Below the pieces are notes generated by a model, which was not told the DNA's origin, did no database searches, and saw only the letters and a program-made list of their open reading frames with translations. The translations under genes and the position numbers were made by a program. A DNA stretch of 64,000 nt from a virus. Taxonomy: Duplodnaviria > Caudoviricetes. Location: the IMG/VR virus record IMGVR_UViG_3300032007_000027; one strand, given 5' to 3'. This document shows positions 1 through 64,000 of the stretch, piece by piece. Position 1 is the stretch's first letter. Each line of letters starts with the position of its first letter.

Positions 1-17
1 TGTGTGAGGTAGTTCAC
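1..17 (-). mobile_element. End of an IS200/IS605-type element running off the window edge
   Basis: Reverse complement GTGAACTACCTCACACA matches the element end GTGAACTACCCCACCCC at 42814. Confidence 0.6.
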
Positions 18-23
18 ACTAAG

Positions 24-425
24 CTATATTCCTAAAGCAGTTAGTTCATCGGAAGATAGTATATGTCCTTCATTTAGAATAGGAATTAATTTAACCGGTT
101 CTAATCCCAATGTATCTGCATCAGGTGAACCTAGTATTTCAACTACTTCACTACCACCGATATCACTATTGAACTTTCGGCGAACATATTCGTAATATTC
201 CTGTTGTTTAAGAACATCCATAAATTCACGTATATTATCAGCACTGCTTGCTGGAGCACACTTCCAATAATGTATCGCTACACTTTCGAAAAAGTAACGA
301 TCATCTTTTGTTTTAGTTATTGTAGTTCGGGCAATTTTCTTTTTAAAAAGTTCGGTTTTAGCCAATTCACACAAACCTTGTAAATTTGTTAACACGTAAA
401 CGTGACTTACGTTATTCCTATCCAT
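24..425 (-). CDS. Hypothetical protein
   Basis: ORF 24..527; the ATG at 425 has a GAGGTG RBS and avoids overlap with the upstream gene. Confidence 0.6.
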   Translation of the reverse strand: MDRNNVSHVYVLTNLQGLCELAKTELFKKKIARTTITKTKDDRYFFESVAIHYWKCAPASSADNIREFMDVLKQQEYYEYVRRKFNSDIGGSEVVEILGSPDADTLGLEPVKLIPILNEGHILSSDELTALGI

Positions 426-444
426 TTTCACCTCATTAATTATT

Positions 445-1035
445 TTACTTAAAATTAAATACCTCAGTAGCAAATTGTTTTGCTGATATATCTTTATTTT
501 GAGCAAGCAATTTATCATATACTGCATTGAGATTGTCTTTCCATATGAATATTTTACTACTCTTAGGTAAATAGGATTTTATCTCACATGTTATTATATC
601 AACCGATTTGTATGGACCATGTACACCTTGTTGTTCGTCCCAAGCATGTTCAGTCCAATAGTAATCTTTTCTATCTTTAGCTATAATTGTATCTTTAGCT
701 ATAATTGTAGTATGCGTTGTAATCTTATTATGTGCATCAGTATACGCATAACCTATAGCACGTACATTAGCTGTACCTAGATCTTTCTTTAATCTAGCAT
801 ATGTGTATAACGACTGATCCCAACAAGTACCAACCTTATACTTCATTAATTGGTCAGGTTTACATACCAATATAGCATCATCACTAACTTTATCTTTAAT
901 AGGTTTCTTAGTATATATGTCTAACTGACCATATTTTACATCAACTAGAGCATCATAAGCTTCAATTATTTTACGATAACATTCACTATAATTTTCATAT
1001 TCTTCATATGCAGGAAATAGAGAACTTATATTCAC
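445..1035 (-). CDS. Hypothetical protein, possible transglutaminase-like Cys-His fold
   Basis: GTCWDQS...HT...YWTEHAW motifs; GGAG RBS. Confidence 0.5.
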   Translation of the reverse strand: MNISSLFPAYEEYENYSECYRKIIEAYDALVDVKYGQLDIYTKKPIKDKVSDDAILVCKPDQLMKYKVGTCWDQSLYTYARLKKDLGTANVRAIGYAYTDAHNKITTHTTIIAKDTIIAKDRKDYYWTEHAWDEQQGVHGPYKSVDIITCEIKSYLPKSSKIFIWKDNLNAVYDKLLAQNKDISAKQFATEVFNFK

Positions 1036-1047
1036 ATTAACTGTCTC

Positions 1048-1284
1048 CTATATGTTAAATGGTTTATCGTTATCTATACATTTATAGATAGTAGATATTG
1101 TACCATACAAATCTATAACACAATACACATCTTTATTAGTACCAACTATCTCGTAGTCACCATCATCATCATTAAATGATGATAAAAACTTTATAATAAA
1201 GTCATTAACTTCATTTTCTTTTCTGTTAACTGTAAGCATATATACATCATTTCTCCATATACTTACTTCTATAGTCCCCAACAT
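1048..1284 (-). CDS. Hypothetical protein
   Basis: ORF co-oriented in a dense minus-strand cluster. Confidence 0.5.
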   Translation of the reverse strand: MLGTIEVSIWRNDVYMLTVNRKENEVNDFIIKFLSSFNDDDGDYEIVGTNKDVYCVIDLYGTISTIYKCIDNDKPFNI

Positions 1285-1342
1285 TGTTCCATCTCTTCAT
1301 AATTCCTATCCATTTTTATGTTAATATACCCTTAATATGACA

Positions 1343-1837
1343 TTATATGTCATAGTTAATCTTAAAATCGTTTAACTTTTTTAATTCTCTCTCAAGAATG
1401 ACATCACAATGCATTTTAGTATCTTCTTGAAACTTACCATCATTTGCACGAAGCCGTGAAATGCATACTGCACTAAGGAATTTTTCCTCATCATCAGGGG
1501 TTTCAAAAGTTATTTGATCATTTTTCCAAAGATTATAATAATAATTAAATTGATTTGCAATAGCTTTATATTCCATATTTGTTGTACTCCACACTTGATT
1601 TTTTAAACAAAAAGAGCCGTATTCTTTTGAACTCTTTGCTATGAACATTCTGAAACCGTGTTTCTCATTTTCAATAACCGGCTGCATATGAAAGATTTGA
1701 AAATCTTTATACTGTTTAATATTACTATCTGTAGGCAGATTTAAAACATTTGAAACAAGTTCACCAACTTTTTCTGTAATGACATTTATTACAGCAAAAT
1801 CATATCGTGTATTGATATAGAATTCAGAAAATTTCAT
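1343..1837 (-). CDS. Hypothetical protein
   Basis: 164 aa ORF with AGGAG RBS. Confidence 0.7.
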   Translation of the reverse strand: MKFSEFYINTRYDFAVINVITEKVGELVSNVLNLPTDSNIKQYKDFQIFHMQPVIENEKHGFRMFIAKSSKEYGSFCLKNQVWSTTNMEYKAIANQFNYYYNLWKNDQITFETPDDEEKFLSAVCISRLRANDGKFQEDTKMHCDVILERELKKLNDFKINYDI

Positions 1838-1846
1838 TTAAACTCC

Positions 1847-2197
1847 TTAAACATTATCAAAAATGTTTTTAGGTTTTAAATAATCGCATAACGAACCGTT
1901 CTTTCTCAATTCGAGTTCAAGAAAAATCTGATTAATATAATAGATCTCAGCACTCAAATGAAACAGTACATCAAGGGCAACATCGATATTGAAAATCTCA
2001 TTTAGTACAAAATCCCTTATTTCAGTATGCATAGGTTCTGGATTCTGGTATTGAATTGTTAAAGTGTCTAAAAGATATTTTAAAGTACCTTCAATATCTT
2101 CCTTGGTTTTCCATATGCCACTATCATATTTTTTAAGTACTTCTAATGTTTTTGAATATCTCAAAACTTTGTATTCGCTTTCCGTCATCGCAACCAC
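1847..2197 (-). CDS. Hypothetical protein
   Basis: Operon-like overlap with the upstream ORF. Confidence 0.6.
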   Translation of the reverse strand: MVAMTESEYKVLRYSKTLEVLKKYDSGIWKTKEDIEGTLKYLLDTLTIQYQNPEPMHTEIRDFVLNEIFNIDVALDVLFHLSAEIYYINQIFLELELRKNGSLCDYLKPKNIFDNV

Positions 2198-2457
2198 CTC
2201 TCAGGGATTATGAACTGTGCATCAATAATCTGTCTTTCGTTTCTGATTTTAAACCGATAATTTGAATAAGGGCAATCATTCACATCAATTAAAATCCCTT
2301 TTGGACATTCATCAAGATTGCAAAAACCGTATGCGACATCCGTGTAGTACACGGTTTCACCTCGCAAAGTCTTTGCAACAAAATAAGTGAACGGTGTCAG
2401 AATATCACTGGTTCTTTTAATCCGGCAATCAAGTTGCAAATTTTTATCTATTATCAT
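2185..2457 (-). CDS. Hypothetical protein
   Basis: ATGA overlap with 2454..2726. Confidence 0.6.
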   Translation of the reverse strand: MIIDKNLQLDCRIKRTSDILTPFTYFVAKTLRGETVYYTDVAYGFCNLDECPKGILIDVNDCPYSNYRFKIRNERQIIDAQFIIPERWLR

Positions 2458-2726
2458 TCAAGATACATCTTGTATTCAATTAACCCATCTTTTCTAAAAA
2501 ATGAATAATGGAAACGAATCCATTCAACACATTGACCGTATACATACGGAAAGTTTGAACCTACCGACCCTACAGCTTGGGAATATGGATTTATTTCAAA
2601 TTCAAAACCATACTTTTTGCGTATCTCATGAAACAGTTCTGTACAATCATATGCAGTATGAAGTTCCTTGCAGAATTCTTTCAAACGCTGGTTTATTTCA
2701 ACAATTGCGTTTTGTAGATCATTCAT
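2454..2726 (-). CDS. Hypothetical protein
   Basis: GAGGT RBS; abuts 2727..3083. Confidence 0.6.
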   Translation of the reverse strand: MNDLQNAIVEINQRLKEFCKELHTAYDCTELFHEIRKKYGFEFEINPYSQAVGSVGSNFPYVYGQCVEWIRFHYSFFRKDGLIEYKMYLE

Positions 2727-3083
2727 TTAGCATACCTCTTCAAAAAATTCAGACAATTTTTCAATGATTGTATAATATCCAGTATCAGAACGCAATAGTT
2801 CTTCTGTTTCATCGGCAGTGAAACAACTAAGATTTGCCATGATTGCTTTCTTTGCATTATGCACGGCTTTGTCGTATTCTTTTGCAGCCATTTGAACTCC
2901 GGCAATACGGTCTGGGGTGGTATCATGCATTGCAAGTTTTAATGTGAAATCTGCAATCATTCTTGCAAGAACAACATGGCTGATCGTTTGAATAATATCG
3001 GTGCATATTTCAGCTTTGAAGCTTGATGCACGTTCTTCAAGGTCAATATTTTCAGATAAATCATTCTCAACTTCAAAATCCAT
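2727..3083 (-). CDS. Hypothetical early protein
   Basis: Own TTGACA promoter and AGGATTGAAAA RBS leader. Confidence 0.7.
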   Translation of the reverse strand: MDFEVENDLSENIDLEERASSFKAEICTDIIQTISHVVLARMIADFTLKLAMHDTTPDRIAGVQMAAKEYDKAVHNAKKAIMANLSCFTADETEELLRSDTGYYTIIEKLSEFFEEVC

Positions 3084-3168
3084 CTTTTCAATCCTTTCTC
3101 AAATTCATAGAATGATATTATTGCAAAACTTATCAAAATGTCAAGTGTTTTCTAAAGAAAATACTTTG

Positions 3169-3471
3169 TTATTCCTCATCATCCTCGCACAGACTGCTCA
3201 TATATTCAAGTTCTTTGTACTCGTTATAGCTGATTGCAGTACCGTTATCATCGGTGTACCCATGATAATAATCTTTAAGTGCATTCTGAATGCACATGCG
3301 TTCATATACGGAACGTCTTGCAACAGGTCTTTGATGGTGGCAAATGAACTCGTATTTGCTTTCATAATAATTATAATAATAAACATCAGCAATAAGTTCC
3401 TTGTAACCGTTTAATTCTGTCCATAAAGTATTAATCAATACATTGTTATCAGCAGTTCTTATAGTTCTCAT
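3169..3471 (-). CDS. Hypothetical early protein
   Basis: TTGACA-17-TACTAT promoter (3530-3502) and GAGGATTGAAAA leader. Confidence 0.7.
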   Translation of the reverse strand: MRTIRTADNNVLINTLWTELNGYKELIADVYYYNYYESKYEFICHHQRPVARRSVYERMCIQNALKDYYHGYTDDNGTAISYNEYKELEYMSSLCEDDEE

Positions 3472-3579
3472 TTTTCAATCCTCTCTCAAATCTATGCGTA
3501 TATAGTATTATAAAAATTATTAAATGTCAAGTATTTTATAAAAGAATAACCGTGATATACATCACGGTTTATGAAAACA

Positions 3580-4020
3580 TGTTAAAAACGGTTAAAAACG
3601 GTTAAAAACTTTAAAAACACCCTCAAACATGCAATAAACCTTTAAGGATTCTAAATAGTTTATCGCTATTTTGAGCCACTTTTTAGAAGTCTGTATCAGT
3701 CATGAACTTAGTTCTAGTACCATGCAAACGGTTAAAAACTTCAAAACCACCCTCAAACATGTAATAAACTTTTAACGATTTCAAATAGTTTATATGCATT
3801 TTGAGCATATTTGGGGTTCTTTAAGACTAAAGAGCCTTGCTCTATACAGTTAAAAATCATAGAAACCACCCTCAAACATGCGATAAACTTTTACAAATCT
3901 TAAATAGTTTATTAACACTTTCAGCACTTTTTAAGTCATTTCACCCATCGAAACCCATCAAACATGCAATAAACTTTCTGCAAACTCAAATAGTTTATTA
4001 ACACTTTCAGCACTTTTAGA
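3580..4020 (+). repeat. Intergenic repeat array A (4 cores ATAAAC-N18-GTTTAT)
   Basis: Repeated CCCTCAAACATGCAATAAAC...AAATAGTTTAT...TTTGAGC units. Confidence 0.85.
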
Positions 4021-4151
4021 CCCCCTTGCAGTACATTCAAAATCCATATATTTGATATACATCACATTATTTAATCAAGTATTTAAGTATATATTGACAT
4101 TTCAAATACAAATAAGTATTATTTTAACGAGTTTTGAAGAAGAGGAAGTGA

Positions 4152-5036
4152 GTGATGTTTGAACAAAGATTTGGTGTTGAAGTTGAAATGAATGCAATAA
4201 CTAGAAGACGTGCATCTAAGCTTGCATCTATATTCTTTGGTACTGGGGATTATGATGTAGTAGATTTACAGCATAATGGAAGTGTATGGGCTGCATGGGA
4301 TAGTCTAGGCAGAGAATGGAAATTTGCAAAGGATGCAAGTATCTTAGGTGATGATACTCATAAGGTTGAACTTATAACCCCAGTCTTAACATATAAAAAT
4401 GATATCGAAACATTACAGGAACTTTGCAGAACCTTACGTAAAGCCGGTGCTAAAAGCGATGCATCGAGGAATTGCGGTGTGCATGTTCATGTAGAATCCT
4501 GCGGTCAGACCGCAACTTCTTTAAGAAACTTAAGCAATATGATAGCTATGCATGAAAAGCTATTGATTAAAGCTTTAGATATTGACCCAAGCAGATTACA
4601 CCGTTATTGTAAACCTACCGATAAACTGTTCCTAAAGGAATTAAATGCGGATAAACCATTGTCTTTAGATAACTTCAAAGACATATGGTATAAAACCCAG
4701 TGTGACCCCTTGCAGTCAAGAACTGAAAAATATAATCCATCAAGATATCATATGTTAAACTTGCATTCTACCTTTATTATGAATACAATAGAGTTTAGAA
4801 TGTTTCAGTTTGATAAACCCGATGAAACCAAATTGAACGGTATTCATGCCGGACAGTTAAAAGCTTTTATCCAGCTTTGTTTAGCTATCTGTAATAAAGC
4901 AAAACACTTAAAATATACCAAGTGTAATACAGAGTGCGAAATAAGCAAGGATGCAATGCTTAAATGGCTTACATATCTAGGTATGAAAGGAACGGAATTC
5001 GATACCGCAAGAATGATTTTAACCAAGAGATTGTGA
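4152..5036 (+). CDS. Putative amidoligase enzyme family protein
   Basis: FGVEVE, DASI, ELITPVL, CGVHVH, RYHMLNL, TIEFRMF motifs. Confidence 0.85.
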   Translation: MMFEQRFGVEVEMNAITRRRASKLASIFFGTGDYDVVDLQHNGSVWAAWDSLGREWKFAKDASILGDDTHKVELITPVLTYKNDIETLQELCRTLRKAGAKSDASRNCGVHVHVESCGQTATSLRNLSNMIAMHEKLLIKALDIDPSRLHRYCKPTDKLFLKELNADKPLSLDNFKDIWYKTQCDPLQSRTEKYNPSRYHMLNLHSTFIMNTIEFRMFQFDKPDETKLNGIHAGQLKAFIQLCLAICNKAKHLKYTKCNTECEISKDAMLKWLTYLGMKGTEFDTARMILTKRL

Positions 5037-5038
5037 AT

Positions 5039-6178
5039 ATGGATATACAGTTTGCAAAAGCAAAATACTCAAACAATTTAAATTTTATACCTCAAAAGGA
5101 AAGTGAAATGACTCAATCTGTAATAAGTTATGCTGTAGAAAATGCAGAAGATTTGATTTATTTAAATAAGGGAATGCTATATAAATTTAACGAATTCCTT
5201 TTTAAATATCGTGATACCGTTGAACGGTTTTTAGCTGAAATTGCAAAGGAACATTCATTTGAAAAGTATGATTTAAGTAACAGCAACGGATTGAATATCC
5301 GTGTAATTTCCGATGATTTCACACTCTTAATCATTTATGACGATGAAATGATTCGAGGTTACGGAAAAGCTAAAAGTTTAGAATTAATTAATAAGTTTAA
5401 TATTATATATAATAATATTATAAAAAATGAATTATCAGAATTAAATATCACGATGTTTTCATATTATTTGAACGGTATGGGCGGCTGTGAATATGTACGT
5501 TCATTCTTTAAAAATGATTTTAAGCCTAAGAAAAACTATATTCCTTATATTGATACCGATGAGATGTTTAAACAGTTCTTTACCGGTGATGAAAACATTT
5601 TATTGCTTGTTGGGAAAAGCGGTACTGGTAAATCTAAACTAACTTCTATAGCCATTGAATACCTTGCAAGCAATAAGGTAAATTCATATAATCGAACCGT
5701 TGCAACTATCAGCGATGCTAATATCTTGCTGAATGACTTTTTCTGGTATCAAATCCGTGATAACAAGATAGATTTAGTAATCTTGGATGATTTCGATTTC
5801 ATGCTAGGTAGCAGAGATAGTGAAGATACAAAACATAATAAATTCCTTTCAAAGTTCCTTACCTTTACCGATGGGGTACGCAAGAACAAGATTAAGTTCA
5901 TTGTTACCACCAATCAGGAATACCGTGATATGGATAAGGCTATTCTTAGAAAAGGTAGATTGTTTGATGTTATTGAAATGCGTGAATTAAGCCTTGAAGA
6001 AGGTCTTGAAATATGGAAATCAGAGGGTATTACTGAACCATATCCTTTTGAAAATTCCGTAACTATTGCAGATTTAGTATATTGTATCAATAATCTAAAA
6101 GGTACTGAACCTAAAAAAGAATATTTGAAAGATTTATCGGTTAGAAAGACAAATATCGGCAAAAGAATAGGATTCTAA
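5039..6178 (+). CDS. AAA+ ATPase
   Basis: Walker A GKSGTGKS, Walker B VILDD, TTN, D.AILRKGRLFD; start moved to the ATG at 5039. Confidence 0.85.
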   Translation: MDIQFAKAKYSNNLNFIPQKESEMTQSVISYAVENAEDLIYLNKGMLYKFNEFLFKYRDTVERFLAEIAKEHSFEKYDLSNSNGLNIRVISDDFTLLIIYDDEMIRGYGKAKSLELINKFNIIYNNIIKNELSELNITMFSYYLNGMGGCEYVRSFFKNDFKPKKNYIPYIDTDEMFKQFFTGDENILLLVGKSGTGKSKLTSIAIEYLASNKVNSYNRTVATISDANILLNDFFWYQIRDNKIDLVILDDFDFMLGSRDSEDTKHNKFLSKFLTFTDGVRKNKIKFIVTTNQEYRDMDKAILRKGRLFDVIEMRELSLEEGLEIWKSEGITEPYPFENSVTIADLVYCINNLKGTEPKKEYLKDLSVRKTNIGKRIGF

Positions 6179-6232
6179 AAAAAAAAGAAGTGACATTTTA
6201 TGTCACTTCTATAAATTTATCAATATATTTTA

Positions 6233-6958
6233 TTATTCTGAATAACGATTAAGAAATTTTTTGACTTCTCTATCAATTAGTTTCAGGTCTTTGATAAAAT
6301 CATCGCTTAAATCAAATACGTCAAAATTTAACATAACATTTAAAGTTCCAGATGCAGAATATTCATCATTCCGTATTGATTTGCATATTTCGTTTTCAAT
6401 CATATCATAGATATTATTGTAATCATCCATAATATCTTCAATATATGTTTCATTAAAAATTTCAAAACCATCAAAGATTTTTAAAAATGCATCAACCGGT
6501 TTATTCTCAAAGAAACTATTGATCTGGAAAATGTCTTGACCCCTAGATACAACTAAATGACCGTTGCTTCTTCCGGCAAGTTCAACCACAGTTCCGCCGA
6601 TGTTAAACAGTTTATCATTTAAATCATCTACGGCTTGCTCTGCAACTTCCTCATCAAAATTGCTTGTTGGATTAGGGATTTTAACATCCCATGAAATCAT
6701 GCCGTTATACAGTTTCTTTTCAATACCAATCTTTTCAGATTTAATACGCTTGATGATGAACATGTCAGCAACTTCCGGCTCAATATATGTTCGGTCAAAA
6801 TTATCTGTATTAAATGTGACGTTTAACTGATATACAATTTCATCAAGTGCCGCTTGACACTTTTTAGCATCGAGATTATGAAGAATTTCATTAAGATTAT
6901 CATAGATGAATTCTATTTTGTTTTCTCTTAATGGTCTTCTTAAATGTCTACGTATCAT
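6233..6958 (-). CDS. Putative internal (head-packaged) protein with Arg-rich leader
   Basis: MIRRHLRRPLRE leader; late promoter TATAAATA upstream. Confidence 0.6.
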   Translation of the reverse strand: MIRRHLRRPLRENKIEFIYDNLNEILHNLDAKKCQAALDEIVYQLNVTFNTDNFDRTYIEPEVADMFIIKRIKSEKIGIEKKLYNGMISWDVKIPNPTSNFDEEVAEQAVDDLNDKLFNIGGTVVELAGRSNGHLVVSRGQDIFQINSFFENKPVDAFLKIFDGFEIFNETYIEDIMDDYNNIYDMIENEICKSIRNDEYSASGTLNVMLNFDVFDLSDDFIKDLKLIDREVKKFLNRYSE

Positions 6959-7116
6959 TTTATCTCCTTTTATTGAAAAATGACCCCATTTAGGGTTTGC
7001 TTTTTATAATATTTATATTTTTTTTATTTTTATTAATATATTATATATATAATATATAAAAAATAATTAATTTTTTCGTATTTTCACTCAATTTTGATAT
7101 TTTAAGTGGCTTTCTG

Positions 7117-7466
7117 CATTAAAAATCCGTATTTCCACTCAATTTTGATATATTAAATGCCTTTTTAAGCCTTTAAAATACCTTAAATGCTAGATTCTAG
7201 TCAAAAATTATGATTTTAGAATGATTTTTTATGATTTTTTTATTAATATATTATATATAATATATAAAAAAAATAATTTTTCATCATGGATTTTTAATAA
7301 AAAATAAAAAAAATCTGTGTTTTTCAACACAGATTTGAGGACAATATCATGCTTTTTAAAATGTTAAATTATCTATCAATTCTTCTTGAAATGCGAGGAT
7401 TACGGCACATTCTGCGTGAACGGTTTTCAGTTAATCTCTTGGATTCCCTTGAAAATCTCTTTTCAC
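7117..7466 (-). repeat. ~350 bp repeat, inverted copy at 40832-41171
   Basis: Shared C-terminal coding tag, terminator and AT-rich palindromic block. Confidence 0.9.
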
Positions 7467-8019
7467 CGATACGTGCATTACGATCAACTTCTCTAGCTTC
7501 TACTTTGTCATCTTCAACATCATCGATAACAGGCTGATTCAGATGTGCCATAAGTCTATCAAGGTGATTTTTAGATTTGTTATCCGTTGTAACAGCATAA
7601 ACCATGATTACATCATCAAGTCTATTAAATAACTGTCTAAAGGTAGTTGCACCATCATCAAGGAAACTAATATCACGGATTCCGGCTTCATGGTCTGTAA
7701 TTATACCGTTGTTATCAACCTCAAACCAGAATGAGTATTTTTCAGTCTTAATAACAAAACCTTTGAAGTTTTCAATCTGATTGAAATACTTGAACTTCTG
7801 CTTGTTTACTTTTAAGAGATCAATAATCTCGATAGGCAGACGGGTTAATCTAGTCTGTGCATCATTTGGATCAAAAGGTGCATTTTCTAAATTTCCTGCA
7901 CTCTTTCTAATGTTTCTAAACATTCTTGATGAATCGTTACGACCGAATTCATCACGAAACTCAGGCGTAACTCTTTCATTCAAATGCTGTTTTTGGTTTA
8001 AAAATTCTGAAAATTTCAT
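7369..8019 (-). CDS. Putative internal protein (paralog of 8032..8655)
   Basis: MKFSEFLNQKQHLNE leader resembling the T4 capsid-targeting sequence. Confidence 0.65.
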   Translation of the reverse strand: MKFSEFLNQKQHLNERVTPEFRDEFGRNDSSRMFRNIRKSAGNLENAPFDPNDAQTRLTRLPIEIIDLLKVNKQKFKYFNQIENFKGFVIKTEKYSFWFEVDNNGIITDHEAGIRDISFLDDGATTFRQLFNRLDDVIMVYAVTTDNKSKNHLDRLMAHLNQPVIDDVEDDKVEAREVDRNARIGEKRFSRESKRLTENRSRRMCRNPRISRRIDR

Positions 8020-8031
8020 GTTTTTAATCCT

Positions 8032-8655
8032 TTAAAACCTAGCACCCTTGCGATCTTTAAGTTTTGCCAATCTATTGCTGCGTTCCAACTCTTTATTGTA
8101 TCCTTTTTTGAAATCTCTGCTTATTTCTTCAAATTTATCATTTTGAATTTGACGCAATCTTTGTGTAGCATTTGGATCAGAAGTAACACCATAAATGCAT
8201 AAAATGTTAGCACGTTTAAATAAATCTTTAAATCTTGTCTTGCCATCAACAATAAATCTAGCACCTCTAATACCAGTTTCATGGTCTTCAATAAAACCAT
8301 TATTGTCTACTGTAATCCATACAGAAAATTCATCAGCTTTAACTAAAAAACCTTCAAAGTTTTCAATTTTATTAAGTAGCTTGAAAGGACTATAGCTGCT
8401 TCTTAGTTTACTAACAAAATCATCTGATAATCTTGTAAATTTAGTCATAGGATCATTTGGATCAAATGGTGCATCGCTGTCCAAAGCGTTACTCAAATGC
8501 AATGTTTTGTTGTTTATACGTGCATCCATTGCCCTGCGATGATTTGAAATTTTTGACATTAACTTTCTAGTTTCCTGCTTGCCAAATTCGTCACGAAACT
8601 CTGGTGTAACTCTTTCATTTAATTGTTTTTGGTTTAAAAATTCTGAAAATTTCAT
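8032..8655 (-). CDS. Putative internal protein
   Basis: MKFSEFLNQKQLNE leader; shares APFDPND and DHE.GIR with its neighbour. Confidence 0.65.
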   Translation of the reverse strand: MKFSEFLNQKQLNERVTPEFRDEFGKQETRKLMSKISNHRRAMDARINNKTLHLSNALDSDAPFDPNDPMTKFTRLSDDFVSKLRSSYSPFKLLNKIENFEGFLVKADEFSVWITVDNNGFIEDHETGIRGARFIVDGKTRFKDLFKRANILCIYGVTSDPNATQRLRQIQNDKFEEISRDFKKGYNKELERSNRLAKLKDRKGARF

Positions 8656-8702
8656 GCTTTTAATCCTTTAAAATCCCCCACAAAATTATGGGGGTAATCA
8701 GT

Positions 8703-8927
8703 TTACATTACGAGATGTGATGCTGTTTCAGCATTTTCTTCATCTTCGTATACCTTTTCATACCATTTAGATTGTGATATTGCAGTTGGTGTATCATCTT
8801 CATCACCGAGATCAAAACCACCAACATCTGCACCACCTGCATTTATGTCTGTACCGATTTCATCACCGCCATCTTCGGCAAAACCACCAGCACCGCCAAT
8901 AATCTCTTCTTCTTCTAAATCTGGCAT
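8703..8927 (-). CDS. Small acidic Gly-rich late protein
   Basis: AGGAG RBS, TATAAATA upstream, terminator hairpin downstream. Confidence 0.6.
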   Translation of the reverse strand: MPDLEEEEIIGGAGGFAEDGGDEIGTDINAGGADVGGFDLGDEDDTPTAISQSKWYEKVYEDEENAETASHLVM

Positions 8928-8973
8928 TTTAAACTCCTATTGTTAAAAATTGTTTTACTATTATATTTATATT

Positions 8974-9438
8974 TTAATTATAGATTTTACTTAAATATAT
9001 AATATTCTGATTGCTTGAACCTTTGAAGTTATCAATACACTTCTTGCTTTCCACATATTTTCCGTCAACAAGAACATCAATGTATTTAAGCAGTTCCTTT
9101 GCATTTTTAACATGCTCAGTATTTAAAAGTTCTTTATAGGTATATCCTGTATAGCACCATACATTCAAGTTATGCTCTTTACAGAATTTACCGATTTCAA
9201 TTAGTTCCTCTGCATGGATAAAAGGTTCACCACCGGAAAAGGTAACACCGTCAAGCAGCGGATCTTCGATTATCTCAGCAAGTATTTCATTTATCGGTTT
9301 TTCAAATCCTTTGTCATAGTCCCATGTTTCGGGATTATGGCAACCTTTACAGTGATGTGGACATCCTTGAACAAAGATTACATAACGTAATCCATCACCG
9401 TCAACAACTGACTGTTTAATAATTCCAGCAATTCTCAT
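8974..9438 (-). CDS. nrdG: Anaerobic ribonucleotide reductase activating enzyme
   Basis: DGDGLRYVIFVQGCPHHCKGCHN radical-SAM motif, FSGGEP, GSSNQ. Confidence 0.95.
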   Translation of the reverse strand: MRIAGIIKQSVVDGDGLRYVIFVQGCPHHCKGCHNPETWDYDKGFEKPINEILAEIIEDPLLDGVTFSGGEPFIHAEELIEIGKFCKEHNLNVWCYTGYTYKELLNTEHVKNAKELLKYIDVLVDGKYVESKKCIDNFKGSSNQNIIYLSKIYN

Positions 9439-9440
9439 TT

Positions 9441-10385
9441 TTAAATATTCGTTAAAAGTGATAAAAACTTACGCAGATCACTCGCTAATTCTGCATCATC
9501 AAGATTTATCTCTCTAAGATTTGTAACTTCAACATCCGGCTCTGAAAGAAGATTTGTAATTCCTATTCTACAGAATGGGTTGTTTTTAGGAACATCAAAT
9601 GTTAAATCTACTAATGAGCAATCATCAGGGTCTTCATCGTTTACATCAAAATTTGCAGCAATTACATTAATTGATTTATATAACAGTTTTGATGTATTCC
9701 TCATTACTGTAAACAGTACAAATTCATCACGTATATACTGTTTGTTTAAATCTTTATAACTTATGGATTCATTTAATGTATTATAAAATTCTTTGTATGT
9801 ATCGTAAGAATCCAGCAAATCAAGTTTTGAAGTTGCATTTGCAAAATCTGTCTTATGCTGTAATAAAGATTTAATCTGTTCATCCGAAATTGCAAGCCTT
9901 TTTGAAAGGATATTAAGTTCTTTCATTGTCTTGACAGTTTTCTTCTTTTCAGGAAACTTCTCATATTTTGAAATTGCATCGGTTAATAAATCTTTAACAG
10001 TATATGCTGACAGTTCACATTGTAAGTTTTTAATGTCTGCAGTAGGATATGTTTCATATATTCTTAATATAATATCTGGAATATATGAAACATACTTTTT
10101 AGCACCAGCAGAAGTTAAATCATTCACAAAAGGTTTAACAATTACGATTTTAGACTTTTTCAAAAGTTTTAATTTTTGAAATGCTGTAAATCTAACCTCT
10201 ATTAGCGGCAAGGTTTCCTGTGATACTGTAAAATATATAAAGGTTCTACCTTTAGTATTATTTACAATATCAAGAATACCGTCAACAAGTTCATCTGTTA
10301 ACAGCTTGAACTTGCCTATTATAAGAGTATCACCGTTTAAGGTTTCCTCATTAACAAAATTGTATAAACCTTTTATTCCAAACAT
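9441..10385 (-). CDS. Hypothetical protein
   Basis: 314 aa ORF in the late operon. Confidence 0.7.
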   Translation of the reverse strand: MFGIKGLYNFVNEETLNGDTLIIGKFKLLTDELVDGILDIVNNTKGRTFIYFTVSQETLPLIEVRFTAFQKLKLLKKSKIVIVKPFVNDLTSAGAKKYVSYIPDIILRIYETYPTADIKNLQCELSAYTVKDLLTDAISKYEKFPEKKKTVKTMKELNILSKRLAISDEQIKSLLQHKTDFANATSKLDLLDSYDTYKEFYNTLNESISYKDLNKQYIRDEFVLFTVMRNTSKLLYKSINVIAANFDVNDEDPDDCSLVDLTFDVPKNNPFCRIGITNLLSEPDVEVTNLREINLDDAELASDLRKFLSLLTNI

Positions 10386-10388
10386 TTT

Positions 10389-10646
10389 TTAATCCGTTTC
10401 CGCTGTATTCAAAGAATCCTCAATACGTTTGGTAACATCATCTAATGAGTCATCATTCATAATCATACACTGTTTCAACCAGCTTGCAAGATTTTCTTCT
10501 TCCTCTTTGAAATCATCATCGGTGAAGTTAGGAAATAATTCACGGTTATTCATTGATAACTTTGTTACATTCTGAGCAAATTTATCAATCAGTGTATTTA
10601 ACTTATTATTAAACTTAATGATTTTATTTTCAATTTTCTTAGACAT
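10389..10646 (-). CDS. Hypothetical protein
   Basis: GAGG RBS. Confidence 0.6.
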   Translation of the reverse strand: MSKKIENKIIKFNNKLNTLIDKFAQNVTKLSMNNRELFPNFTDDDFKEEEENLASWLKQCMIMNDDSLDDVTKRIEDSLNTAETD

Positions 10647-10692
10647 ATAGAAACCTCAAAATCAGCACTGTATTAAACAGTGCTGAAACATG

Positions 10693-11961
10693 TTAGATGA
10701 ATTTATTCCAAACGTCATTCTTTCTCATACCGTCTTTCTTTGATACGATGGTATCATTTTCAAGATAGTAATCATCATCATCGGATTCAACAACTCGTTC
10801 ACGGTCTTTGATTCTGTCTTTTACAGTAGGTTTCTTTGCAATCTCAGCCGGAACAACCTGAATGTTTTCTTTGATTGATTTCAGCTTATTGATGAAGTTT
10901 TCATCTCTGGTAAAATCAATGGTTTCTGCAATCTTTTCAAACTTCTGAGCCTGCAGAATAGTTAAACCATCTTTCATTTCATTGATAATACCGGCTTTAA
11001 TCAGATTGTTGTTTTCTTTACGCAGTCTGATGTTTTCGTTCACTTCCTTATTGTATCTTTCAAGTAAATCTGCATCTTCCTCTTTCTTTGCATTGTCTTT
11101 TTCGGCTTTGGCTTCGTTAATCTCTTTTAAGCCGATACCGGTTTTCAGACACAAAGTAGAAAACATATCAAGGATAACATTGGTATTAGATTCGTTAACT
11201 TTCATATCAAGCTTATCTTTATAATCATTGATAAATTCATTGATTACATTTTCAGCATACATATCAAGATTTTCAATGATTTCCTTGCATGTCAAATCAA
11301 CATATTCCTCTGCAAGTTCATTCAATTTATTGATATGCTCATTGATAGCCTTGCGTTCTTCTTCACGCACATATTTAGCATATTCCTCGCCTTGCTGGAT
11401 AAGCTGTTCAGTATGCTCATTAAGTTCTTCTTTGAACTTTGCTTTAAGTTCCTTAACTTTTTCATTAACTTTTTCATCTGCATACAGTTTAGCATATTCT
11501 TCAGCCTGAGTAATAAGATTTTCTGTTTTTTCGTTAAGTTCATTTTTGAACTTTTCGTTAAGTTCAGTTTCTTTTTCGTTAACCTTTTCATCGGCAACAA
11601 CGCTGGCATATTCTTCAGCCTGTTCAATCAATGATTCAGTATGTTCGCTTAATTCATTTTTGAAACGCTTAGTCATTGATTTAATTTCGGCTTTATATTT
11701 GTTTTCAAGATTTGCAGCAGCAGTATCAACTTCCTGAGATGCATAATCCTCTGCATCTTCTTCAAGTTTTGAGATTTGTTCCTCATGCTGTTCGGTCAGT
11801 TCCTTAATTTCCTGTTCGTGTTCCTCGGTTAATTCTTTAATTTTAGAATCAACGGTTTCCTGAACACGCTCATTAACTTTCTGATCGAAAGTTTCTTCAA
11901 GTTCTTTCTGAAATTCGGGGGTGAAAGCTTCCCCGATGCTTTCCTGTAATTTATCCAACAT
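10693..11961 (-). CDS. Prohead core scaffold protein (T4 gp22-like)
   Basis: Acidic coiled coil directly downstream of the prohead protease; repeated LIEQAEEYA modules. Confidence 0.8.
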   Translation of the reverse strand: MLDKLQESIGEAFTPEFQKELEETFDQKVNERVQETVDSKIKELTEEHEQEIKELTEQHEEQISKLEEDAEDYASQEVDTAAANLENKYKAEIKSMTKRFKNELSEHTESLIEQAEEYASVVADEKVNEKETELNEKFKNELNEKTENLITQAEEYAKLYADEKVNEKVKELKAKFKEELNEHTEQLIQQGEEYAKYVREEERKAINEHINKLNELAEEYVDLTCKEIIENLDMYAENVINEFINDYKDKLDMKVNESNTNVILDMFSTLCLKTGIGLKEINEAKAEKDNAKKEEDADLLERYNKEVNENIRLRKENNNLIKAGIINEMKDGLTILQAQKFEKIAETIDFTRDENFINKLKSIKENIQVVPAEIAKKPTVKDRIKDRERVVESDDDDYYLENDTIVSKKDGMRKNDVWNKFI

Positions 11962-11975
11962 TTTAAAAGCCTCTA

Positions 11976-12704
11976 TTAAAGTTTTGAAATAAAATCATTA
12001 AATCTTTTCTTAAATTCTGATTGAATCATTTTTATATTATCACCAGAACTCTTTTTGGATTCTCTGAGGAATCTCTGAGTAACATTATTCTTATTACTAA
12101 CAACACGGTTGCTGTTTTCATCAATCTGTATAATGTTACCGTAATTATCTATCATATAATATTTATCTTGAACAATTCCCTCATTCAAAATACTTGATTC
12201 ACATACACCGTTCATAGTTGCATTGAAGTCTGACGGATTAGGAACAATATCATATGTAATCAATTCATAATCGGTAACAACACCGTTTACCACATCTCCA
12301 ACCCCTCTTGAAGATACGGAAATCTTAATACCGTTTTTAATCAATGATTTTAACTGATTTGCCTGCGGGTTGTCAAGCAAAACAGCTTCACCCATTACAT
12401 AATTTCCCTGAATATATAATGATGTGATTTTAGCAACAGCTTTCATCAAATCAACTTCGGTTCTGTCAGGATGCTCATATTCCATCAATGAACGTGTAGA
12501 ACCGTTTGAGATATACGGCTGGTACTTTCTAACCTGTTCTTCCCAAACTTCTCTAGGGTAGACTCTGCCATTTCGGTTCTTTTCCCCGATTGTAGAAAAG
12601 ATACCTTTAATCTTATAAACTTTTTCTTTATTTCCAGATTCAGTTAAGAACTCTTCATTTAAAATTTGAAGTTCTCTCGAATCATCATCAAAAAACAGTT
12701 GCAT
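11976..12704 (-). CDS. Prohead protease (T4 gp21-like)
   Basis: KNRNGRVYP, EHP, VSSRGVG, YDIVPNPS motifs. Confidence 0.95.
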   Translation of the reverse strand: MQLFFDDDSRELQILNEEFLTESGNKEKVYKIKGIFSTIGEKNRNGRVYPREVWEEQVRKYQPYISNGSTRSLMEYEHPDRTEVDLMKAVAKITSLYIQGNYVMGEAVLLDNPQANQLKSLIKNGIKISVSSRGVGDVVNGVVTDYELITYDIVPNPSDFNATMNGVCESSILNEGIVQDKYYMIDNYGNIIQIDENSNRVVSNKNNVTQRFLRESKKSSGDNIKMIQSEFKKRFNDFISKL

Positions 12705-12799
12705 AGTTGTTCCTTTTTATAATGCTGCAGTATTATTAACTATTTATATTTATATTCAAAAAATATTAAAAAGTTCTTGATTTTTAGTGAAATCTTTAA

Positions 12800-13235
12800 A
12801 AAGTGGCTCAAAGTGCATATAAACTATTTAAGATTTGTAAAAGTTTATTGCATGTTTGAGGGGGTTTCCAGTAGTTCTTTACCGACCTTTAGACTATAAA
12901 ACCCCCTCAAAGTGTGCATAAACTATTTCAGTTTGCCAATAGTTTATTAGCAGTTTGGGGACTTTTGATTACTTTTTAACCGTTTGCAAGGTACTAGAAC
13001 ACGGTTCTTGATGGTTACAGAATCCTAAAAACATGCTCAAAGTGTGCATAAACTATTTCAGTTTGCCAATAGTTTATTAGCAGTTTGGGGACTTTTGATT
13101 ACTTTTTAACCAACTGTATGAACATAGAGCAAGGCTCTGAACTGTTGCAGAATCCTAAAAACATGCTCAAAGTATCAATAAACTATTGGCATTTGCCAAT
13201 AGTTTATTGCATGCTTGGGGACTGTTTGGGGGTGG
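12800..13235 (-). repeat. Intergenic repeat array B (4 cores), inverted relative to A
   Basis: Same ATAAAC-N18-GTTTAT units; ~75 bp exact direct repeat at ~12906 and ~13036. Confidence 0.85.
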
Positions 13236-13314
13236 GTAATGATTATTTGAAACTTGTTGAAGAACAACTGCATTTAAAAAAATCTGTGACATTTGTCACA
13301 GATTATAAAGAATC

Positions 13315-13590
13315 TTATTCTTCACAGTTTGAAAGTTGACGGTGGATATCTTCACGCTTCATATGTCTGCCAACGGCAAGTTCTTTTGCCCTTGCATACA
13401 GTTTTCCGGGGAGATATCCATGGTATTTGTACATTGTATCAAGCAAATCGTGGATTTCCCAGTATAAGTCAGCATTCGGTGAAATCCCCTGTGGGTGTAC
13501 TTCATCAATCAGCGAAATCAAGTTGAACTGTATGAATTCCCTTGATACAGGGTATAACTTCTGTCCGGTTTTCTTATCAATTTTAGTCAT
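13315..13590 (-). CDS. Hypothetical protein
   Basis: GAGGATTGAGAAA leader; flanked by TCTGTGAC...GTCACAGA palindromes. Confidence 0.65.
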   Translation of the reverse strand: MTKIDKKTGQKLYPVSREFIQFNLISLIDEVHPQGISPNADLYWEIHDLLDTMYKYHGYLPGKLYARAKELAVGRHMKREDIHRQLSNCEE

Positions 13591-13737
13591 TTTCTCAATC
13601 CTCTCATTCGTTTCGATGTATATATAATACTATAAAATAAATAAAAAATCTGTGACAAATGTCACAGATTTTGAGATTGATTGAAAATAAATGATTAAAA
13701 CGCATGTCTTTCAAATCTTTTAATAAATCTAAGATTT

Positions 13738-14670
13738 TTACCATTCAAGTAACTCAATCGGGCTGTATTTTAAGGTTGAATAAAGTTTTTCAAGTTTTTT
13801 AGATACCTTTTGACCGTTAAATGTACACGTTTTATCTTTAGAATATACTTCAAAAAAGTCATCCGGCATTTGATATTCGGAAATGAAAACTTGTTGATTT
13901 TTCTCTCTGCATTTCCTTAACCATTCATAGAATTTTTCATGATTGAAATCATCAAGATATGTACCAGTATTGATATAAGGTGGGTCACAATAGATTACTG
14001 AATCATTCTCAATAGGAACTTGTTCATAACTTAAATTAGATAAAAGTACCCCCCCCCCATTATTGATGCTTGAAAGGCTCTGAAGTCTTTCAAGCCTTTC
14101 AACGCTTTCGATAACACTTCTTGCATGATTATTCTCAGTATTAAAATGTTTGCGAACTGTGTCAACGATTTTATTTTCATTCAATAGAACTGTTAAAAAT
14201 CTTTGAAGTTCTAATCTTCTTTCTTTAATATTATTAGAACTATATTTAAAATCTTTCAAATCTATATACTTATTAAGTAAAGAATTATCATTAAAGAAAA
14301 TAGTGTAATGAACTGCTTTTTTGAAAGGTTCAGTTTCAGAATTATAAGCATATGTTCTAAAGCTGTTTCCAAAAGAAAAACAACAAGCAACATACGGATC
14401 TGTATCCTTTAATCTTTCAAAATCCTCTTTTGAAATCCATCGGTTTTCATTCTTAAATTCTCCATTAATAGCCATTTTAAATGCTTTAAAAACTAATGGA
14501 TTGAACTCATTATAATGAACAAACTCATATTTCCCACTTAATAAAGCGCAATGGGTCATAGCACCGCCACCGCCAAACAGATCATAAAAATGTTTTGCCG
14601 GTGGCAATTGTGCTATGATGTTTTCTGCTATTTTATTCTTTGAACCTTTGTATGGAATACCGTAATTCAT
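13738..14670 (-). CDS. Dam-like N6-adenine DNA methyltransferase
   Basis: YKGSK, DLFGGGG, YCDPPY; in-frame G10 tract. Confidence 0.9.
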   Translation of the reverse strand: MNYGIPYKGSKNKIAENIIAQLPPAKHFYDLFGGGGAMTHCALLSGKYEFVHYNEFNPLVFKAFKMAINGEFKNENRWISKEDFERLKDTDPYVACCFSFGNSFRTYAYNSETEPFKKAVHYTIFFNDNSLLNKYIDLKDFKYSSNNIKERRLELQRFLTVLLNENKIVDTVRKHFNTENNHARSVIESVERLERLQSLSSINNGGGVLLSNLSYEQVPIENDSVIYCDPPYINTGTYLDDFNHEKFYEWLRKCREKNQQVFISEYQMPDDFFEVYSKDKTCTFNGQKVSKKLEKLYSTLKYSPIELLEW

Positions 14671-14693
14671 TGTTTAAAAACTTTCTCTTTTAT

Positions 14694-14741
14694 AATCCCC
14701 CCGAAACCCCACACCGTAAATGTGTGGGTGGGGTAGTTTAC
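14694..14741 (+). mobile_element. 48-bp minimal IS200/IS605 derivative (both ends fused)
   Basis: TTTAT|AATCCCC..CCCCACACCGTAAATGTGTGGG..GGGGTAGTTTAC matches both ends of element 42814-44829. Confidence 0.8.
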
Positions 14742-14944
14742 AGTTCTTTATATTTTTTAATAACTTTTTCTAAATACCACTTGGCATTTTCTAAATCTTC
14801 ACAACCGTTTTTGTGTTTAAATCGCCAAATGTATTTTATAACATTTCCTATACAAAATCCGTCAAATCCATCAAGATCTGAAGATAAATCTTCAATAATA
14901 TCGATATAATGATTCGGATTTACTTTATCTTCACTCTCGTTCAT
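14738..14944 (-). CDS. DUF3310-like protein
   Basis: VNPNHY...GFCIGNVIKYIWR..HKNG.EDL..A.WYL. Confidence 0.85.
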   Translation of the reverse strand: MNESEDKVNPNHYIDIIEDLSSDLDGFDGFCIGNVIKYIWRFKHKNGCEDLENAKWYLEKVIKKYKEL

Positions 14945-15836
14945 AGTTCCTCTTTTTCAATGATTCTTTTAAAATCTTAGTTAAAAATACTTTCAACTCT
15001 TGAAACGAAATTTTAGGGTATTTGAATTTAAACACTATATTGGCGACTTCTTCTTTGATGAACTCACTTATAAGCATGTTGCAATACTTATCATAAATGA
15101 ATTTTTCAGTAGGTTCAATACTTTCTGTGAATTCCACCGGAAATTTTTCAACGTATTTAATAGTTTCTTTCTCAATCCATGCATCGGTAAAGAATTTATT
15201 ACGGATTTCACTGAATAAATCCTTGCCTTGAATTGATGGCTTTTCATTCAGAATTTTCGCCCATACCTGTCTGCCGTATTTATTAACAGCATCATAGTTC
15301 TTGATAACATACCCCTCACCGTATTCAAATGAATCCTCAAGTAAGAACTTTCCAAAATCCGAGTTGAAACTTTTAACGGTTTCTTCAACATTTTCATTTG
15401 AAATCACTTTGCTAGGAACAAAGTTTATACCGCATTCGGCAAGTGCAGTAACATCGATAGGTATATACTTATTAATCTTAGTATCATATCTATCAAAAAC
15501 ATAAAAAGTATTATGATATTCCGGTTTTACCCTAAATATATGATTGATTAGAAACTCACCATATAAAATATCATCAGGATGTTTTCTAAAGTATTTAAGA
15601 TATTTTTCCCGATTTTCTTCTATATACTGTGCAAACCCTTGATTATCATTGTTAACACTTAAAACACGGTTTCTTGAACCTACTACAAGTTCGTCATATT
15701 CTTTAACATATGTAACAACACCGTTAGTTCCATCAAGTTTAGGTTGCACAATAAGTTCTTTACAGTCTTTAAGATAAAGAACTTCATCGGTATCCCAACG
15801 TTCTACATGTTGATATTTAATTGCGTAATCTGACAT
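14931..15836 (-). CDS. RNA ligase (Rnl2-like nucleotidyltransferase)
   Basis: KLDGTN motif I, YGEF, FYVFD, GEGYVIK. Confidence 0.8.
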   Translation of the reverse strand: MSDYAIKYQHVERWDTDEVLYLKDCKELIVQPKLDGTNGVVTYVKEYDELVVGSRNRVLSVNNDNQGFAQYIEENREKYLKYFRKHPDDILYGEFLINHIFRVKPEYHNTFYVFDRYDTKINKYIPIDVTALAECGINFVPSKVISNENVEETVKSFNSDFGKFLLEDSFEYGEGYVIKNYDAVNKYGRQVWAKILNEKPSIQGKDLFSEIRNKFFTDAWIEKETIKYVEKFPVEFTESIEPTEKFIYDKYCNMLISEFIKEEVANIVFKFKYPKISFQELKVFLTKILKESLKKRNYERE

Positions 15837-15913
15837 TTTTACACCTCTTTTTTAAAAAATCAAATTTATTTATATAAATATATATAAAAGACACTTTTTA
15901 GAGGGTTCAAAAG

Positions 15914-16165
15914 ATGGAAAATATTATTATCAATGCTGTTTCACTTGCAGTAATCGTATTATCTGTAATCTATATCATAAGGGATTACAGAGCATCAAAA
16001 CGTTTAAACAATATTAAATCTGAGGTTGATTTATGTTCAGAACAAATCAAGGATTTTAATAACAATGTATTGAACATACATGAAAAGCTTGAATTCATCG
16101 AACAGCGTTTAACTAATATCGAGCAGACCGTTTCTGCAGAATCAAAATATACCAAGCTGGATTAA
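15914..16165 (+). CDS. Small membrane-anchored coiled-coil protein
   Basis: N-terminal hydrophobic helix; late promoter upstream. Confidence 0.6.
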   Translation: MENIIINAVSLAVIVLSVIYIIRDYRASKRLNNIKSEVDLCSEQIKDFNNNVLNIHEKLEFIEQRLTNIEQTVSAESKYTKLD

Positions 16166-16166
16166 G

Positions 16167-16724
16167 ATGTTAACATTACAGGAAAAGATGATTTCAATAC
16201 TTGGGGACGGTGCAAGAAGTACCAAGTATGATATCGAGTTTTATCATAATGACACAAAAATAACCTCTGAAAATGTGGGTATTCTGTGCCGGACGGCATC
16301 TGTGCCAAACCGTCAGTTAATCTCTATACCTATAAAATACAAGGGCAGAGAGGTTTATATCCCCGGACAGACCAAATACACCGGAGTATTTGACTGTGAG
16401 TTTTATTGTACAGAAAATCATAATGTAAGAGATTATTTTGAAAAGTGGCAGCAAAGTATTGAAATGCGTTCCAAAGTAGTTGCATTTAATCCGAACGATG
16501 CACAAAGCAGACTTGCAAATTTAAACGGACTTGAAACCATAACCGTATATCAGACTTCTTTCTTATCTAATGATTTAGATAATAAGAGTCAGCGTTCAAA
16601 AGGATATAAGTTCTATGGCGTATATCCGATGGAAATATCACCGATGCAATACGATTCAAGCGGTCCCGGTAATGTATTGACATTTACCGTCACATTTCAG
16701 TATACTTTTTATTCAGTACTTTAA
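16167..16724 (+). CDS. Tail tube protein (gp19-like)
   Basis: GR...PG....VR..FEKWQ...YGVYP..ISPMQYD....TFTVTFQY. Confidence 0.85.
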   Translation: MLTLQEKMISILGDGARSTKYDIEFYHNDTKITSENVGILCRTASVPNRQLISIPIKYKGREVYIPGQTKYTGVFDCEFYCTENHNVRDYFEKWQQSIEMRSKVVAFNPNDAQSRLANLNGLETITVYQTSFLSNDLDNKSQRSKGYKFYGVYPMEISPMQYDSSGPGNVLTFTVTFQYTFYSVL

Positions 16725-16735
16725 GGATTTAGAAA

Positions 16736-17455
16736 ATGCTAATAAACACTAGAAAACTTTTAACTGCATATATCCGTGAGCAGTTAGGTGAACCGGTAAT
16801 CAATGTAGAAGTACCTGATTCAGCCATTTCACAGATAATTGATGATACTATTCAAAAGTTTACTGAATATGCATACGGTACGCTTGAAGGTGTTGTATTA
16901 TGCGAATTAAAAGGCATGGGGGAATATGATTTACCCCCAAGGGTAACAAATATTAAAAAGGTTGCTAAAGGAACTGGAAGTAATATGTTCAGTTTCGATA
17001 CAAATTTCGGTGCTGGGTATGTGCCGGATATATGGACTGAATTTTATACAAGTACCTTAACGAGTTCCGCTGTTAATGCGATTTGTGCAATCTCTGCAAT
17101 ACAGTCAATTCTTGATAACTATTTTGGTGATGATATCAATTACAATTTCAATGCATGGAAGAAAACCTTACAGGTATTTGAAAACTATAGTGGAAAGGTT
17201 TTAATCTGGTATCAGTATGAATACGAGCCGGATGAGCAGGATTACATATTTAATCAAGAATGGGTTAAACGGTATTGCATTGCAAAAACAAAACTTTTAT
17301 GGGGAACTATTACAGGAAAGTATTCACAAAGCTTGATTGGCGGCGCACAGATTAATTATTCTGATATGAAATCCGAAGCACAAACAGAGATTGATGCCCT
17401 TGAAGAAGAATTAAAGAGCAAATGGTGTGATCCGTGTCCGATACTTATCAGCTAA
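16736..17455 (+). CDS. Neck protein (gp13-like)
   Basis: LG.PVINVEV...WVKRY..A..K..WG...GKY....GG..IN. Confidence 0.9.
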   Translation: MLINTRKLLTAYIREQLGEPVINVEVPDSAISQIIDDTIQKFTEYAYGTLEGVVLCELKGMGEYDLPPRVTNIKKVAKGTGSNMFSFDTNFGAGYVPDIWTEFYTSTLTSSAVNAICAISAIQSILDNYFGDDINYNFNAWKKTLQVFENYSGKVLIWYQYEYEPDEQDYIFNQEWVKRYCIAKTKLLWGTITGKYSQSLIGGAQINYSDMKSEAQTEIDALEEELKSKWCDPCPILIS

Positions 17456-17716
17456 TATGACATCTATTGACGTATTTAGACCTATTTAAAATTTTAAAAA
17501 GCGAAATCGTTTGAAGAAGGTCTTGACCGATGTAATCAACGAATACAAGATCTCCATCTTTCAAATATACAAAATTCGCTTTCTTAAACGGTTCTTTGTA
17601 GTACGTATGGACGTAGTATTTGATCCCTTCAAATTCAAAATCCATAATTTTTCGTCTTTTAAGTTATTATATATAAATATTTATAATAATTTGTAAAAAA
17701 TTAAGGATTTTTCTAT

Positions 17717-18082
17717 ATGCCTACTTTTTCATCTGCAACAAGTTTATATGAGGATTTTGCAAATCCTGAAGAAACAGTATTTGATGAAAATGCGATTTCA
17801 AATGCGTTGCATAACATATTAAATACAAGAATAGGTTCAATGCCGGGAAGACCTACTTTCGGTTCAAGAATTTATGAAGTTCCTTTTGAGCCTAACGATG
17901 ACAGCACTAAACTGTTTTTGATTACTGTTATCCGTGAAGCAATCTCAAAATGGGAAAAGAGAATAGTAATAAAGAATATATCTATAATAACATCAAAAGA
18001 AAATACATTAGCTGCTTTGATTGATTATTACTTTAAGGATGCATCTATCAATGCAAGGGCAAAAGTAACATTATTGATTTAG
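17717..18082 (+). CDS. Baseplate wedge protein (gp25-like)
   Basis: AI.N.L.NILNT..G..P..PTFGS.I....FE...WE.RI. Confidence 0.9.
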   Translation: MPTFSSATSLYEDFANPEETVFDENAISNALHNILNTRIGSMPGRPTFGSRIYEVPFEPNDDSTKLFLITVIREAISKWEKRIVIKNISIITSKENTLAALIDYYFKDASINARAKVTLLI

Positions 18083-18090
18083 AGGAAAAT

Positions 18091-18621
18091 ATGGAACTTT
18101 CACAGGCTTTTAACAAGATTGTAAATACAAAATGGTCTTTTGCCAATAATTTTAAAATTCACTTTCAAGGTGAACATGCAAACATGTTTGACTTTCTGCC
18201 GAATCATGGTGAACTTCATGTAATAAATTTCAGTCTGGATGCATTGATGGCAGAGGATTTGTCAATCTTTGCCGGTGGCAGACATTTACAGATCTTAGGT
18301 GTTGAAGAAGTGCATAGTGGTTCATTTAAAATACGTGATTATAATCAGTTAAGTATTTATAAACAGTTTATAAAAATATGGAGAACCCAGTTATACAAGT
18401 ATTATGATGATTACAAATTCAGTATTGTAGTAATCAAAGAGCCGGATTATCCCGATGAAAGTGAGAAAGTTATATTAACCGCTAAAGAATGTTATATCCA
18501 TACAGTAGATGTATTGCAGTTAGATAATGAGAATGAGAATCAGATTTTTGAATTTACTGTTAACTTTAGAACACCGAACGTGAGCATTGACAATTTTGAT
18601 CAGTATGCATTGTTTAGATAA
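18091..18621 (+). CDS. Tail-tube-like baseplate protein (gp54/gp19-like)
   Basis: C-terminal LD....NQIFEFTVNF resembles gp19/gp54. Confidence 0.6.
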   Translation: MELSQAFNKIVNTKWSFANNFKIHFQGEHANMFDFLPNHGELHVINFSLDALMAEDLSIFAGGRHLQILGVEEVHSGSFKIRDYNQLSIYKQFIKIWRTQLYKYYDDYKFSIVVIKEPDYPDESEKVILTAKECYIHTVDVLQLDNENENQIFEFTVNFRTPNVSIDNFDQYALFR

Positions 18622-18623
18622 AG

Positions 18624-18995
18624 CTATTCTATTGTATAATACGTTGTCCCGTGTGGATAATCGAATTCAAAAGTATTTGATTCCCTAAACAATTCATATC
18701 TAATTGTGTGCGGTGGAAGTGCATCAATAACGCTAAGGCATTTCCACTCTAAGTCATAAAGGAAATCGACATAATCATTTATGTTTTCTAACGTGATGTT
18801 TCTGACGGTTTCCGCATCATCATACCAGCCAGCTAGATATAAAAGAGTTGGTACGTTTGATAGATTAGATTTTACCAAATCATCCGGTGTGGCAAATTCG
18901 TCATCGTTTCTCGCTCTGCAGTCTAAAACGCAAATCATATATTCAGCAAGATAGATTAATTCATCAATACTCAAATCCTTAATATTCGTATTCAT
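18624..18995 (-). CDS. Hypothetical protein (paralog of 19190..19555)
   Basis: Shared I.DL...EL...AE...L...GW.D.AET...ITLENI..Y. Confidence 0.7.
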   Translation of the reverse strand: MNTNIKDLSIDELIYLAEYMICVLDCRARNDDEFATPDDLVKSNLSNVPTLLYLAGWYDDAETVRNITLENINDYVDFLYDLEWKCLSVIDALPPHTIRYELFRESNTFEFDYPHGTTYYTIE

Positions 18996-19071
18996 AGGTC
19001 ATACCTCTCTAAAATCTTTATTTAAAATATAAAACATTTTTCAACAAAAATCAATAATATATTATAATAAG

Positions 19072-19108
19072 TATGAAACATATCACAAATTAAGTGATAT
19101 ACGTCAAA
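19072..19108. promoter_or_regulatory. Two CRP-like boxes serving divergent sigma70 promoters
   Basis: TATGA-N6-TCACA and AGTGA-N6-TCAAA, each centred 25.5 bp upstream of a TTGATT -35. Confidence 0.55.
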
Positions 19109-19189
19109 CTTATAATCCCTGAATGTTGATTTTTACTTTGTAATTATATATAATATATAATGAATTATAGAAAGTATTAGAGGTTTGAA

Positions 19190-19555
19190 ATGAAAAAGAA
19201 GAATAATAAGGCTGTAAAAATTGAAAAAATAACAGATCTAACCAAACCGGAACTTGCTTTTATAGCAGAAGATCTATTATGTGAAGTTTTAGACAGAGCA
19301 TCGTATAATAATGAAGAATATAATGCAACGGATGAAGATATTATTAAGGATTTGAATAGATCTCAAATTGTATTAAAGTTAATAGGTTGGAGAGATTTTG
19401 CTGAAACTATCAGCAAAATCACATTGGAAAATATTTGCAATTATGAAAAAGAGATCACAGTTATATATTATAATTGCATGAGAATCATGGATTCTGGAAG
19501 ATATGAATTGTACTGTAATCTATGCCTTGAAGATAAATTCTACTTGCTTAAATGA
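19190..19555 (+). CDS. Hypothetical protein (paralog of 18624..18995)
   Basis: GAGG RBS; similarity to the divergent neighbour. Confidence 0.7.
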   Translation: MKKKNNKAVKIEKITDLTKPELAFIAEDLLCEVLDRASYNNEEYNATDEDIIKDLNRSQIVLKLIGWRDFAETISKITLENICNYEKEITVIYYNCMRIMDSGRYELYCNLCLEDKFYLLK

Positions 19556-20202
19556 AAAGATATCTCATGAAGAATAATTTGATTATCCTCAATCTTGATG
19601 TATCTTTCTTTTTCTATGTTTGGATTGTTTTTATTATTGCGTTTGTGTATTGTTGGTCCGCAATAACGATTGATGTTTGCATCCGTATCAATTTGATCAT
19701 AATCTGTATTTTTGTTTTCTAAGTTATCAATTTTGTATATAAATGCAAACTTGATATACAAATTTTTAGGTCTTATACTGCTTGGATTTGCTAAATCTGT
19801 ATTACATACATTTAGGAAATTTTTAATTTTGAATACATAAGCCGGGCAATTCTTATTTGTATTAAGCGTTTCTATAAAATCGTTAGGTGTTAATTTTAAC
19901 AGGTAATTTTTAATCAATTGCTCAATACAATTCTCATCTTTTAAATCTATGTCAAGCAAAGAGAATGTGACTAGATTCTTGTTTCGTTCTTCAATCTGCA
20001 GTTTTGCTTGCTTATGCAAACATTGATTTAGCATATGCATAATAACATTGTATACTTCTTCTACCTTATACCATCTGTTAATTCTTTCTTCTTCACTGAC
20101 ACATTTTGATTCTCTAGGTATGATAACTGGTAGCAAAAAGCAATTATGACCTCGTTCTTTAACATGCATCTCATTCATTTTTAAAAACTGTCTAAAATTC
20201 AT
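19540..20202 (-). CDS. Possible MqsR/RelE-like RNase with capsid-targeting leader
   Basis: MNFRQFLKMNE leader; LT..DF...YVF...LYIKF...ISFH. Confidence 0.45.
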   Translation of the reverse strand: MNFRQFLKMNEMHVKERGHNCFLLPVIIPRESKCVSEEERINRWYKVEEVYNVIMHMLNQCLHKQAKLQIEERNKNLVTFSLLDIDLKDENCIEQLIKNYLLKLTPNDFIETLNTNKNCPAYVFKIKNFLNVCNTDLANPSSIRPKNLYIKFAFIYKIDNLENKNTDYDQIDTDANINRYCGPTIHKRNNKNNPNIEKERYIKIEDNQIILHEISFHLSK

Positions 20203-20295
20203 ATATTCAATCCTTAATTTTAGTGAACTATCTTTATTTATTTATATTATATAAATATAAATAATATATAAAAAGTTTTCATGAAGGATTAAAAA

Positions 20296-23200
20296 ATGCC
20301 TAATTTAACACAAACCGTTCCTTATGATTTTGATGAATTGTTTGAAGAAGCACGTAAAATACTGTATGAGTCCGGCTTTGATGTTTCTGACGGTTCAAAT
20401 ACCACCCAGCTTGCATCTTTAATGGCTTATTTTATCAATGCTTTAAACGTTAATACATCAGCAAATATCAATGAAACATTGTTGCCGTATGCAACAATCC
20501 GCAGGAACGTTTTGCAGGATGCAAGAGTATTAGGTTATGAATCAAGACATATAACATCGTATCAGTACCGTATAACAATGAAACTTGAAATACCCGATGC
20601 CGTTATTGAGGAATTTAATAATCTTTCTAATGATAAGAAACTGCAGTTTACTACTATAAATAATGAGACAAATTCAATAAAACCGTTTAAGATTTATCAT
20701 TTTAACCGGTATGATTATTTTACTGCCGGTTCTAAGTCTTATTATTATTTCGGTGAACCGATTGCTATTTCGGTTTACTATGATATTGAAAATTCATGCC
20801 TTGCATTATCTCAAGACACTTTAGATTTGACTTTTAAAGAGGGTGAACTGATTACCTATGAGGATGATGTAGCGTCACTTGAACAGACTATCGGCTCTGT
20901 TACTGTAAACGGGACAAATATTGTCCGTAATTATATAGATATTCCATATACAAATGTGGAAGAAAACGGAATTGAATGTTTTGTGACATATTTCGATGAT
21001 TCCGGTCATCTGCAACAGTGTGTTGAATTTTATCGTTCTAACGATACATTCCTTGAAACCGAAACTTTACTTGACGGAACTTATAAACATAAATTCTTAC
21101 GTCAGGATGATTTGGATATGGAAACACCTAGAATATATTTCAAATATGCCGGATGCGGCGAGGGTGTCCCATACGGCTCTTTAGTACAGTTAAATATTTT
21201 AATCAGTTCCGGCTTGAACGGTTCGTTTGATGGTGAACCATCATCGGTTAACTTTTCAGGTATTGAACTTGAAGATTTTATTAGTGTTGATAACGTTGAA
21301 CTGATTTCAAATGCTACAAATCCTGAATCATTACAGTCAATTAAGGATAATGCACCTAGGGTTTATAACTCTGCACACCGTCTTGTAAGTGTAATTGATT
21401 ATGAAAGTGCATGTAAACGTAATGAGCATGTAAAAGATGCATCGGTATGGGGCGGCGATGAAGAATTTCCTAAATCTCCGGGGCATATCTGGTTTTCATT
21501 CTTTCCAGAAAAGAGCGATACAAGAATTTTAGTTGACGTTGACGGTAATTCATCCCATTATCATTATAACAATGCCGATACCGGCACATATAACTATCTT
21601 TATAAAATCAAGGAAGATGGTTTATGGTTACTTTACGGTATTAACAGATATACTGAAAACGGTCAAATCAAGTATAAAAAAGTAACAGACAATTCAGTAC
21701 CTAACGATTCTGAATTGCAGCGTATTCAAACCTTGATTGACAACTTAAAAGAAAAGGAAGTACTTGATAATAAAAATCTTAAGAAAGTATATAATAATAA
21801 TTATATATTAGATTCTGAAATCAAGTATAAAAACAACATCTATAACAGTGATACCGGAAAAGTATTAACTCATTATTCAGGTGTATGGGGCGATTTAGAG
21901 GGTCAGAGAATCCCTAGTCTGATATTCCATCACAGACACCCTATATACATCAACTTTGATTATGAGTTTGATATTTTAAAGTATAATAAGAATACCGATA
22001 TATCGGTAATACATCAGAATTTATTCCAGTGTCTTGATAATTGTTTCACCGGTAAAGATGAAACATATTATCTTGAGCATTTCAACTCTGAATATTTCCA
22101 TACTAATATCATTAAAAGACTTGATTATAGAATATCAGATTTGTTCGGTTTCAATTCATGGCTGAATACATACCTTGTATTGAATGAGAAAACATGCTCA
22201 GTTGAGCAGTGGGATAATGCTTATAAAGACATTTACATTCCTTTAGCTATGCCGTATGAAACCATTTTTGATGATGGCAATCTTGATGTAACTAGAATTC
22301 CATCAATAGATACTGAGAATTTTATATCTTATGATATATCACAAGTTGACGAAAAAGATGCATTTGAGAGAGATAGTTTAAGTGATAATGAAAGCTATCT
22401 AATCAATAAAAACACTATCAATCTGTTAACAGTTGGGATCTATACAGACTGGGATGAGATTAAAACGGATATTATCGGTAATAACACTATTGATAATGAT
22501 ACCGGATTGGCAGATACCACTAAACAGCAGGACAGACTTGCATTAGTTGCACCGGTACGTGCAAAGATTACAAGAACCTTTGATGCACCTTATACAAACA
22601 CTTTACAGACTGTTTCATTAGTTGGATTAGACCGTATTGAAGATACCTATTATGTTCTTGAACTTGGAACAAATGTGGTAGAAGAAGGCTGGCAGAAACA
22701 TGAAGATGAAAATCTGTATAAACGTTTTGAAATCTTAAAGATTAAGAATATCAAGATGCGTAACGATAACGGCACATACAGCATTGTAAGTGAAACCCCT
22801 TATGATTACTGTGACTGCGGTTATAACTGTGAAAATCAGAATGATTTAGATGATTTTTATCAGAATATCGCATTTTACAAAGATTCTAAAACTGTAACCT
22901 ATACTCATATGGCAGGAATTGCACAGATCCAAGGTGAAGTAATTCATGATAAAATTGAATACAATACCTATAAACTGTGTGTGCGTAAATCATGGTATGA
23001 TCGAAAGATTAAACATACAGATTTAGATTTAGATGTTATACAGATTTCATTCAGCACCTTATGCGGATGGTATTATATTTTCAATGGATTCAAGAAAGAG
23101 ATTTTAATTCATCTGTTTGTCAATGGGTATGATGAAAGCTTTTCGAGGGCTTTAGAGGGATTTTCAAAGAACAAAGAGGGCAAACGGCAGCTTGAAGAAT

Positions 23201-23655
23201 TTTCTGATACATGGGCTACAGATGAAGTTGATATAACCGAGGTAACAAAGTATATTGACCGAACCTATACCACACCGGCAGCCTATCTGTATTCAAAAGA
23301 TGAAAGGTACTTTAAGACATATGAAAACACTTCAAATCCTTTAACCTTTAAAAAGGCAAAGAACAATTCTTATGATGTGATGTTTGAAGATGGTTCAAAT
23401 CTTAATTATAAGTATTATTTAACTTTTGAGGGATATCTGGTAGACCCTGAGAATGAGGAAAACCAGCAATACATAGATCAACTGGTTAGAGCATTTGACC
23501 CTTGTATGTATCTGCATTCACCTTTAACTTATGATATGTTCAAGGTTGATAGATATTTGAATCTTAAATATCCGTCAAACAATTTCAGAGTTATAAAGAA
23601 TGTAATCCCTAGACTGCATGATGTAACCTTTAAAAATGCGTCTAAAATACATTAA
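20296..23655 (+). CDS. Baseplate wedge subunit (gp6-like)
   Basis: DFDEL, NE..L..AT.R.NV...AR.LGY, ES..SIK.NAP....S..R.V...DY, WGGDE. Confidence 0.9.
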   Translation: MPNLTQTVPYDFDELFEEARKILYESGFDVSDGSNTTQLASLMAYFINALNVNTSANINETLLPYATIRRNVLQDARVLGYESRHITSYQYRITMKLEIPDAVIEEFNNLSNDKKLQFTTINNETNSIKPFKIYHFNRYDYFTAGSKSYYYFGEPIAISVYYDIENSCLALSQDTLDLTFKEGELITYEDDVASLEQTIGSVTVNGTNIVRNYIDIPYTNVEENGIECFVTYFDDSGHLQQCVEFYRSNDTFLETETLLDGTYKHKFLRQDDLDMETPRIYFKYAGCGEGVPYGSLVQLNILISSGLNGSFDGEPSSVNFSGIELEDFISVDNVELISNATNPESLQSIKDNAPRVYNSAHRLVSVIDYESACKRNEHVKDASVWGGDEEFPKSPGHIWFSFFPEKSDTRILVDVDGNSSHYHYNNADTGTYNYLYKIKEDGLWLLYGINRYTENGQIKYKKVTDNSVPNDSELQRIQTLIDNLKEKEVLDNKNLKKVYNNNYILDSEIKYKNNIYNSDTGKVLTHYSGVWGDLEGQRIPSLIFHHRHPIYINFDYEFDILKYNKNTDISVIHQNLFQCLDNCFTGKDETYYLEHFNSEYFHTNIIKRLDYRISDLFGFNSWLNTYLVLNEKTCSVEQWDNAYKDIYIPLAMPYETIFDDGNLDVTRIPSIDTENFISYDISQVDEKDAFERDSLSDNESYLINKNTINLLTVGIYTDWDEIKTDIIGNNTIDNDTGLADTTKQQDRLALVAPVRAKITRTFDAPYTNTLQTVSLVGLDRIEDTYYVLELGTNVVEEGWQKHEDENLYKRFEILKIKNIKMRNDNGTYSIVSETPYDYCDCGYNCENQNDLDDFYQNIAFYKDSKTVTYTHMAGIAQIQGEVIHDKIEYNTYKLCVRKSWYDRKIKHTDLDLDVIQISFSTLCGWYYIFNGFKKEILIHLFVNGYDESFSRALEGFSKNKEGKRQLEEFSDTWATDEVDITEVTKYIDRTYTTPAAYLYSKDERYFKTYENTSNPLTFKKAKNNSYDVMFEDGSNLNYKYYLTFEGYLVDPENEENQQYIDQLVRAFDPCMYLHSPLTYDMFKVDRYLNLKYPSNNFRVIKNVIPRLHDVTFKNASKIH

Positions 23656-23768
23656 AATATTTGACATATATATTATAATATTATAATATAATGTTTTGAA
23701 TATAGTTCATTTAATCCAAAAATTTTGTCGGGCAGCTTGGTTTGCCCGGCTTTCAAAAGGTTTTCATA

Positions 23769-24590
23769 ATGGAAAAAGTTAATTTAAACGCTGAATTCTC
23801 AGAAGATGGCACATACATAAGAAAAAACAGTCTTCCTACCAAAAAAGTTAAACCGGTTGAAGTTAAAGAACCTGTAGAAGTACAGGAAGTTCAAAAGCCT
23901 TTAAATGTTAAATTCATAAGTGATAATGAATTCTACCTTAATGGAAAGCATATAATATTTGATAAATGGAAAGTAAAAACGAGGTCTGAACTTGCAAACT
24001 GCAAGACATTCATTGACCGCCGAAATGTTCTAGTTTATAACAATCTTAAAGAAAAAGTGCCGTTGGATTCTGAAGAATTCAATTATGTATTATATAAGAT
24101 TAGAGATTATTCATTTAAGCAACCGATTAAATACACTTTTACATGCTCTGAATGTGGAAAGGAATATGAAGTTGCTTATGATTTAGCTGATTTATACCGT
24201 GGCTGCAACGGTTATTCGGAAGATCGTGAGTTCACCCATGAAATTGACGGTAAAACTGTTAAGATGGTATTTACCCATCTTTCCGAGAAAGATTTTCCAG
24301 AATACGAAAATGTAATTGCCAATGAGGGTGATGAGTTTAATATATTACTGATTGATTTTATATATCATATTAAATCTATAAATGATGTTATTATAGAAGA
24401 CCGTAATAAATTAAGAGATGAACTTGAAAACTGGAACTCAGATGTTTTTGAGATATTTTTTAATGATTATAATTCAATCAAATTCTATGTAGATACAGTA
24501 AACAAGGTTAAATGCCCTCACTGTTTGAAATCTGAGATATTTAACTTTGATGAATTTCCTAACTTCTATCCTAATTCGTGGAGTTTGTGA
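23769..24590 (+). CDS. Baseplate hub assembly protein (gp26-like)
   Basis: IR.YS....Y.FTC.ECG and C-terminal CPHC; start taken at MEKV. Confidence 0.6.
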   Translation: MEKVNLNAEFSEDGTYIRKNSLPTKKVKPVEVKEPVEVQEVQKPLNVKFISDNEFYLNGKHIIFDKWKVKTRSELANCKTFIDRRNVLVYNNLKEKVPLDSEEFNYVLYKIRDYSFKQPIKYTFTCSECGKEYEVAYDLADLYRGCNGYSEDREFTHEIDGKTVKMVFTHLSEKDFPEYENVIANEGDEFNILLIDFIYHIKSINDVIIEDRNKLRDELENWNSDVFEIFFNDYNSIKFYVDTVNKVKCPHCLKSEIFNFDEFPNFYPNSWSL

Positions 24591-24739
24591 TTCTTGAATA
24601 GATTAAGGAAAGGCGATTAAATTGAAACGGATTTTGAAAATTATTGAATGTATCGAATTTGACGAACACAGTAAAACTGTGTCGTTTTCAAAATATTGAC
24701 CATATGTGTTTTAAAGTAATCGTTCACGAAGGATTAACA

Positions 24740-25456
24740 ATGGAAAATATTGAATCACAAGATGTTACAGCATACTCTCTATACAGCGTTCAGCAAAAAG
24801 AGAGGACAAAAATTAATCCGTTAAAGGATTTGTACCCGGATTTACCTTGTAAAAAATATGCTGTTATATATGCAGATCCGCCATGGGATTATGGTGGCAA
24901 AATGCAATATGACAAAACTATCATAAAAGATGAGAATGTGGGTTTTAAGAAAAAAATTTTTATCAGTTCCGCGGAATTTAAATATCCAACGTTGAAGTTA
25001 AAACAACTAAAGGAACTTAATATCTTGTCAATAGCTGAGGACGATTGCATCCTTTTTATGTGGACAACCGGACCTCAAATGGCGAACGCAATTGAGTTAG
25101 GTGAATCGTGGGGTTTTGAATACAAAACTATTGCTTTTGTTTGGGATAAAATGGTTCATAATCCCGGACGTTATACGTTAAGTCAGACAGAATTTGTACT
25201 AGCCTTTAAGAGAGGAAAGTTTCCTCAACCGAGAGGGGCAAGAAACATAAGACAAATGGTGCAAGTTCATCGTGGAGAACATAGTGTAAAGCCAGCTGAG
25301 GTTATTGATGGTATAACTAAAATGTTTCCTGAACAAAATAAAATAGAATTGTTTGCAAGAAATAATTATATCGGTTGGGATAATTGGGGGCTAGAGATTC
25401 CTGAAAGTAAAATAGAAATTATAACCGGGGTACTAAGTGCGGCTAGTGTAAGCTAA
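24740..25456 (+). CDS. MT-A70 family N6-adenine methyltransferase
   Basis: YADPPW, LF.WTT, WGF.YKT..FVW.K, HS.KP, ELFAR; ATG at 24740 with AAGGA RBS. Confidence 0.9.
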   Translation: MENIESQDVTAYSLYSVQQKERTKINPLKDLYPDLPCKKYAVIYADPPWDYGGKMQYDKTIIKDENVGFKKKIFISSAEFKYPTLKLKQLKELNILSIAEDDCILFMWTTGPQMANAIELGESWGFEYKTIAFVWDKMVHNPGRYTLSQTEFVLAFKRGKFPQPRGARNIRQMVQVHRGEHSVKPAEVIDGITKMFPEQNKIELFARNNYIGWDNWGLEIPESKIEIITGVLSAASVS

Positions 25457-25618
25457 ATTTATTCTAGGCATGATGAGAACGCAAGTGACTTCCTTGCCAT
25501 TGCATCAAGATATACAAAATTGCAAATGCTAAATGAGGAATAACAATTTTGACGTTGCTCTCAAAATTATGATTTTTTATTTAAAAAATATAAATATAAT
25601 AAAAAAGGTTTTTTAAAT

Positions 25619-26131
25619 ATGAAAAATTGTAATTGTGACTGTCATGAGATTCCGGCGGACAGAAAATATATTTTAATGAAACCGCTGAATTTAAAACATC
25701 GGACATTACCGGTTGGAACTATTATCACAGGACCGATAAATCCAATCTGGTTTGAAGATAATATTGTTAAAGTCTATAAAGGAAATGTAAAACCTTTATC
25801 GCTGGAAGATATTATACAGACTTCGGTTGATTATGATATCAGAATCGAAAACGATAAAGATATTATAATTTCGGAATACATGGAAGATGCAAATAACATC
25901 GAAATTGAAACTGAAAAACCTTATAATAAATGCCATAATCATAAAAAGTGTGATTGCTGTAACAAAAAATGCTGCTGCAAAGCTAAAAATATTGACAACT
26001 CGAATGCAATTATATACGATGTAGGTGAAGCATCGAGAGTGGCACTTGAAGAAAAGGCATTTATCGAAAAATTGCGTATGAATACTGAGCATCCCGGCGG
26101 CAGTATTCTTAAGAAGAAAAGTTTGTATTAA
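25619..26131 (+). CDS. Cys-rich hypothetical late protein
   Basis: TATAAATA upstream; CDCCNKKCCC. Confidence 0.65.
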   Translation: MKNCNCDCHEIPADRKYILMKPLNLKHRTLPVGTIITGPINPIWFEDNIVKVYKGNVKPLSLEDIIQTSVDYDIRIENDKDIIISEYMEDANNIEIETEKPYNKCHNHKKCDCCNKKCCCKAKNIDNSNAIIYDVGEASRVALEEKAFIEKLRMNTEHPGGSILKKKSLY

Positions 26132-26148
26132 ATAGAGGAAACATTAAA

Positions 26149-26628
26149 ATGCGTAAAAATTTTGGCGAATTCGGCAACACAAAGGGTTATCGTGATACTA
26201 TGTCTATGCGCCGTAAGGCAAGACTTCATGAAGAAGAACTGACCTTGCAGGAAAAGATTGAAAAAATCTGTAATGATAAAAAACTGTTCAAGGAAAACTT
26301 CTGGAATCTCCGTCTTTCTGAAGTATATATTGAATGCGGTCAGGATTTAAAAGAATATGCCGATGACACTGAATGGTGGGGTGAAAAATTCTTCCAGTTC
26401 GTTTTAAAATCATTAAAAGACAATAATGAAAATAACGAACCATTAACACATGGCGATATAGACTGTTATTATCTGTTTGATAATGAAGATTACGATGCAT
26501 CACTGTATACATTCTATAATGAAAACGATTGGATTGAAGCAGTTCGTGAAATGTGCTGTGATAAGGAAATCTGGGATTACGACAATGAGTACATTGTTGA
26601 TGATGAAGATGAACTGATTCTTGAATAA
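26149..26628 (+). CDS. Putative internal protein
   Basis: Basic leader ending RRKARLHE then acidic body. Confidence 0.55.
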   Translation: MRKNFGEFGNTKGYRDTMSMRRKARLHEEELTLQEKIEKICNDKKLFKENFWNLRLSEVYIECGQDLKEYADDTEWWGEKFFQFVLKSLKDNNENNEPLTHGDIDCYYLFDNEDYDASLYTFYNENDWIEAVREMCCDKEIWDYDNEYIVDDEDELILE

Positions 26629-26693
26629 GATTTTTGTCCCTCTCTCATTTTTATATGGGGGGGGGTATTAAATTATAAAAAAGGAAAAATACA

Positions 26694-27110
26694 ATGAAAA
26701 AGAGAAACGGAATTAATATTGATGATGAATTAGAAAACATCATCGATACGTTAGATGGTCTTGATGCAGATGAGTTAGTAGTTATTGCTGATCATATATA
26801 TGTTTTGCTTGATGATGAATCTATAGCATTTTATGCATCTTTTACTGAATATCTAGCAAACTATATTGACAGATTAGATAAGAGAGCAATCGACTTCATT
26901 TGGAGTAGTTTATTTGGTTCACCAGATCCAATTGGTAAATACTGGGATGACCCTTGTTATCAAGATGATGAGAAAGATCTTGGTTTACGATATGCAGATG
27001 AAGAAACATTGATTAAAATCATAACTAAACGTATTAAAAAATTCGTTAATAGCAGAGAATTTAACGAAAAAACGTTTAAAGAGATTGTTGATTATTTGCG
27101 AAATTATTAA
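26694..27110 (+). CDS. Hypothetical protein
   Basis: AAGGA RBS. Confidence 0.6.
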   Translation: MKKRNGINIDDELENIIDTLDGLDADELVVIADHIYVLLDDESIAFYASFTEYLANYIDRLDKRAIDFIWSSLFGSPDPIGKYWDDPCYQDDEKDLGLRYADEETLIKIITKRIKKFVNSREFNEKTFKEIVDYLRNY

Positions 27111-27226
27111 AAATCACAAATCAATAACTTCTAAAAAATCACTTTTCAAATGCTTACACGGAATTCAAAAATTCCGTGTATGTTACTTTATGCTTTCCCG
27201 AAATTCCCCCTTTTGCACAAATTTAA

Positions 27227-27682
27227 TTATACCGAGATTTTTAGCGGTGTTCCCAACACTTCAAACATTCTGGCTAAATCGTTTAATGATGTTGTTTTAT
27301 TTAATTTTAATTTATTAGACAAATTTGCGAAAGATATATTTAACTTATTTGCAAGATCTGTTTTTGTAATTTTTAAATCATACATTAAATTATTAAGCAT
27401 AAATTTAAGTGCTAAATCATAATCAAGTTTAAGATTATAGTTACCATGTTCATAAGCTTTTGAAACAGGTACTTTTCTTTTTAATGCTATATCTGCTTTG
27501 AACATATCAATAATACAACTTTTCGCCATTTTTTCAGCGTCTTCTAAAGAGTCTCCTTCTGTAAAGTAATAATCATCGGTTTCCAGATCTTCAATAGTTG
27601 CTGAATAACCGCCATCATCCAAAGCTTCATATTTCACGTTAAAATACAAAAAACTATTCAATTCCATTTTGACAAACTCCAA
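27227..27682 (-). CDS. HicB-like antitoxin with C-terminal HTH (orphan)
   Basis: GGYSA...DL....FTEGDSLEDA..MA plus XRE-type HTH. Confidence 0.8.
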   Translation of the reverse strand: MEFVKMELNSFLYFNVKYEALDDGGYSATIEDLETDDYYFTEGDSLEDAEKMAKSCIIDMFKADIALKRKVPVSKAYEHGNYNLKLDYDLALKFMLNNLMYDLKITKTDLANKLNISFANLSNKLKLNKTTSLNDLARMFEVLGTPLKISV

Positions 27683-27782
27683 CTTTCAGAAAAAGTATTA
27701 ATTTTCAGGTTTCACCCCAAAATTCACTAATTGTATTGAGATTGCACATGAACCACAACAAAAATCATTAAATATATTTAAC

Positions 27783-28607
27783 TTACACGGAATTTAAATA
27801 TTCTGTGTATGTTACTTTATGATTTCCCGAAATTCCCCCTTTTGCAGCATTGAAGTCTAGTTTGATTGCTTTATCATTGAATGCATAACCCTCGGAAATG
27901 TACAAAGGCACGTTGAAACGTTCTTTAAACATTTTGATAAACTTATCATAATCTAAACTGTGTTGATATTTTGCGGTGTTCTTATATGGTGGGTCAATAT
28001 ATACTACAGAATTAGAATCTATATCAAGATTGAGCATTTCAAATACATCGGAATGATAGCATTTCAAGCCTTTCATGCAAAATGCAAGGGCATTGACACG
28101 GCTAAACAACTCATTTGGTGATGGTTGCATCGGATTAACTGGGCTTTTACGGTTGCTTGTTTCAGTTGGTTGCCAGTATGAACGGAAAGAACTCGTTATC
28201 CAATGTTCAGAGTTTCTTGTTATCTGTTTTCCCCCGAAAGATGCTGCTTGCAATATTGTATATAATTCCGCTTCATGCTCGATAGGCTTTTTAATCAGAT
28301 TTTCAAAATATTCTTTATATTCAAATTTATCTTCCGGCAAATCATCAATATACTGTCTAAACAGTTCAATATTGAATGTTCCAGAGCCTATTGCATTCCA
28401 GAAAACACCCCAAGAACTTGCATCACACATAATAATATTTTCAGGTTTCACCCCAAAATTCGCCAATTGTATTGAAATTGCGCCCGAACCGCAACAAAAA
28501 TCATAGAACTTTGTTCTATCATCTGCATTTTCAATCAAAATTTCACAAATTTGCTTTGCAAGACGCTGTTTTCCGCCTTGATATGAGCATGGTGGCAGTA
28601 ATTTCAT
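27783..28607 (-). CDS. Dam-like DNA adenine methyltransferase
   Basis: YQGGKQRLA, DFCCGSG, YIDPPY. Confidence 0.9.
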   Translation of the reverse strand: MKLLPPCSYQGGKQRLAKQICEILIENADDRTKFYDFCCGSGAISIQLANFGVKPENIIMCDASSWGVFWNAIGSGTFNIELFRQYIDDLPEDKFEYKEYFENLIKKPIEHEAELYTILQAASFGGKQITRNSEHWITSSFRSYWQPTETSNRKSPVNPMQPSPNELFSRVNALAFCMKGLKCYHSDVFEMLNLDIDSNSVVYIDPPYKNTAKYQHSLDYDKFIKMFKERFNVPLYISEGYAFNDKAIKLDFNAAKGGISGNHKVTYTEYLNSV

Positions 28608-28737
28608 TAAAAATTCCTAAAAATATTAATTATTAATATATATTATATATATAAAACTATAAAAATAAAATTTTCTATTAAAAAATATCTGTTTTCAAGT
28701 ACATTTCAGTGGGGAAAAGTGGGTTTAAGTGGAAAAC

Positions 28738-29060
28738 TGCTCAAAATGGCAATAAACTTTTGAGGTTTTGAAATAGTTTATTGCTAGTTTGAGGGGGTTT
28801 CTAGGGTTTTAACTGCATAGAGCAAGGCTCTTTAGTCTTAAAGAACCACAAAAAGTTCTGAAACATGCTCAAAGTGTTAATAAACTTTTGAGGTTTTGGA
28901 ATAGTTTATTGCTAGTTTGAGGGGGTTTTTGAATGATTTTAACCACTTGTAAGATACTAGAACATGGTTCTTGATGGTTACAGACCTTAAAAGTGGCTCA
29001 AAATAGCGATAAACTATTTAAGAATCGCAAAGGTTTATTGCATGTTTGGGGGTGTTTTTG
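28738..29060 (-). repeat. Intergenic repeat array C (3 cores)
   Basis: GCTCAAA..ATAAAC-N18-GTTTATTGC..GTTTGAGGG units. Confidence 0.85.
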
Positions 29061-29240
29061 AAGTTTTGTTGATTTTGAATGCTGTTTTGAGGTCTTGAAC
29101 CGGTTCAAAGTGATTACAGATTGATGTTAATACTGCTTGAAAACATTCAAATGTGCATGAAAAATAATTTTTTGTATAAATACTATATATAATAATTATA
29201 ATAAATTAATAAAAATCTTATATAAAAAGGAATAAAAATT

Positions 29241-30899
29241 ATGATTTTAACAAATACTGGTGTATTAAAACTTATGCAACGCATTAAAAGTTTTATAACA
29301 TCTCAACTCAATACAAAAGCTAATAGTGTTCATACGCATTCAATCTCTGAAATAGATGATTTATCCAGCCTACAAATGGGGGGGGGGTACACTAAAAGTG
29401 AAGTTGATACCCTTTTAAACGGTAAATCAGATACTTCTCATACTCATACTAAATCTCAAATAACAGATTTTCCGTCATACGGAACAACTGCAAATACAAT
29501 TTGTGAAGGTAATGATTCAAGATTAAGTGATGCTAGAACCCCTACATCACATACCCATACGAAAAGTGAAATAACGGATTTTCCTAGTTTAGCTACAGTA
29601 GCTACATCTGGAAGTTATAATGATTTAAGTAACAAACCTACAATTCCAACTGTCAATAATGCTACTCTTAAAATTCAAAAGAATGGAACTGACGTTAAGA
29701 CGTTTACTGCTAATGCTAGTTCAGATGTTACTTGTAACATAACTGTCCCTACTAAAGTTTCTGAATTGACAAATGATAGCGGATTTTTAACCTCACATCA
29801 ATCGTTATCAAATTATTCCACTTTAGCTAATACAATTAAATCATTATCAATAAGTGGAAAAACAATAACTTACACAAAGGGTGATAATACTACAGGTACT
29901 TTAACAACTCAAGATACAACTTATAGTAATTTTGTTAAATCCGGTAGCGGTGCTAAAGCCGGTCTTGTACCAGCACCTAGCACAACCGCCGGAACAACAA
30001 AGTATTTAAGGGAAGATGGTACATGGCAAGTACCACCTGATCACACTTATACAGTTAATAACGCTACTTTAACTATTCAGAAAAACGGAACGACAGTTAA
30101 GACATTTACAGCTAATGCTAGTTCAGATGTTACTTGTAACATTACAGTTCCAACTAAAACATCGGAATTGACAAATAATTCAGGATTCCTAACATCACAT
30201 CAAAGTTTATCTAATTATTCCACTTTAGCTAATACAATTAAATCATTATCTATAAGTGGAAAAACAATAACTTACACAAAGGGTGATAATACTACCGGAA
30301 CTTTAACAACTCAAGATAATAATACTTGGACTGCGATGAAAGGTGCCACTAGTTCATCCAATGGTTCAGTAGGTTATGTTAATGCTGTCCCACCTAAAGA
30401 TGGTTATAACACTAAATATTTAAGGGCAGATGGTACATGGCAAGTACCACCTGATCACACTTATACAGTTAATAATGCAACTTTAACAATTCAGAAAAAC
30501 GGAACGACAGTTAAGACATTTACTGCTAATGCTAGTTCAGATGTTACTTGTAATATTACAGTACCAACAAACACAAATCAATTAACTAATGGTGCAGGAT
30601 TTATAACAAGCGCAATAAAAGAGGGTAGTATTAGTGACTCTGGTTGGTGTTTGTTATATGGAGATTTACTAATCCAGTGGGGGTCAGTGGTTTTTGATGG
30701 TCAGGGTACGCATACTTTTAGTAAACCTTTTTCCAACAAACCTTTTGTTGTTATGAATTATGGGGACACCTCTGCTTATGATGCACCATGTACAATAATG
30801 AACGAATCGACAACTAAAACTTATTTCTCCGCTCGTAATCACAACGCAGCAGGAGGATGGCGATGCAATTGGATAGCTATTGGTAAAAAGGGGTATTGA
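29241..30899 (+). CDS. Tail fibre protein 1 (gp53-like C-terminal tip)
   Basis: HxH repeats, VATSGSYNDL modules, tip GW..L..LLIQWG...F.KPF...WIAIG; G10 tract. Confidence 0.9.
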   Translation: MILTNTGVLKLMQRIKSFITSQLNTKANSVHTHSISEIDDLSSLQMGGGYTKSEVDTLLNGKSDTSHTHTKSQITDFPSYGTTANTICEGNDSRLSDARTPTSHTHTKSEITDFPSLATVATSGSYNDLSNKPTIPTVNNATLKIQKNGTDVKTFTANASSDVTCNITVPTKVSELTNDSGFLTSHQSLSNYSTLANTIKSLSISGKTITYTKGDNTTGTLTTQDTTYSNFVKSGSGAKAGLVPAPSTTAGTTKYLREDGTWQVPPDHTYTVNNATLTIQKNGTTVKTFTANASSDVTCNITVPTKTSELTNNSGFLTSHQSLSNYSTLANTIKSLSISGKTITYTKGDNTTGTLTTQDNNTWTAMKGATSSSNGSVGYVNAVPPKDGYNTKYLRADGTWQVPPDHTYTVNNATLTIQKNGTTVKTFTANASSDVTCNITVPTNTNQLTNGAGFITSAIKEGSISDSGWCLLYGDLLIQWGSVVFDGQGTHTFSKPFSNKPFVVMNYGDTSAYDAPCTIMNESTTKTYFSARNHNAAGGWRCNWIAIGKKGY

Positions 30900-30902
30900 T
30901 AA

Positions 30903-31340
30903 ATGTATTCAATAAATCAAATATTTACAAATGATGAAGATTACACTAATAAAGCAAATTGGTGTAATGAAAATGGTTGTTATATCGACGAAATTGAACC
31001 ATTAGAAGATGGAACTAGACAATTTCAAATTAAAGCACCTCAAGAACCTACACAAGAAGAACTTGTAAGGCGGAGAATTGATGAAATTAAAGTTAAAGTT
31101 CAGAATGTGTTAGATGCTAAAGCACGAGAATTGGAATACGACGATGGTTTTACTTTAGCAACATATGCAACATCTACTAACGAAAGGTATAGGAATCAAG
31201 CAAATCAATTTATCGCATGGAGAGATAATATGTGGGATAAATGCTATGAAATTTTAAATGCATTTAAAGCTGGTGAAATTGAAATGCCTACTGTTGAATA
31301 TGTGTTAGAAAGATTACCTAATTTGGAGTGGGAAGAATGA
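30903..31340 (+). CDS. Tail fibre assembly/chaperone-like protein
   Basis: A.WCN.NGC.I.EI..; LD..A....YD...TL..Y.......A..FI.WRD. Confidence 0.75.
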   Translation: MYSINQIFTNDEDYTNKANWCNENGCYIDEIEPLEDGTRQFQIKAPQEPTQEELVRRRIDEIKVKVQNVLDAKARELEYDDGFTLATYATSTNERYRNQANQFIAWRDNMWDKCYEILNAFKAGEIEMPTVEYVLERLPNLEWEE

Positions 31341-31439
31341 CAGATTAACAGTACTTGAAGAACTTTTTAAACAATATATTACTAAATAATTAAAAACGCC
31401 GACATAAATTGTCGGCTTAAATATGTCAGAAAGTCAAAT

Positions 31440-32783
31440 CTATAGACACGTCATCAATTCAACCAGACATGCACTCATATTAAGGTATTTATCCCTTGCG
31501 AATGCAGATTGATATTGATATTTAGATAATACACAGATTGCTTGAGGAACATTCTTAAACATATCAATTCTTTTATAAAGATATTCAATCATAGATTCAG
31601 GATTTGAAAGACTGTTAACTTCCTGTAACATCTGCATATAATCTTTATTGCGTAAGGTATTCATTACGGATTCAAAGTTAGATGATTGTATTTTACCATC
31701 AAAAGACTTTTCCTGAATAAACTGCTGTAACATTTGAATCATACCACGGATTGACGGATATTGCGCTCTTATAATCTCAGCAAGGTTTCTATCGGTGTTT
31801 TCCGTAAGTGGAATGTTTTCAGATGTTAGAATGAACTTCATCTTTTTAAGGATTTCAGGAACAATCTCACGTTTATCAAAAGCGGCAAAGTCAAAATTCT
31901 GCAAACGGTTCAATAACGGTTCGATGATTTTAGTTTTATAGTTGCCGGTGAAAATGAATGAGCAGTTAGATGAAAATTCATCAAGAAAACCACGGAATGC
32001 GGCCTGTGCATCGGGTGTTATGTGATCACAGTTATGAGTTACAATACCGTTTCTGGTTAAAAAGGTATGATTCTTATCAACACAAAGATTTATAACATGT
32101 TTTTCTTCAAGTTTTATAATAGATTTAATCTTTATATGATCATAAAAGTCTAAATCATCTTTCCATCGGCAGATAACTTCATCATTTAATGATAAACCGT
32201 TATCAATACTTAATTCTTTAAATTTATTACCACCGATAACAATAAACGGATGATTTGAAGTAGCATGGATTTTTCTACCGTCAACGAGCGTTACTTCATA
32301 TACAGTGTCATACTTATCACTTATAATCTGACATGTATCATGTTCAAGTTTACCATTTTTTAAATTGAATGATAAACAGTCATATTTTGTCGCTTTTTCT
32401 AAATCTTTTAATGCTACATACTTTTCTTTGCCGTTTTCGAGTAAAATCACTTCTTCATTTTCCTCAAGGCATTCATCCATAACCACAATCTTAGGGTTGC
32501 CGGACAATGAACATGTACTTGCAAACTGAAATATTTTAGTTCTAAGAACTTCAATACCTTTTTCAAGTGATGCATTTAAGAACATGGCTTCTGCATTCAT
32601 ACTCTCTATAATAGCTTTTGCAGTACATGATTTACCTAATCCGGGGGTACATGACCAAAAGCCTAGATTCGGTAATTGCTGTTTTTGAATAGCATCAATT
32701 AAAAACTGTTTTGTTGATGATGGCAGTATAACATCTTCAATTGTTTTCGGTGTATACTTTTCAAACCAAACGCTAGATTCCAT
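31440..32783 (-). CDS. Sliding-clamp loader ATPase subunit (gp44-like) with intein
   Basis: W.EKY.P.T..D..LP, PGLGKS, NAS, DE|intein|CD, AQAAFRG. Confidence 0.95.
   Translation of the reverse strand: MESSVWFEKYTPKTIEDVILPSSTKQFLIDAIQKQQLPNLGFWSCTPGLGKSCTAKAIIESMNAEAMFLNASLEKGIEVLRTKIFQFASTCSLSGNPKIVVMDECLEENEEVILLENGKEKYVALKDLEKATKYDCLSFNLKNGKLEHDTCQIISDKYDTVYEVTLVDGRKIHATSNHPFIVIGGNKFKELSIDNGLSLNDEVICRWKDDLDFYDHIKIKSIIKLEEKHVINLCVDKNHTFLTRNGIVTHNCDHITPDAQAAFRGFLDEFSSNCSFIFTGNYKTKIIEPLLNRLQNFDFAAFDKREIVPEILKKMKFILTSENIPLTENTDRNLAEIIRAQYPSIRGMIQMLQQFIQEKSFDGKIQSSNFESVMNTLRNKDYMQMLQEVNSLSNPESMIEYLYKRIDMFKNVPQAICVLSKYQYQSAFARDKYLNMSACLVELMTCL
32031..32471 (-). other. Class 1 mini-intein (147 aa) in the clamp-loader Walker B
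   Basis: CLEENE... block B ATSNHPF ... GIVTHN|C; no endonuclease domain. Confidence 0.9.
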
Positions 32784-32839
32784 AAAAATTCCTTATCAAA
32801 AATTCACAAATTGAATTGTACTTGTTTTTTGAATAATTG

Positions 32840-33754
32840 TCAATCACTGGAATGTAAAATATGTCTACGAATAAAGATATCCTTATCACAGATTTCATTT
32901 TTACATTTTTCGATAACCTTTTTCGTTTCCTCTATAATATCAGATAAACCGCAATCATTGCAAAGTTCTTTAATGCTTTTATCAGCAATCTCAAAATCTT
33001 TAAAGAGTTTAATAACAATTGCAGTATCAAGGTATTTAACATAATCATAAGGTATTCCGGTAGGCTTAAAATCAGTACTGAAATCATAAGCATAGATTGA
33101 ACTCAAATCATTACATGTATAGTTTGCACATACTGTATTGTCTAAATACTGTATTTTATTCTTGAAATACCAGTTGATAAAATCTAATTCTGGATTTAAT
33201 AGATCATCTGGGCATGTTTCAAGGAACTGTTTAAATTCATGTCTATATATATGAAATCCCTTTGTAAATATAATACTTGAAGAAAGATATGTTTCAGCAC
33301 GTATAGATAGATATTTTCTAGCATAAAGTCTATAGTATTCTGAGCATTGTTCGCCTTGATAATCTCGAACTCCGGCAAGAACAATGCCGTTTTGAATCTT
33401 TTCAGATGTTTTATCGGATATTTTCAAGGTTTCAAATACAGGTTTTAAAGATTTTAAACAGAATAATGAATATGATATATAGCATATATAAGAATTTTTA
33501 AATTTTTTACTGAACTCAAAGAATTTGAAAATCATAAGATAACGATTGCAGTTTAGTTTATATTTTGAGGATTTCAAGTCTTTTAAATCTTTAATTATGA
33601 ATCTGGGATCATGTTCTAAAAAATCGATCTTATAATAAGAATAGATGTAAAACTTGAAATCATAAACATTGACTTTTGAAAACTGCAGTATCGAGAGTTT
33701 GAAAAAGTTAAAATCATCATCCGGCAATACCACACTAAAATATATTATATTCAT
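32840..33754 (-). CDS. Glycosyltransferase family 8-like protein (degenerate motifs)
   Basis: LAGVRD, Y..S.I, PE.D.IN..F.N.I..L....NY; the DxD motif is not conserved. Confidence 0.5.
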   Translation of the reverse strand: MNIIYFSVVLPDDDFNFFKLSILQFSKVNVYDFKFYIYSYYKIDFLEHDPRFIIKDLKDLKSSKYKLNCNRYLMIFKFFEFSKKFKNSYICYISYSLFCLKSLKPVFETLKISDKTSEKIQNGIVLAGVRDYQGEQCSEYYRLYARKYLSIRAETYLSSSIIFTKGFHIYRHEFKQFLETCPDDLLNPELDFINWYFKNKIQYLDNTVCANYTCNDLSSIYAYDFSTDFKPTGIPYDYVKYLDTAIVIKLFKDFEIADKSIKELCNDCGLSDIIEETKKVIEKCKNEICDKDIFIRRHILHSSD

Positions 33755-33779
33755 ATATTATTCCGTATTGTTAAAGAAC

Positions 33780-34070
33780 AAAAAAGGCTCTCTGCAAAGC
33801 AAAGAGCCTTAAACTAAAGGTATTATGTTAACGTTTCAATATTAACACATTATTTTAAAAAATCAAATACTTTTTATAAAAAAAAAATGGGATTCTAAAA
33901 GAATCCCCAAAAACTAAAAGACGAAAAATTGTACATTTCATATAGTATCAACTTTAAAACAGTATGTCAACAAAAAAGGTTCTTAAAAATTAAAAAATTT
34001 TTAAGAACCAAAGACATTTAAATATGAAAGAAAGTATTATATATTATATATAAAATTTTCTACTTTGCAA
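33780..34070 (-). ncRNA. Three tandem promoter-~55-65 nt-terminator units (candidate sRNAs)
   Basis: TTGACA-17-TACTAT (33970-33942) and two similar promoters, each followed by a hairpin plus poly-U, with no ORF. Confidence 0.55.
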
Positions 34071-34272
34071 GCAAAAATGCAATACATATTGAGCATAAAT
34101 CAACTACAGTCTGTTTATTGATATTTCCAGTCAATAATGATTTACCTTTCATTACTCCGTTTGATAAAAGTTTCTGTTTTGAATGTTTTTCATTCATTAA
34201 CTCAATACAGTTTCCTCTTATATGATTTATAATATTATCCATATCATATATAGAATTTTCTAAATCATTCAT
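34060..34272 (-). CDS. Hypothetical protein
   Basis: Coupled to the upstream ORF with GGAG RBS. Confidence 0.55.
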   Translation of the reverse strand: MNDLENSIYDMDNIINHIRGNCIELMNEKHSKQKLLSNGVMKGKSLLTGNINKQTVVDLCSICIAFLLAK

Positions 34273-34900
34273 GTGCTTCTCCTAATTTAGATAAATCAAT
34301 ATCCGGTTCAATCACAGTCTGTTCATTTTTAACAAGCGGTTGAACACGGTCGTTCAGATCTGCATATCTGCATAATGCTTTCAATTTTGAAATTCTTGAA
34401 TCTGTTATAGTAGATGTATATACATTTGCTCTATGCCATTCATTCATTGAGATCATTGATGGATTGAAAGTAGGACATTGAGTAGTACTGAACCATTGAT
34501 ACAGCACACATACCGGCTTTTCAGAATCAACTCTAGGTCTTTTAATTCCTTCAACTACATAAATGAATACTTTATTATCCGAGTTTGGAAATTCATGATT
34601 CCAGCAATCAGTTACTTGAACAAACTGAGGGTCGGGAATTTCAACACTTGCATCATTTGCAGATTTAACAAGTTTCCATTCTTTGCCGTTTGAATCATGA
34701 AATGATGATAGCATTTCAAAATCTTTTAACTGCCTTAAACCAAGTCCAGATACATTTTTCTTTTCCTGAGGTGCAGCAACAGGATTCTTTTGAATATCGT
34801 TTGATGCCATAGGTGCAGGAATTTGATTGTTCATACCGGTACTAAGATTTTGTGAAATGCCGTATGCATAAGGATTATAATATGGATTTGTATTTATCAT
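34265..34900 (-). CDS. Hypothetical protein
   Basis: AAGGA RBS. Confidence 0.7.
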   Translation of the reverse strand: MINTNPYYNPYAYGISQNLSTGMNNQIPAPMASNDIQKNPVAAPQEKKNVSGLGLRQLKDFEMLSSFHDSNGKEWKLVKSANDASVEIPDPQFVQVTDCWNHEFPNSDNKVFIYVVEGIKRPRVDSEKPVCVLYQWFSTTQCPTFNPSMISMNEWHRANVYTSTITDSRISKLKALCRYADLNDRVQPLVKNEQTVIEPDIDLSKLGEAHE

Positions 34901-34945
34901 TTTTTAAAATTCCTTAAAAAATTAAAAACTTAAAAACTTAAAAAC

Positions 34946-35278
34946 TTAAACTTTCTGTGTCATTTCATGTATTTTGTAAAACATACATTTACATGCGCAT
35001 GCAAGGTGACATAGATTCATTTTACATTCATTGTATTTTTTATTCTGCAGATCTGTATTAACTTCGATAAACTCCATATTTAAAATTCTAAACCATTCAG
35101 ATAATGAATCCCCATAACTTTTCCAAGTTTCCGGCTTATGTTCGCAAACATCGTTAAGGCATTTAATGAAATCATCTGTTTCATGTTCATGTTCCGGTGA
35201 TATAATCAAACCCTCATTTAAAATGAGTTCTTTGTTGTTGCTTTTTGATTCAGGTACTTTAAATGTATAGATAACCAT
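34946..35278 (-). CDS. Hypothetical protein
   Basis: AGGAG RBS. Confidence 0.7.
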   Translation of the reverse strand: MVIYTFKVPESKSNNKELILNEGLIISPEHEHETDDFIKCLNDVCEHKPETWKSYGDSLSEWFRILNMEFIEVNTDLQNKKYNECKMNLCHLACACKCMFYKIHEMTQKV

Positions 35279-35341
35279 TTTAATCTCCTATTGAAAAGAT
35301 GACCCTTTCGAGCCATCTAAAATCCATATTATAATTCTGTA

Positions 35342-36274
35342 TTAACCGGCTGCAGCGGTTGTTTTAAGCTGTTCAATCAAGTATGCAGTCTGTGCATTCT
35401 GTGAGTTCTGGAAACCGATTTGTGCAGTTAAGGCGGCATTCTGTGCCTTTGCATCTGCGAGAGCCATGGTAATAGCTTCAGTTTGGATCTGACGCTGTAA
35501 TTCACGGTTCTTGCAACCTTCCTGTTCAATCTGTCTTGACAGTTCACAGCACTGATTCTGCATCTGTGCGGCAAGTCTTTGTGTATTTAACTGATTTTCA
35601 TAACCCTGTGTGGTTATAGAATTATTCAATACTCCTACACCGCTATTAATTGCATTTGTGGTAACACAGAAACCTTGCTGAACGGTATTACCAACATCTT
35701 TAATGCTGTTCTGCAAGCCGAAAGTATTCTGCATATTATTGATATTGGCTGCATTGATGGATTCAGCAAGCTTGCCGGTGGAATTGCAGATTGAACTCTG
35801 AATACCAAACGTATTCTGCATCTCATTAACACTTGCAGCATTTACTGCATCGGTAATTCTTGCACCGGTTGCCCCGATTGCAGACTGCAGTCCGAAACTG
35901 TTTTGAAGATTTGAGATGTTTGCACCGTTGATTGCATTGATAGTATTTGAATCGTTTTCATGAATTGCATTGGTAATTGCATCACCTGTTGAATTGATCA
36001 GATTGCCCATGAACATATTCTGATTTGAGGCATTCTGCAATACACTCATATTCGTTGCGGTTACAGCATCATTTAAATGACTGATATCATTATCAATGCC
36101 TTGTAACACACCGGTATCATATCCTATACCGCTTGGATAGTTTCGGTTATTTCCCCATCCCCAGTTGCCGTTCCACATGTTTCCGATAATCAGACCCCCA
36201 AGAAAGCCAGCACCTAAACCTAAACCGGGAACCCCATTATCATCAATTATTGTTCTTGAAATATCATCAGACAT
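35342..36274 (-). CDS. Conserved phage protein with Gly-rich N-terminal helix and AIN.ANI...QN.FGLQ repeats
   Basis: Typical QGYE.QL....LA.Q...QCCE....I..EGC..R C-terminus. Confidence 0.7.
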   Translation of the reverse strand: MSDDISRTIIDDNGVPGLGLGAGFLGGLIIGNMWNGNWGWGNNRNYPSGIGYDTGVLQGIDNDISHLNDAVTATNMSVLQNASNQNMFMGNLINSTGDAITNAIHENDSNTINAINGANISNLQNSFGLQSAIGATGARITDAVNAASVNEMQNTFGIQSSICNSTGKLAESINAANINNMQNTFGLQNSIKDVGNTVQQGFCVTTNAINSGVGVLNNSITTQGYENQLNTQRLAAQMQNQCCELSRQIEQEGCKNRELQRQIQTEAITMALADAKAQNAALTAQIGFQNSQNAQTAYLIEQLKTTAAAG

Positions 36275-36530
36275 TTTTTAATCTCCTAGTTTTTAAAATA
36301 AAAATGAATTGCTAAAACTCTGTTTTTAGCTGTTTGTAATTATTGAAAAAACATGGATTTTAAAGGGTGAAATGTATGATGTAGATCACACAATTTAAGG
36401 TGTTTTTGCCAAAATTAAAATTCTTTGAGCCGCATCATGGATTTTTCATTATTTTTGATGTATAAATATAAATATAATAAAGTGAACACTCCCCAAGGTG
36501 GGGTGTGATAAGTTAAAAGGAAATTTTAAA

Positions 36531-37193
36531 ATGCTTAGAAGAACCCCAAGATTTTTAAGAGAATCAAAACGTACAGCACAGCCTAAAAATGCAAGAGGAT
36601 TGAGAAGAATCATTTTAAATACTATTAAAAAAGAAGGTCCAGAATGTGATTTAAACTTCATTGATACATCTCTTGTTACGGATATGAGTTATCTCTTTTA
36701 TGATATAGATGATTTTAATTGTGATATTAGCGAATGGGATGTTTCAAATGTTAAAGATATGAATCATATGTTTGACAATGCAGATTCATTTAATGGTGAT
36801 ATCAGCAAGTGGGATGTTTCAAACGTTAGAGATATGAGTTACATGTTTTATGGTGCAAAATCTTTCAATCAACCTTTAAATGATTGGGATGTTTCAAACG
36901 TTAGAGATATGAGTTATATGTTTGACGGTGCAAAATCTTTCAATCAACCTTTAAATGATTGGGATGTTTCAAACGTTAGAGATATGAGTTATATGTTTTG
37001 TGATGCACGTTCATTTAATCAACCTTTAAATGATTGGGATGTTTCAAATACTATAGAGAAAAATAGTACAATACATATGATTAATATGTTCCTCGGTGCA
37101 AAATCTTTCAAGCAGTCGTTAGATGACTGGGCAATTTATAAAGAAGTTGAAGGTGCATCCACATGGAGCATAGATAGAATTCTTTCATTATAG
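36531..37193 (+). CDS. DUF285/BspA-like repeat protein with Arg-rich leader
   Basis: WDVSNV.DMSYMF..A.SFNQPL 25-aa repeats; start MLRRTPRFLRES. Confidence 0.9.
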   Translation: MLRRTPRFLRESKRTAQPKNARGLRRIILNTIKKEGPECDLNFIDTSLVTDMSYLFYDIDDFNCDISEWDVSNVKDMNHMFDNADSFNGDISKWDVSNVRDMSYMFYGAKSFNQPLNDWDVSNVRDMSYMFDGAKSFNQPLNDWDVSNVRDMSYMFCDARSFNQPLNDWDVSNTIEKNSTIHMINMFLGAKSFKQSLDDWAIYKEVEGASTWSIDRILSL

Positions 37194-37198
37194 TATTA

Positions 37199-37500
37199 GT
37201 AACTGTCTATAAATAACTTGTTCATAACAAGTAAATTATAGCTTTTGCATAGTCTAAGTGATTTCATTGAAAGATGAATGAACTACGTTATGAGAGAATG
37301 ATTTTATGAAAATAAAATTAAATAGTTACCTTCGGATGTTCATCTAGTCTGAAGCTCTAAGGTGTATGATTAAACAGTCGGTATTGCTGACAGTGTTGTA
37401 CACAACAAACCTCTCAATAACTTTGACGAAGGTGTTTTAACCAGTTTTGTAGTATCTGAATGTGTGCCAATTTAAAAACTACAACCCTTTTAATAAGGAA
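37199..37500 (+). ncRNA. IscB omegaRNA (HEARO-like)
   Basis: TAGTCTAAG..CTACGTT..ACCTTCGGATG..CTAGTCTGAAGCTCT..TTAAACAG..AACTTTGACGAAGG motifs upstream of iscB. Confidence 0.85.
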
Positions 37501-37506
37501 ATTTTA

Positions 37507-38751
37507 ATGGATTATATTGTATATGTAATAAGTAAAGATGGTAAACCACTTATGCCGATTACTCGGCGTGGTAAGGTAAGACATTTATTGCGTGATAAAG
37601 CCGCAAAAATCGTTAATTATCGACCTTTTACTATTCAATTAACAACGGAGACACGACATGAAGTAGATGAGGTTACTTTAGGTATTGATACTGGATATAT
37701 GCATGTTGGATTATCAGCTACAACAAAAAATCATGTTCTTTATGAAAGTAAAAATGAATTAAGGAATGATTTAGTTCAAAACATAAAAGCTAAAAAACGT
37801 GCTAGAGTGTTTAGACGTTCAAGAAAATTAAGATATAGAAAACCTAGATTCTTAAATCGTAAACGTCATAAAGGATGGTTGCCGCCATCAATTAAAAGTC
37901 GTTTAGATTGCCATTTGAATTTGGTTGCAAAAGTACACAAGATTTTGCCGATTAGCAAAGTTGTTGTAGAAGTTGCAAAATTTGATATTCAGAAAATAAA
38001 AAATCCTGATATAAAAGGTGTTGAATATCAACAAGGGGAACAATTAGGTTTCTGGAATGTACGTGAATACGTTTTAGATAGAGATAATCATACATGTCAA
38101 TGCTGTAAAGGAAAATCGGGAAGTGATATATTAGAAACTCATCATATAACCCCAAGGAAAAATGGTGGTTCTAATGCACCTAGCAATTTAGTTACTTTAT
38201 GTAAACCATGTCATGACGATCTTCATGCACATAATAAAACTTTAAATATTGAAATAGATAATACATCATATAAAGCTGAAACTTTTATGAGTATTTTAAG
38301 AAAGTATCTAGTTATAGGACTTAGAGAAAAGTATGATAATGTAAAATGCACTTATGGTTTTATAACTAAATATACAAGGATTAAAAATCACTTAGAGAAA
38401 GATCATAATATCGATGCTAGATGTATTTCGGGGAATCCATTGGCAAAGCCAAATGGCGAAGTTTATATAGTTAAAAAAGTAAGATGTCATAACAGACAGT
38501 TACATAAGTTTAAAACATCAAAAGGTGGAAAAAGAAAGGTTAATCAATCACCTTATATAGTACATGGGTATAGACTGTTTGACACTGTTATTTTTAATGG
38601 TAAAATATGTTTTGTTTATAGTAGAAGAACAAGTGGTTCTTTCCTTATTAAAGATATTGATGGTAATACAATTTCCGAAAATATTACTTATAAAAAGTTA
38701 AAACTCGTTGAAAAACGAAAAGGGTGGATTTTTGATGTCAAAAAATCTTAA
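37507..38751 (+). CDS. iscB: IscB RNA-guided endonuclease
   Basis: PLMP, RuvC-I GIDTG, bridge helix, RuvC-II VVEVAKFD, HNH, RuvC-III DHNIDA all intact. Confidence 0.95.
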   Translation: MDYIVYVISKDGKPLMPITRRGKVRHLLRDKAAKIVNYRPFTIQLTTETRHEVDEVTLGIDTGYMHVGLSATTKNHVLYESKNELRNDLVQNIKAKKRARVFRRSRKLRYRKPRFLNRKRHKGWLPPSIKSRLDCHLNLVAKVHKILPISKVVVEVAKFDIQKIKNPDIKGVEYQQGEQLGFWNVREYVLDRDNHTCQCCKGKSGSDILETHHITPRKNGGSNAPSNLVTLCKPCHDDLHAHNKTLNIEIDNTSYKAETFMSILRKYLVIGLREKYDNVKCTYGFITKYTRIKNHLEKDHNIDARCISGNPLAKPNGEVYIVKKVRCHNRQLHKFKTSKGGKRKVNQSPYIVHGYRLFDTVIFNGKICFVYSRRTSGSFLIKDIDGNTISENITYKKLKLVEKRKGWIFDVKKS

Positions 38752-38943
38752 GTTATGAACAAGTTATTTATAGACTATTCCTTATGTTCATAAAGATTAA
38801 ATTTTAACAAATATTTTAACTCAATTTCAAAATCTGTGTTCTTGAACACAGATTTTTCATTATTTTTGATGTATAAATATAAATACAATAAAGTGAACAC
38901 TTCCCCAAGGTGGGGTGTGATAGATTAAAAGGAAAAATTTAAA

Positions 38944-39492
38944 ATGCTCAGAAGAAGAACCCCAAGATCCTTAAGAGAACGTATGAACGAAAGCAGATTT
39001 GATAATTACAGAAACCGCAGACGCATCTATGAGTCATCTGAGGTTGATGATTTCATTGAAGATATTGAAAAATCATACAAAAAGTATTTCCCTAAATCAT
39101 TAATAAATATACGCAAAACAGACATTCTTGGTAGTAAAGATATAACTGTTGCTTGCTATCTTGCAAAAGATGAATCAGAAGTTCCGCATAGGATTCTTGA
39201 TAATGATACATTCCATATAAAGTTTTGCATTGAAAATTTAAAAAATTTTAATGATTTACCAGATGTTATGATGTTAGAATGGTATCATAAGTCAATTATG
39301 TTAAAGCCATCTGATGATTTCTATTATTGTGATTTTAAACAGTTGCCGTTCAGAAAAACTAAAGGTGATGCAGTTAAGATTCTCAAAACTCTCGATAGAT
39401 ATTTCAAGTTGTTGAAAGATACTTTAATCAAAGAACTTGAAAACGATAATATACATGATGATCGTATTGATATAGTAAAATCAAAAATCTAA
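38944..39492 (+). CDS. Putative internal protein
   Basis: MLRRRTPRSLRERMNES...IYES leader; late promoter. Confidence 0.65.
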   Translation: MLRRRTPRSLRERMNESRFDNYRNRRRIYESSEVDDFIEDIEKSYKKYFPKSLINIRKTDILGSKDITVACYLAKDESEVPHRILDNDTFHIKFCIENLKNFNDLPDVMMLEWYHKSIMLKPSDDFYYCDFKQLPFRKTKGDAVKILKTLDRYFKLLKDTLIKELENDNIHDDRIDIVKSKI

Positions 39493-39612
39493 AATATTTT
39501 TAACTCAATTTCAAAATCTGTGTTCTAGGACACGGATTTTTTATTATTTTTGATGTATAAATATAAATAATAAAAACATTCATCGCTATTGATTAATTAA
39601 AAGGAAAAATTT

Positions 39613-40197
39613 ATGTTACGTAAAAGAAACCCTCGCAGAATTTGCGAATCTGAAAAGTTGTACTACTGTGTGAATAGATACGAAACCCGCAATCGTATTA
39701 AAGAATATGATCTGCTTGATGCTATTGAAAAACACAAAGCATGTGATAACGGTTCAAGCAGTGTAACTGTTGAAGAAGGCAACGTTAAAAGTTTAAATAG
39801 ACTTATCAATGGTTTCAAAAAGCAGTATTCGTCTGAATATGAAAAAGGCACTTTGTACGAGTATGAACTTGATATTTTCACTCTTGATGAAAATGACGAA
39901 CCCGATGAGTGCATTGAAACATATCTTTCAGATTTCAAAGTTGAAAATCTTCCTGATTCTTGCATCGTTGAATTGATGCTCCGTGACAGAAAGATTTCAA
40001 ATGTTTATGACAGATATGATTTAGAAACCGATTTAAACATCGAATATCCAGACGGACTTCCTCAGAAAATTGAGGATGAGTTCGATGATAATCCTGATGC
40101 TGAATACTTCTACTATGATGGACGCAGAATTCAGGCAATCGATGATGTTTATGATTATTATGTTAACTTTGCCGGAAGTCCGGTTATTAAACTGTAA
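39613..40197 (+). CDS. Putative internal protein
   Basis: MLRKRNPRRICES leader; late promoter. Confidence 0.65.
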   Translation: MLRKRNPRRICESEKLYYCVNRYETRNRIKEYDLLDAIEKHKACDNGSSSVTVEEGNVKSLNRLINGFKKQYSSEYEKGTLYEYELDIFTLDENDEPDECIETYLSDFKVENLPDSCIVELMLRDRKISNVYDRYDLETDLNIEYPDGLPQKIEDEFDDNPDAEYFYYDGRRIQAIDDVYDYYVNFAGSPVIKL

Positions 40198-40299
40198 ACA
40201 AATTTTTAATTTGAATTAAAAAATCTGTGACGTATGCCACAGATTTTAATATTATAGTAATATATAATAAAAGCATTAAACAACATTGAAGGAACAATC

Positions 40300-40929
40300 A
40301 TGTATAGACGGATTTATGAAAGCAACACCATAGCAGAATATTTGAAAGATCATGGGTACAATAGAACAAAAGTAACCGTTCGCAAAAAAGGCGATGCTTA
40401 TTATTGCACCATTAAAGATATCAATATTGAAGAAAAAACAATTATTGATTTAGTGAAACGTTTTGAAAAAATTCACTATGATGAATATTCCGGTGAAATT
40501 TTAAGCGGTGGCAATACATATGTATTCGTTGATTATGATGATAAACTCATTGACAAAATATATGACAAATATGGTGATAAGGCTCTTAAAGCTATCAAAT
40601 CAGCATTAAAGAACTTAGGACATTATGTTTCAGTTGGTGATGGTTTAGAGATTGCATATCCTATAGATCCAAAGCTTGAAAGACTTGATGCAGATGATGT
40701 ACATTTAGGAACTGTATATGGTCGTGGCACTTTAGCCAATAATTATTTGATGAAATATAAAGGCAAAGAAAAAGACCTAAATTCCGGTCTAAATGATGAA
40801 TTGCCTATTTTAATGGCTAAACTCGGTATCAGTGAAAAGAGATTTTCAAGGGAATCAACGAGTTTAACTGAAAGCCGTTCACGCAGATTGTGTCGTAATC
40901 CACGTATTTCAAGAAGAATTGATAGATAA
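40300..40929 (+). CDS. Putative internal protein with shared Arg-rich C-terminal tag
   Basis: MYRRIYES leader; C-terminus nearly identical to that of 7369..8019. Confidence 0.65.
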   Translation: MYRRIYESNTIAEYLKDHGYNRTKVTVRKKGDAYYCTIKDINIEEKTIIDLVKRFEKIHYDEYSGEILSGGNTYVFVDYDDKLIDKIYDKYGDKALKAIKSALKNLGHYVSVGDGLEIAYPIDPKLERLDADDVHLGTVYGRGTLANNYLMKYKGKEKDLNSGLNDELPILMAKLGISEKRFSRESTSLTESRSRRLCRNPRISRRIDR

Positions 40930-41171
40930 TTTATCATTTTAAAGCATGATATTGTCCTCAAATCTGTGTTGAAAAACACAGATTTTTATTTTCTATTAAA
41001 AATCCATGTTAAAAATTATTTTTATATATTATATATATAATATATTAATAAAAATAATAAAAATCATTCTTAAATCATCATTTTTGGCTAAAAACCGGAA
41101 TTTTAATGTGTTTTTAATGCTAGAAAGGCATTTAATATATCAAAATTGAGTGAAAATACGGATTTTTAATG
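40832..41171 (+). repeat. Inverted copy of 7117-7466
   Basis: Direct sequence comparison. Confidence 0.9.
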
Positions 41172-41299
41172 TGTTTTTAATGCAGATATCAATGAGAGTA
41201 GTTCAACTATGACTGAACTTCTTAAAAATGCCATTGAGTCATTCAATTTCACAAATTTAGATAAAATCTGTGACGTATGCCACAGATTTTATTTTTCAA

Positions 41300-41555
41300 T
41301 TATTTAGAAGTCTGTTCCAAGGCTTTCAAACGTTCTTCAAGTTTGTTTAAACTTTCAGTGTATTGCTGCATTTGCTGTTTGAGCCGTGCGTTTTCTCTGC
41401 GGAGATATGCACATTCAATCGCATAAACTTCTGTGTATCTTAGGCTGTAATGTTCAGATGCATCTCTTATGACTTTTGTTTCTTTAGTTGTTGTTCCATC
41501 ATCTTGAGTTACTTCGACTTCTTCTGTCCTTTCAGGGTATTCTTTATAAAGAAAA
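41300..41555 (-). pseudogene. Startless C-terminal remnant of a tail spike/fibre intramolecular chaperone (S74-like)
   Basis: Translates EYPERTEEV...HYSLRYTEVYAIECAYLRRENARLK...LEERLKALE*; cut at a 17-bp inverted repeat. Confidence 0.7.
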
Positions 41556-49548: not shown

Positions 49549-52377
49549 GTGCATATGCAAGTTATCAAACGTGACGGCTCATTACAGGAATTCAATGAGG
49601 ATAAAATCCTTAATGCAATTTCCGAAGCTATGAAATCTGTTAATGCTTTTAATCTGTTAAAAGCAAATGAAATTACAGAAAGAGTTATAGCAAAGATTTT
49701 AAAGAACAATAACAACATCGGTGTTGAAGATATACAGGATTTAGTTGAAAAAGAACTTATGCGTTCTTGCAAGGATGCTGCAAAGTCTTTTATCATCTAT
49801 AGAAAAGAGCATGAAAAAATCCGTGAATCAAAAACAAATCTGTATAAAAATCTTAATCAGATTTTGCATCTCGATGCTAAAGAAAGCGATTTGATGCGAG
49901 AGAATGCAAATATTGATGGTAATGCACCAATGGGGATAATGCTCAGAATAGGCTCAGAAACTTCAAAGGACTATTATAAAAAATATGTTCTTGAACCAAA
50001 GGCATCTGAAGCCCACTCAAACGGTGATATCCATATTCATGATTTAGATTTTTATGCAAAAACCAATAACTGTATGCATATAGATCTAGGTCCGCTGTTA
50101 AAGAACGGTTTCAGTACCGGCTATGGTGTAAACACCGAACCTCAGAGCATCGAAACAGCATCCGCACTTGCATGTATCATTCTGCAATCTAATCAGAATG
50201 ACATGCACGGCGGTCAAGGCTTGCCGATTTTTGAATACAATCTTGCACCGTATGTATGTAAATCATTTGCTAAAAACATTATAGCAACTTTAAATACAGT
50301 ATTAAGAACTGACAATCCGTTTAAAGATGTATTCAATTTTGTTAATCAAGCATATGAAGATTCCGGCGATGGGGAATACTGCCGAACTGTAATGGATCAA
50401 AAAGGTTTACAAAAAATAGGCAACTATTTAGCAAGTTTAGTAAACAAAGATGATGTGGATTATATAATTGAACACAGTTTAAAACTCACAGATAAATGTG
50501 TTAATCAGGCTATGCAGATTGTAGTACATAATCTATGCACTATGAACAGCCGTGCAGGGTCACAGGTTCCTTTCAGTTCAATTAATTACGGTACTGGAAC
50601 AACTGAGGAATGCCGTTTAATTATTAAGAACATGTTAAAAGTAACAGAAAAAGGTCTTGGATTTGGTGAAACCCCGATATTTCCAGTGCAGATTTTCAAG
50701 ATGAAAGAAGGTGTTAATGCAAACAAGGGTGATCCGAACTATGATTTATTCCAATATGCATGTAAAGTAACAGCAAAAAGAATGTTCCCTAACTTTGCAA
50801 ATCTTGATACCCCTGATAACATTCAATACTATAAAAAAGGCAGACCGGAAACCGAATATGCTACCATGGGTATGCTTAGTAAAGGTAAGGTTGAACTGTA
50901 TATAGTTGAAATTGATGATTATATAACTCTTGATATTTCCGAGGTTTGTGATACTTTATTAACTCATTTCCCATTCACTGTAATAGATGAAGAAGTTAAA
51001 CAGTTTGATGAATATACAAGATATATCGAGATTGACGGTATTGAAATCTTTGATACGATTTCATACAAATGGGTTAAAGTTAAAAAATGGATGTGCTGTG
51101 AAGATCCGAATGCTAAATGGTTGAAACTTACCTACTTAGATAAAAATAATGAGTATTCAATAATTGCAACGGACGATCACCCGTTGCCGGTAGTAAGAAA
51201 CAATAAAATTAAAAGATGCCTTTTAAAAGACGTTAAAACCACCGATTTTCTTGTTTCTACCGAACTGTTTGAACAAACCTATATGGAGATTAAGGATATC
51301 GAATTCGTTGAAAATACAGGCTTTACAGGCTATGATTTTGAAACTGAATCCGATAGATTTGACGTTGATAACTTTGTTTCTCATAACTGCAGAACAAGGG
51401 TAATCTCTAATGACGTTTATCCAGAAAAGGCTATTACAGTAGGACGTGGAAATCTTAGTTTTACAACTATCAATCTTCCTAGACTTGCTATTACCACTAA
51501 ACTTGAAAACAATGAGGAAGTTTGCAGCCAAGTTACAGATAACGATTTAATTGTTTTCTATAATAAACTTGATAATATCATTGATTTAATCTTTGAACAA
51601 TTGATGCAGAAGTTTGAAATTCTCGCTAAAAAGAAAGTTTATAACTTCCCATTCTTGTTCGGTCAAGGGGTTCATATTGATTCTGAATACCTAGACAATA
51701 ACGATGAAATCCGAGAAGCCATGAAACAAGGTACAATGTCAATCGGTTTTATCGGACTTGCGGAAACTTTAAAAGCTTTGACCGGTAAACATCATGGCGA
51801 AAGCGACAGTTCTTATGCATTGGGTTATGATATTATTAAACATATCAGAGCAAGAACTGATAAGGCAACTAAAGATTTAGGTTATAATTTCAGTACTTTT
51901 GCAACACCGGCAGAGGGTCTTTCATCTCGGTTTACCAAAATTGATAAACGCAAATACGGTATAATTCCGGGGGTTACAGATCGGGAATATTATACAAACT
52001 CATTCCACATTCCGGTTTACTATGATATTCTTGCATACAAGAAAATGAAACTTGAAGGACCTTTTCATCAGTTATGCAATGCCGGTGCAATCACTTATGT
52101 TGAACTTGACGGAGATTTGGTACACAATACATCGGTTATTGAAAAGCTGGTTAAATACTCAAAAGAATGTGGTATTGATTACTTTTCAATCAACCATGCG
52201 ATTGATACATGTCCTATATGCAGATATCAAGGTATTATCAACGGCAACACATGCCCTAGCTGCGGATGGGTTGAAGGTACTGAAATCAATATCTGCGATT
52301 TAAAACAGAAAGGTATAAACATTAAAAATCTTAATTTAAGATTTGAAAATGAATCAGAAAAGAAAAAATATTTTTAA
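49549..52377 (+). CDS. nrdD: Anaerobic ribonucleoside-triphosphate reductase with intein
   Basis: ATP cone, IHIHDLDF, QN...GGQ, RAG.Q.PFSS, MG|intein|CRT, TPAEGL, YTNSFH. Confidence 0.95.
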   Translation: MHMQVIKRDGSLQEFNEDKILNAISEAMKSVNAFNLLKANEITERVIAKILKNNNNIGVEDIQDLVEKELMRSCKDAAKSFIIYRKEHEKIRESKTNLYKNLNQILHLDAKESDLMRENANIDGNAPMGIMLRIGSETSKDYYKKYVLEPKASEAHSNGDIHIHDLDFYAKTNNCMHIDLGPLLKNGFSTGYGVNTEPQSIETASALACIILQSNQNDMHGGQGLPIFEYNLAPYVCKSFAKNIIATLNTVLRTDNPFKDVFNFVNQAYEDSGDGEYCRTVMDQKGLQKIGNYLASLVNKDDVDYIIEHSLKLTDKCVNQAMQIVVHNLCTMNSRAGSQVPFSSINYGTGTTEECRLIIKNMLKVTEKGLGFGETPIFPVQIFKMKEGVNANKGDPNYDLFQYACKVTAKRMFPNFANLDTPDNIQYYKKGRPETEYATMGMLSKGKVELYIVEIDDYITLDISEVCDTLLTHFPFTVIDEEVKQFDEYTRYIEIDGIEIFDTISYKWVKVKKWMCCEDPNAKWLKLTYLDKNNEYSIIATDDHPLPVVRNNKIKRCLLKDVKTTDFLVSTELFEQTYMEIKDIEFVENTGFTGYDFETESDRFDVDNFVSHNCRTRVISNDVYPEKAITVGRGNLSFTTINLPRLAITTKLENNEEVCSQVTDNDLIVFYNKLDNIIDLIFEQLMQKFEILAKKKVYNFPFLFGQGVHIDSEYLDNNDEIREAMKQGTMSIGFIGLAETLKALTGKHHGESDSSYALGYDIIKHIRARTDKATKDLGYNFSTFATPAEGLSSRFTKIDKRKYGIIPGVTDREYYTNSFHIPVYYDILAYKKMKLEGPFHQLCNAGAITYVELDGDLVHNTSVIEKLVKYSKECGIDYFSINHAIDTCPICRYQGIINGNTCPSCGWVEGTEINICDLKQKGINIKNLNLRFENESEKKKYF
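50872..51387 (+). other. Mini-intein (172 aa) beginning with Met
   Basis: Interrupts MG/CRT; block B ATDDHPL, block F YDFET, terminal SHN|C. Confidence 0.85.
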
Positions 52378-52490
52378 GGTATAAATTTAAGGGTACAATT
52401 TGTTAAAAATTGTACCTTTTTATATTAAAAAGTACTTGACAAATACTAAATAATTTAGTATACTATATACAATGATTTGAGGATTGAAAT

Positions 52491-52982
52491 ATGAGTTTTA
52501 AAGATTTTCTGCTTGAAAAAGAATATCTTAATGAGATGGCAACATCATATTCGGATGATAATACTTCAATTATTGTCAATCCGGTTGATTCCGGCAATCT
52601 TTCATATTTCAAATATTGCAATACAAGTAGATACAGTTCGCAGTCTGCAATTGCAAGAATATCATTGCTTGAACCTGAATATATCTACAATCACAATGAC
52701 GGTCATGCAGTTTTACTGCTATCATCAAAAGCTAAAAAGAATTTGAATAATAAGCTGATGCAACCATCAAAAAAGTATAAAGGATATACTGTTTTTCAAG
52801 CTGTATTGATTGATTTCAATATTGAAAAGTTCGGAATATATCTTGATGATCAAATGCAAATCGATGATTACGTTTTTGGAAAACCGTTGCCATTGAATCT
52901 AAAACAGCCGGATTATACAAAATTGCCATCTGAAGATTTTGCTAAAAAGAAAATAAATAGAAAAAGAATTATTTTTATATAA
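52491..52982 (+). CDS. Hypothetical protein with capsid-targeting-like leader
   Basis: MSFKDFLLEKEYLNE; ARISL..PEY..H and QPDYTKL. Confidence 0.6.
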   Translation: MSFKDFLLEKEYLNEMATSYSDDNTSIIVNPVDSGNLSYFKYCNTSRYSSQSAIARISLLEPEYIYNHNDGHAVLLLSSKAKKNLNNKLMQPSKKYKGYTVFQAVLIDFNIEKFGIYLDDQMQIDDYVFGKPLPLNLKQPDYTKLPSEDFAKKKINRKRIIFI

Positions 52983-53028
52983 ATAATATATAAATATAAA
53001 TAAAAAATTTTAACAAAAGGATTAAAAT

Positions 53029-53652
53029 ATGCTCAAAAGACCTACAAGATTTACAAGAACCCCAAGACGTTTAAATGAGTCTAATGGGATTTATTATGAA
53101 TTTAAAATGCTTGAACAAATGGAAATCAATCCTATCACTTATTTTGACTATCCTAAGGTTGAAAAATTTGATAAAAAACTTTTGGATGGCAAAGATATTT
53201 CCAAGGAACTTGATGATTTAAATGAGAAAATCAATCGTTATGAAAAACTTGGAACACGGATTCTCAAAATAAACGCTAATCCAGAACTTGCGAGGGATGG
53301 TGAAGAAGATGCAACACGTTCTTTCATAAATGAAAGAGATTTCGTAAAAAATCTTATTGCATCAAAGAGAGTGTATGAATATTATAGCTTGCAAAATGAG
53401 ACAGTTCAAGATATAATGCACGTTATTAATCCGGGCGAACCTATGAAGTCTGCCATTAAGAAACTTGTTAAAATGACTAAAACTGTCAAAGGTATGGCTA
53501 GAACTTTCAGAACATATCAATTCTTTGATGAATATACAGAGGAAGATATTCTTGAACAGATTAAAGAATTCGATGGTGTTGTAAGACTTTGCGGCTCTAT
53601 TGACACATATGTTAAATTTGAAGATGGAAAAGCCGTAGGTGTTTACTTCTAA
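53029..53652 (+). CDS. Putative internal protein
   Basis: MLKRPTRFTRTPRRLNES leader; late promoter. Confidence 0.65.
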   Translation: MLKRPTRFTRTPRRLNESNGIYYEFKMLEQMEINPITYFDYPKVEKFDKKLLDGKDISKELDDLNEKINRYEKLGTRILKINANPELARDGEEDATRSFINERDFVKNLIASKRVYEYYSLQNETVQDIMHVINPGEPMKSAIKKLVKMTKTVKGMARTFRTYQFFDEYTEEDILEQIKEFDGVVRLCGSIDTYVKFEDGKAVGVYF

Positions 53653-53759
53653 TCTATAACTATTGCAAGAATTTCAATAAGTATATATAATAAAAGTCAC
53701 AAAAGTATTCAGCAAAAGCTGAGTATTTTGTGGCTTTGATAATTTAGAGATTTTAGAAT

Positions 53760-55115
53760 ATGTCAGAAACTATAGATACTTTTTTCAATACAAGACTTGT
53801 TAATTATGCATCTTATGATAATTTAAGAAAGATTGCATCATGTATCGATGGACTTAAAAATGCATCAAGAAAGGTGATGTATACCGTTCTTGAAAAGAAT
53901 ATTAAAGATAATGTAAAGGTATTACAGCTTGCTAATAAGTCTGCAGAGTTTGCTGATTATCTGCATGGGGATTTAAGCGGTGTATGCATTACTCTTGGAC
54001 AGGATTTCAGCGGTACTAATAATGTTCCGTTGCTTAAAAAATCCGGTAATTTCGGTACTAGAAGTATTCATGAAGCATCTGCACCTAGATATATTTTTGC
54101 AAAAGGGTCTGAACTGTTTTTTAAAATCTATTCTAAAGAAGATAATGATATTTTAGATGTTCAATATTTTGAAGGTTCTAAAATTGAACCTAGATTTTAT
54201 GTACCGGCACTTCCGATGCTTTTAATCAATGGTTCAGACGGTGTATCAATGGGTTTTGCTCAAAAGATTATGCCTAGAGATTTTAAAGATGTCAAAAAAT
54301 ATCTCATTGACCGTTTAAATGGCAAGAAAGGTAATGTAAAACTTCTTGAACCGTCAGTAAATAACTTTAATGGCACTATTATAAAGGATTTAGAAACCCC
54401 TAACAAGTATTTAGTAAGCGGTATTGTAAGAAAGATTAAAGATACAGAGTTTCTTATTGAGGAAATACCGTATACTTATGATTTAGCTGAATATTTAAAG
54501 GTTTTGAATGAACTTGAAGAAAGCAAATTTATTCAGAAGTATGCAGATGAGTCCGATGGGGAGAATTCCTTAAAATTCCGTGTTTACATATCAAGGGCGA
54601 ATCAGGAAGCATGTAACATCAAAGCCGGAGATAAGAATCCAGATTTAAGCATATTATTAAACAAGTTAAAACTTATAAAACCGATTACAGAGAATTATAC
54701 AAGTATAGATGAAAATCTTAAAATATTCCAAGCAAACAGTATAATTGAACTGTTTGACAGGTATTATGATGTAAAATTAAAATATATCGAGAAAAGAAAA
54801 AAATTTTTATTAGATCGTTATATATATAATAACAATATTAATAATTCAAAAAAGAGATTTATTGAACTGTATATAAAAGGCAAACTCAAAATCAATAATG
54901 TTAAGAAAGAAGAACTTATTGAAGAACTTGAAAAGCTAAAATTCCTTAAAATCGAGGATTCCTATGATTATCTTTTAAAAATGCCTATATACTCGCTGAC
55001 ATTTGAAAAGATTGAAGAACTTAAACAAGCTATTGAGGAACTTGAAAACAAAATAATAGAACTTAAAAATTCTACTGCAGAACAAATATGGTTGAATGAT
55101 TTGAAAAAACTGTGA
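53760..55115 (+). CDS. DNA topoisomerase II medium subunit (gp52/GyrA-like)
   Basis: DGLK...RK, YLHG, GNFG.R...ASAPRY, EP.FY.P.LP..L.NG..G..GF. Confidence 0.95.
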   Translation: MSETIDTFFNTRLVNYASYDNLRKIASCIDGLKNASRKVMYTVLEKNIKDNVKVLQLANKSAEFADYLHGDLSGVCITLGQDFSGTNNVPLLKKSGNFGTRSIHEASAPRYIFAKGSELFFKIYSKEDNDILDVQYFEGSKIEPRFYVPALPMLLINGSDGVSMGFAQKIMPRDFKDVKKYLIDRLNGKKGNVKLLEPSVNNFNGTIIKDLETPNKYLVSGIVRKIKDTEFLIEEIPYTYDLAEYLKVLNELEESKFIQKYADESDGENSLKFRVYISRANQEACNIKAGDKNPDLSILLNKLKLIKPITENYTSIDENLKIFQANSIIELFDRYYDVKLKYIEKRKKFLLDRYIYNNNINNSKKRFIELYIKGKLKINNVKKEELIEELEKLKFLKIEDSYDYLLKMPIYSLTFEKIEELKQAIEELENKIIELKNSTAEQIWLNDLKKL

Positions 55116-55172
55116 TATACTTCAAATATTTTAATATAAAGTATTGCATTTTAAAAATATATTTTATATTAT
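55111..55172 (+). promoter_or_regulatory. CRP-like box plus sigma70 promoter
   Basis: TGTGA-N6-TCAAA centred 25.5 bp upstream of TTGCAT-17-TATTAT. Confidence 0.6.
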
Positions 55173-55202
55173 AAAAATGAGTATAGAGAGAGGTTTTGAA
55201 TT

Positions 55203-55556
55203 ATGAAGTTTTCTGATTTTCCAAAAGAACAAGTGATTTTATCCGTTTACGATGCACTGGATGAATTATCTACAGATTATGATATCCATGCATACCCATA
55301 CTTTTTTGATAGATTGATGGCTGCACTTGAATACTTAGATATCAGTTCAGAAAGCATAAAGGGTTTAAATTTTGGAAATCAAGAAAGCTATTTAAATGCA
55401 GTATATGAATTGATAGATGCCCTTTGCAGCAAATATGAAAGCATCATTGATGATGTACGTCATAATCAGGAACTTGTACTGCAATACTACAAAATAGACT
55501 TGCTTGGACTTGATATTGAGTATAACGATATTGAACAGATTGAGATTGAATTATGA
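55203..55556 (+). CDS. Hypothetical protein, tandem paralog 1
   Basis: MKFSDFPKE..YDALD..YPYF..RL.AALEYL. Confidence 0.8.
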   Translation: MKFSDFPKEQVILSVYDALDELSTDYDIHAYPYFFDRLMAALEYLDISSESIKGLNFGNQESYLNAVYELIDALCSKYESIIDDVRHNQELVLQYYKIDLLGLDIEYNDIEQIEIEL

Positions 55557-55903
55557 AGTTTTCAGATTTTCCAAAAGAACATGTCATTATCAACGTGTAT
55601 GATGCATTAGATGAACTATATTTAGATTATCCGCTTAAAGTATATCCATACTTTTTTGATAGATTGAGGGCCGCACTTGAATACCTAGATATCAGTTCAG
55701 AAAGTATCAAAGGCTTGAATTCTGATAATCAGGAAAGCTATTTAGGGGCTGTATATGATTTGTTGAAAGAAGTCACTCACAGATACAAAGCAATCATCAA
55801 AGCAGTGCAAGATGATGAAAATCTTGTACTTAAATATTATACAACAAATCTTCTTGGGTTTGATACAATTTCAAATAATGAACCAGTTGAAATTGAATTA
55901 TGA
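55553..55903 (+). CDS. Hypothetical protein, tandem paralog 2
   Basis: Same motifs; ATGA coupling. Confidence 0.8.
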   Translation: MKFSDFPKEHVIINVYDALDELYLDYPLKVYPYFFDRLRAALEYLDISSESIKGLNSDNQESYLGAVYDLLKEVTHRYKAIIKAVQDDENLVLKYYTTNLLGFDTISNNEPVEIEL

Positions 55904-56374
55904 AGTTTTCAGATTTTCCAAAAGAACAAGTGATATTAGCTGTCTATGATGCACTGGATTATATATTCCATGATTGCCCGGTTCGAGCATATCCATACTT
56001 TTATGTTCGATTACGGGCTGCACTCGAATATTTAAATATCAACTCTGACAGTATCAAAGATTTGAATATGAGTAATCAAGAATACCATATATGCCAAATT
56101 CGAGATATTATGGATGAGTTTGATGACAAATATGGTGATATTCATAATTCAATCATGGGAAATGATGAGTTAAGAATGCAGTATTGGAACTGTCCTTAAA
56201 TTAAATCCAATTTTAGTAGCTTAATTAACCTTAATTTCATTGTTAAGTATAGTATAGATAATGTTTAAAAACTTTTAAGTATATCACATTTTTAAAAATA
56301 AATTTATTGACATATAAATAAAGGTGTTATATACTTCTTTTTAATATGATGGCACGTAGTTAAGTTATTGAACT

Positions 56375-57871
56375 ATGAAAAAAGTAAAAGTTAAGACAAA
56401 AAATTTAAAACAAACCAAAAAAAGACGCAAAAAGAAAAGTCATAAATATAGTTTTATGATTACTCTTAAATTTGCATATAAACTAATTTTTGGTGACAAA
56501 GAACTTTTAGAGAAGTTAAGAAAACAATTTACATCTCTTGTTCATATTTTTTATAACTTAATCGTTGATAATCCAAAAATAACATGCCGTGAAGTTAAAG
56601 AACGAATTAAAGATTATAATAATCTTGATTTAATGGATTCTATTCTTATTCAATATGCTTATGAAAAAGCATATGAAATTTATAAATGTCATAATGTTGA
56701 TAATAAAGGTGAACCAGCAGGTCATAAACTCGTTTTTGGTGAACGAAAAAACCTTATTAAAACATCTAAACACACATTATCAAAAAAAGAATTTAAAAAG
56801 CTAAGAATGATGCCTTTATATTTAGTAGGCGATGCAAATTATTTTGGTAATAGACGTGTTAGAATTAAAGATAAACGGACTCTTGAATTTGTTGTTAATC
56901 GTAAAGTAGTTTTTGTTTTTAAAGTATTTGATAAAAGATGCAGTATCTTAAATCAACTCAAGAAAAAACAAGATGCTAAACAGATCCCGATTACTTATAC
57001 TATTGGTGATGATTATATTAGTATAACATATAATCAAAAATTGCTTACAGTTCCTAAAAATCATAATCTGTTAGCAAATAGAATTATGTCAATGGATTTG
57101 AATCCTGATTATATCGGCATTACAATTTTTGATGTCGATCAAAATAGCCATATCCGAAACATTCTAAAAGCATATGTTATGGAGTGGAGTACTATAACTG
57201 AGGTTCAAAAGGAATTAAACCAACCTAGTAACTCGGAAGGCAATAAATATCTTACCAATAAGAGAAAACATGAAATTCAGGAAATTGCTAAACACATTTC
57301 AGATTTATCAGTATTTTATAAATGCAAATATATCGCAGTAGAAGATTTGGATTTTGATTCTAACTGTAAAGGTTTTAGAAACTCTAAATGGAATAGGAAT
57401 TTAGTGTTTCAATCATTATTTAAACATTCCGTTGAAAACGGTGTTACTATTTTACGTGTTAATCCGGCTTATACAAGTATCATAGGAAATATTGTCTGCA
57501 GACATAATATTCCTGATATGTGTAGAAGTGCGTATGAAATTGGTTATCGAGCAGTAAAAGGACTTCAAAATGGAAATTTCGATAAAGACTGGGTAGATAC
57601 AAATGAATATCTTCATTCCTTAGATAAGGTTAAAGACTTTATTATTAAATCGTTGGAAGAATGCGGTAATAAAGATAAAGAGATTAAAAAAGTTAGTAAA
57701 TTTACTAACTACAGACAAATAAGTATATTCATCAATGAAAACAATATACAGTATAGAGTTTCCATTGAAGAATGTCATGATAATGAAACAGTCTATAGAT
57801 TTAAAAATAAAAAATCGCTTGCTAAGATACGTTCTTACGGCGTAAGACACTATAAAAAGAAGATTGCTTGA
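56375..57871 (+). CDS. tnpB: TnpB-like RuvC nuclease lacking the Cys4 zinc finger
   Basis: SMDLNP (RuvC-I), AVEDL (RuvC-II), VNPAYTSIIG, PDM..SAYEIG (RuvC-III). Confidence 0.8.
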   Translation: MKKVKVKTKNLKQTKKRRKKKSHKYSFMITLKFAYKLIFGDKELLEKLRKQFTSLVHIFYNLIVDNPKITCREVKERIKDYNNLDLMDSILIQYAYEKAYEIYKCHNVDNKGEPAGHKLVFGERKNLIKTSKHTLSKKEFKKLRMMPLYLVGDANYFGNRRVRIKDKRTLEFVVNRKVVFVFKVFDKRCSILNQLKKKQDAKQIPITYTIGDDYISITYNQKLLTVPKNHNLLANRIMSMDLNPDYIGITIFDVDQNSHIRNILKAYVMEWSTITEVQKELNQPSNSEGNKYLTNKRKHEIQEIAKHISDLSVFYKCKYIAVEDLDFDSNCKGFRNSKWNRNLVFQSLFKHSVENGVTILRVNPAYTSIIGNIVCRHNIPDMCRSAYEIGYRAVKGLQNGNFDKDWVDTNEYLHSLDKVKDFIIKSLEECGNKDKEIKKVSKFTNYRQISIFINENNIQYRVSIEECHDNETVYRFKNKKSLAKIRSYGVRHYKKKIA

Positions 57872-58108
57872 TTCGGGGTTTGCATAGGAAGTATTGCCTT
57901 TGAATCAAGTTAGAATGCCGTAAAAAGCAATTTAACTTTAAAATAGCGATTCACTATTATAGAGTCTTAAAACAAAAAGAAATCTGAATTAGGTTAAGAT
58001 TTCCTCTTAATATGCTTATGCATGATGAGATCTTTTAGGTTGAACTACATGATGTATATCATAGTTCAAATAAGTCCCGAAAATTGGATTTAATTTAGGG
58101 ACAGTTCC
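57872..58108 (+). ncRNA. Putative TnpB omegaRNA/reRNA scaffold
   Basis: Non-coding, multi-hairpin, ends in a TIR stem; motif shared with 42540-42716. Confidence 0.65.
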
Positions 58109-58159
58109 TATTGGAAACGTGATATCCTCAAACTGCATTCTGTGAAAACGATACGTTAA

Positions 58160-59869
58160 TTATTTATTATATACTTCTATTTCAATAGATTCTGAAAGCA
58201 AATCTGTAATCTTAACTCTTATTGTTCCGCTATTTTCTGGAATATCATATACACCTTTCACAATTTCATTCTTAGATGGAATATCAATGCATGACGGTTG
58301 TAATACTTCCCCATTATAATTCCAATCAATCATAATTGAATCTACAAGTTGATGCCATGATTCAATAGCATCTTTTTGAACTTTTTTCATAAGATTTGCC
58401 GGATAGAATGATTTTATTATCAATCTATTATTATCACAAACAATATCTGCTTCGGCTGTATGTTTTAACTGCAAATACAGTTCATCTTTTAAAATATCAA
58501 GTATTTCAATATCAATATTATATGTAATTTGGTTTTCAAACGATTCTTTCAAATCCGGCTCATGTCCCATGCATATTACAGTAATCCGTTCAACCGGTTG
58601 ATTAGGATTATTATTGTTACGTTTGCGATATACATCATAAGGAAGATTTCCAAGAATACCTTTCAAATCATCTTTATTTGTTATGCGGTTGATCGGCATT
58701 ATCTTAACCATTCTACCGTTTAATTCACCGTCCCATACATCACTTTTTGAAAACGCATGAATACCTAAAGATTCAATTATCATCTCTTTAGCTTTAACTG
58801 GATTAGAAAAAATACCATAATTGTTTACATTGTATACTTCAAAATTAGTATACTTAATTTCATTAAAAAATTCGTTATTTAACTGTTTAGCCACAGATAA
58901 CAACCGTTTTGTAGTTGTCTGTATTGAAGCTAAATTGATATCAGCACCAATAAACCTTCTACCTAATTTCATAGCTACTGTTTGAGTTGTACCGCTACCC
59001 ATGAAACAATCAAAGATTAAATCCCCCGGATTTGATGATGCTTTTATAATTCTTTCAATAAGTGTTTCCGGCTTTTGAGTAGGATATCCGGTACGTGCAT
59101 TTGCTGATGGTGCTTCAATAGGGATATCTAAAACATCTTCAGGGTATTTACCAAGTGGGTTCAATGTATATGTTCCGTAATCAATGCCATTGCGAATATT
59201 GTTTAAAGTATGGCTGACACGTTCAATTGTAGCTGCAGAATAGTCTGTACGGATATCATCCGCATTAAACGTATATTTTGAAGTTTTTGAATACAAAAAT
59301 ATATTGTCATGACGTTTAGCCCAGCACCCTTTTGGTGTTCCTGCACCGGAATAGTGCCATACAATCTCATTGACAAAATTTTCTGAACCAAATACCTCAT
59401 CCATTATCATTCTTAAATGATGTGATTTATGCCAGTCACAGTGCAAATAAATACATCCTTTGTCTGATAACAGTTCACGCATTATAATCAATCGTTCATA
59501 CATGAATTGAAGAAAATCATCATTGACCCAAGTATCACTAAACTGTTTTTCTTCAAAACTATACTTTTTAGATTTTCCATGAAGTTCAATTCTTTTCTTA
59601 TAATCTGTTTTGCTGTCAAACGGTGGATCTATATAGATTAAATCAATCTTTCCTTTATAATCTTTTATGAGATGACTCATTACTTGTAAGTTATCACCCC
59701 AAAAAAGTTTGTTCTTCCATTCATTATTGTTATCAATATATGATTCGCATAATTTAGCTGGATAATATTTTGTAGAATAATACGGACGCTTGCCATGCCA
59801 TATTAATTCCGGCAAGCTTTTATGATGTTCAAATTCAAAAATAGTTTCGCTCATAACAGATGTTTCCAT
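58160..59869 (-). CDS. Site-specific DNA methyltransferase (N6/N4, Mod-like)
   Basis: GDNL, LIYIDPPF, YPTQKP, DCFMGSGTT. Confidence 0.9.
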   Translation of the reverse strand: METSVMSETIFEFEHHKSLPELIWHGKRPYYSTKYYPAKLCESYIDNNNEWKNKLFWGDNLQVMSHLIKDYKGKIDLIYIDPPFDSKTDYKKRIELHGKSKKYSFEEKQFSDTWVNDDFLQFMYERLIIMRELLSDKGCIYLHCDWHKSHHLRMIMDEVFGSENFVNEIVWHYSGAGTPKGCWAKRHDNIFLYSKTSKYTFNADDIRTDYSAATIERVSHTLNNIRNGIDYGTYTLNPLGKYPEDVLDIPIEAPSANARTGYPTQKPETLIERIIKASSNPGDLIFDCFMGSGTTQTVAMKLGRRFIGADINLASIQTTTKRLLSVAKQLNNEFFNEIKYTNFEVYNVNNYGIFSNPVKAKEMIIESLGIHAFSKSDVWDGELNGRMVKIMPINRITNKDDLKGILGNLPYDVYRKRNNNNPNQPVERITVICMGHEPDLKESFENQITYNIDIEILDILKDELYLQLKHTAEADIVCDNNRLIIKSFYPANLMKKVQKDAIESWHQLVDSIMIDWNYNGEVLQPSCIDIPSKNEIVKGVYDIPENSGTIRVKITDLLSESIEIEVYNK

Positions 59870-59903
59870 GCATAATAATACTTATTATACACATGTTTTG
59901 AAA

Positions 59904-62195
59904 CTATTTCATCGTATTTTTAAATACCATATAATAACTTGTTTCAAACGGTGTGAATGAATAGGTCTTATCATTAACATAGGTATTATCAGACTTGTTC
60001 ACAAAGCTTGATTCATTCAAGATATAACCCTCGGTTAGATAGTTATCATTAATAGCATTCTCACGGAAATATAGATATCTGCCTACATCTGAATAGGTGT
60101 TATCATTATCAAGAGTATCTGTAAAAGTAAGATACCATCCATTTGCATCGGTGTTTTCAATGGTAAATGAATCTTCTGCATACCTAGTACATGACGGTAC
60201 TAAACAATCAATAGAATCCGATGTTACTTTTCTATAACCGTAATTTATATATGTATTATATATATCTGTCTTATAATTTTTTCTTATTGAAACACCCTCG
60301 ATGATACTACCATTTAAATATGTATCTGGATTGTCATTAGTATAGTTATAGAATGTATCGCCAGAACCGCTTAAAATGCCGTTTTGCTGATTCTTAACAT
60401 CATAAGATGATATACCTATTGTACCGCTATAACCATTCGTTATTTCAAGCTTTATATTAGGTCTATTGTTTTCCTGCTGAACAAGATTTGATTTGATGGT
60501 AACAGACCCAAGACTTAATACGTAATCCTCATTCTCATTACATGCAGTAACATCAAAATTATGAGTAAATGAACCGTTTACCCTTGCATTTGTATTCTTG
60601 TTTTCACTTGCAAATGATAAGTTTTTGCTGCCGTTTGCATAACCGGTAACAGTAAGCTTATTACGTGTCTTATAATCTATGTTTGTGATTGAATCAGAGT
60701 AATTACAATTAAGGTTATTTATATATACATAAGTCTTATAATTTTCTGAATCAATAAGTTCTACATACAGATTACTTCCCTCAAAATATAATGAGGAAAA
60801 ATCAAAAATCTGCTGCTCTCTGTTTGCTTTTGTCAATGTTCTTATAAATCCATGCCCGAAATCATCATATATTCTAAACAAAGTAAGATGATATATATCG
60901 ATAGTAAGATGTATATTAAAAGCATTATTATAAGCATTTGCGATATTGTTATAGTTTGTAATATTTGAATAGCATTCATCATAACCGGTCAAATATTGAT
61001 AAGGTTCACCGGAGATATTGAGCGCATTACGTTCATCATCTACAAAGTAATAGTTATCATCTGTATACCCTAGATACAGTTCAAAATCAATATCCATCTC
61101 ATCATAGTATACAAAGTTCCATTCAATAATATCATTGTTAGGAACAGCGCGATAACCTAGGAATTTTTGAATCGGTGTATCAGTGTTTCTATAGTTTATA
61201 TAGTTAGCATCGATATGAGCCTGTGATTCCCAGTTAATACTGTTAAAGATATCAGTTTTCAAGTAGTATACACAGCCGTTATCATAGATAGTCATACCGT
61301 TTGAAAGTATATACTGTTTACATGGAACATCACGGTTGGTAAAGGTCTTAACCGCCGGTTGTTCATCAATATAAATCAGTTCTACATTTTCTAAATCTTC
61401 ATCGGTATAGAACTTTCCTGTATGATAGTTAATCTGGGTATGCAGTAATTCAAGAAGTTCCTCATAAGGACAGAAGTACCATATAATAAGGTAATCTGCT
61501 GCAGTGCTGTCAAGGATTATATAAGCTATAGAAGTATTTAATGAAATACCGAAATAATCTCTGAAATCAGAAACATCTAATAAAGTCTGTGAATCTGTTG
61601 TCCAGCCTACCGGATGCGCAATCTTTTTCATAAAGTTAGTAAAGATTGATTCATGCAGAGAGCCATCATATTTTAAGTGTAAAGGCGGTTCTTCCGTAAG
61701 CTTTAAATCATTAAGAATATATCCACGTTCAAGAAAGATACTGAACTCATAGATATAGTTAATCGCTTCCTTATTGCCGGAACTCTGCTGAAAATATCTG
61801 AAACCACCTAGATATTCTGAGGTGATAACCTTATGCAAGCTGTCAAATATCGGGGAATCGTAAGATCTGACTTTGATTGCAGTCTTTACATCTTTATCAA
61901 TTGCGGTTTCTTCAATGAGTTTATATAACACATTTAAATAGAACTGAACAAGACCTTTTTTGATGTTTTCTTTAGATAATCTTACAATTTTTGTGTCTTT
62001 TTGAACAACACGATTATTATTGTCATCTATGTAGAAGTAATCAGTACTATCAATATCAAAAAGTCTTGAAATCTTGGTAGCAACTTGGGCATCCTTTCTT
62101 AACTGCGAGATGAATGCTTTCATGCAGTACTTAACTACCGGTATGTTTTTGATATTGTCAGGTGTTATTGACTCAAATATGTTTTGAAGATCCAT
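59904..62195 (-). CDS. Putative baseplate/structural protein
   Basis: Late promoter; ..G.KEAI.YIY..AHPVGW N-terminus reminiscent of gp7-like wedge proteins. Confidence 0.5.
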   Translation of the reverse strand: MDLQNIFESITPDNIKNIPVVKYCMKAFISQLRKDAQVATKISRLFDIDSTDYFYIDDNNNRVVQKDTKIVRLSKENIKKGLVQFYLNVLYKLIEETAIDKDVKTAIKVRSYDSPIFDSLHKVITSEYLGGFRYFQQSSGNKEAINYIYEFSIFLERGYILNDLKLTEEPPLHLKYDGSLHESIFTNFMKKIAHPVGWTTDSQTLLDVSDFRDYFGISLNTSIAYIILDSTAADYLIIWYFCPYEELLELLHTQINYHTGKFYTDEDLENVELIYIDEQPAVKTFTNRDVPCKQYILSNGMTIYDNGCVYYLKTDIFNSINWESQAHIDANYINYRNTDTPIQKFLGYRAVPNNDIIEWNFVYYDEMDIDFELYLGYTDDNYYFVDDERNALNISGEPYQYLTGYDECYSNITNYNNIANAYNNAFNIHLTIDIYHLTLFRIYDDFGHGFIRTLTKANREQQIFDFSSLYFEGSNLYVELIDSENYKTYVYINNLNCNYSDSITNIDYKTRNKLTVTGYANGSKNLSFASENKNTNARVNGSFTHNFDVTACNENEDYVLSLGSVTIKSNLVQQENNRPNIKLEITNGYSGTIGISSYDVKNQQNGILSGSGDTFYNYTNDNPDTYLNGSIIEGVSIRKNYKTDIYNTYINYGYRKVTSDSIDCLVPSCTRYAEDSFTIENTDANGWYLTFTDTLDNDNTYSDVGRYLYFRENAINDNYLTEGYILNESSFVNKSDNTYVNDKTYSFTPFETSYYMVFKNTMK

Positions 62196-62326
62196 CTTGA
62201 ACCCCGTTTTTAAGTATTTTTTATTTATATTTATATAATATATATAATAATATTAATAATTTTTAATAAAATCATAGTAAAATCCGTTGAAAAACGTGTT
62301 TTTAGAGTGATTTTGGGGTGAAAAAG

Positions 62327-62567
62327 GGGATTTTAGACTGTTTTATCCATGAAAATCGGCTTAAAACAGCTTTCCGGCATTGAAAATAGGGTATTTTTAT
62401 GATTTTTTATATATTTATTATATATATAATATATAAAAATAAAAAATTTTAATGATTTTATGGTGTTTTTGATGGTAAAAATGGGATTTTAGACTGTTTT
62501 CTCCATGAAAATCGGCTAAAAACAGCTTTCCGGCATTGAAAATATGGTATTTTTAATGATTTTTTAT
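62327..62567 (+). repeat. ~85-bp direct repeat pair in an AT-rich intergenic region
   Basis: GGGATTTTAGACTGTTTT..CCATGAAAATCGGCT..AACAGCTTTCCGGCATTGAAAATA at ~62327 and ~62484. Confidence 0.85.
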
Positions 62568-62754
62568 ATTCCTCACAAAACCCCACACCTTTAGGTGTGG
62601 GGATTAAGGCAATAAAAATTAAAATTACTTGATATATAAATTTGTTTTAAAAAAGTGATATACTTCAACGTTTTAAATATTATCTACTATTCATTAACAA
62701 TGAAATTAAGGTTAACTAAGTTCCTAAAATTGGTTTTAATTTAGGGACAGTTCC
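62568..62754 (-). mobile_element. Chimeric remnant: IS200/605 end joined to a TnpB-cassette left end
   Basis: TTTAT|ATTCCTCACAAAACCCCACACC.. hairpin; ~120 bp inverted copy of 56186-56305 including the TIR. Confidence 0.75.
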
Positions 62755-63932
62755 TAATCCCTATTACCCTTTTCAGTAAAAGTTAAAACATCTGAAGTAT
62801 TTCCGGATCCTTGTTGTCCATAAAAACCCCATCCACAACCATATAACTTATTATTATTGTTTATATACCAAGTTGTATATTGAGAACAACTAACTTCTTT
62901 AACATTTGATGCTCTTTTAGTAAAAGTTAAAACATAATATGAAGTATTTCCGGATCCTTGTTGTCCATAAGAACCCAATCCACAACCATAAAGATTATTA
63001 TTATTGTCTATATACCAAGTTGTATTTTCTGAACAAAAAACTTCTTTAACATTAGATGCTCTTTTAGTAAATGTTAAAACACTTGAAGTACCACCAGATC
63101 CTTGTTGTCCAGAAAAACCAGATCCACAACCATATAAATTATTATTGTTATCTATATACCAAGTTGTATCTTCAGAGCAAACAACTTCTTTAACATTAGA
63201 TGCTCTTTTAGTAAATGTTAAAACATTTTCTGTGTCTCCAGATCCTTGTTGCCCACCATAAGAACCCTTTCCACAACCATATAAATTATTATTGTTATCT
63301 ATATACCAAGTTGTATCTTCAGAGCAAACAACTTCTTTAACATTAGATGCTCTTTTAGTAAATGTTAAAACATTTTCTGTGTCTCCAGATCCTTGTTGCC
63401 CATAAGAACCCTTTCCACAACCATATAAATTATTATTGTTATCTATATACCAAGTTGTATCTTCAGAGCAAACAACTTCTTTAACATTAGATGCTCTTTT
63501 AGTAAAAGTTGAAACATTTGAAGTACCACCAGATCCTTGTTGTCCATACTCATTACTTCCACAACCATATAAATTATTATTATTGTCTATATACCAAATT
63601 GTATCTTCAGTGCAAGCAACGACTTTAACATTAGATGCTCTTTTAGTAAATGTTGGTTCTAAAAAAGTAGTTCCACAACCATATAAATCACCCGAATCAG
63701 TTATATACCAAGTTTTATAATTAGAACAACTAACTTCTTTAACATTAGATGCTCTTTTAGTAAATGTTAAAACATTTTCTCTGGTTAAAACATTTTCTCT
63801 TCCAGATCCTTGTTGACTAAAAGTATCTTCTCCACAACCGTATAAATCACCGGAATCAGTTATATACCAAGTTGTATATGTAGAGCAGCATACTTTAACT
63901 ACTTTTTTGCCTATAATTCTGCTAATAGCCAT
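62754..63932 (-). CDS. RCC1-like beta-propeller repeat protein
   Basis: ~49-aa repeats V.CS..TTWYI....LYGCG....GQQGSG. Confidence 0.85.
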   Translation of the reverse strand: MAISRIIGKKVVKVCCSTYTTWYITDSGDLYGCGEDTFSQQGSGRENVLTRENVLTFTKRASNVKEVSCSNYKTWYITDSGDLYGCGTTFLEPTFTKRASNVKVVACTEDTIWYIDNNNNLYGCGSNEYGQQGSGGTSNVSTFTKRASNVKEVVCSEDTTWYIDNNNNLYGCGKGSYGQQGSGDTENVLTFTKRASNVKEVVCSEDTTWYIDNNNNLYGCGKGSYGGQQGSGDTENVLTFTKRASNVKEVVCSEDTTWYIDNNNNLYGCGSGFSGQQGSGGTSSVLTFTKRASNVKEVFCSENTTWYIDNNNNLYGCGLGSYGQQGSGNTSYYVLTFTKRASNVKEVSCSQYTTWYINNNNKLYGCGWGFYGQQGSGNTSDVLTFTEKGNRD

Positions 63933-64000
63933 TCTAAGATTATCAATTTTAAACGTTCCTAAAGTATATTCATAACCGTCAAATGATATAACCTCACCTG

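What the first reader, a model, noticed from the sequence alone, without database searches (positions are those of the whole stretch)
37199..58108. A TIR/TSD-type mobile element family carrying interchangeable RNA-guided cargo (IscB, TnpB, or guide RNA only)
Seen: three complete cassettes share related ~29-30 bp terminal inverted repeats starting GGAA(CT/TA)GTC, with short flanking duplications. 37199-38781 holds omegaRNA+IscB (TTA), 42281-42716 holds a promoter and RNA with no ORF (TAA), and 56186-58108 holds TnpB+RNA (TATT). Further ends lie at 45348 and 62754. None encodes a transposase. Established: IscB and TnpB normally travel in IS200/IS605 (HUH, hairpin ends, no TSD) or IS607 elements, whereas TIR+TSD is the signature of DDE transposition, as in eukaryotic Fanzor-carrying elements. 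Inference: one cut-and-paste vehicle, with GG..CTGT ends and TWA-like TSD reminiscent of IS5/PIF-Harbinger, has captured two unrelated OMEGA nucleases and uses its flank as guide to home into empty alleles of co-infecting phages.
Basis: partly seen in the sequence, partly recalled or inferred. Interest (0 to 1): 0.92.

Follow-up and report, generated by a model that had tools for sequence, protein, structure and literature searches.

The report
IscB/TnpB riding ISAzo13-type transposons
A large phage carries several small jumping elements with the inverted-repeat ends of the little-studied ISAzo13 transposon family that hold an RNA-guided nuclease (IscB or a TnpB-like protein), or only its guide-RNA gene, instead of a transposase, which shows that bacterial viruses, like eukaryotes, have such nucleases aboard cut-and-paste-type transposons.

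Summary
Three cassettes (37199-38781, 42281-42716, 56186-58108) have 29-30 bp terminal inverted repeats (TIRs) and direct flank duplications (TTA, TAA, TATT). A fourth, decayed RNA-only cassette lies at 45029-45348, and a solo end at 62754.

The ends are not IS5/Harbinger-like. They match the ISAzo13 family:
- The same GGAACTGTC..TAAATAA(C/G)TTG ends with TWA duplications occur in 54 loci from many bacterial phyla.
- Many of these are ~157-bp miniature elements.
- Some surround intact PF07592 transposases.

No such transposase is in the window or in five related phage contigs, so I infer mobilisation in trans.

The 56186 cassette recurs at four other sites in other phage contigs, each with its own duplication. 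Five metagenome contigs carry the empty site with a single TATT.

Its 498-aa protein has a TnpB/Cas12f fold with an intact D-E-D triad and no zinc finger. Relatives at 37-42% identity sit between the same kind of ends, and a canonical TnpB does too.

The IscB cassette is so far unique. Both RNA-only cassettes are nuclease-deleted derivatives.

Whether the guide comes from the flank, and whether homing occurs, is untested. TnpB in DDE transposons was published in 2023, so this is a new variant of a known kind.

The parts
37199..38781 (+). Cassette C1: a non-autonomous ISAzo13-type element carrying omegaRNA and IscB. The TTA duplication is at 37196-37198 and 38782-38784.
   Evidence: I16: 34 nt, 88% complementary
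37199..37228 (+). C1 left TIR. Its inner half (37208-37222) pairs with 37226-37240 to form a hairpin where the canonical HEARO 5' stem-loop is missing.
37246..37441 (+). IscB omegaRNA scaffold (HEARO match lacking the first stem-loop of the model).
   Evidence: 71.7 bits, E 1.3e-14, below the gathering score of 83
37507..38751 (+). IscB, 414 aa from the in-frame ATG. The stop codon abuts the right TIR at 38752-38781.
42281..42716 (+). Cassette C2: a guide-RNA-only element. It has TIRs at 42281-42309 and 42688-42716 and a TAA duplication at 42278-42280 and 42717-42719. It is a nuclease-deleted derivative of the L118-type element.
   Evidence: (I23)
42400..42434 (+). Promoter-like site inside C2 (TTGACA-17-TAAGAT), conserved in L118 in front of the omegaRNA-like region.
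42437..42716 (+). C2 omegaRNA-like region. It shares helices with the C3, L116 and L216 3' regions. Its terminal hairpin at 42682-42698 uses the inner right TIR.
42798..44840 (+). Neighbouring canonical IS200/IS605 element, not part of the TIR family (boundaries approximate). It comprises HEARO 42814-43033, IscB 43110-44420, Y1 TnpA 44375-44779 and a right-end hairpin at 44794-44816.
45029..45348 (-). Fourth cassette: a decayed RNA-only derivative of the canonical-TnpB element type seen intact at L010:940-2386. The left TIR at 45320-45348 is good, the right TIR at 45029-45051 is degenerate, and the flanks are TAG and TAA.
56186..58108 (+). Cassette C3: an ISAzo13-type element carrying a TnpB-like nuclease and a 3' omegaRNA-like region. 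The TATT duplication is at 56182-56185 and 58109-58112. The insertion replaces the last 14 residues of a 110-aa phage protein.
   Evidence: (I3)
56307..56335 (+). Promoter-like site inside C3 (TTGACA-17-TATACT, 11 of 12).
56375..57871 (+). TnpB-like RuvC nuclease P0001, 498 aa. D241, E323 and D381 are invariant in the family. It has no zinc finger.
57872..58108 (+). omegaRNA-like 3' region ending in the right TIR at 58080-58108. A GTCCC/GGGAC stem closes over the inner TIR.
62616..62754 (-). Solo or truncated left end of a C3-type element (TIR 62726-62754 plus leader). It is followed by an IS200/IS605 right-end-like hairpin at 62581-62602.

Best explanation
The cassettes are non-autonomous members of the ISAzo13 family of DDE insertion sequences. 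In place of the transposase gene they carry an OMEGA module: IscB with a 5' omegaRNA, or a TnpB-type nuclease with a 3' omegaRNA, or only the promoter and omegaRNA.

They reside in a T4-like or jumbo phage.

Shown here:
- The ends and the TWA duplications are those of ISAzo13 elements.
- Intact elements with a PF07592 transposase have the same kind of ends.
- The C3 unit has inserted at five or more different phage sites.
- A natural empty allele of the C3 site exists.

Inferred:
- An ISAzo13 transposase supplied in trans binds the TIRs and moves the cassettes, making 3-bp (once 4-bp) duplications. That transposase would come from the host or from an unsampled part of the phage genome.
- The omegaRNA incorporates the adjacent TIR as a terminal stem-loop.
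- The guide is most likely read from the DNA just outside that end, as in Fanzor-carrying eukaryotic transposons. The nuclease could then cut alleles lacking the element and favour its copying by recombination during co-infection. This last step is the least certain, about 1 in 3.
For: 1. Ends and duplications are real and non-random.

2. A scan of 185,579 species genomes for GGAACTGTCNNTAAATAASTTG gave 54 loci across Clostridia, Deltaproteobacteria, Bacteroidota, Spirochaetes, Synergistetes and others. Nearly all are flanked by TAA or TTA, and many are ~157-bp paired-end miniature elements.

3. L055:2464-3749 has the same ends around a frameshifted PF07592 transposase (E 2e-52 and 6e-35).

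4. Intact ~1.3-kb elements have related GGAAC... ends around a PF07592 ORF:
- L100:1167-2462 has a 397-aa open frame, E 2.7e-134.
- L101:1468-2777 has a TAA duplication.
- L102:1125-2461 has a TTA duplication.

5. The literature reports 3-bp duplications for ISAzo13 and its eukaryotic relative Zator (PMC10045372).

6. C3-type copies are 87-96% identical to the window's copy. They sit in four IMG/VR contigs that show no other DNA similarity to the window apart from ~130-bp repeat arrays. Their duplications are TAA, TTA and TTA.

7. Five contigs (L220-L224) carry the empty site ...ATGCAG-TATT-GGAAAC.... Their flanks are 92.5% and 95% identical to the window, and the 110-aa ORF is restored.

8. 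P0001 has a TnpB/Cas12f fold. The model has pLDDT 89, and Foldseek top hits are Cas12f, TnpB, Cas12k and Fanzor2 at E about 1e-10.

9. Relatives of P0001 keep the same kind of ends:
- At 42% identity, L116:1140-3156, duplication TTA.
- At 39% identity, L216:1080-2822, duplication TTA.
- At 37% identity, L118 keeps the matching left end; its contig stops before the right end.

10. A canonical TnpB sits between such ends at L010:940-2386, duplication TAA.

11. The RNA-only cassettes align end to end with nuclease-bearing elements minus the ORF.

12. The TIR is embedded in RNA structure: the C1 hairpin and the stem over the right TIR, with a compensatory change in L216.
Against: - No PF07592 transposase is present in the 64-kb window (tblastn, best E 1.0). 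None is in five related viral records either, although those are only 15-39% complete, except one small provirus. The mobilising enzyme is therefore not identified, and no transposition was observed.
- C3 has a 4-bp TATT duplication rather than TWA.
- C1 is a single copy. None of 95 IscB relatives at 47-58% identity has such ends. Both C1 ends deviate from the consensus in the terminal 9 nt, so C1 may be immobile.
- If the TAM were only the duplicated TWA, a flank-derived guide would also match the occupied allele. The guide position is unknown.
- Promoter-like sites are not more frequent than in shuffled sequence.
Confidence: 0.78

Rival explanations
1. Nested origin without joint mobility, applying mainly to C1. 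An ISAzo13 miniature element landed here first. An IS200/IS605-type IscB unit later inserted into it and lost its hairpin ends. On this reading the TIRs and the TTA duplication date from the miniature element, and the IscB never travelled between these TIRs.
For: - C1 is unique so far. Its 15 viral and 80 metagenomic IscB relatives lack such ends.
- An active-looking IS200/IS605 IscB-TnpA element lies 4 kb away.
- Both C1 ends carry changes in the terminal 9 nt.
Against: - No IS200/IS605 hairpins remain in C1.
- The HEARO 5' stem-loop is replaced exactly by a TIR-based hairpin, and the stop codon abuts the right TIR. This packing is hard to obtain by a simple nested insertion.
- The two IscBs in the window are only 36% identical.
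- For the TnpB cassettes, joint mobility is directly shown.
Confidence: 0.12
2. The cassettes are moved by the Y1 (HUH) transposase of the neighbouring IS200/IS605 element or by a RAYT-like enzyme, as ordinary OMEGA elements are.
For: A Y1 TnpA gene is present at 44375-44779, and IS200/IS605 end-like hairpins occur near two TIR ends at 44794 and 62581.
Against: - The cassettes have long terminal inverted repeats and variable direct duplications (TTA, TAA, TATT). They lack subterminal hairpins of the CCCCAC type inside their ends.
- IS200/IS605 elements have no TIRs and make no duplications (PMC13565253).
- The same ends surround DDE transposases elsewhere.
Confidence: 0.03
3. The vehicle is an IS5/PIF-Harbinger-type element, or another DDE family that merely shares a TWA target.
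For: The TWA duplication and the GG start are also found in some IS5-group and Harbinger elements (general knowledge, not tested here).
Against: The 22-nt end consensus retrieved elements whose only transposase is PF07592 (ISAzo13 family). No IS4 or IS5 transposase was seen between such ends.
Confidence: 0.03
4. The spread among phages is due to nuclease-driven homing or plain recombination only, and transposition plays no current role. On this reading the TIRs are relics.
For: - No transposase was found in any of the phage contigs.
- The elements sit right after or at the 3' ends of genes, as free-standing homing genes often do.
Against: - The five C3-type sites are non-homologous, and each has its own short duplication.
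- The ends stay conserved between cargo proteins that have diverged to 39-42% identity. This argues for continued selection by a TIR-binding enzyme.
Confidence: 0.04

Closest known systems
DDE-transposon-associated TnpBs of prokaryotes (branches DDE-1 to DDE-6 of Altae-Tran et al. 2023, PMC10691335; the review PMC13565253 names them ISL2, IS630 and IS1031)
   Same: - TnpB lies between symmetrical inverted terminal repeats.
- The TnpB 3' end is within 250 bp of the transposon end.
- Solo TnpBs occur between ends like those of transposase-bearing copies.
   Different: - The vehicle here is ISAzo13 (PF07592), which neither paper's text names.
- The cargo includes an IscB and RNA-only derivatives.
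- No copy carrying both transposase and nuclease was found.
- The setting is phage genomes.
Fanzor/HERMES in eukaryotic DNA transposons
   Same: - An RNA-guided TnpB-type nuclease is carried as cargo of TIR/TSD transposons.
- The guide RNA overlaps the TIR and extends into the flank.
- TAM preference is reported to match the insertion site (PMC10312701).
   Different: - Here the element is prokaryotic and phage-borne, with bacterial-type promoters.
- The RNA ends and the TAM are not measured here.
- No paper in the library links Fanzor to Zator, the eukaryotic relative of ISAzo13.
ISAzo13-family insertion sequences and their miniature (MITE) derivatives
   Same: - End sequence GGAACTGTC..TAAATAA..
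- TWA 3-bp duplication.
- Non-autonomous copies are mobilised in trans (3-bp duplication per PMC10045372).
   Different: - Ordinary members carry only a ~400-aa DDE transposase or nothing.
- These carry OMEGA nuclease modules of three unrelated lineages.
IS200/IS605 (ISC) IscB elements and IS1341-type solo TnpB elements, and their gene-less PATE derivatives
   Same: - The same nuclease and omegaRNA modules.
- Nuclease-less, RNA-bearing or gene-less derivatives exist.
- A genuine example sits in the window at about 42800-44840.
   Different: - IS200/IS605 elements have hairpin ends, no TIRs and no duplications, and use a Y1 transposase.
- The cassettes fail these features.

Membership tests
ISAzo13 family (DDE insertion sequences) | Terminal inverted repeats of the family type (about 20-30 bp, starting GGAAC) | tested here: met
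   The window ends match the 22-nt consensus. That consensus retrieves PF07592-bearing elements and their miniature derivatives.
ISAzo13 family (DDE insertion sequences) | 3-bp target-site duplication (PMC10045372) | tested here: met
   The duplication is TTA or TAA at C1, C2, L027, L001/L011, L015/L005, L116, L216 and L010. C3 is the exception, with 4-bp TATT, verified against the empty allele.
ISAzo13 family (DDE insertion sequences) | Encodes a PF07592 (DDE_Tnp_ISAZ013) transposase | tested here: not met
   There is none in the cassettes, the window or five related viral records. The cassettes therefore qualify only as non-autonomous derivatives.
ISAzo13 family (DDE insertion sequences) | Mobilised by that transposase | not testable with these tools
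   Needs a transposition assay.
IS200/IS605 (including ISC and IS1341 groups) | Subterminal hairpin ends, no TIRs, no target duplication, Y1 TnpA | tested here: not met
   - The cassettes have TIRs and duplications.
- The HEARO 5' stem-loop that holds the left-end hairpin is missing in C1.
- All these features are met by the separate element at about 42800-44840.
IscB (OMEGA) | RuvC with inserted HNH, N-terminal PLMP/RRXRR region, upstream HEARO-type omegaRNA | tested here: met
   - NCBIfam guided_IscB scores 351 bits against a cut-off of 175.
- Pfam gives RRXRR plus HNH.
- HEARO scores 71.7 bits, below the gathering score of 83, with the 5' stem-loop absent.
TnpB / Cas12f-like RuvC nucleases | TnpB fold (WED, REC, split RuvC) with a D-E-D triad | tested here: met
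   - The AF2 model has pLDDT 89.
- Foldseek gives probability 1.0 to Cas12f, TnpB, Cas12k and Fanzor2.
- D241, E323 and D381 are invariant in 48 relatives.
TnpB / Cas12f-like RuvC nucleases | Sequence-profile membership (Pfam OrfB_IS605, TNB zinc finger) | tested here: not met
   - None of 48 family members has a Pfam hit.
- TIGR01766 reaches only E 0.039.
- No CxxC pairs lie between RuvC-II and RuvC-III.
TnpB / Cas12f-like RuvC nucleases | RNA-guided DNA cleavage with a guide next to the transposon end | not testable with these tools
   Only a conserved 3' RNA-like structure is seen.
   Every transposase found between ends of this consensus was PF07592.

The most novel reading that the evidence does not exclude
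A DDE-type (ISAzo13) transposon has been turned into a shared chassis for RNA-guided nucleases in phages.
- The TIR next to the omegaRNA doubles as the last stem-loop of the guide RNA scaffold.
- The guide is read from the flank.
- The nuclease cuts element-free alleles of co-infecting phages, so that the cassette is copied in (non-restorative homing).
- The recurrent nuclease-less cassettes that keep promoter, omegaRNA and TIRs are hyperparasites or extra guides. They would use a nuclease supplied in trans.
- The chassis has captured IscB as well as two TnpB lineages. Exchange of OMEGA modules between Y1-type and DDE-type transposons would then be ongoing in phages.
Probability: 0.3. Interest if true: 0.82.

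Novelty: new variant of a known kind. Interest (0 to 1): 0.62.

Why it matters
In prokaryotes, OMEGA nucleases are textbook passengers of IS200/IS605 and IS607 elements, which excise without scars. Their presence in cut-and-paste TIR/TSD transposons is regarded as the eukaryotic (Fanzor) pattern. It has been reported for only a few bacterial TnpB branches.

This locus adds:
- A new vehicle family, ISAzo13, the prokaryotic relative of eukaryotic Zator.
- The first IscB that I could find between DDE-type ends.
- Three unrelated nuclease lineages on one chassis.
- Two independent nuclease-less derivatives that keep only the guide RNA gene.
- A natural pair of filled and empty phage alleles.

The filled and empty pair makes the question directly testable: does an RNA-guided nuclease help a DDE transposon, and how does it avoid cutting its own occupied site when the target duplication is present on both sides?

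The compact zinc-finger-less TnpB-like family has 669 cluster representatives and no Pfam model. It may also interest genome-editing work.

Tried and rejected
- Whole-genome search of the window's own assembly: none is held.
- megablast of 52000-60000 against GenBank phages: no match.
- The window's phage is not in IMG/VR. The topoisomerase finds only relatives at 29-30% identity.
- Sequence search of P0001 against PDB chains: only chance ribosomal-protein hits.
- Pfam on P0001 and 47 relatives: nothing relevant.
- A search pattern built from the 48-sequence alignment failed, so I used a 6-sequence alignment.
- Distant P0001 relatives at 26-34% identity (L114, L115, L217-L219) show no ISAzo13-type ends.
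- Relatives in one bacterial class are weak (E 1e-11 to 1e-21). Some have a different ~20-nt inverted repeat.
- IscB relatives with such ends: none among 95 loci.
- Lachnospiraceae genomes carrying the miniature elements show only one PF07592 fragment.
- Search for internal 'fixed guide' targets: 16-mers around the omegaRNA-side ends match only other TIRs and the empty allele.
- Rfam finds nothing for the TnpB-side RNAs or the 45029-45348 cassette.
- Exact-protein look-ups for an empty C1 site gave only the window's own contigs or no DNA.
- L012 and about 29 other viral hits to the short end pattern were chance matches inside genes.
- A composite-transposon reading (C1 left end with C2 right end, 37199-42716) was rejected, because the outer flanks differ (TTA against TAA).

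Full report
**1. Observation**

The three cassettes are as described.

- C1 (37199-38781) has 30-nt ends that differ at three of the first nine positions and are identical over the remaining 21. It is flanked by TTA on both sides.
- C2 (42281-42716) has 29-nt ends and TAA flanks.
- C3 (56186-58108) has 29-nt ends with one mismatch and TATT flanks.
- The shared 9-mer occurs 7 times against 1.1 expected.

The cargo is as follows.

- C1 encodes a bona fide IscB. The NCBIfam equivalog scores 351 bits, and Pfam gives RRXRR plus HNH.
- Upstream of it lies a HEARO-type omegaRNA at 37246-37441. It scores 71.7 bits, below Rfam's gathering score of 83, because the model's first stem-loop is absent.
- C2 has no ORF.
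- C3 encodes a 498-aa protein (P0001) with no Pfam hit.

The window is a T4-like or jumbo phage. It encodes baseplate wedge, tail, scaffold, clamp loader, RNA ligase, NrdD and topoisomerase proteins. GC content is about 31%.

**2.

Directly after C2 lies an ordinary IS200/IS605 element.

- It comprises HEARO 42814-43033 (87.9 bits), a second IscB at 43110-44420, and a Y1 TnpA at 44375-44779 (PF01797, E 1.5e-32).
- Similar CCCCAC..GTGGGG hairpins sit at both of its ends.
- The two IscBs are only 36% identical.

The end at 45348 is not a lone end.

- The minus strand of 45029-45348 aligns along its whole length with the first ~110 nt and last ~220 nt of an intact 1.45-kb element in an IMG/VR contig (L010:940-2386).
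- That element carries a canonical TnpB (Pfam OrfB_IS605 plus TNB) between the same ends, with a TAA duplication.
- The window copy is thus a nuclease-deleted, decayed cassette.

The end at 62754 is a solo left end of the C3 type.

**3. Identity of the vehicle**

A pattern common to both end types found further copies in IMG/VR. A stricter consensus, GGAACTGTCNNTAAATAASTTG, was scanned against one genome per species and gave 54 loci in many phyla.

- Almost all are preceded by TAA or TTA.
- Many are paired ends ~157 bp apart, or sit at contig ends. This is the signature of a multicopy IS with miniature derivatives.
- One pair (L055:2464-3749) encloses a frameshifted PF07592 (DDE_Tnp_ISAZ013) transposase.

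Searching genomes that hold such ends for PF07592 gave intact ~1.3-kb elements with a single ~400-aa transposase frame and related ends.

- L100:1167-2462, E 2.7e-134.
- L101:1468-2777, TAA duplication.
- L102:1125-2461, TTA duplication.

ISAzo13 and its eukaryotic relative Zator are reported to make 3-bp duplications (PMC10045372; PMC5718144). The vehicle is therefore ISAzo13-type, not IS5/Harbinger.

No PF07592 gene is in the window. None is in five related viral records either, but four of those are only 15-39% complete.

**4. The cassettes have moved as units**

C3-type elements are 87-96% identical to the window's copy.

- They occur at four sites in four IMG/VR contigs. Two of those contigs share one insertion.
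- The flanks are unrelated, and the duplications are TAA, TTA and TTA.

The phage ORF cut by C3 (99 aa) has 110-aa homologues at 90-95% identity whose C-termini match the frame that resumes after the element. Five metagenome contigs (L220-L224) carry the uninterrupted locus.

- Their gene order is topoisomerase, two small ORFs, the 110-aa ORF, then the methylase.
- The junction reads ...ATGCAG-TATT-GGAAAC..., a single TATT.
- Flank identity to the window is 92.5% on the left and 95% on the right.

This is a clean pair of filled and empty alleles with a 4-bp duplication.

**5. The cargo**

*The nuclease of C3.* P0001 has 669 cluster representatives at E of 1e-3 or better.

- D241, E323 and D381 are invariant among 48 aligned members, and there is no zinc finger.
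- With that alignment AlphaFold gives pLDDT 89 and pTM 0.83.
- Foldseek matches Cas12f, ISDra2 and ISFba1 TnpB, Cas12k and Fanzor2, with E down to 1e-10.

*Its relatives keep the same vehicle.*

- P0003, at 42% identity, lies next to a T4-type portal gene. It sits between GGATCTGTCCCTAAATTAAATCCAATTTT ends with a TTA duplication (L116).
- P0004, at 39% identity, sits between GG(A)ACTGTCTCAAAATAATTTG ends with TTA (L216).
- P0005, at 37% identity (L118), has a left end and a 3' promoter-plus-RNA region that are nearly identical to C2.

C2 is therefore that element minus its nuclease gene.

*Overall.* Three nuclease lineages use this chassis: IscB, the zinc-finger-less TnpB-like family, and canonical TnpB. 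Nuclease loss with retention of promoter, RNA and ends happened at least twice.

The IscB case is so far unique. None of 15 viral or 80 metagenomic loci with IscBs at 47-58% identity has such ends.

**6. How it may work**

*Mobility.* I infer that an ISAzo13 transposase acting in trans moves the cassettes.

*The RNA.*

- In C1, the 5' stem-loop of the HEARO model carries the IS200/IS605 left-end hairpin in the neighbouring element. In C1 it is replaced by a hairpin made of the inner left TIR and the next 15 nt.
- In the TnpB-type elements, an alignment of seven 3' regions gives shared helices with compensatory changes.
- It also gives a stem (GTCCC/GGGAC; GTCTC/GAGAC in L216) that closes over the inner right TIR. 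In C2 a different hairpin also uses the inner right TIR.

The TIR next to the omegaRNA thus seems to be built into the RNA, leaving the outermost bases and the flank single-stranded. This fits a flank-derived guide, as reported for Fanzor/HERMES RNAs that overlap the TIR (PMC10312701).

The 20 nt after C3 match the natural empty alleles at 19 positions.

*What remains unexplained.*

- It is not clear how the occupied site, which also has the duplicated TATT or TWA before the flank, would escape cutting.
- No RNA data could be obtained.

**7. Comparison with what is known**

- Altae-Tran et al. 2023 (PMC10691335) described six TnpB branches associated with DDE transposases. All have inverted terminal repeats, and solo TnpBs occur between like ends.
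- A 2026 review names the families as ISL2, IS630 and IS1031 (PMC13565253).
- ISAzo13 is not mentioned in either text. The two papers that hold both 'ISAzo13' and 'TnpB' are unrelated to such a link.
- IscB is treated only as an IS200/IS605 (ISC) passenger.

The principle is therefore known. The new parts are the vehicle family, the IscB capture, the RNA-only derivatives, the phage setting and the filled/empty allele pair.

Other first-stage notes on this same genome had already pointed out several of these features.

- They noted the TIR-based first stem of the C1 RNA, the resemblance of the C2 scaffold to the C3 RNA, and the reconstructable empty site. I checked each of these.
- They also note a further TIR-tnpB-TIR element beyond the window, which I did not check.

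**8. Verdict**

This is a new variant of a known kind, of moderate to high interest to the transposon and CRISPR-origin field.

Noticed in passing
window 3580-4012, 12773-13226, 28731-29051: Arrays of ~130-bp tandem or inverted repeat units. They are 70-85% identical to similar arrays in two IMG/VR phage contigs (L027:1150-2130, L042:4840-5820) that show no other DNA similarity to the window apart from the C3-type element.
   Followed up: no
window 44781-45023 (-) and 42717-42813: An 80-aa ORF resembling a four-helix-bundle (Avd-like) protein is cut by the right end of the IS200/IS605 element. It lies just downstream, on the minus strand, of the 1040-aa tail-fibre-like gene at 45399-48521.
   Followed up: partly
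window 62563-62615 (-) and L001:2590-2650: Copies of the IS200/IS605 right-end sequence (hairpin CCCCACACC..GGTGTGGGG followed by TTTTGTG) lie just inside ISAzo13-type ends. One is 140 nt from the 62754 end, and one directly abuts a solo right TIR in L001. Their meaning is unclear. They may reflect a preferred target, a terminator or a hybrid element.
   Followed up: partly
window 62290-62560: Two ~180-bp direct repeats, each containing GATTTTAGACTGTTTT..CCATGAAAATCGGCT..AACAGCTTTCCGGCATTGAAAATA. They lie between the solo 62754 end and the 763-aa gene (by eye).
   Followed up: no
window 38829-38856, 39513-39540, 40219-40248, 40960-40985, 41262-41290, 13279-13304, 13647-13672: A family of near-identical terminator-like hairpins (AAAATCTGTG..CACAGATTTT) follows many small genes.
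   Followed up: no
window 31440-32783 (-) and 49549-52377 (+): The clamp-loader ORF matches its PHROG only at residues 8-105 and 251-445. The 942-aa NrdD matches Pfam NRDD in two stretches. Both suggest inserted segments, such as an intein or a homing-endonuclease domain.
   Followed up: no
window 37190-37198 and L001:9674-9682: C1 and the C3-type element in contig IMGVR_UViG_3300028048_000142 share the same 9 nt (ATAGTATTA) immediately left of the element. The C3 site in the window has AGTATT. This may be chance or an extended target preference.
   Followed up: partly
L227, L236, L242, L244 (one complete bacterial genome, G121): Distant relatives of the zinc-finger-less TnpB-like family (about 500 aa) occur in several copies. 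They are flanked by a different ~20-nt inverted repeat (AAAA(C/T)CGTAACAAA..), which hints at another TIR-type vehicle.
   Followed up: no
window 37199-42716: The C1 left end and the C2 right end are 89% complementary over 36 nt (I14). They could in principle bracket a 5.5-kb composite carrying four phage genes. The outer flanks differ (TTA against TAA), so there is no sign that this has moved.
   Followed up: partly
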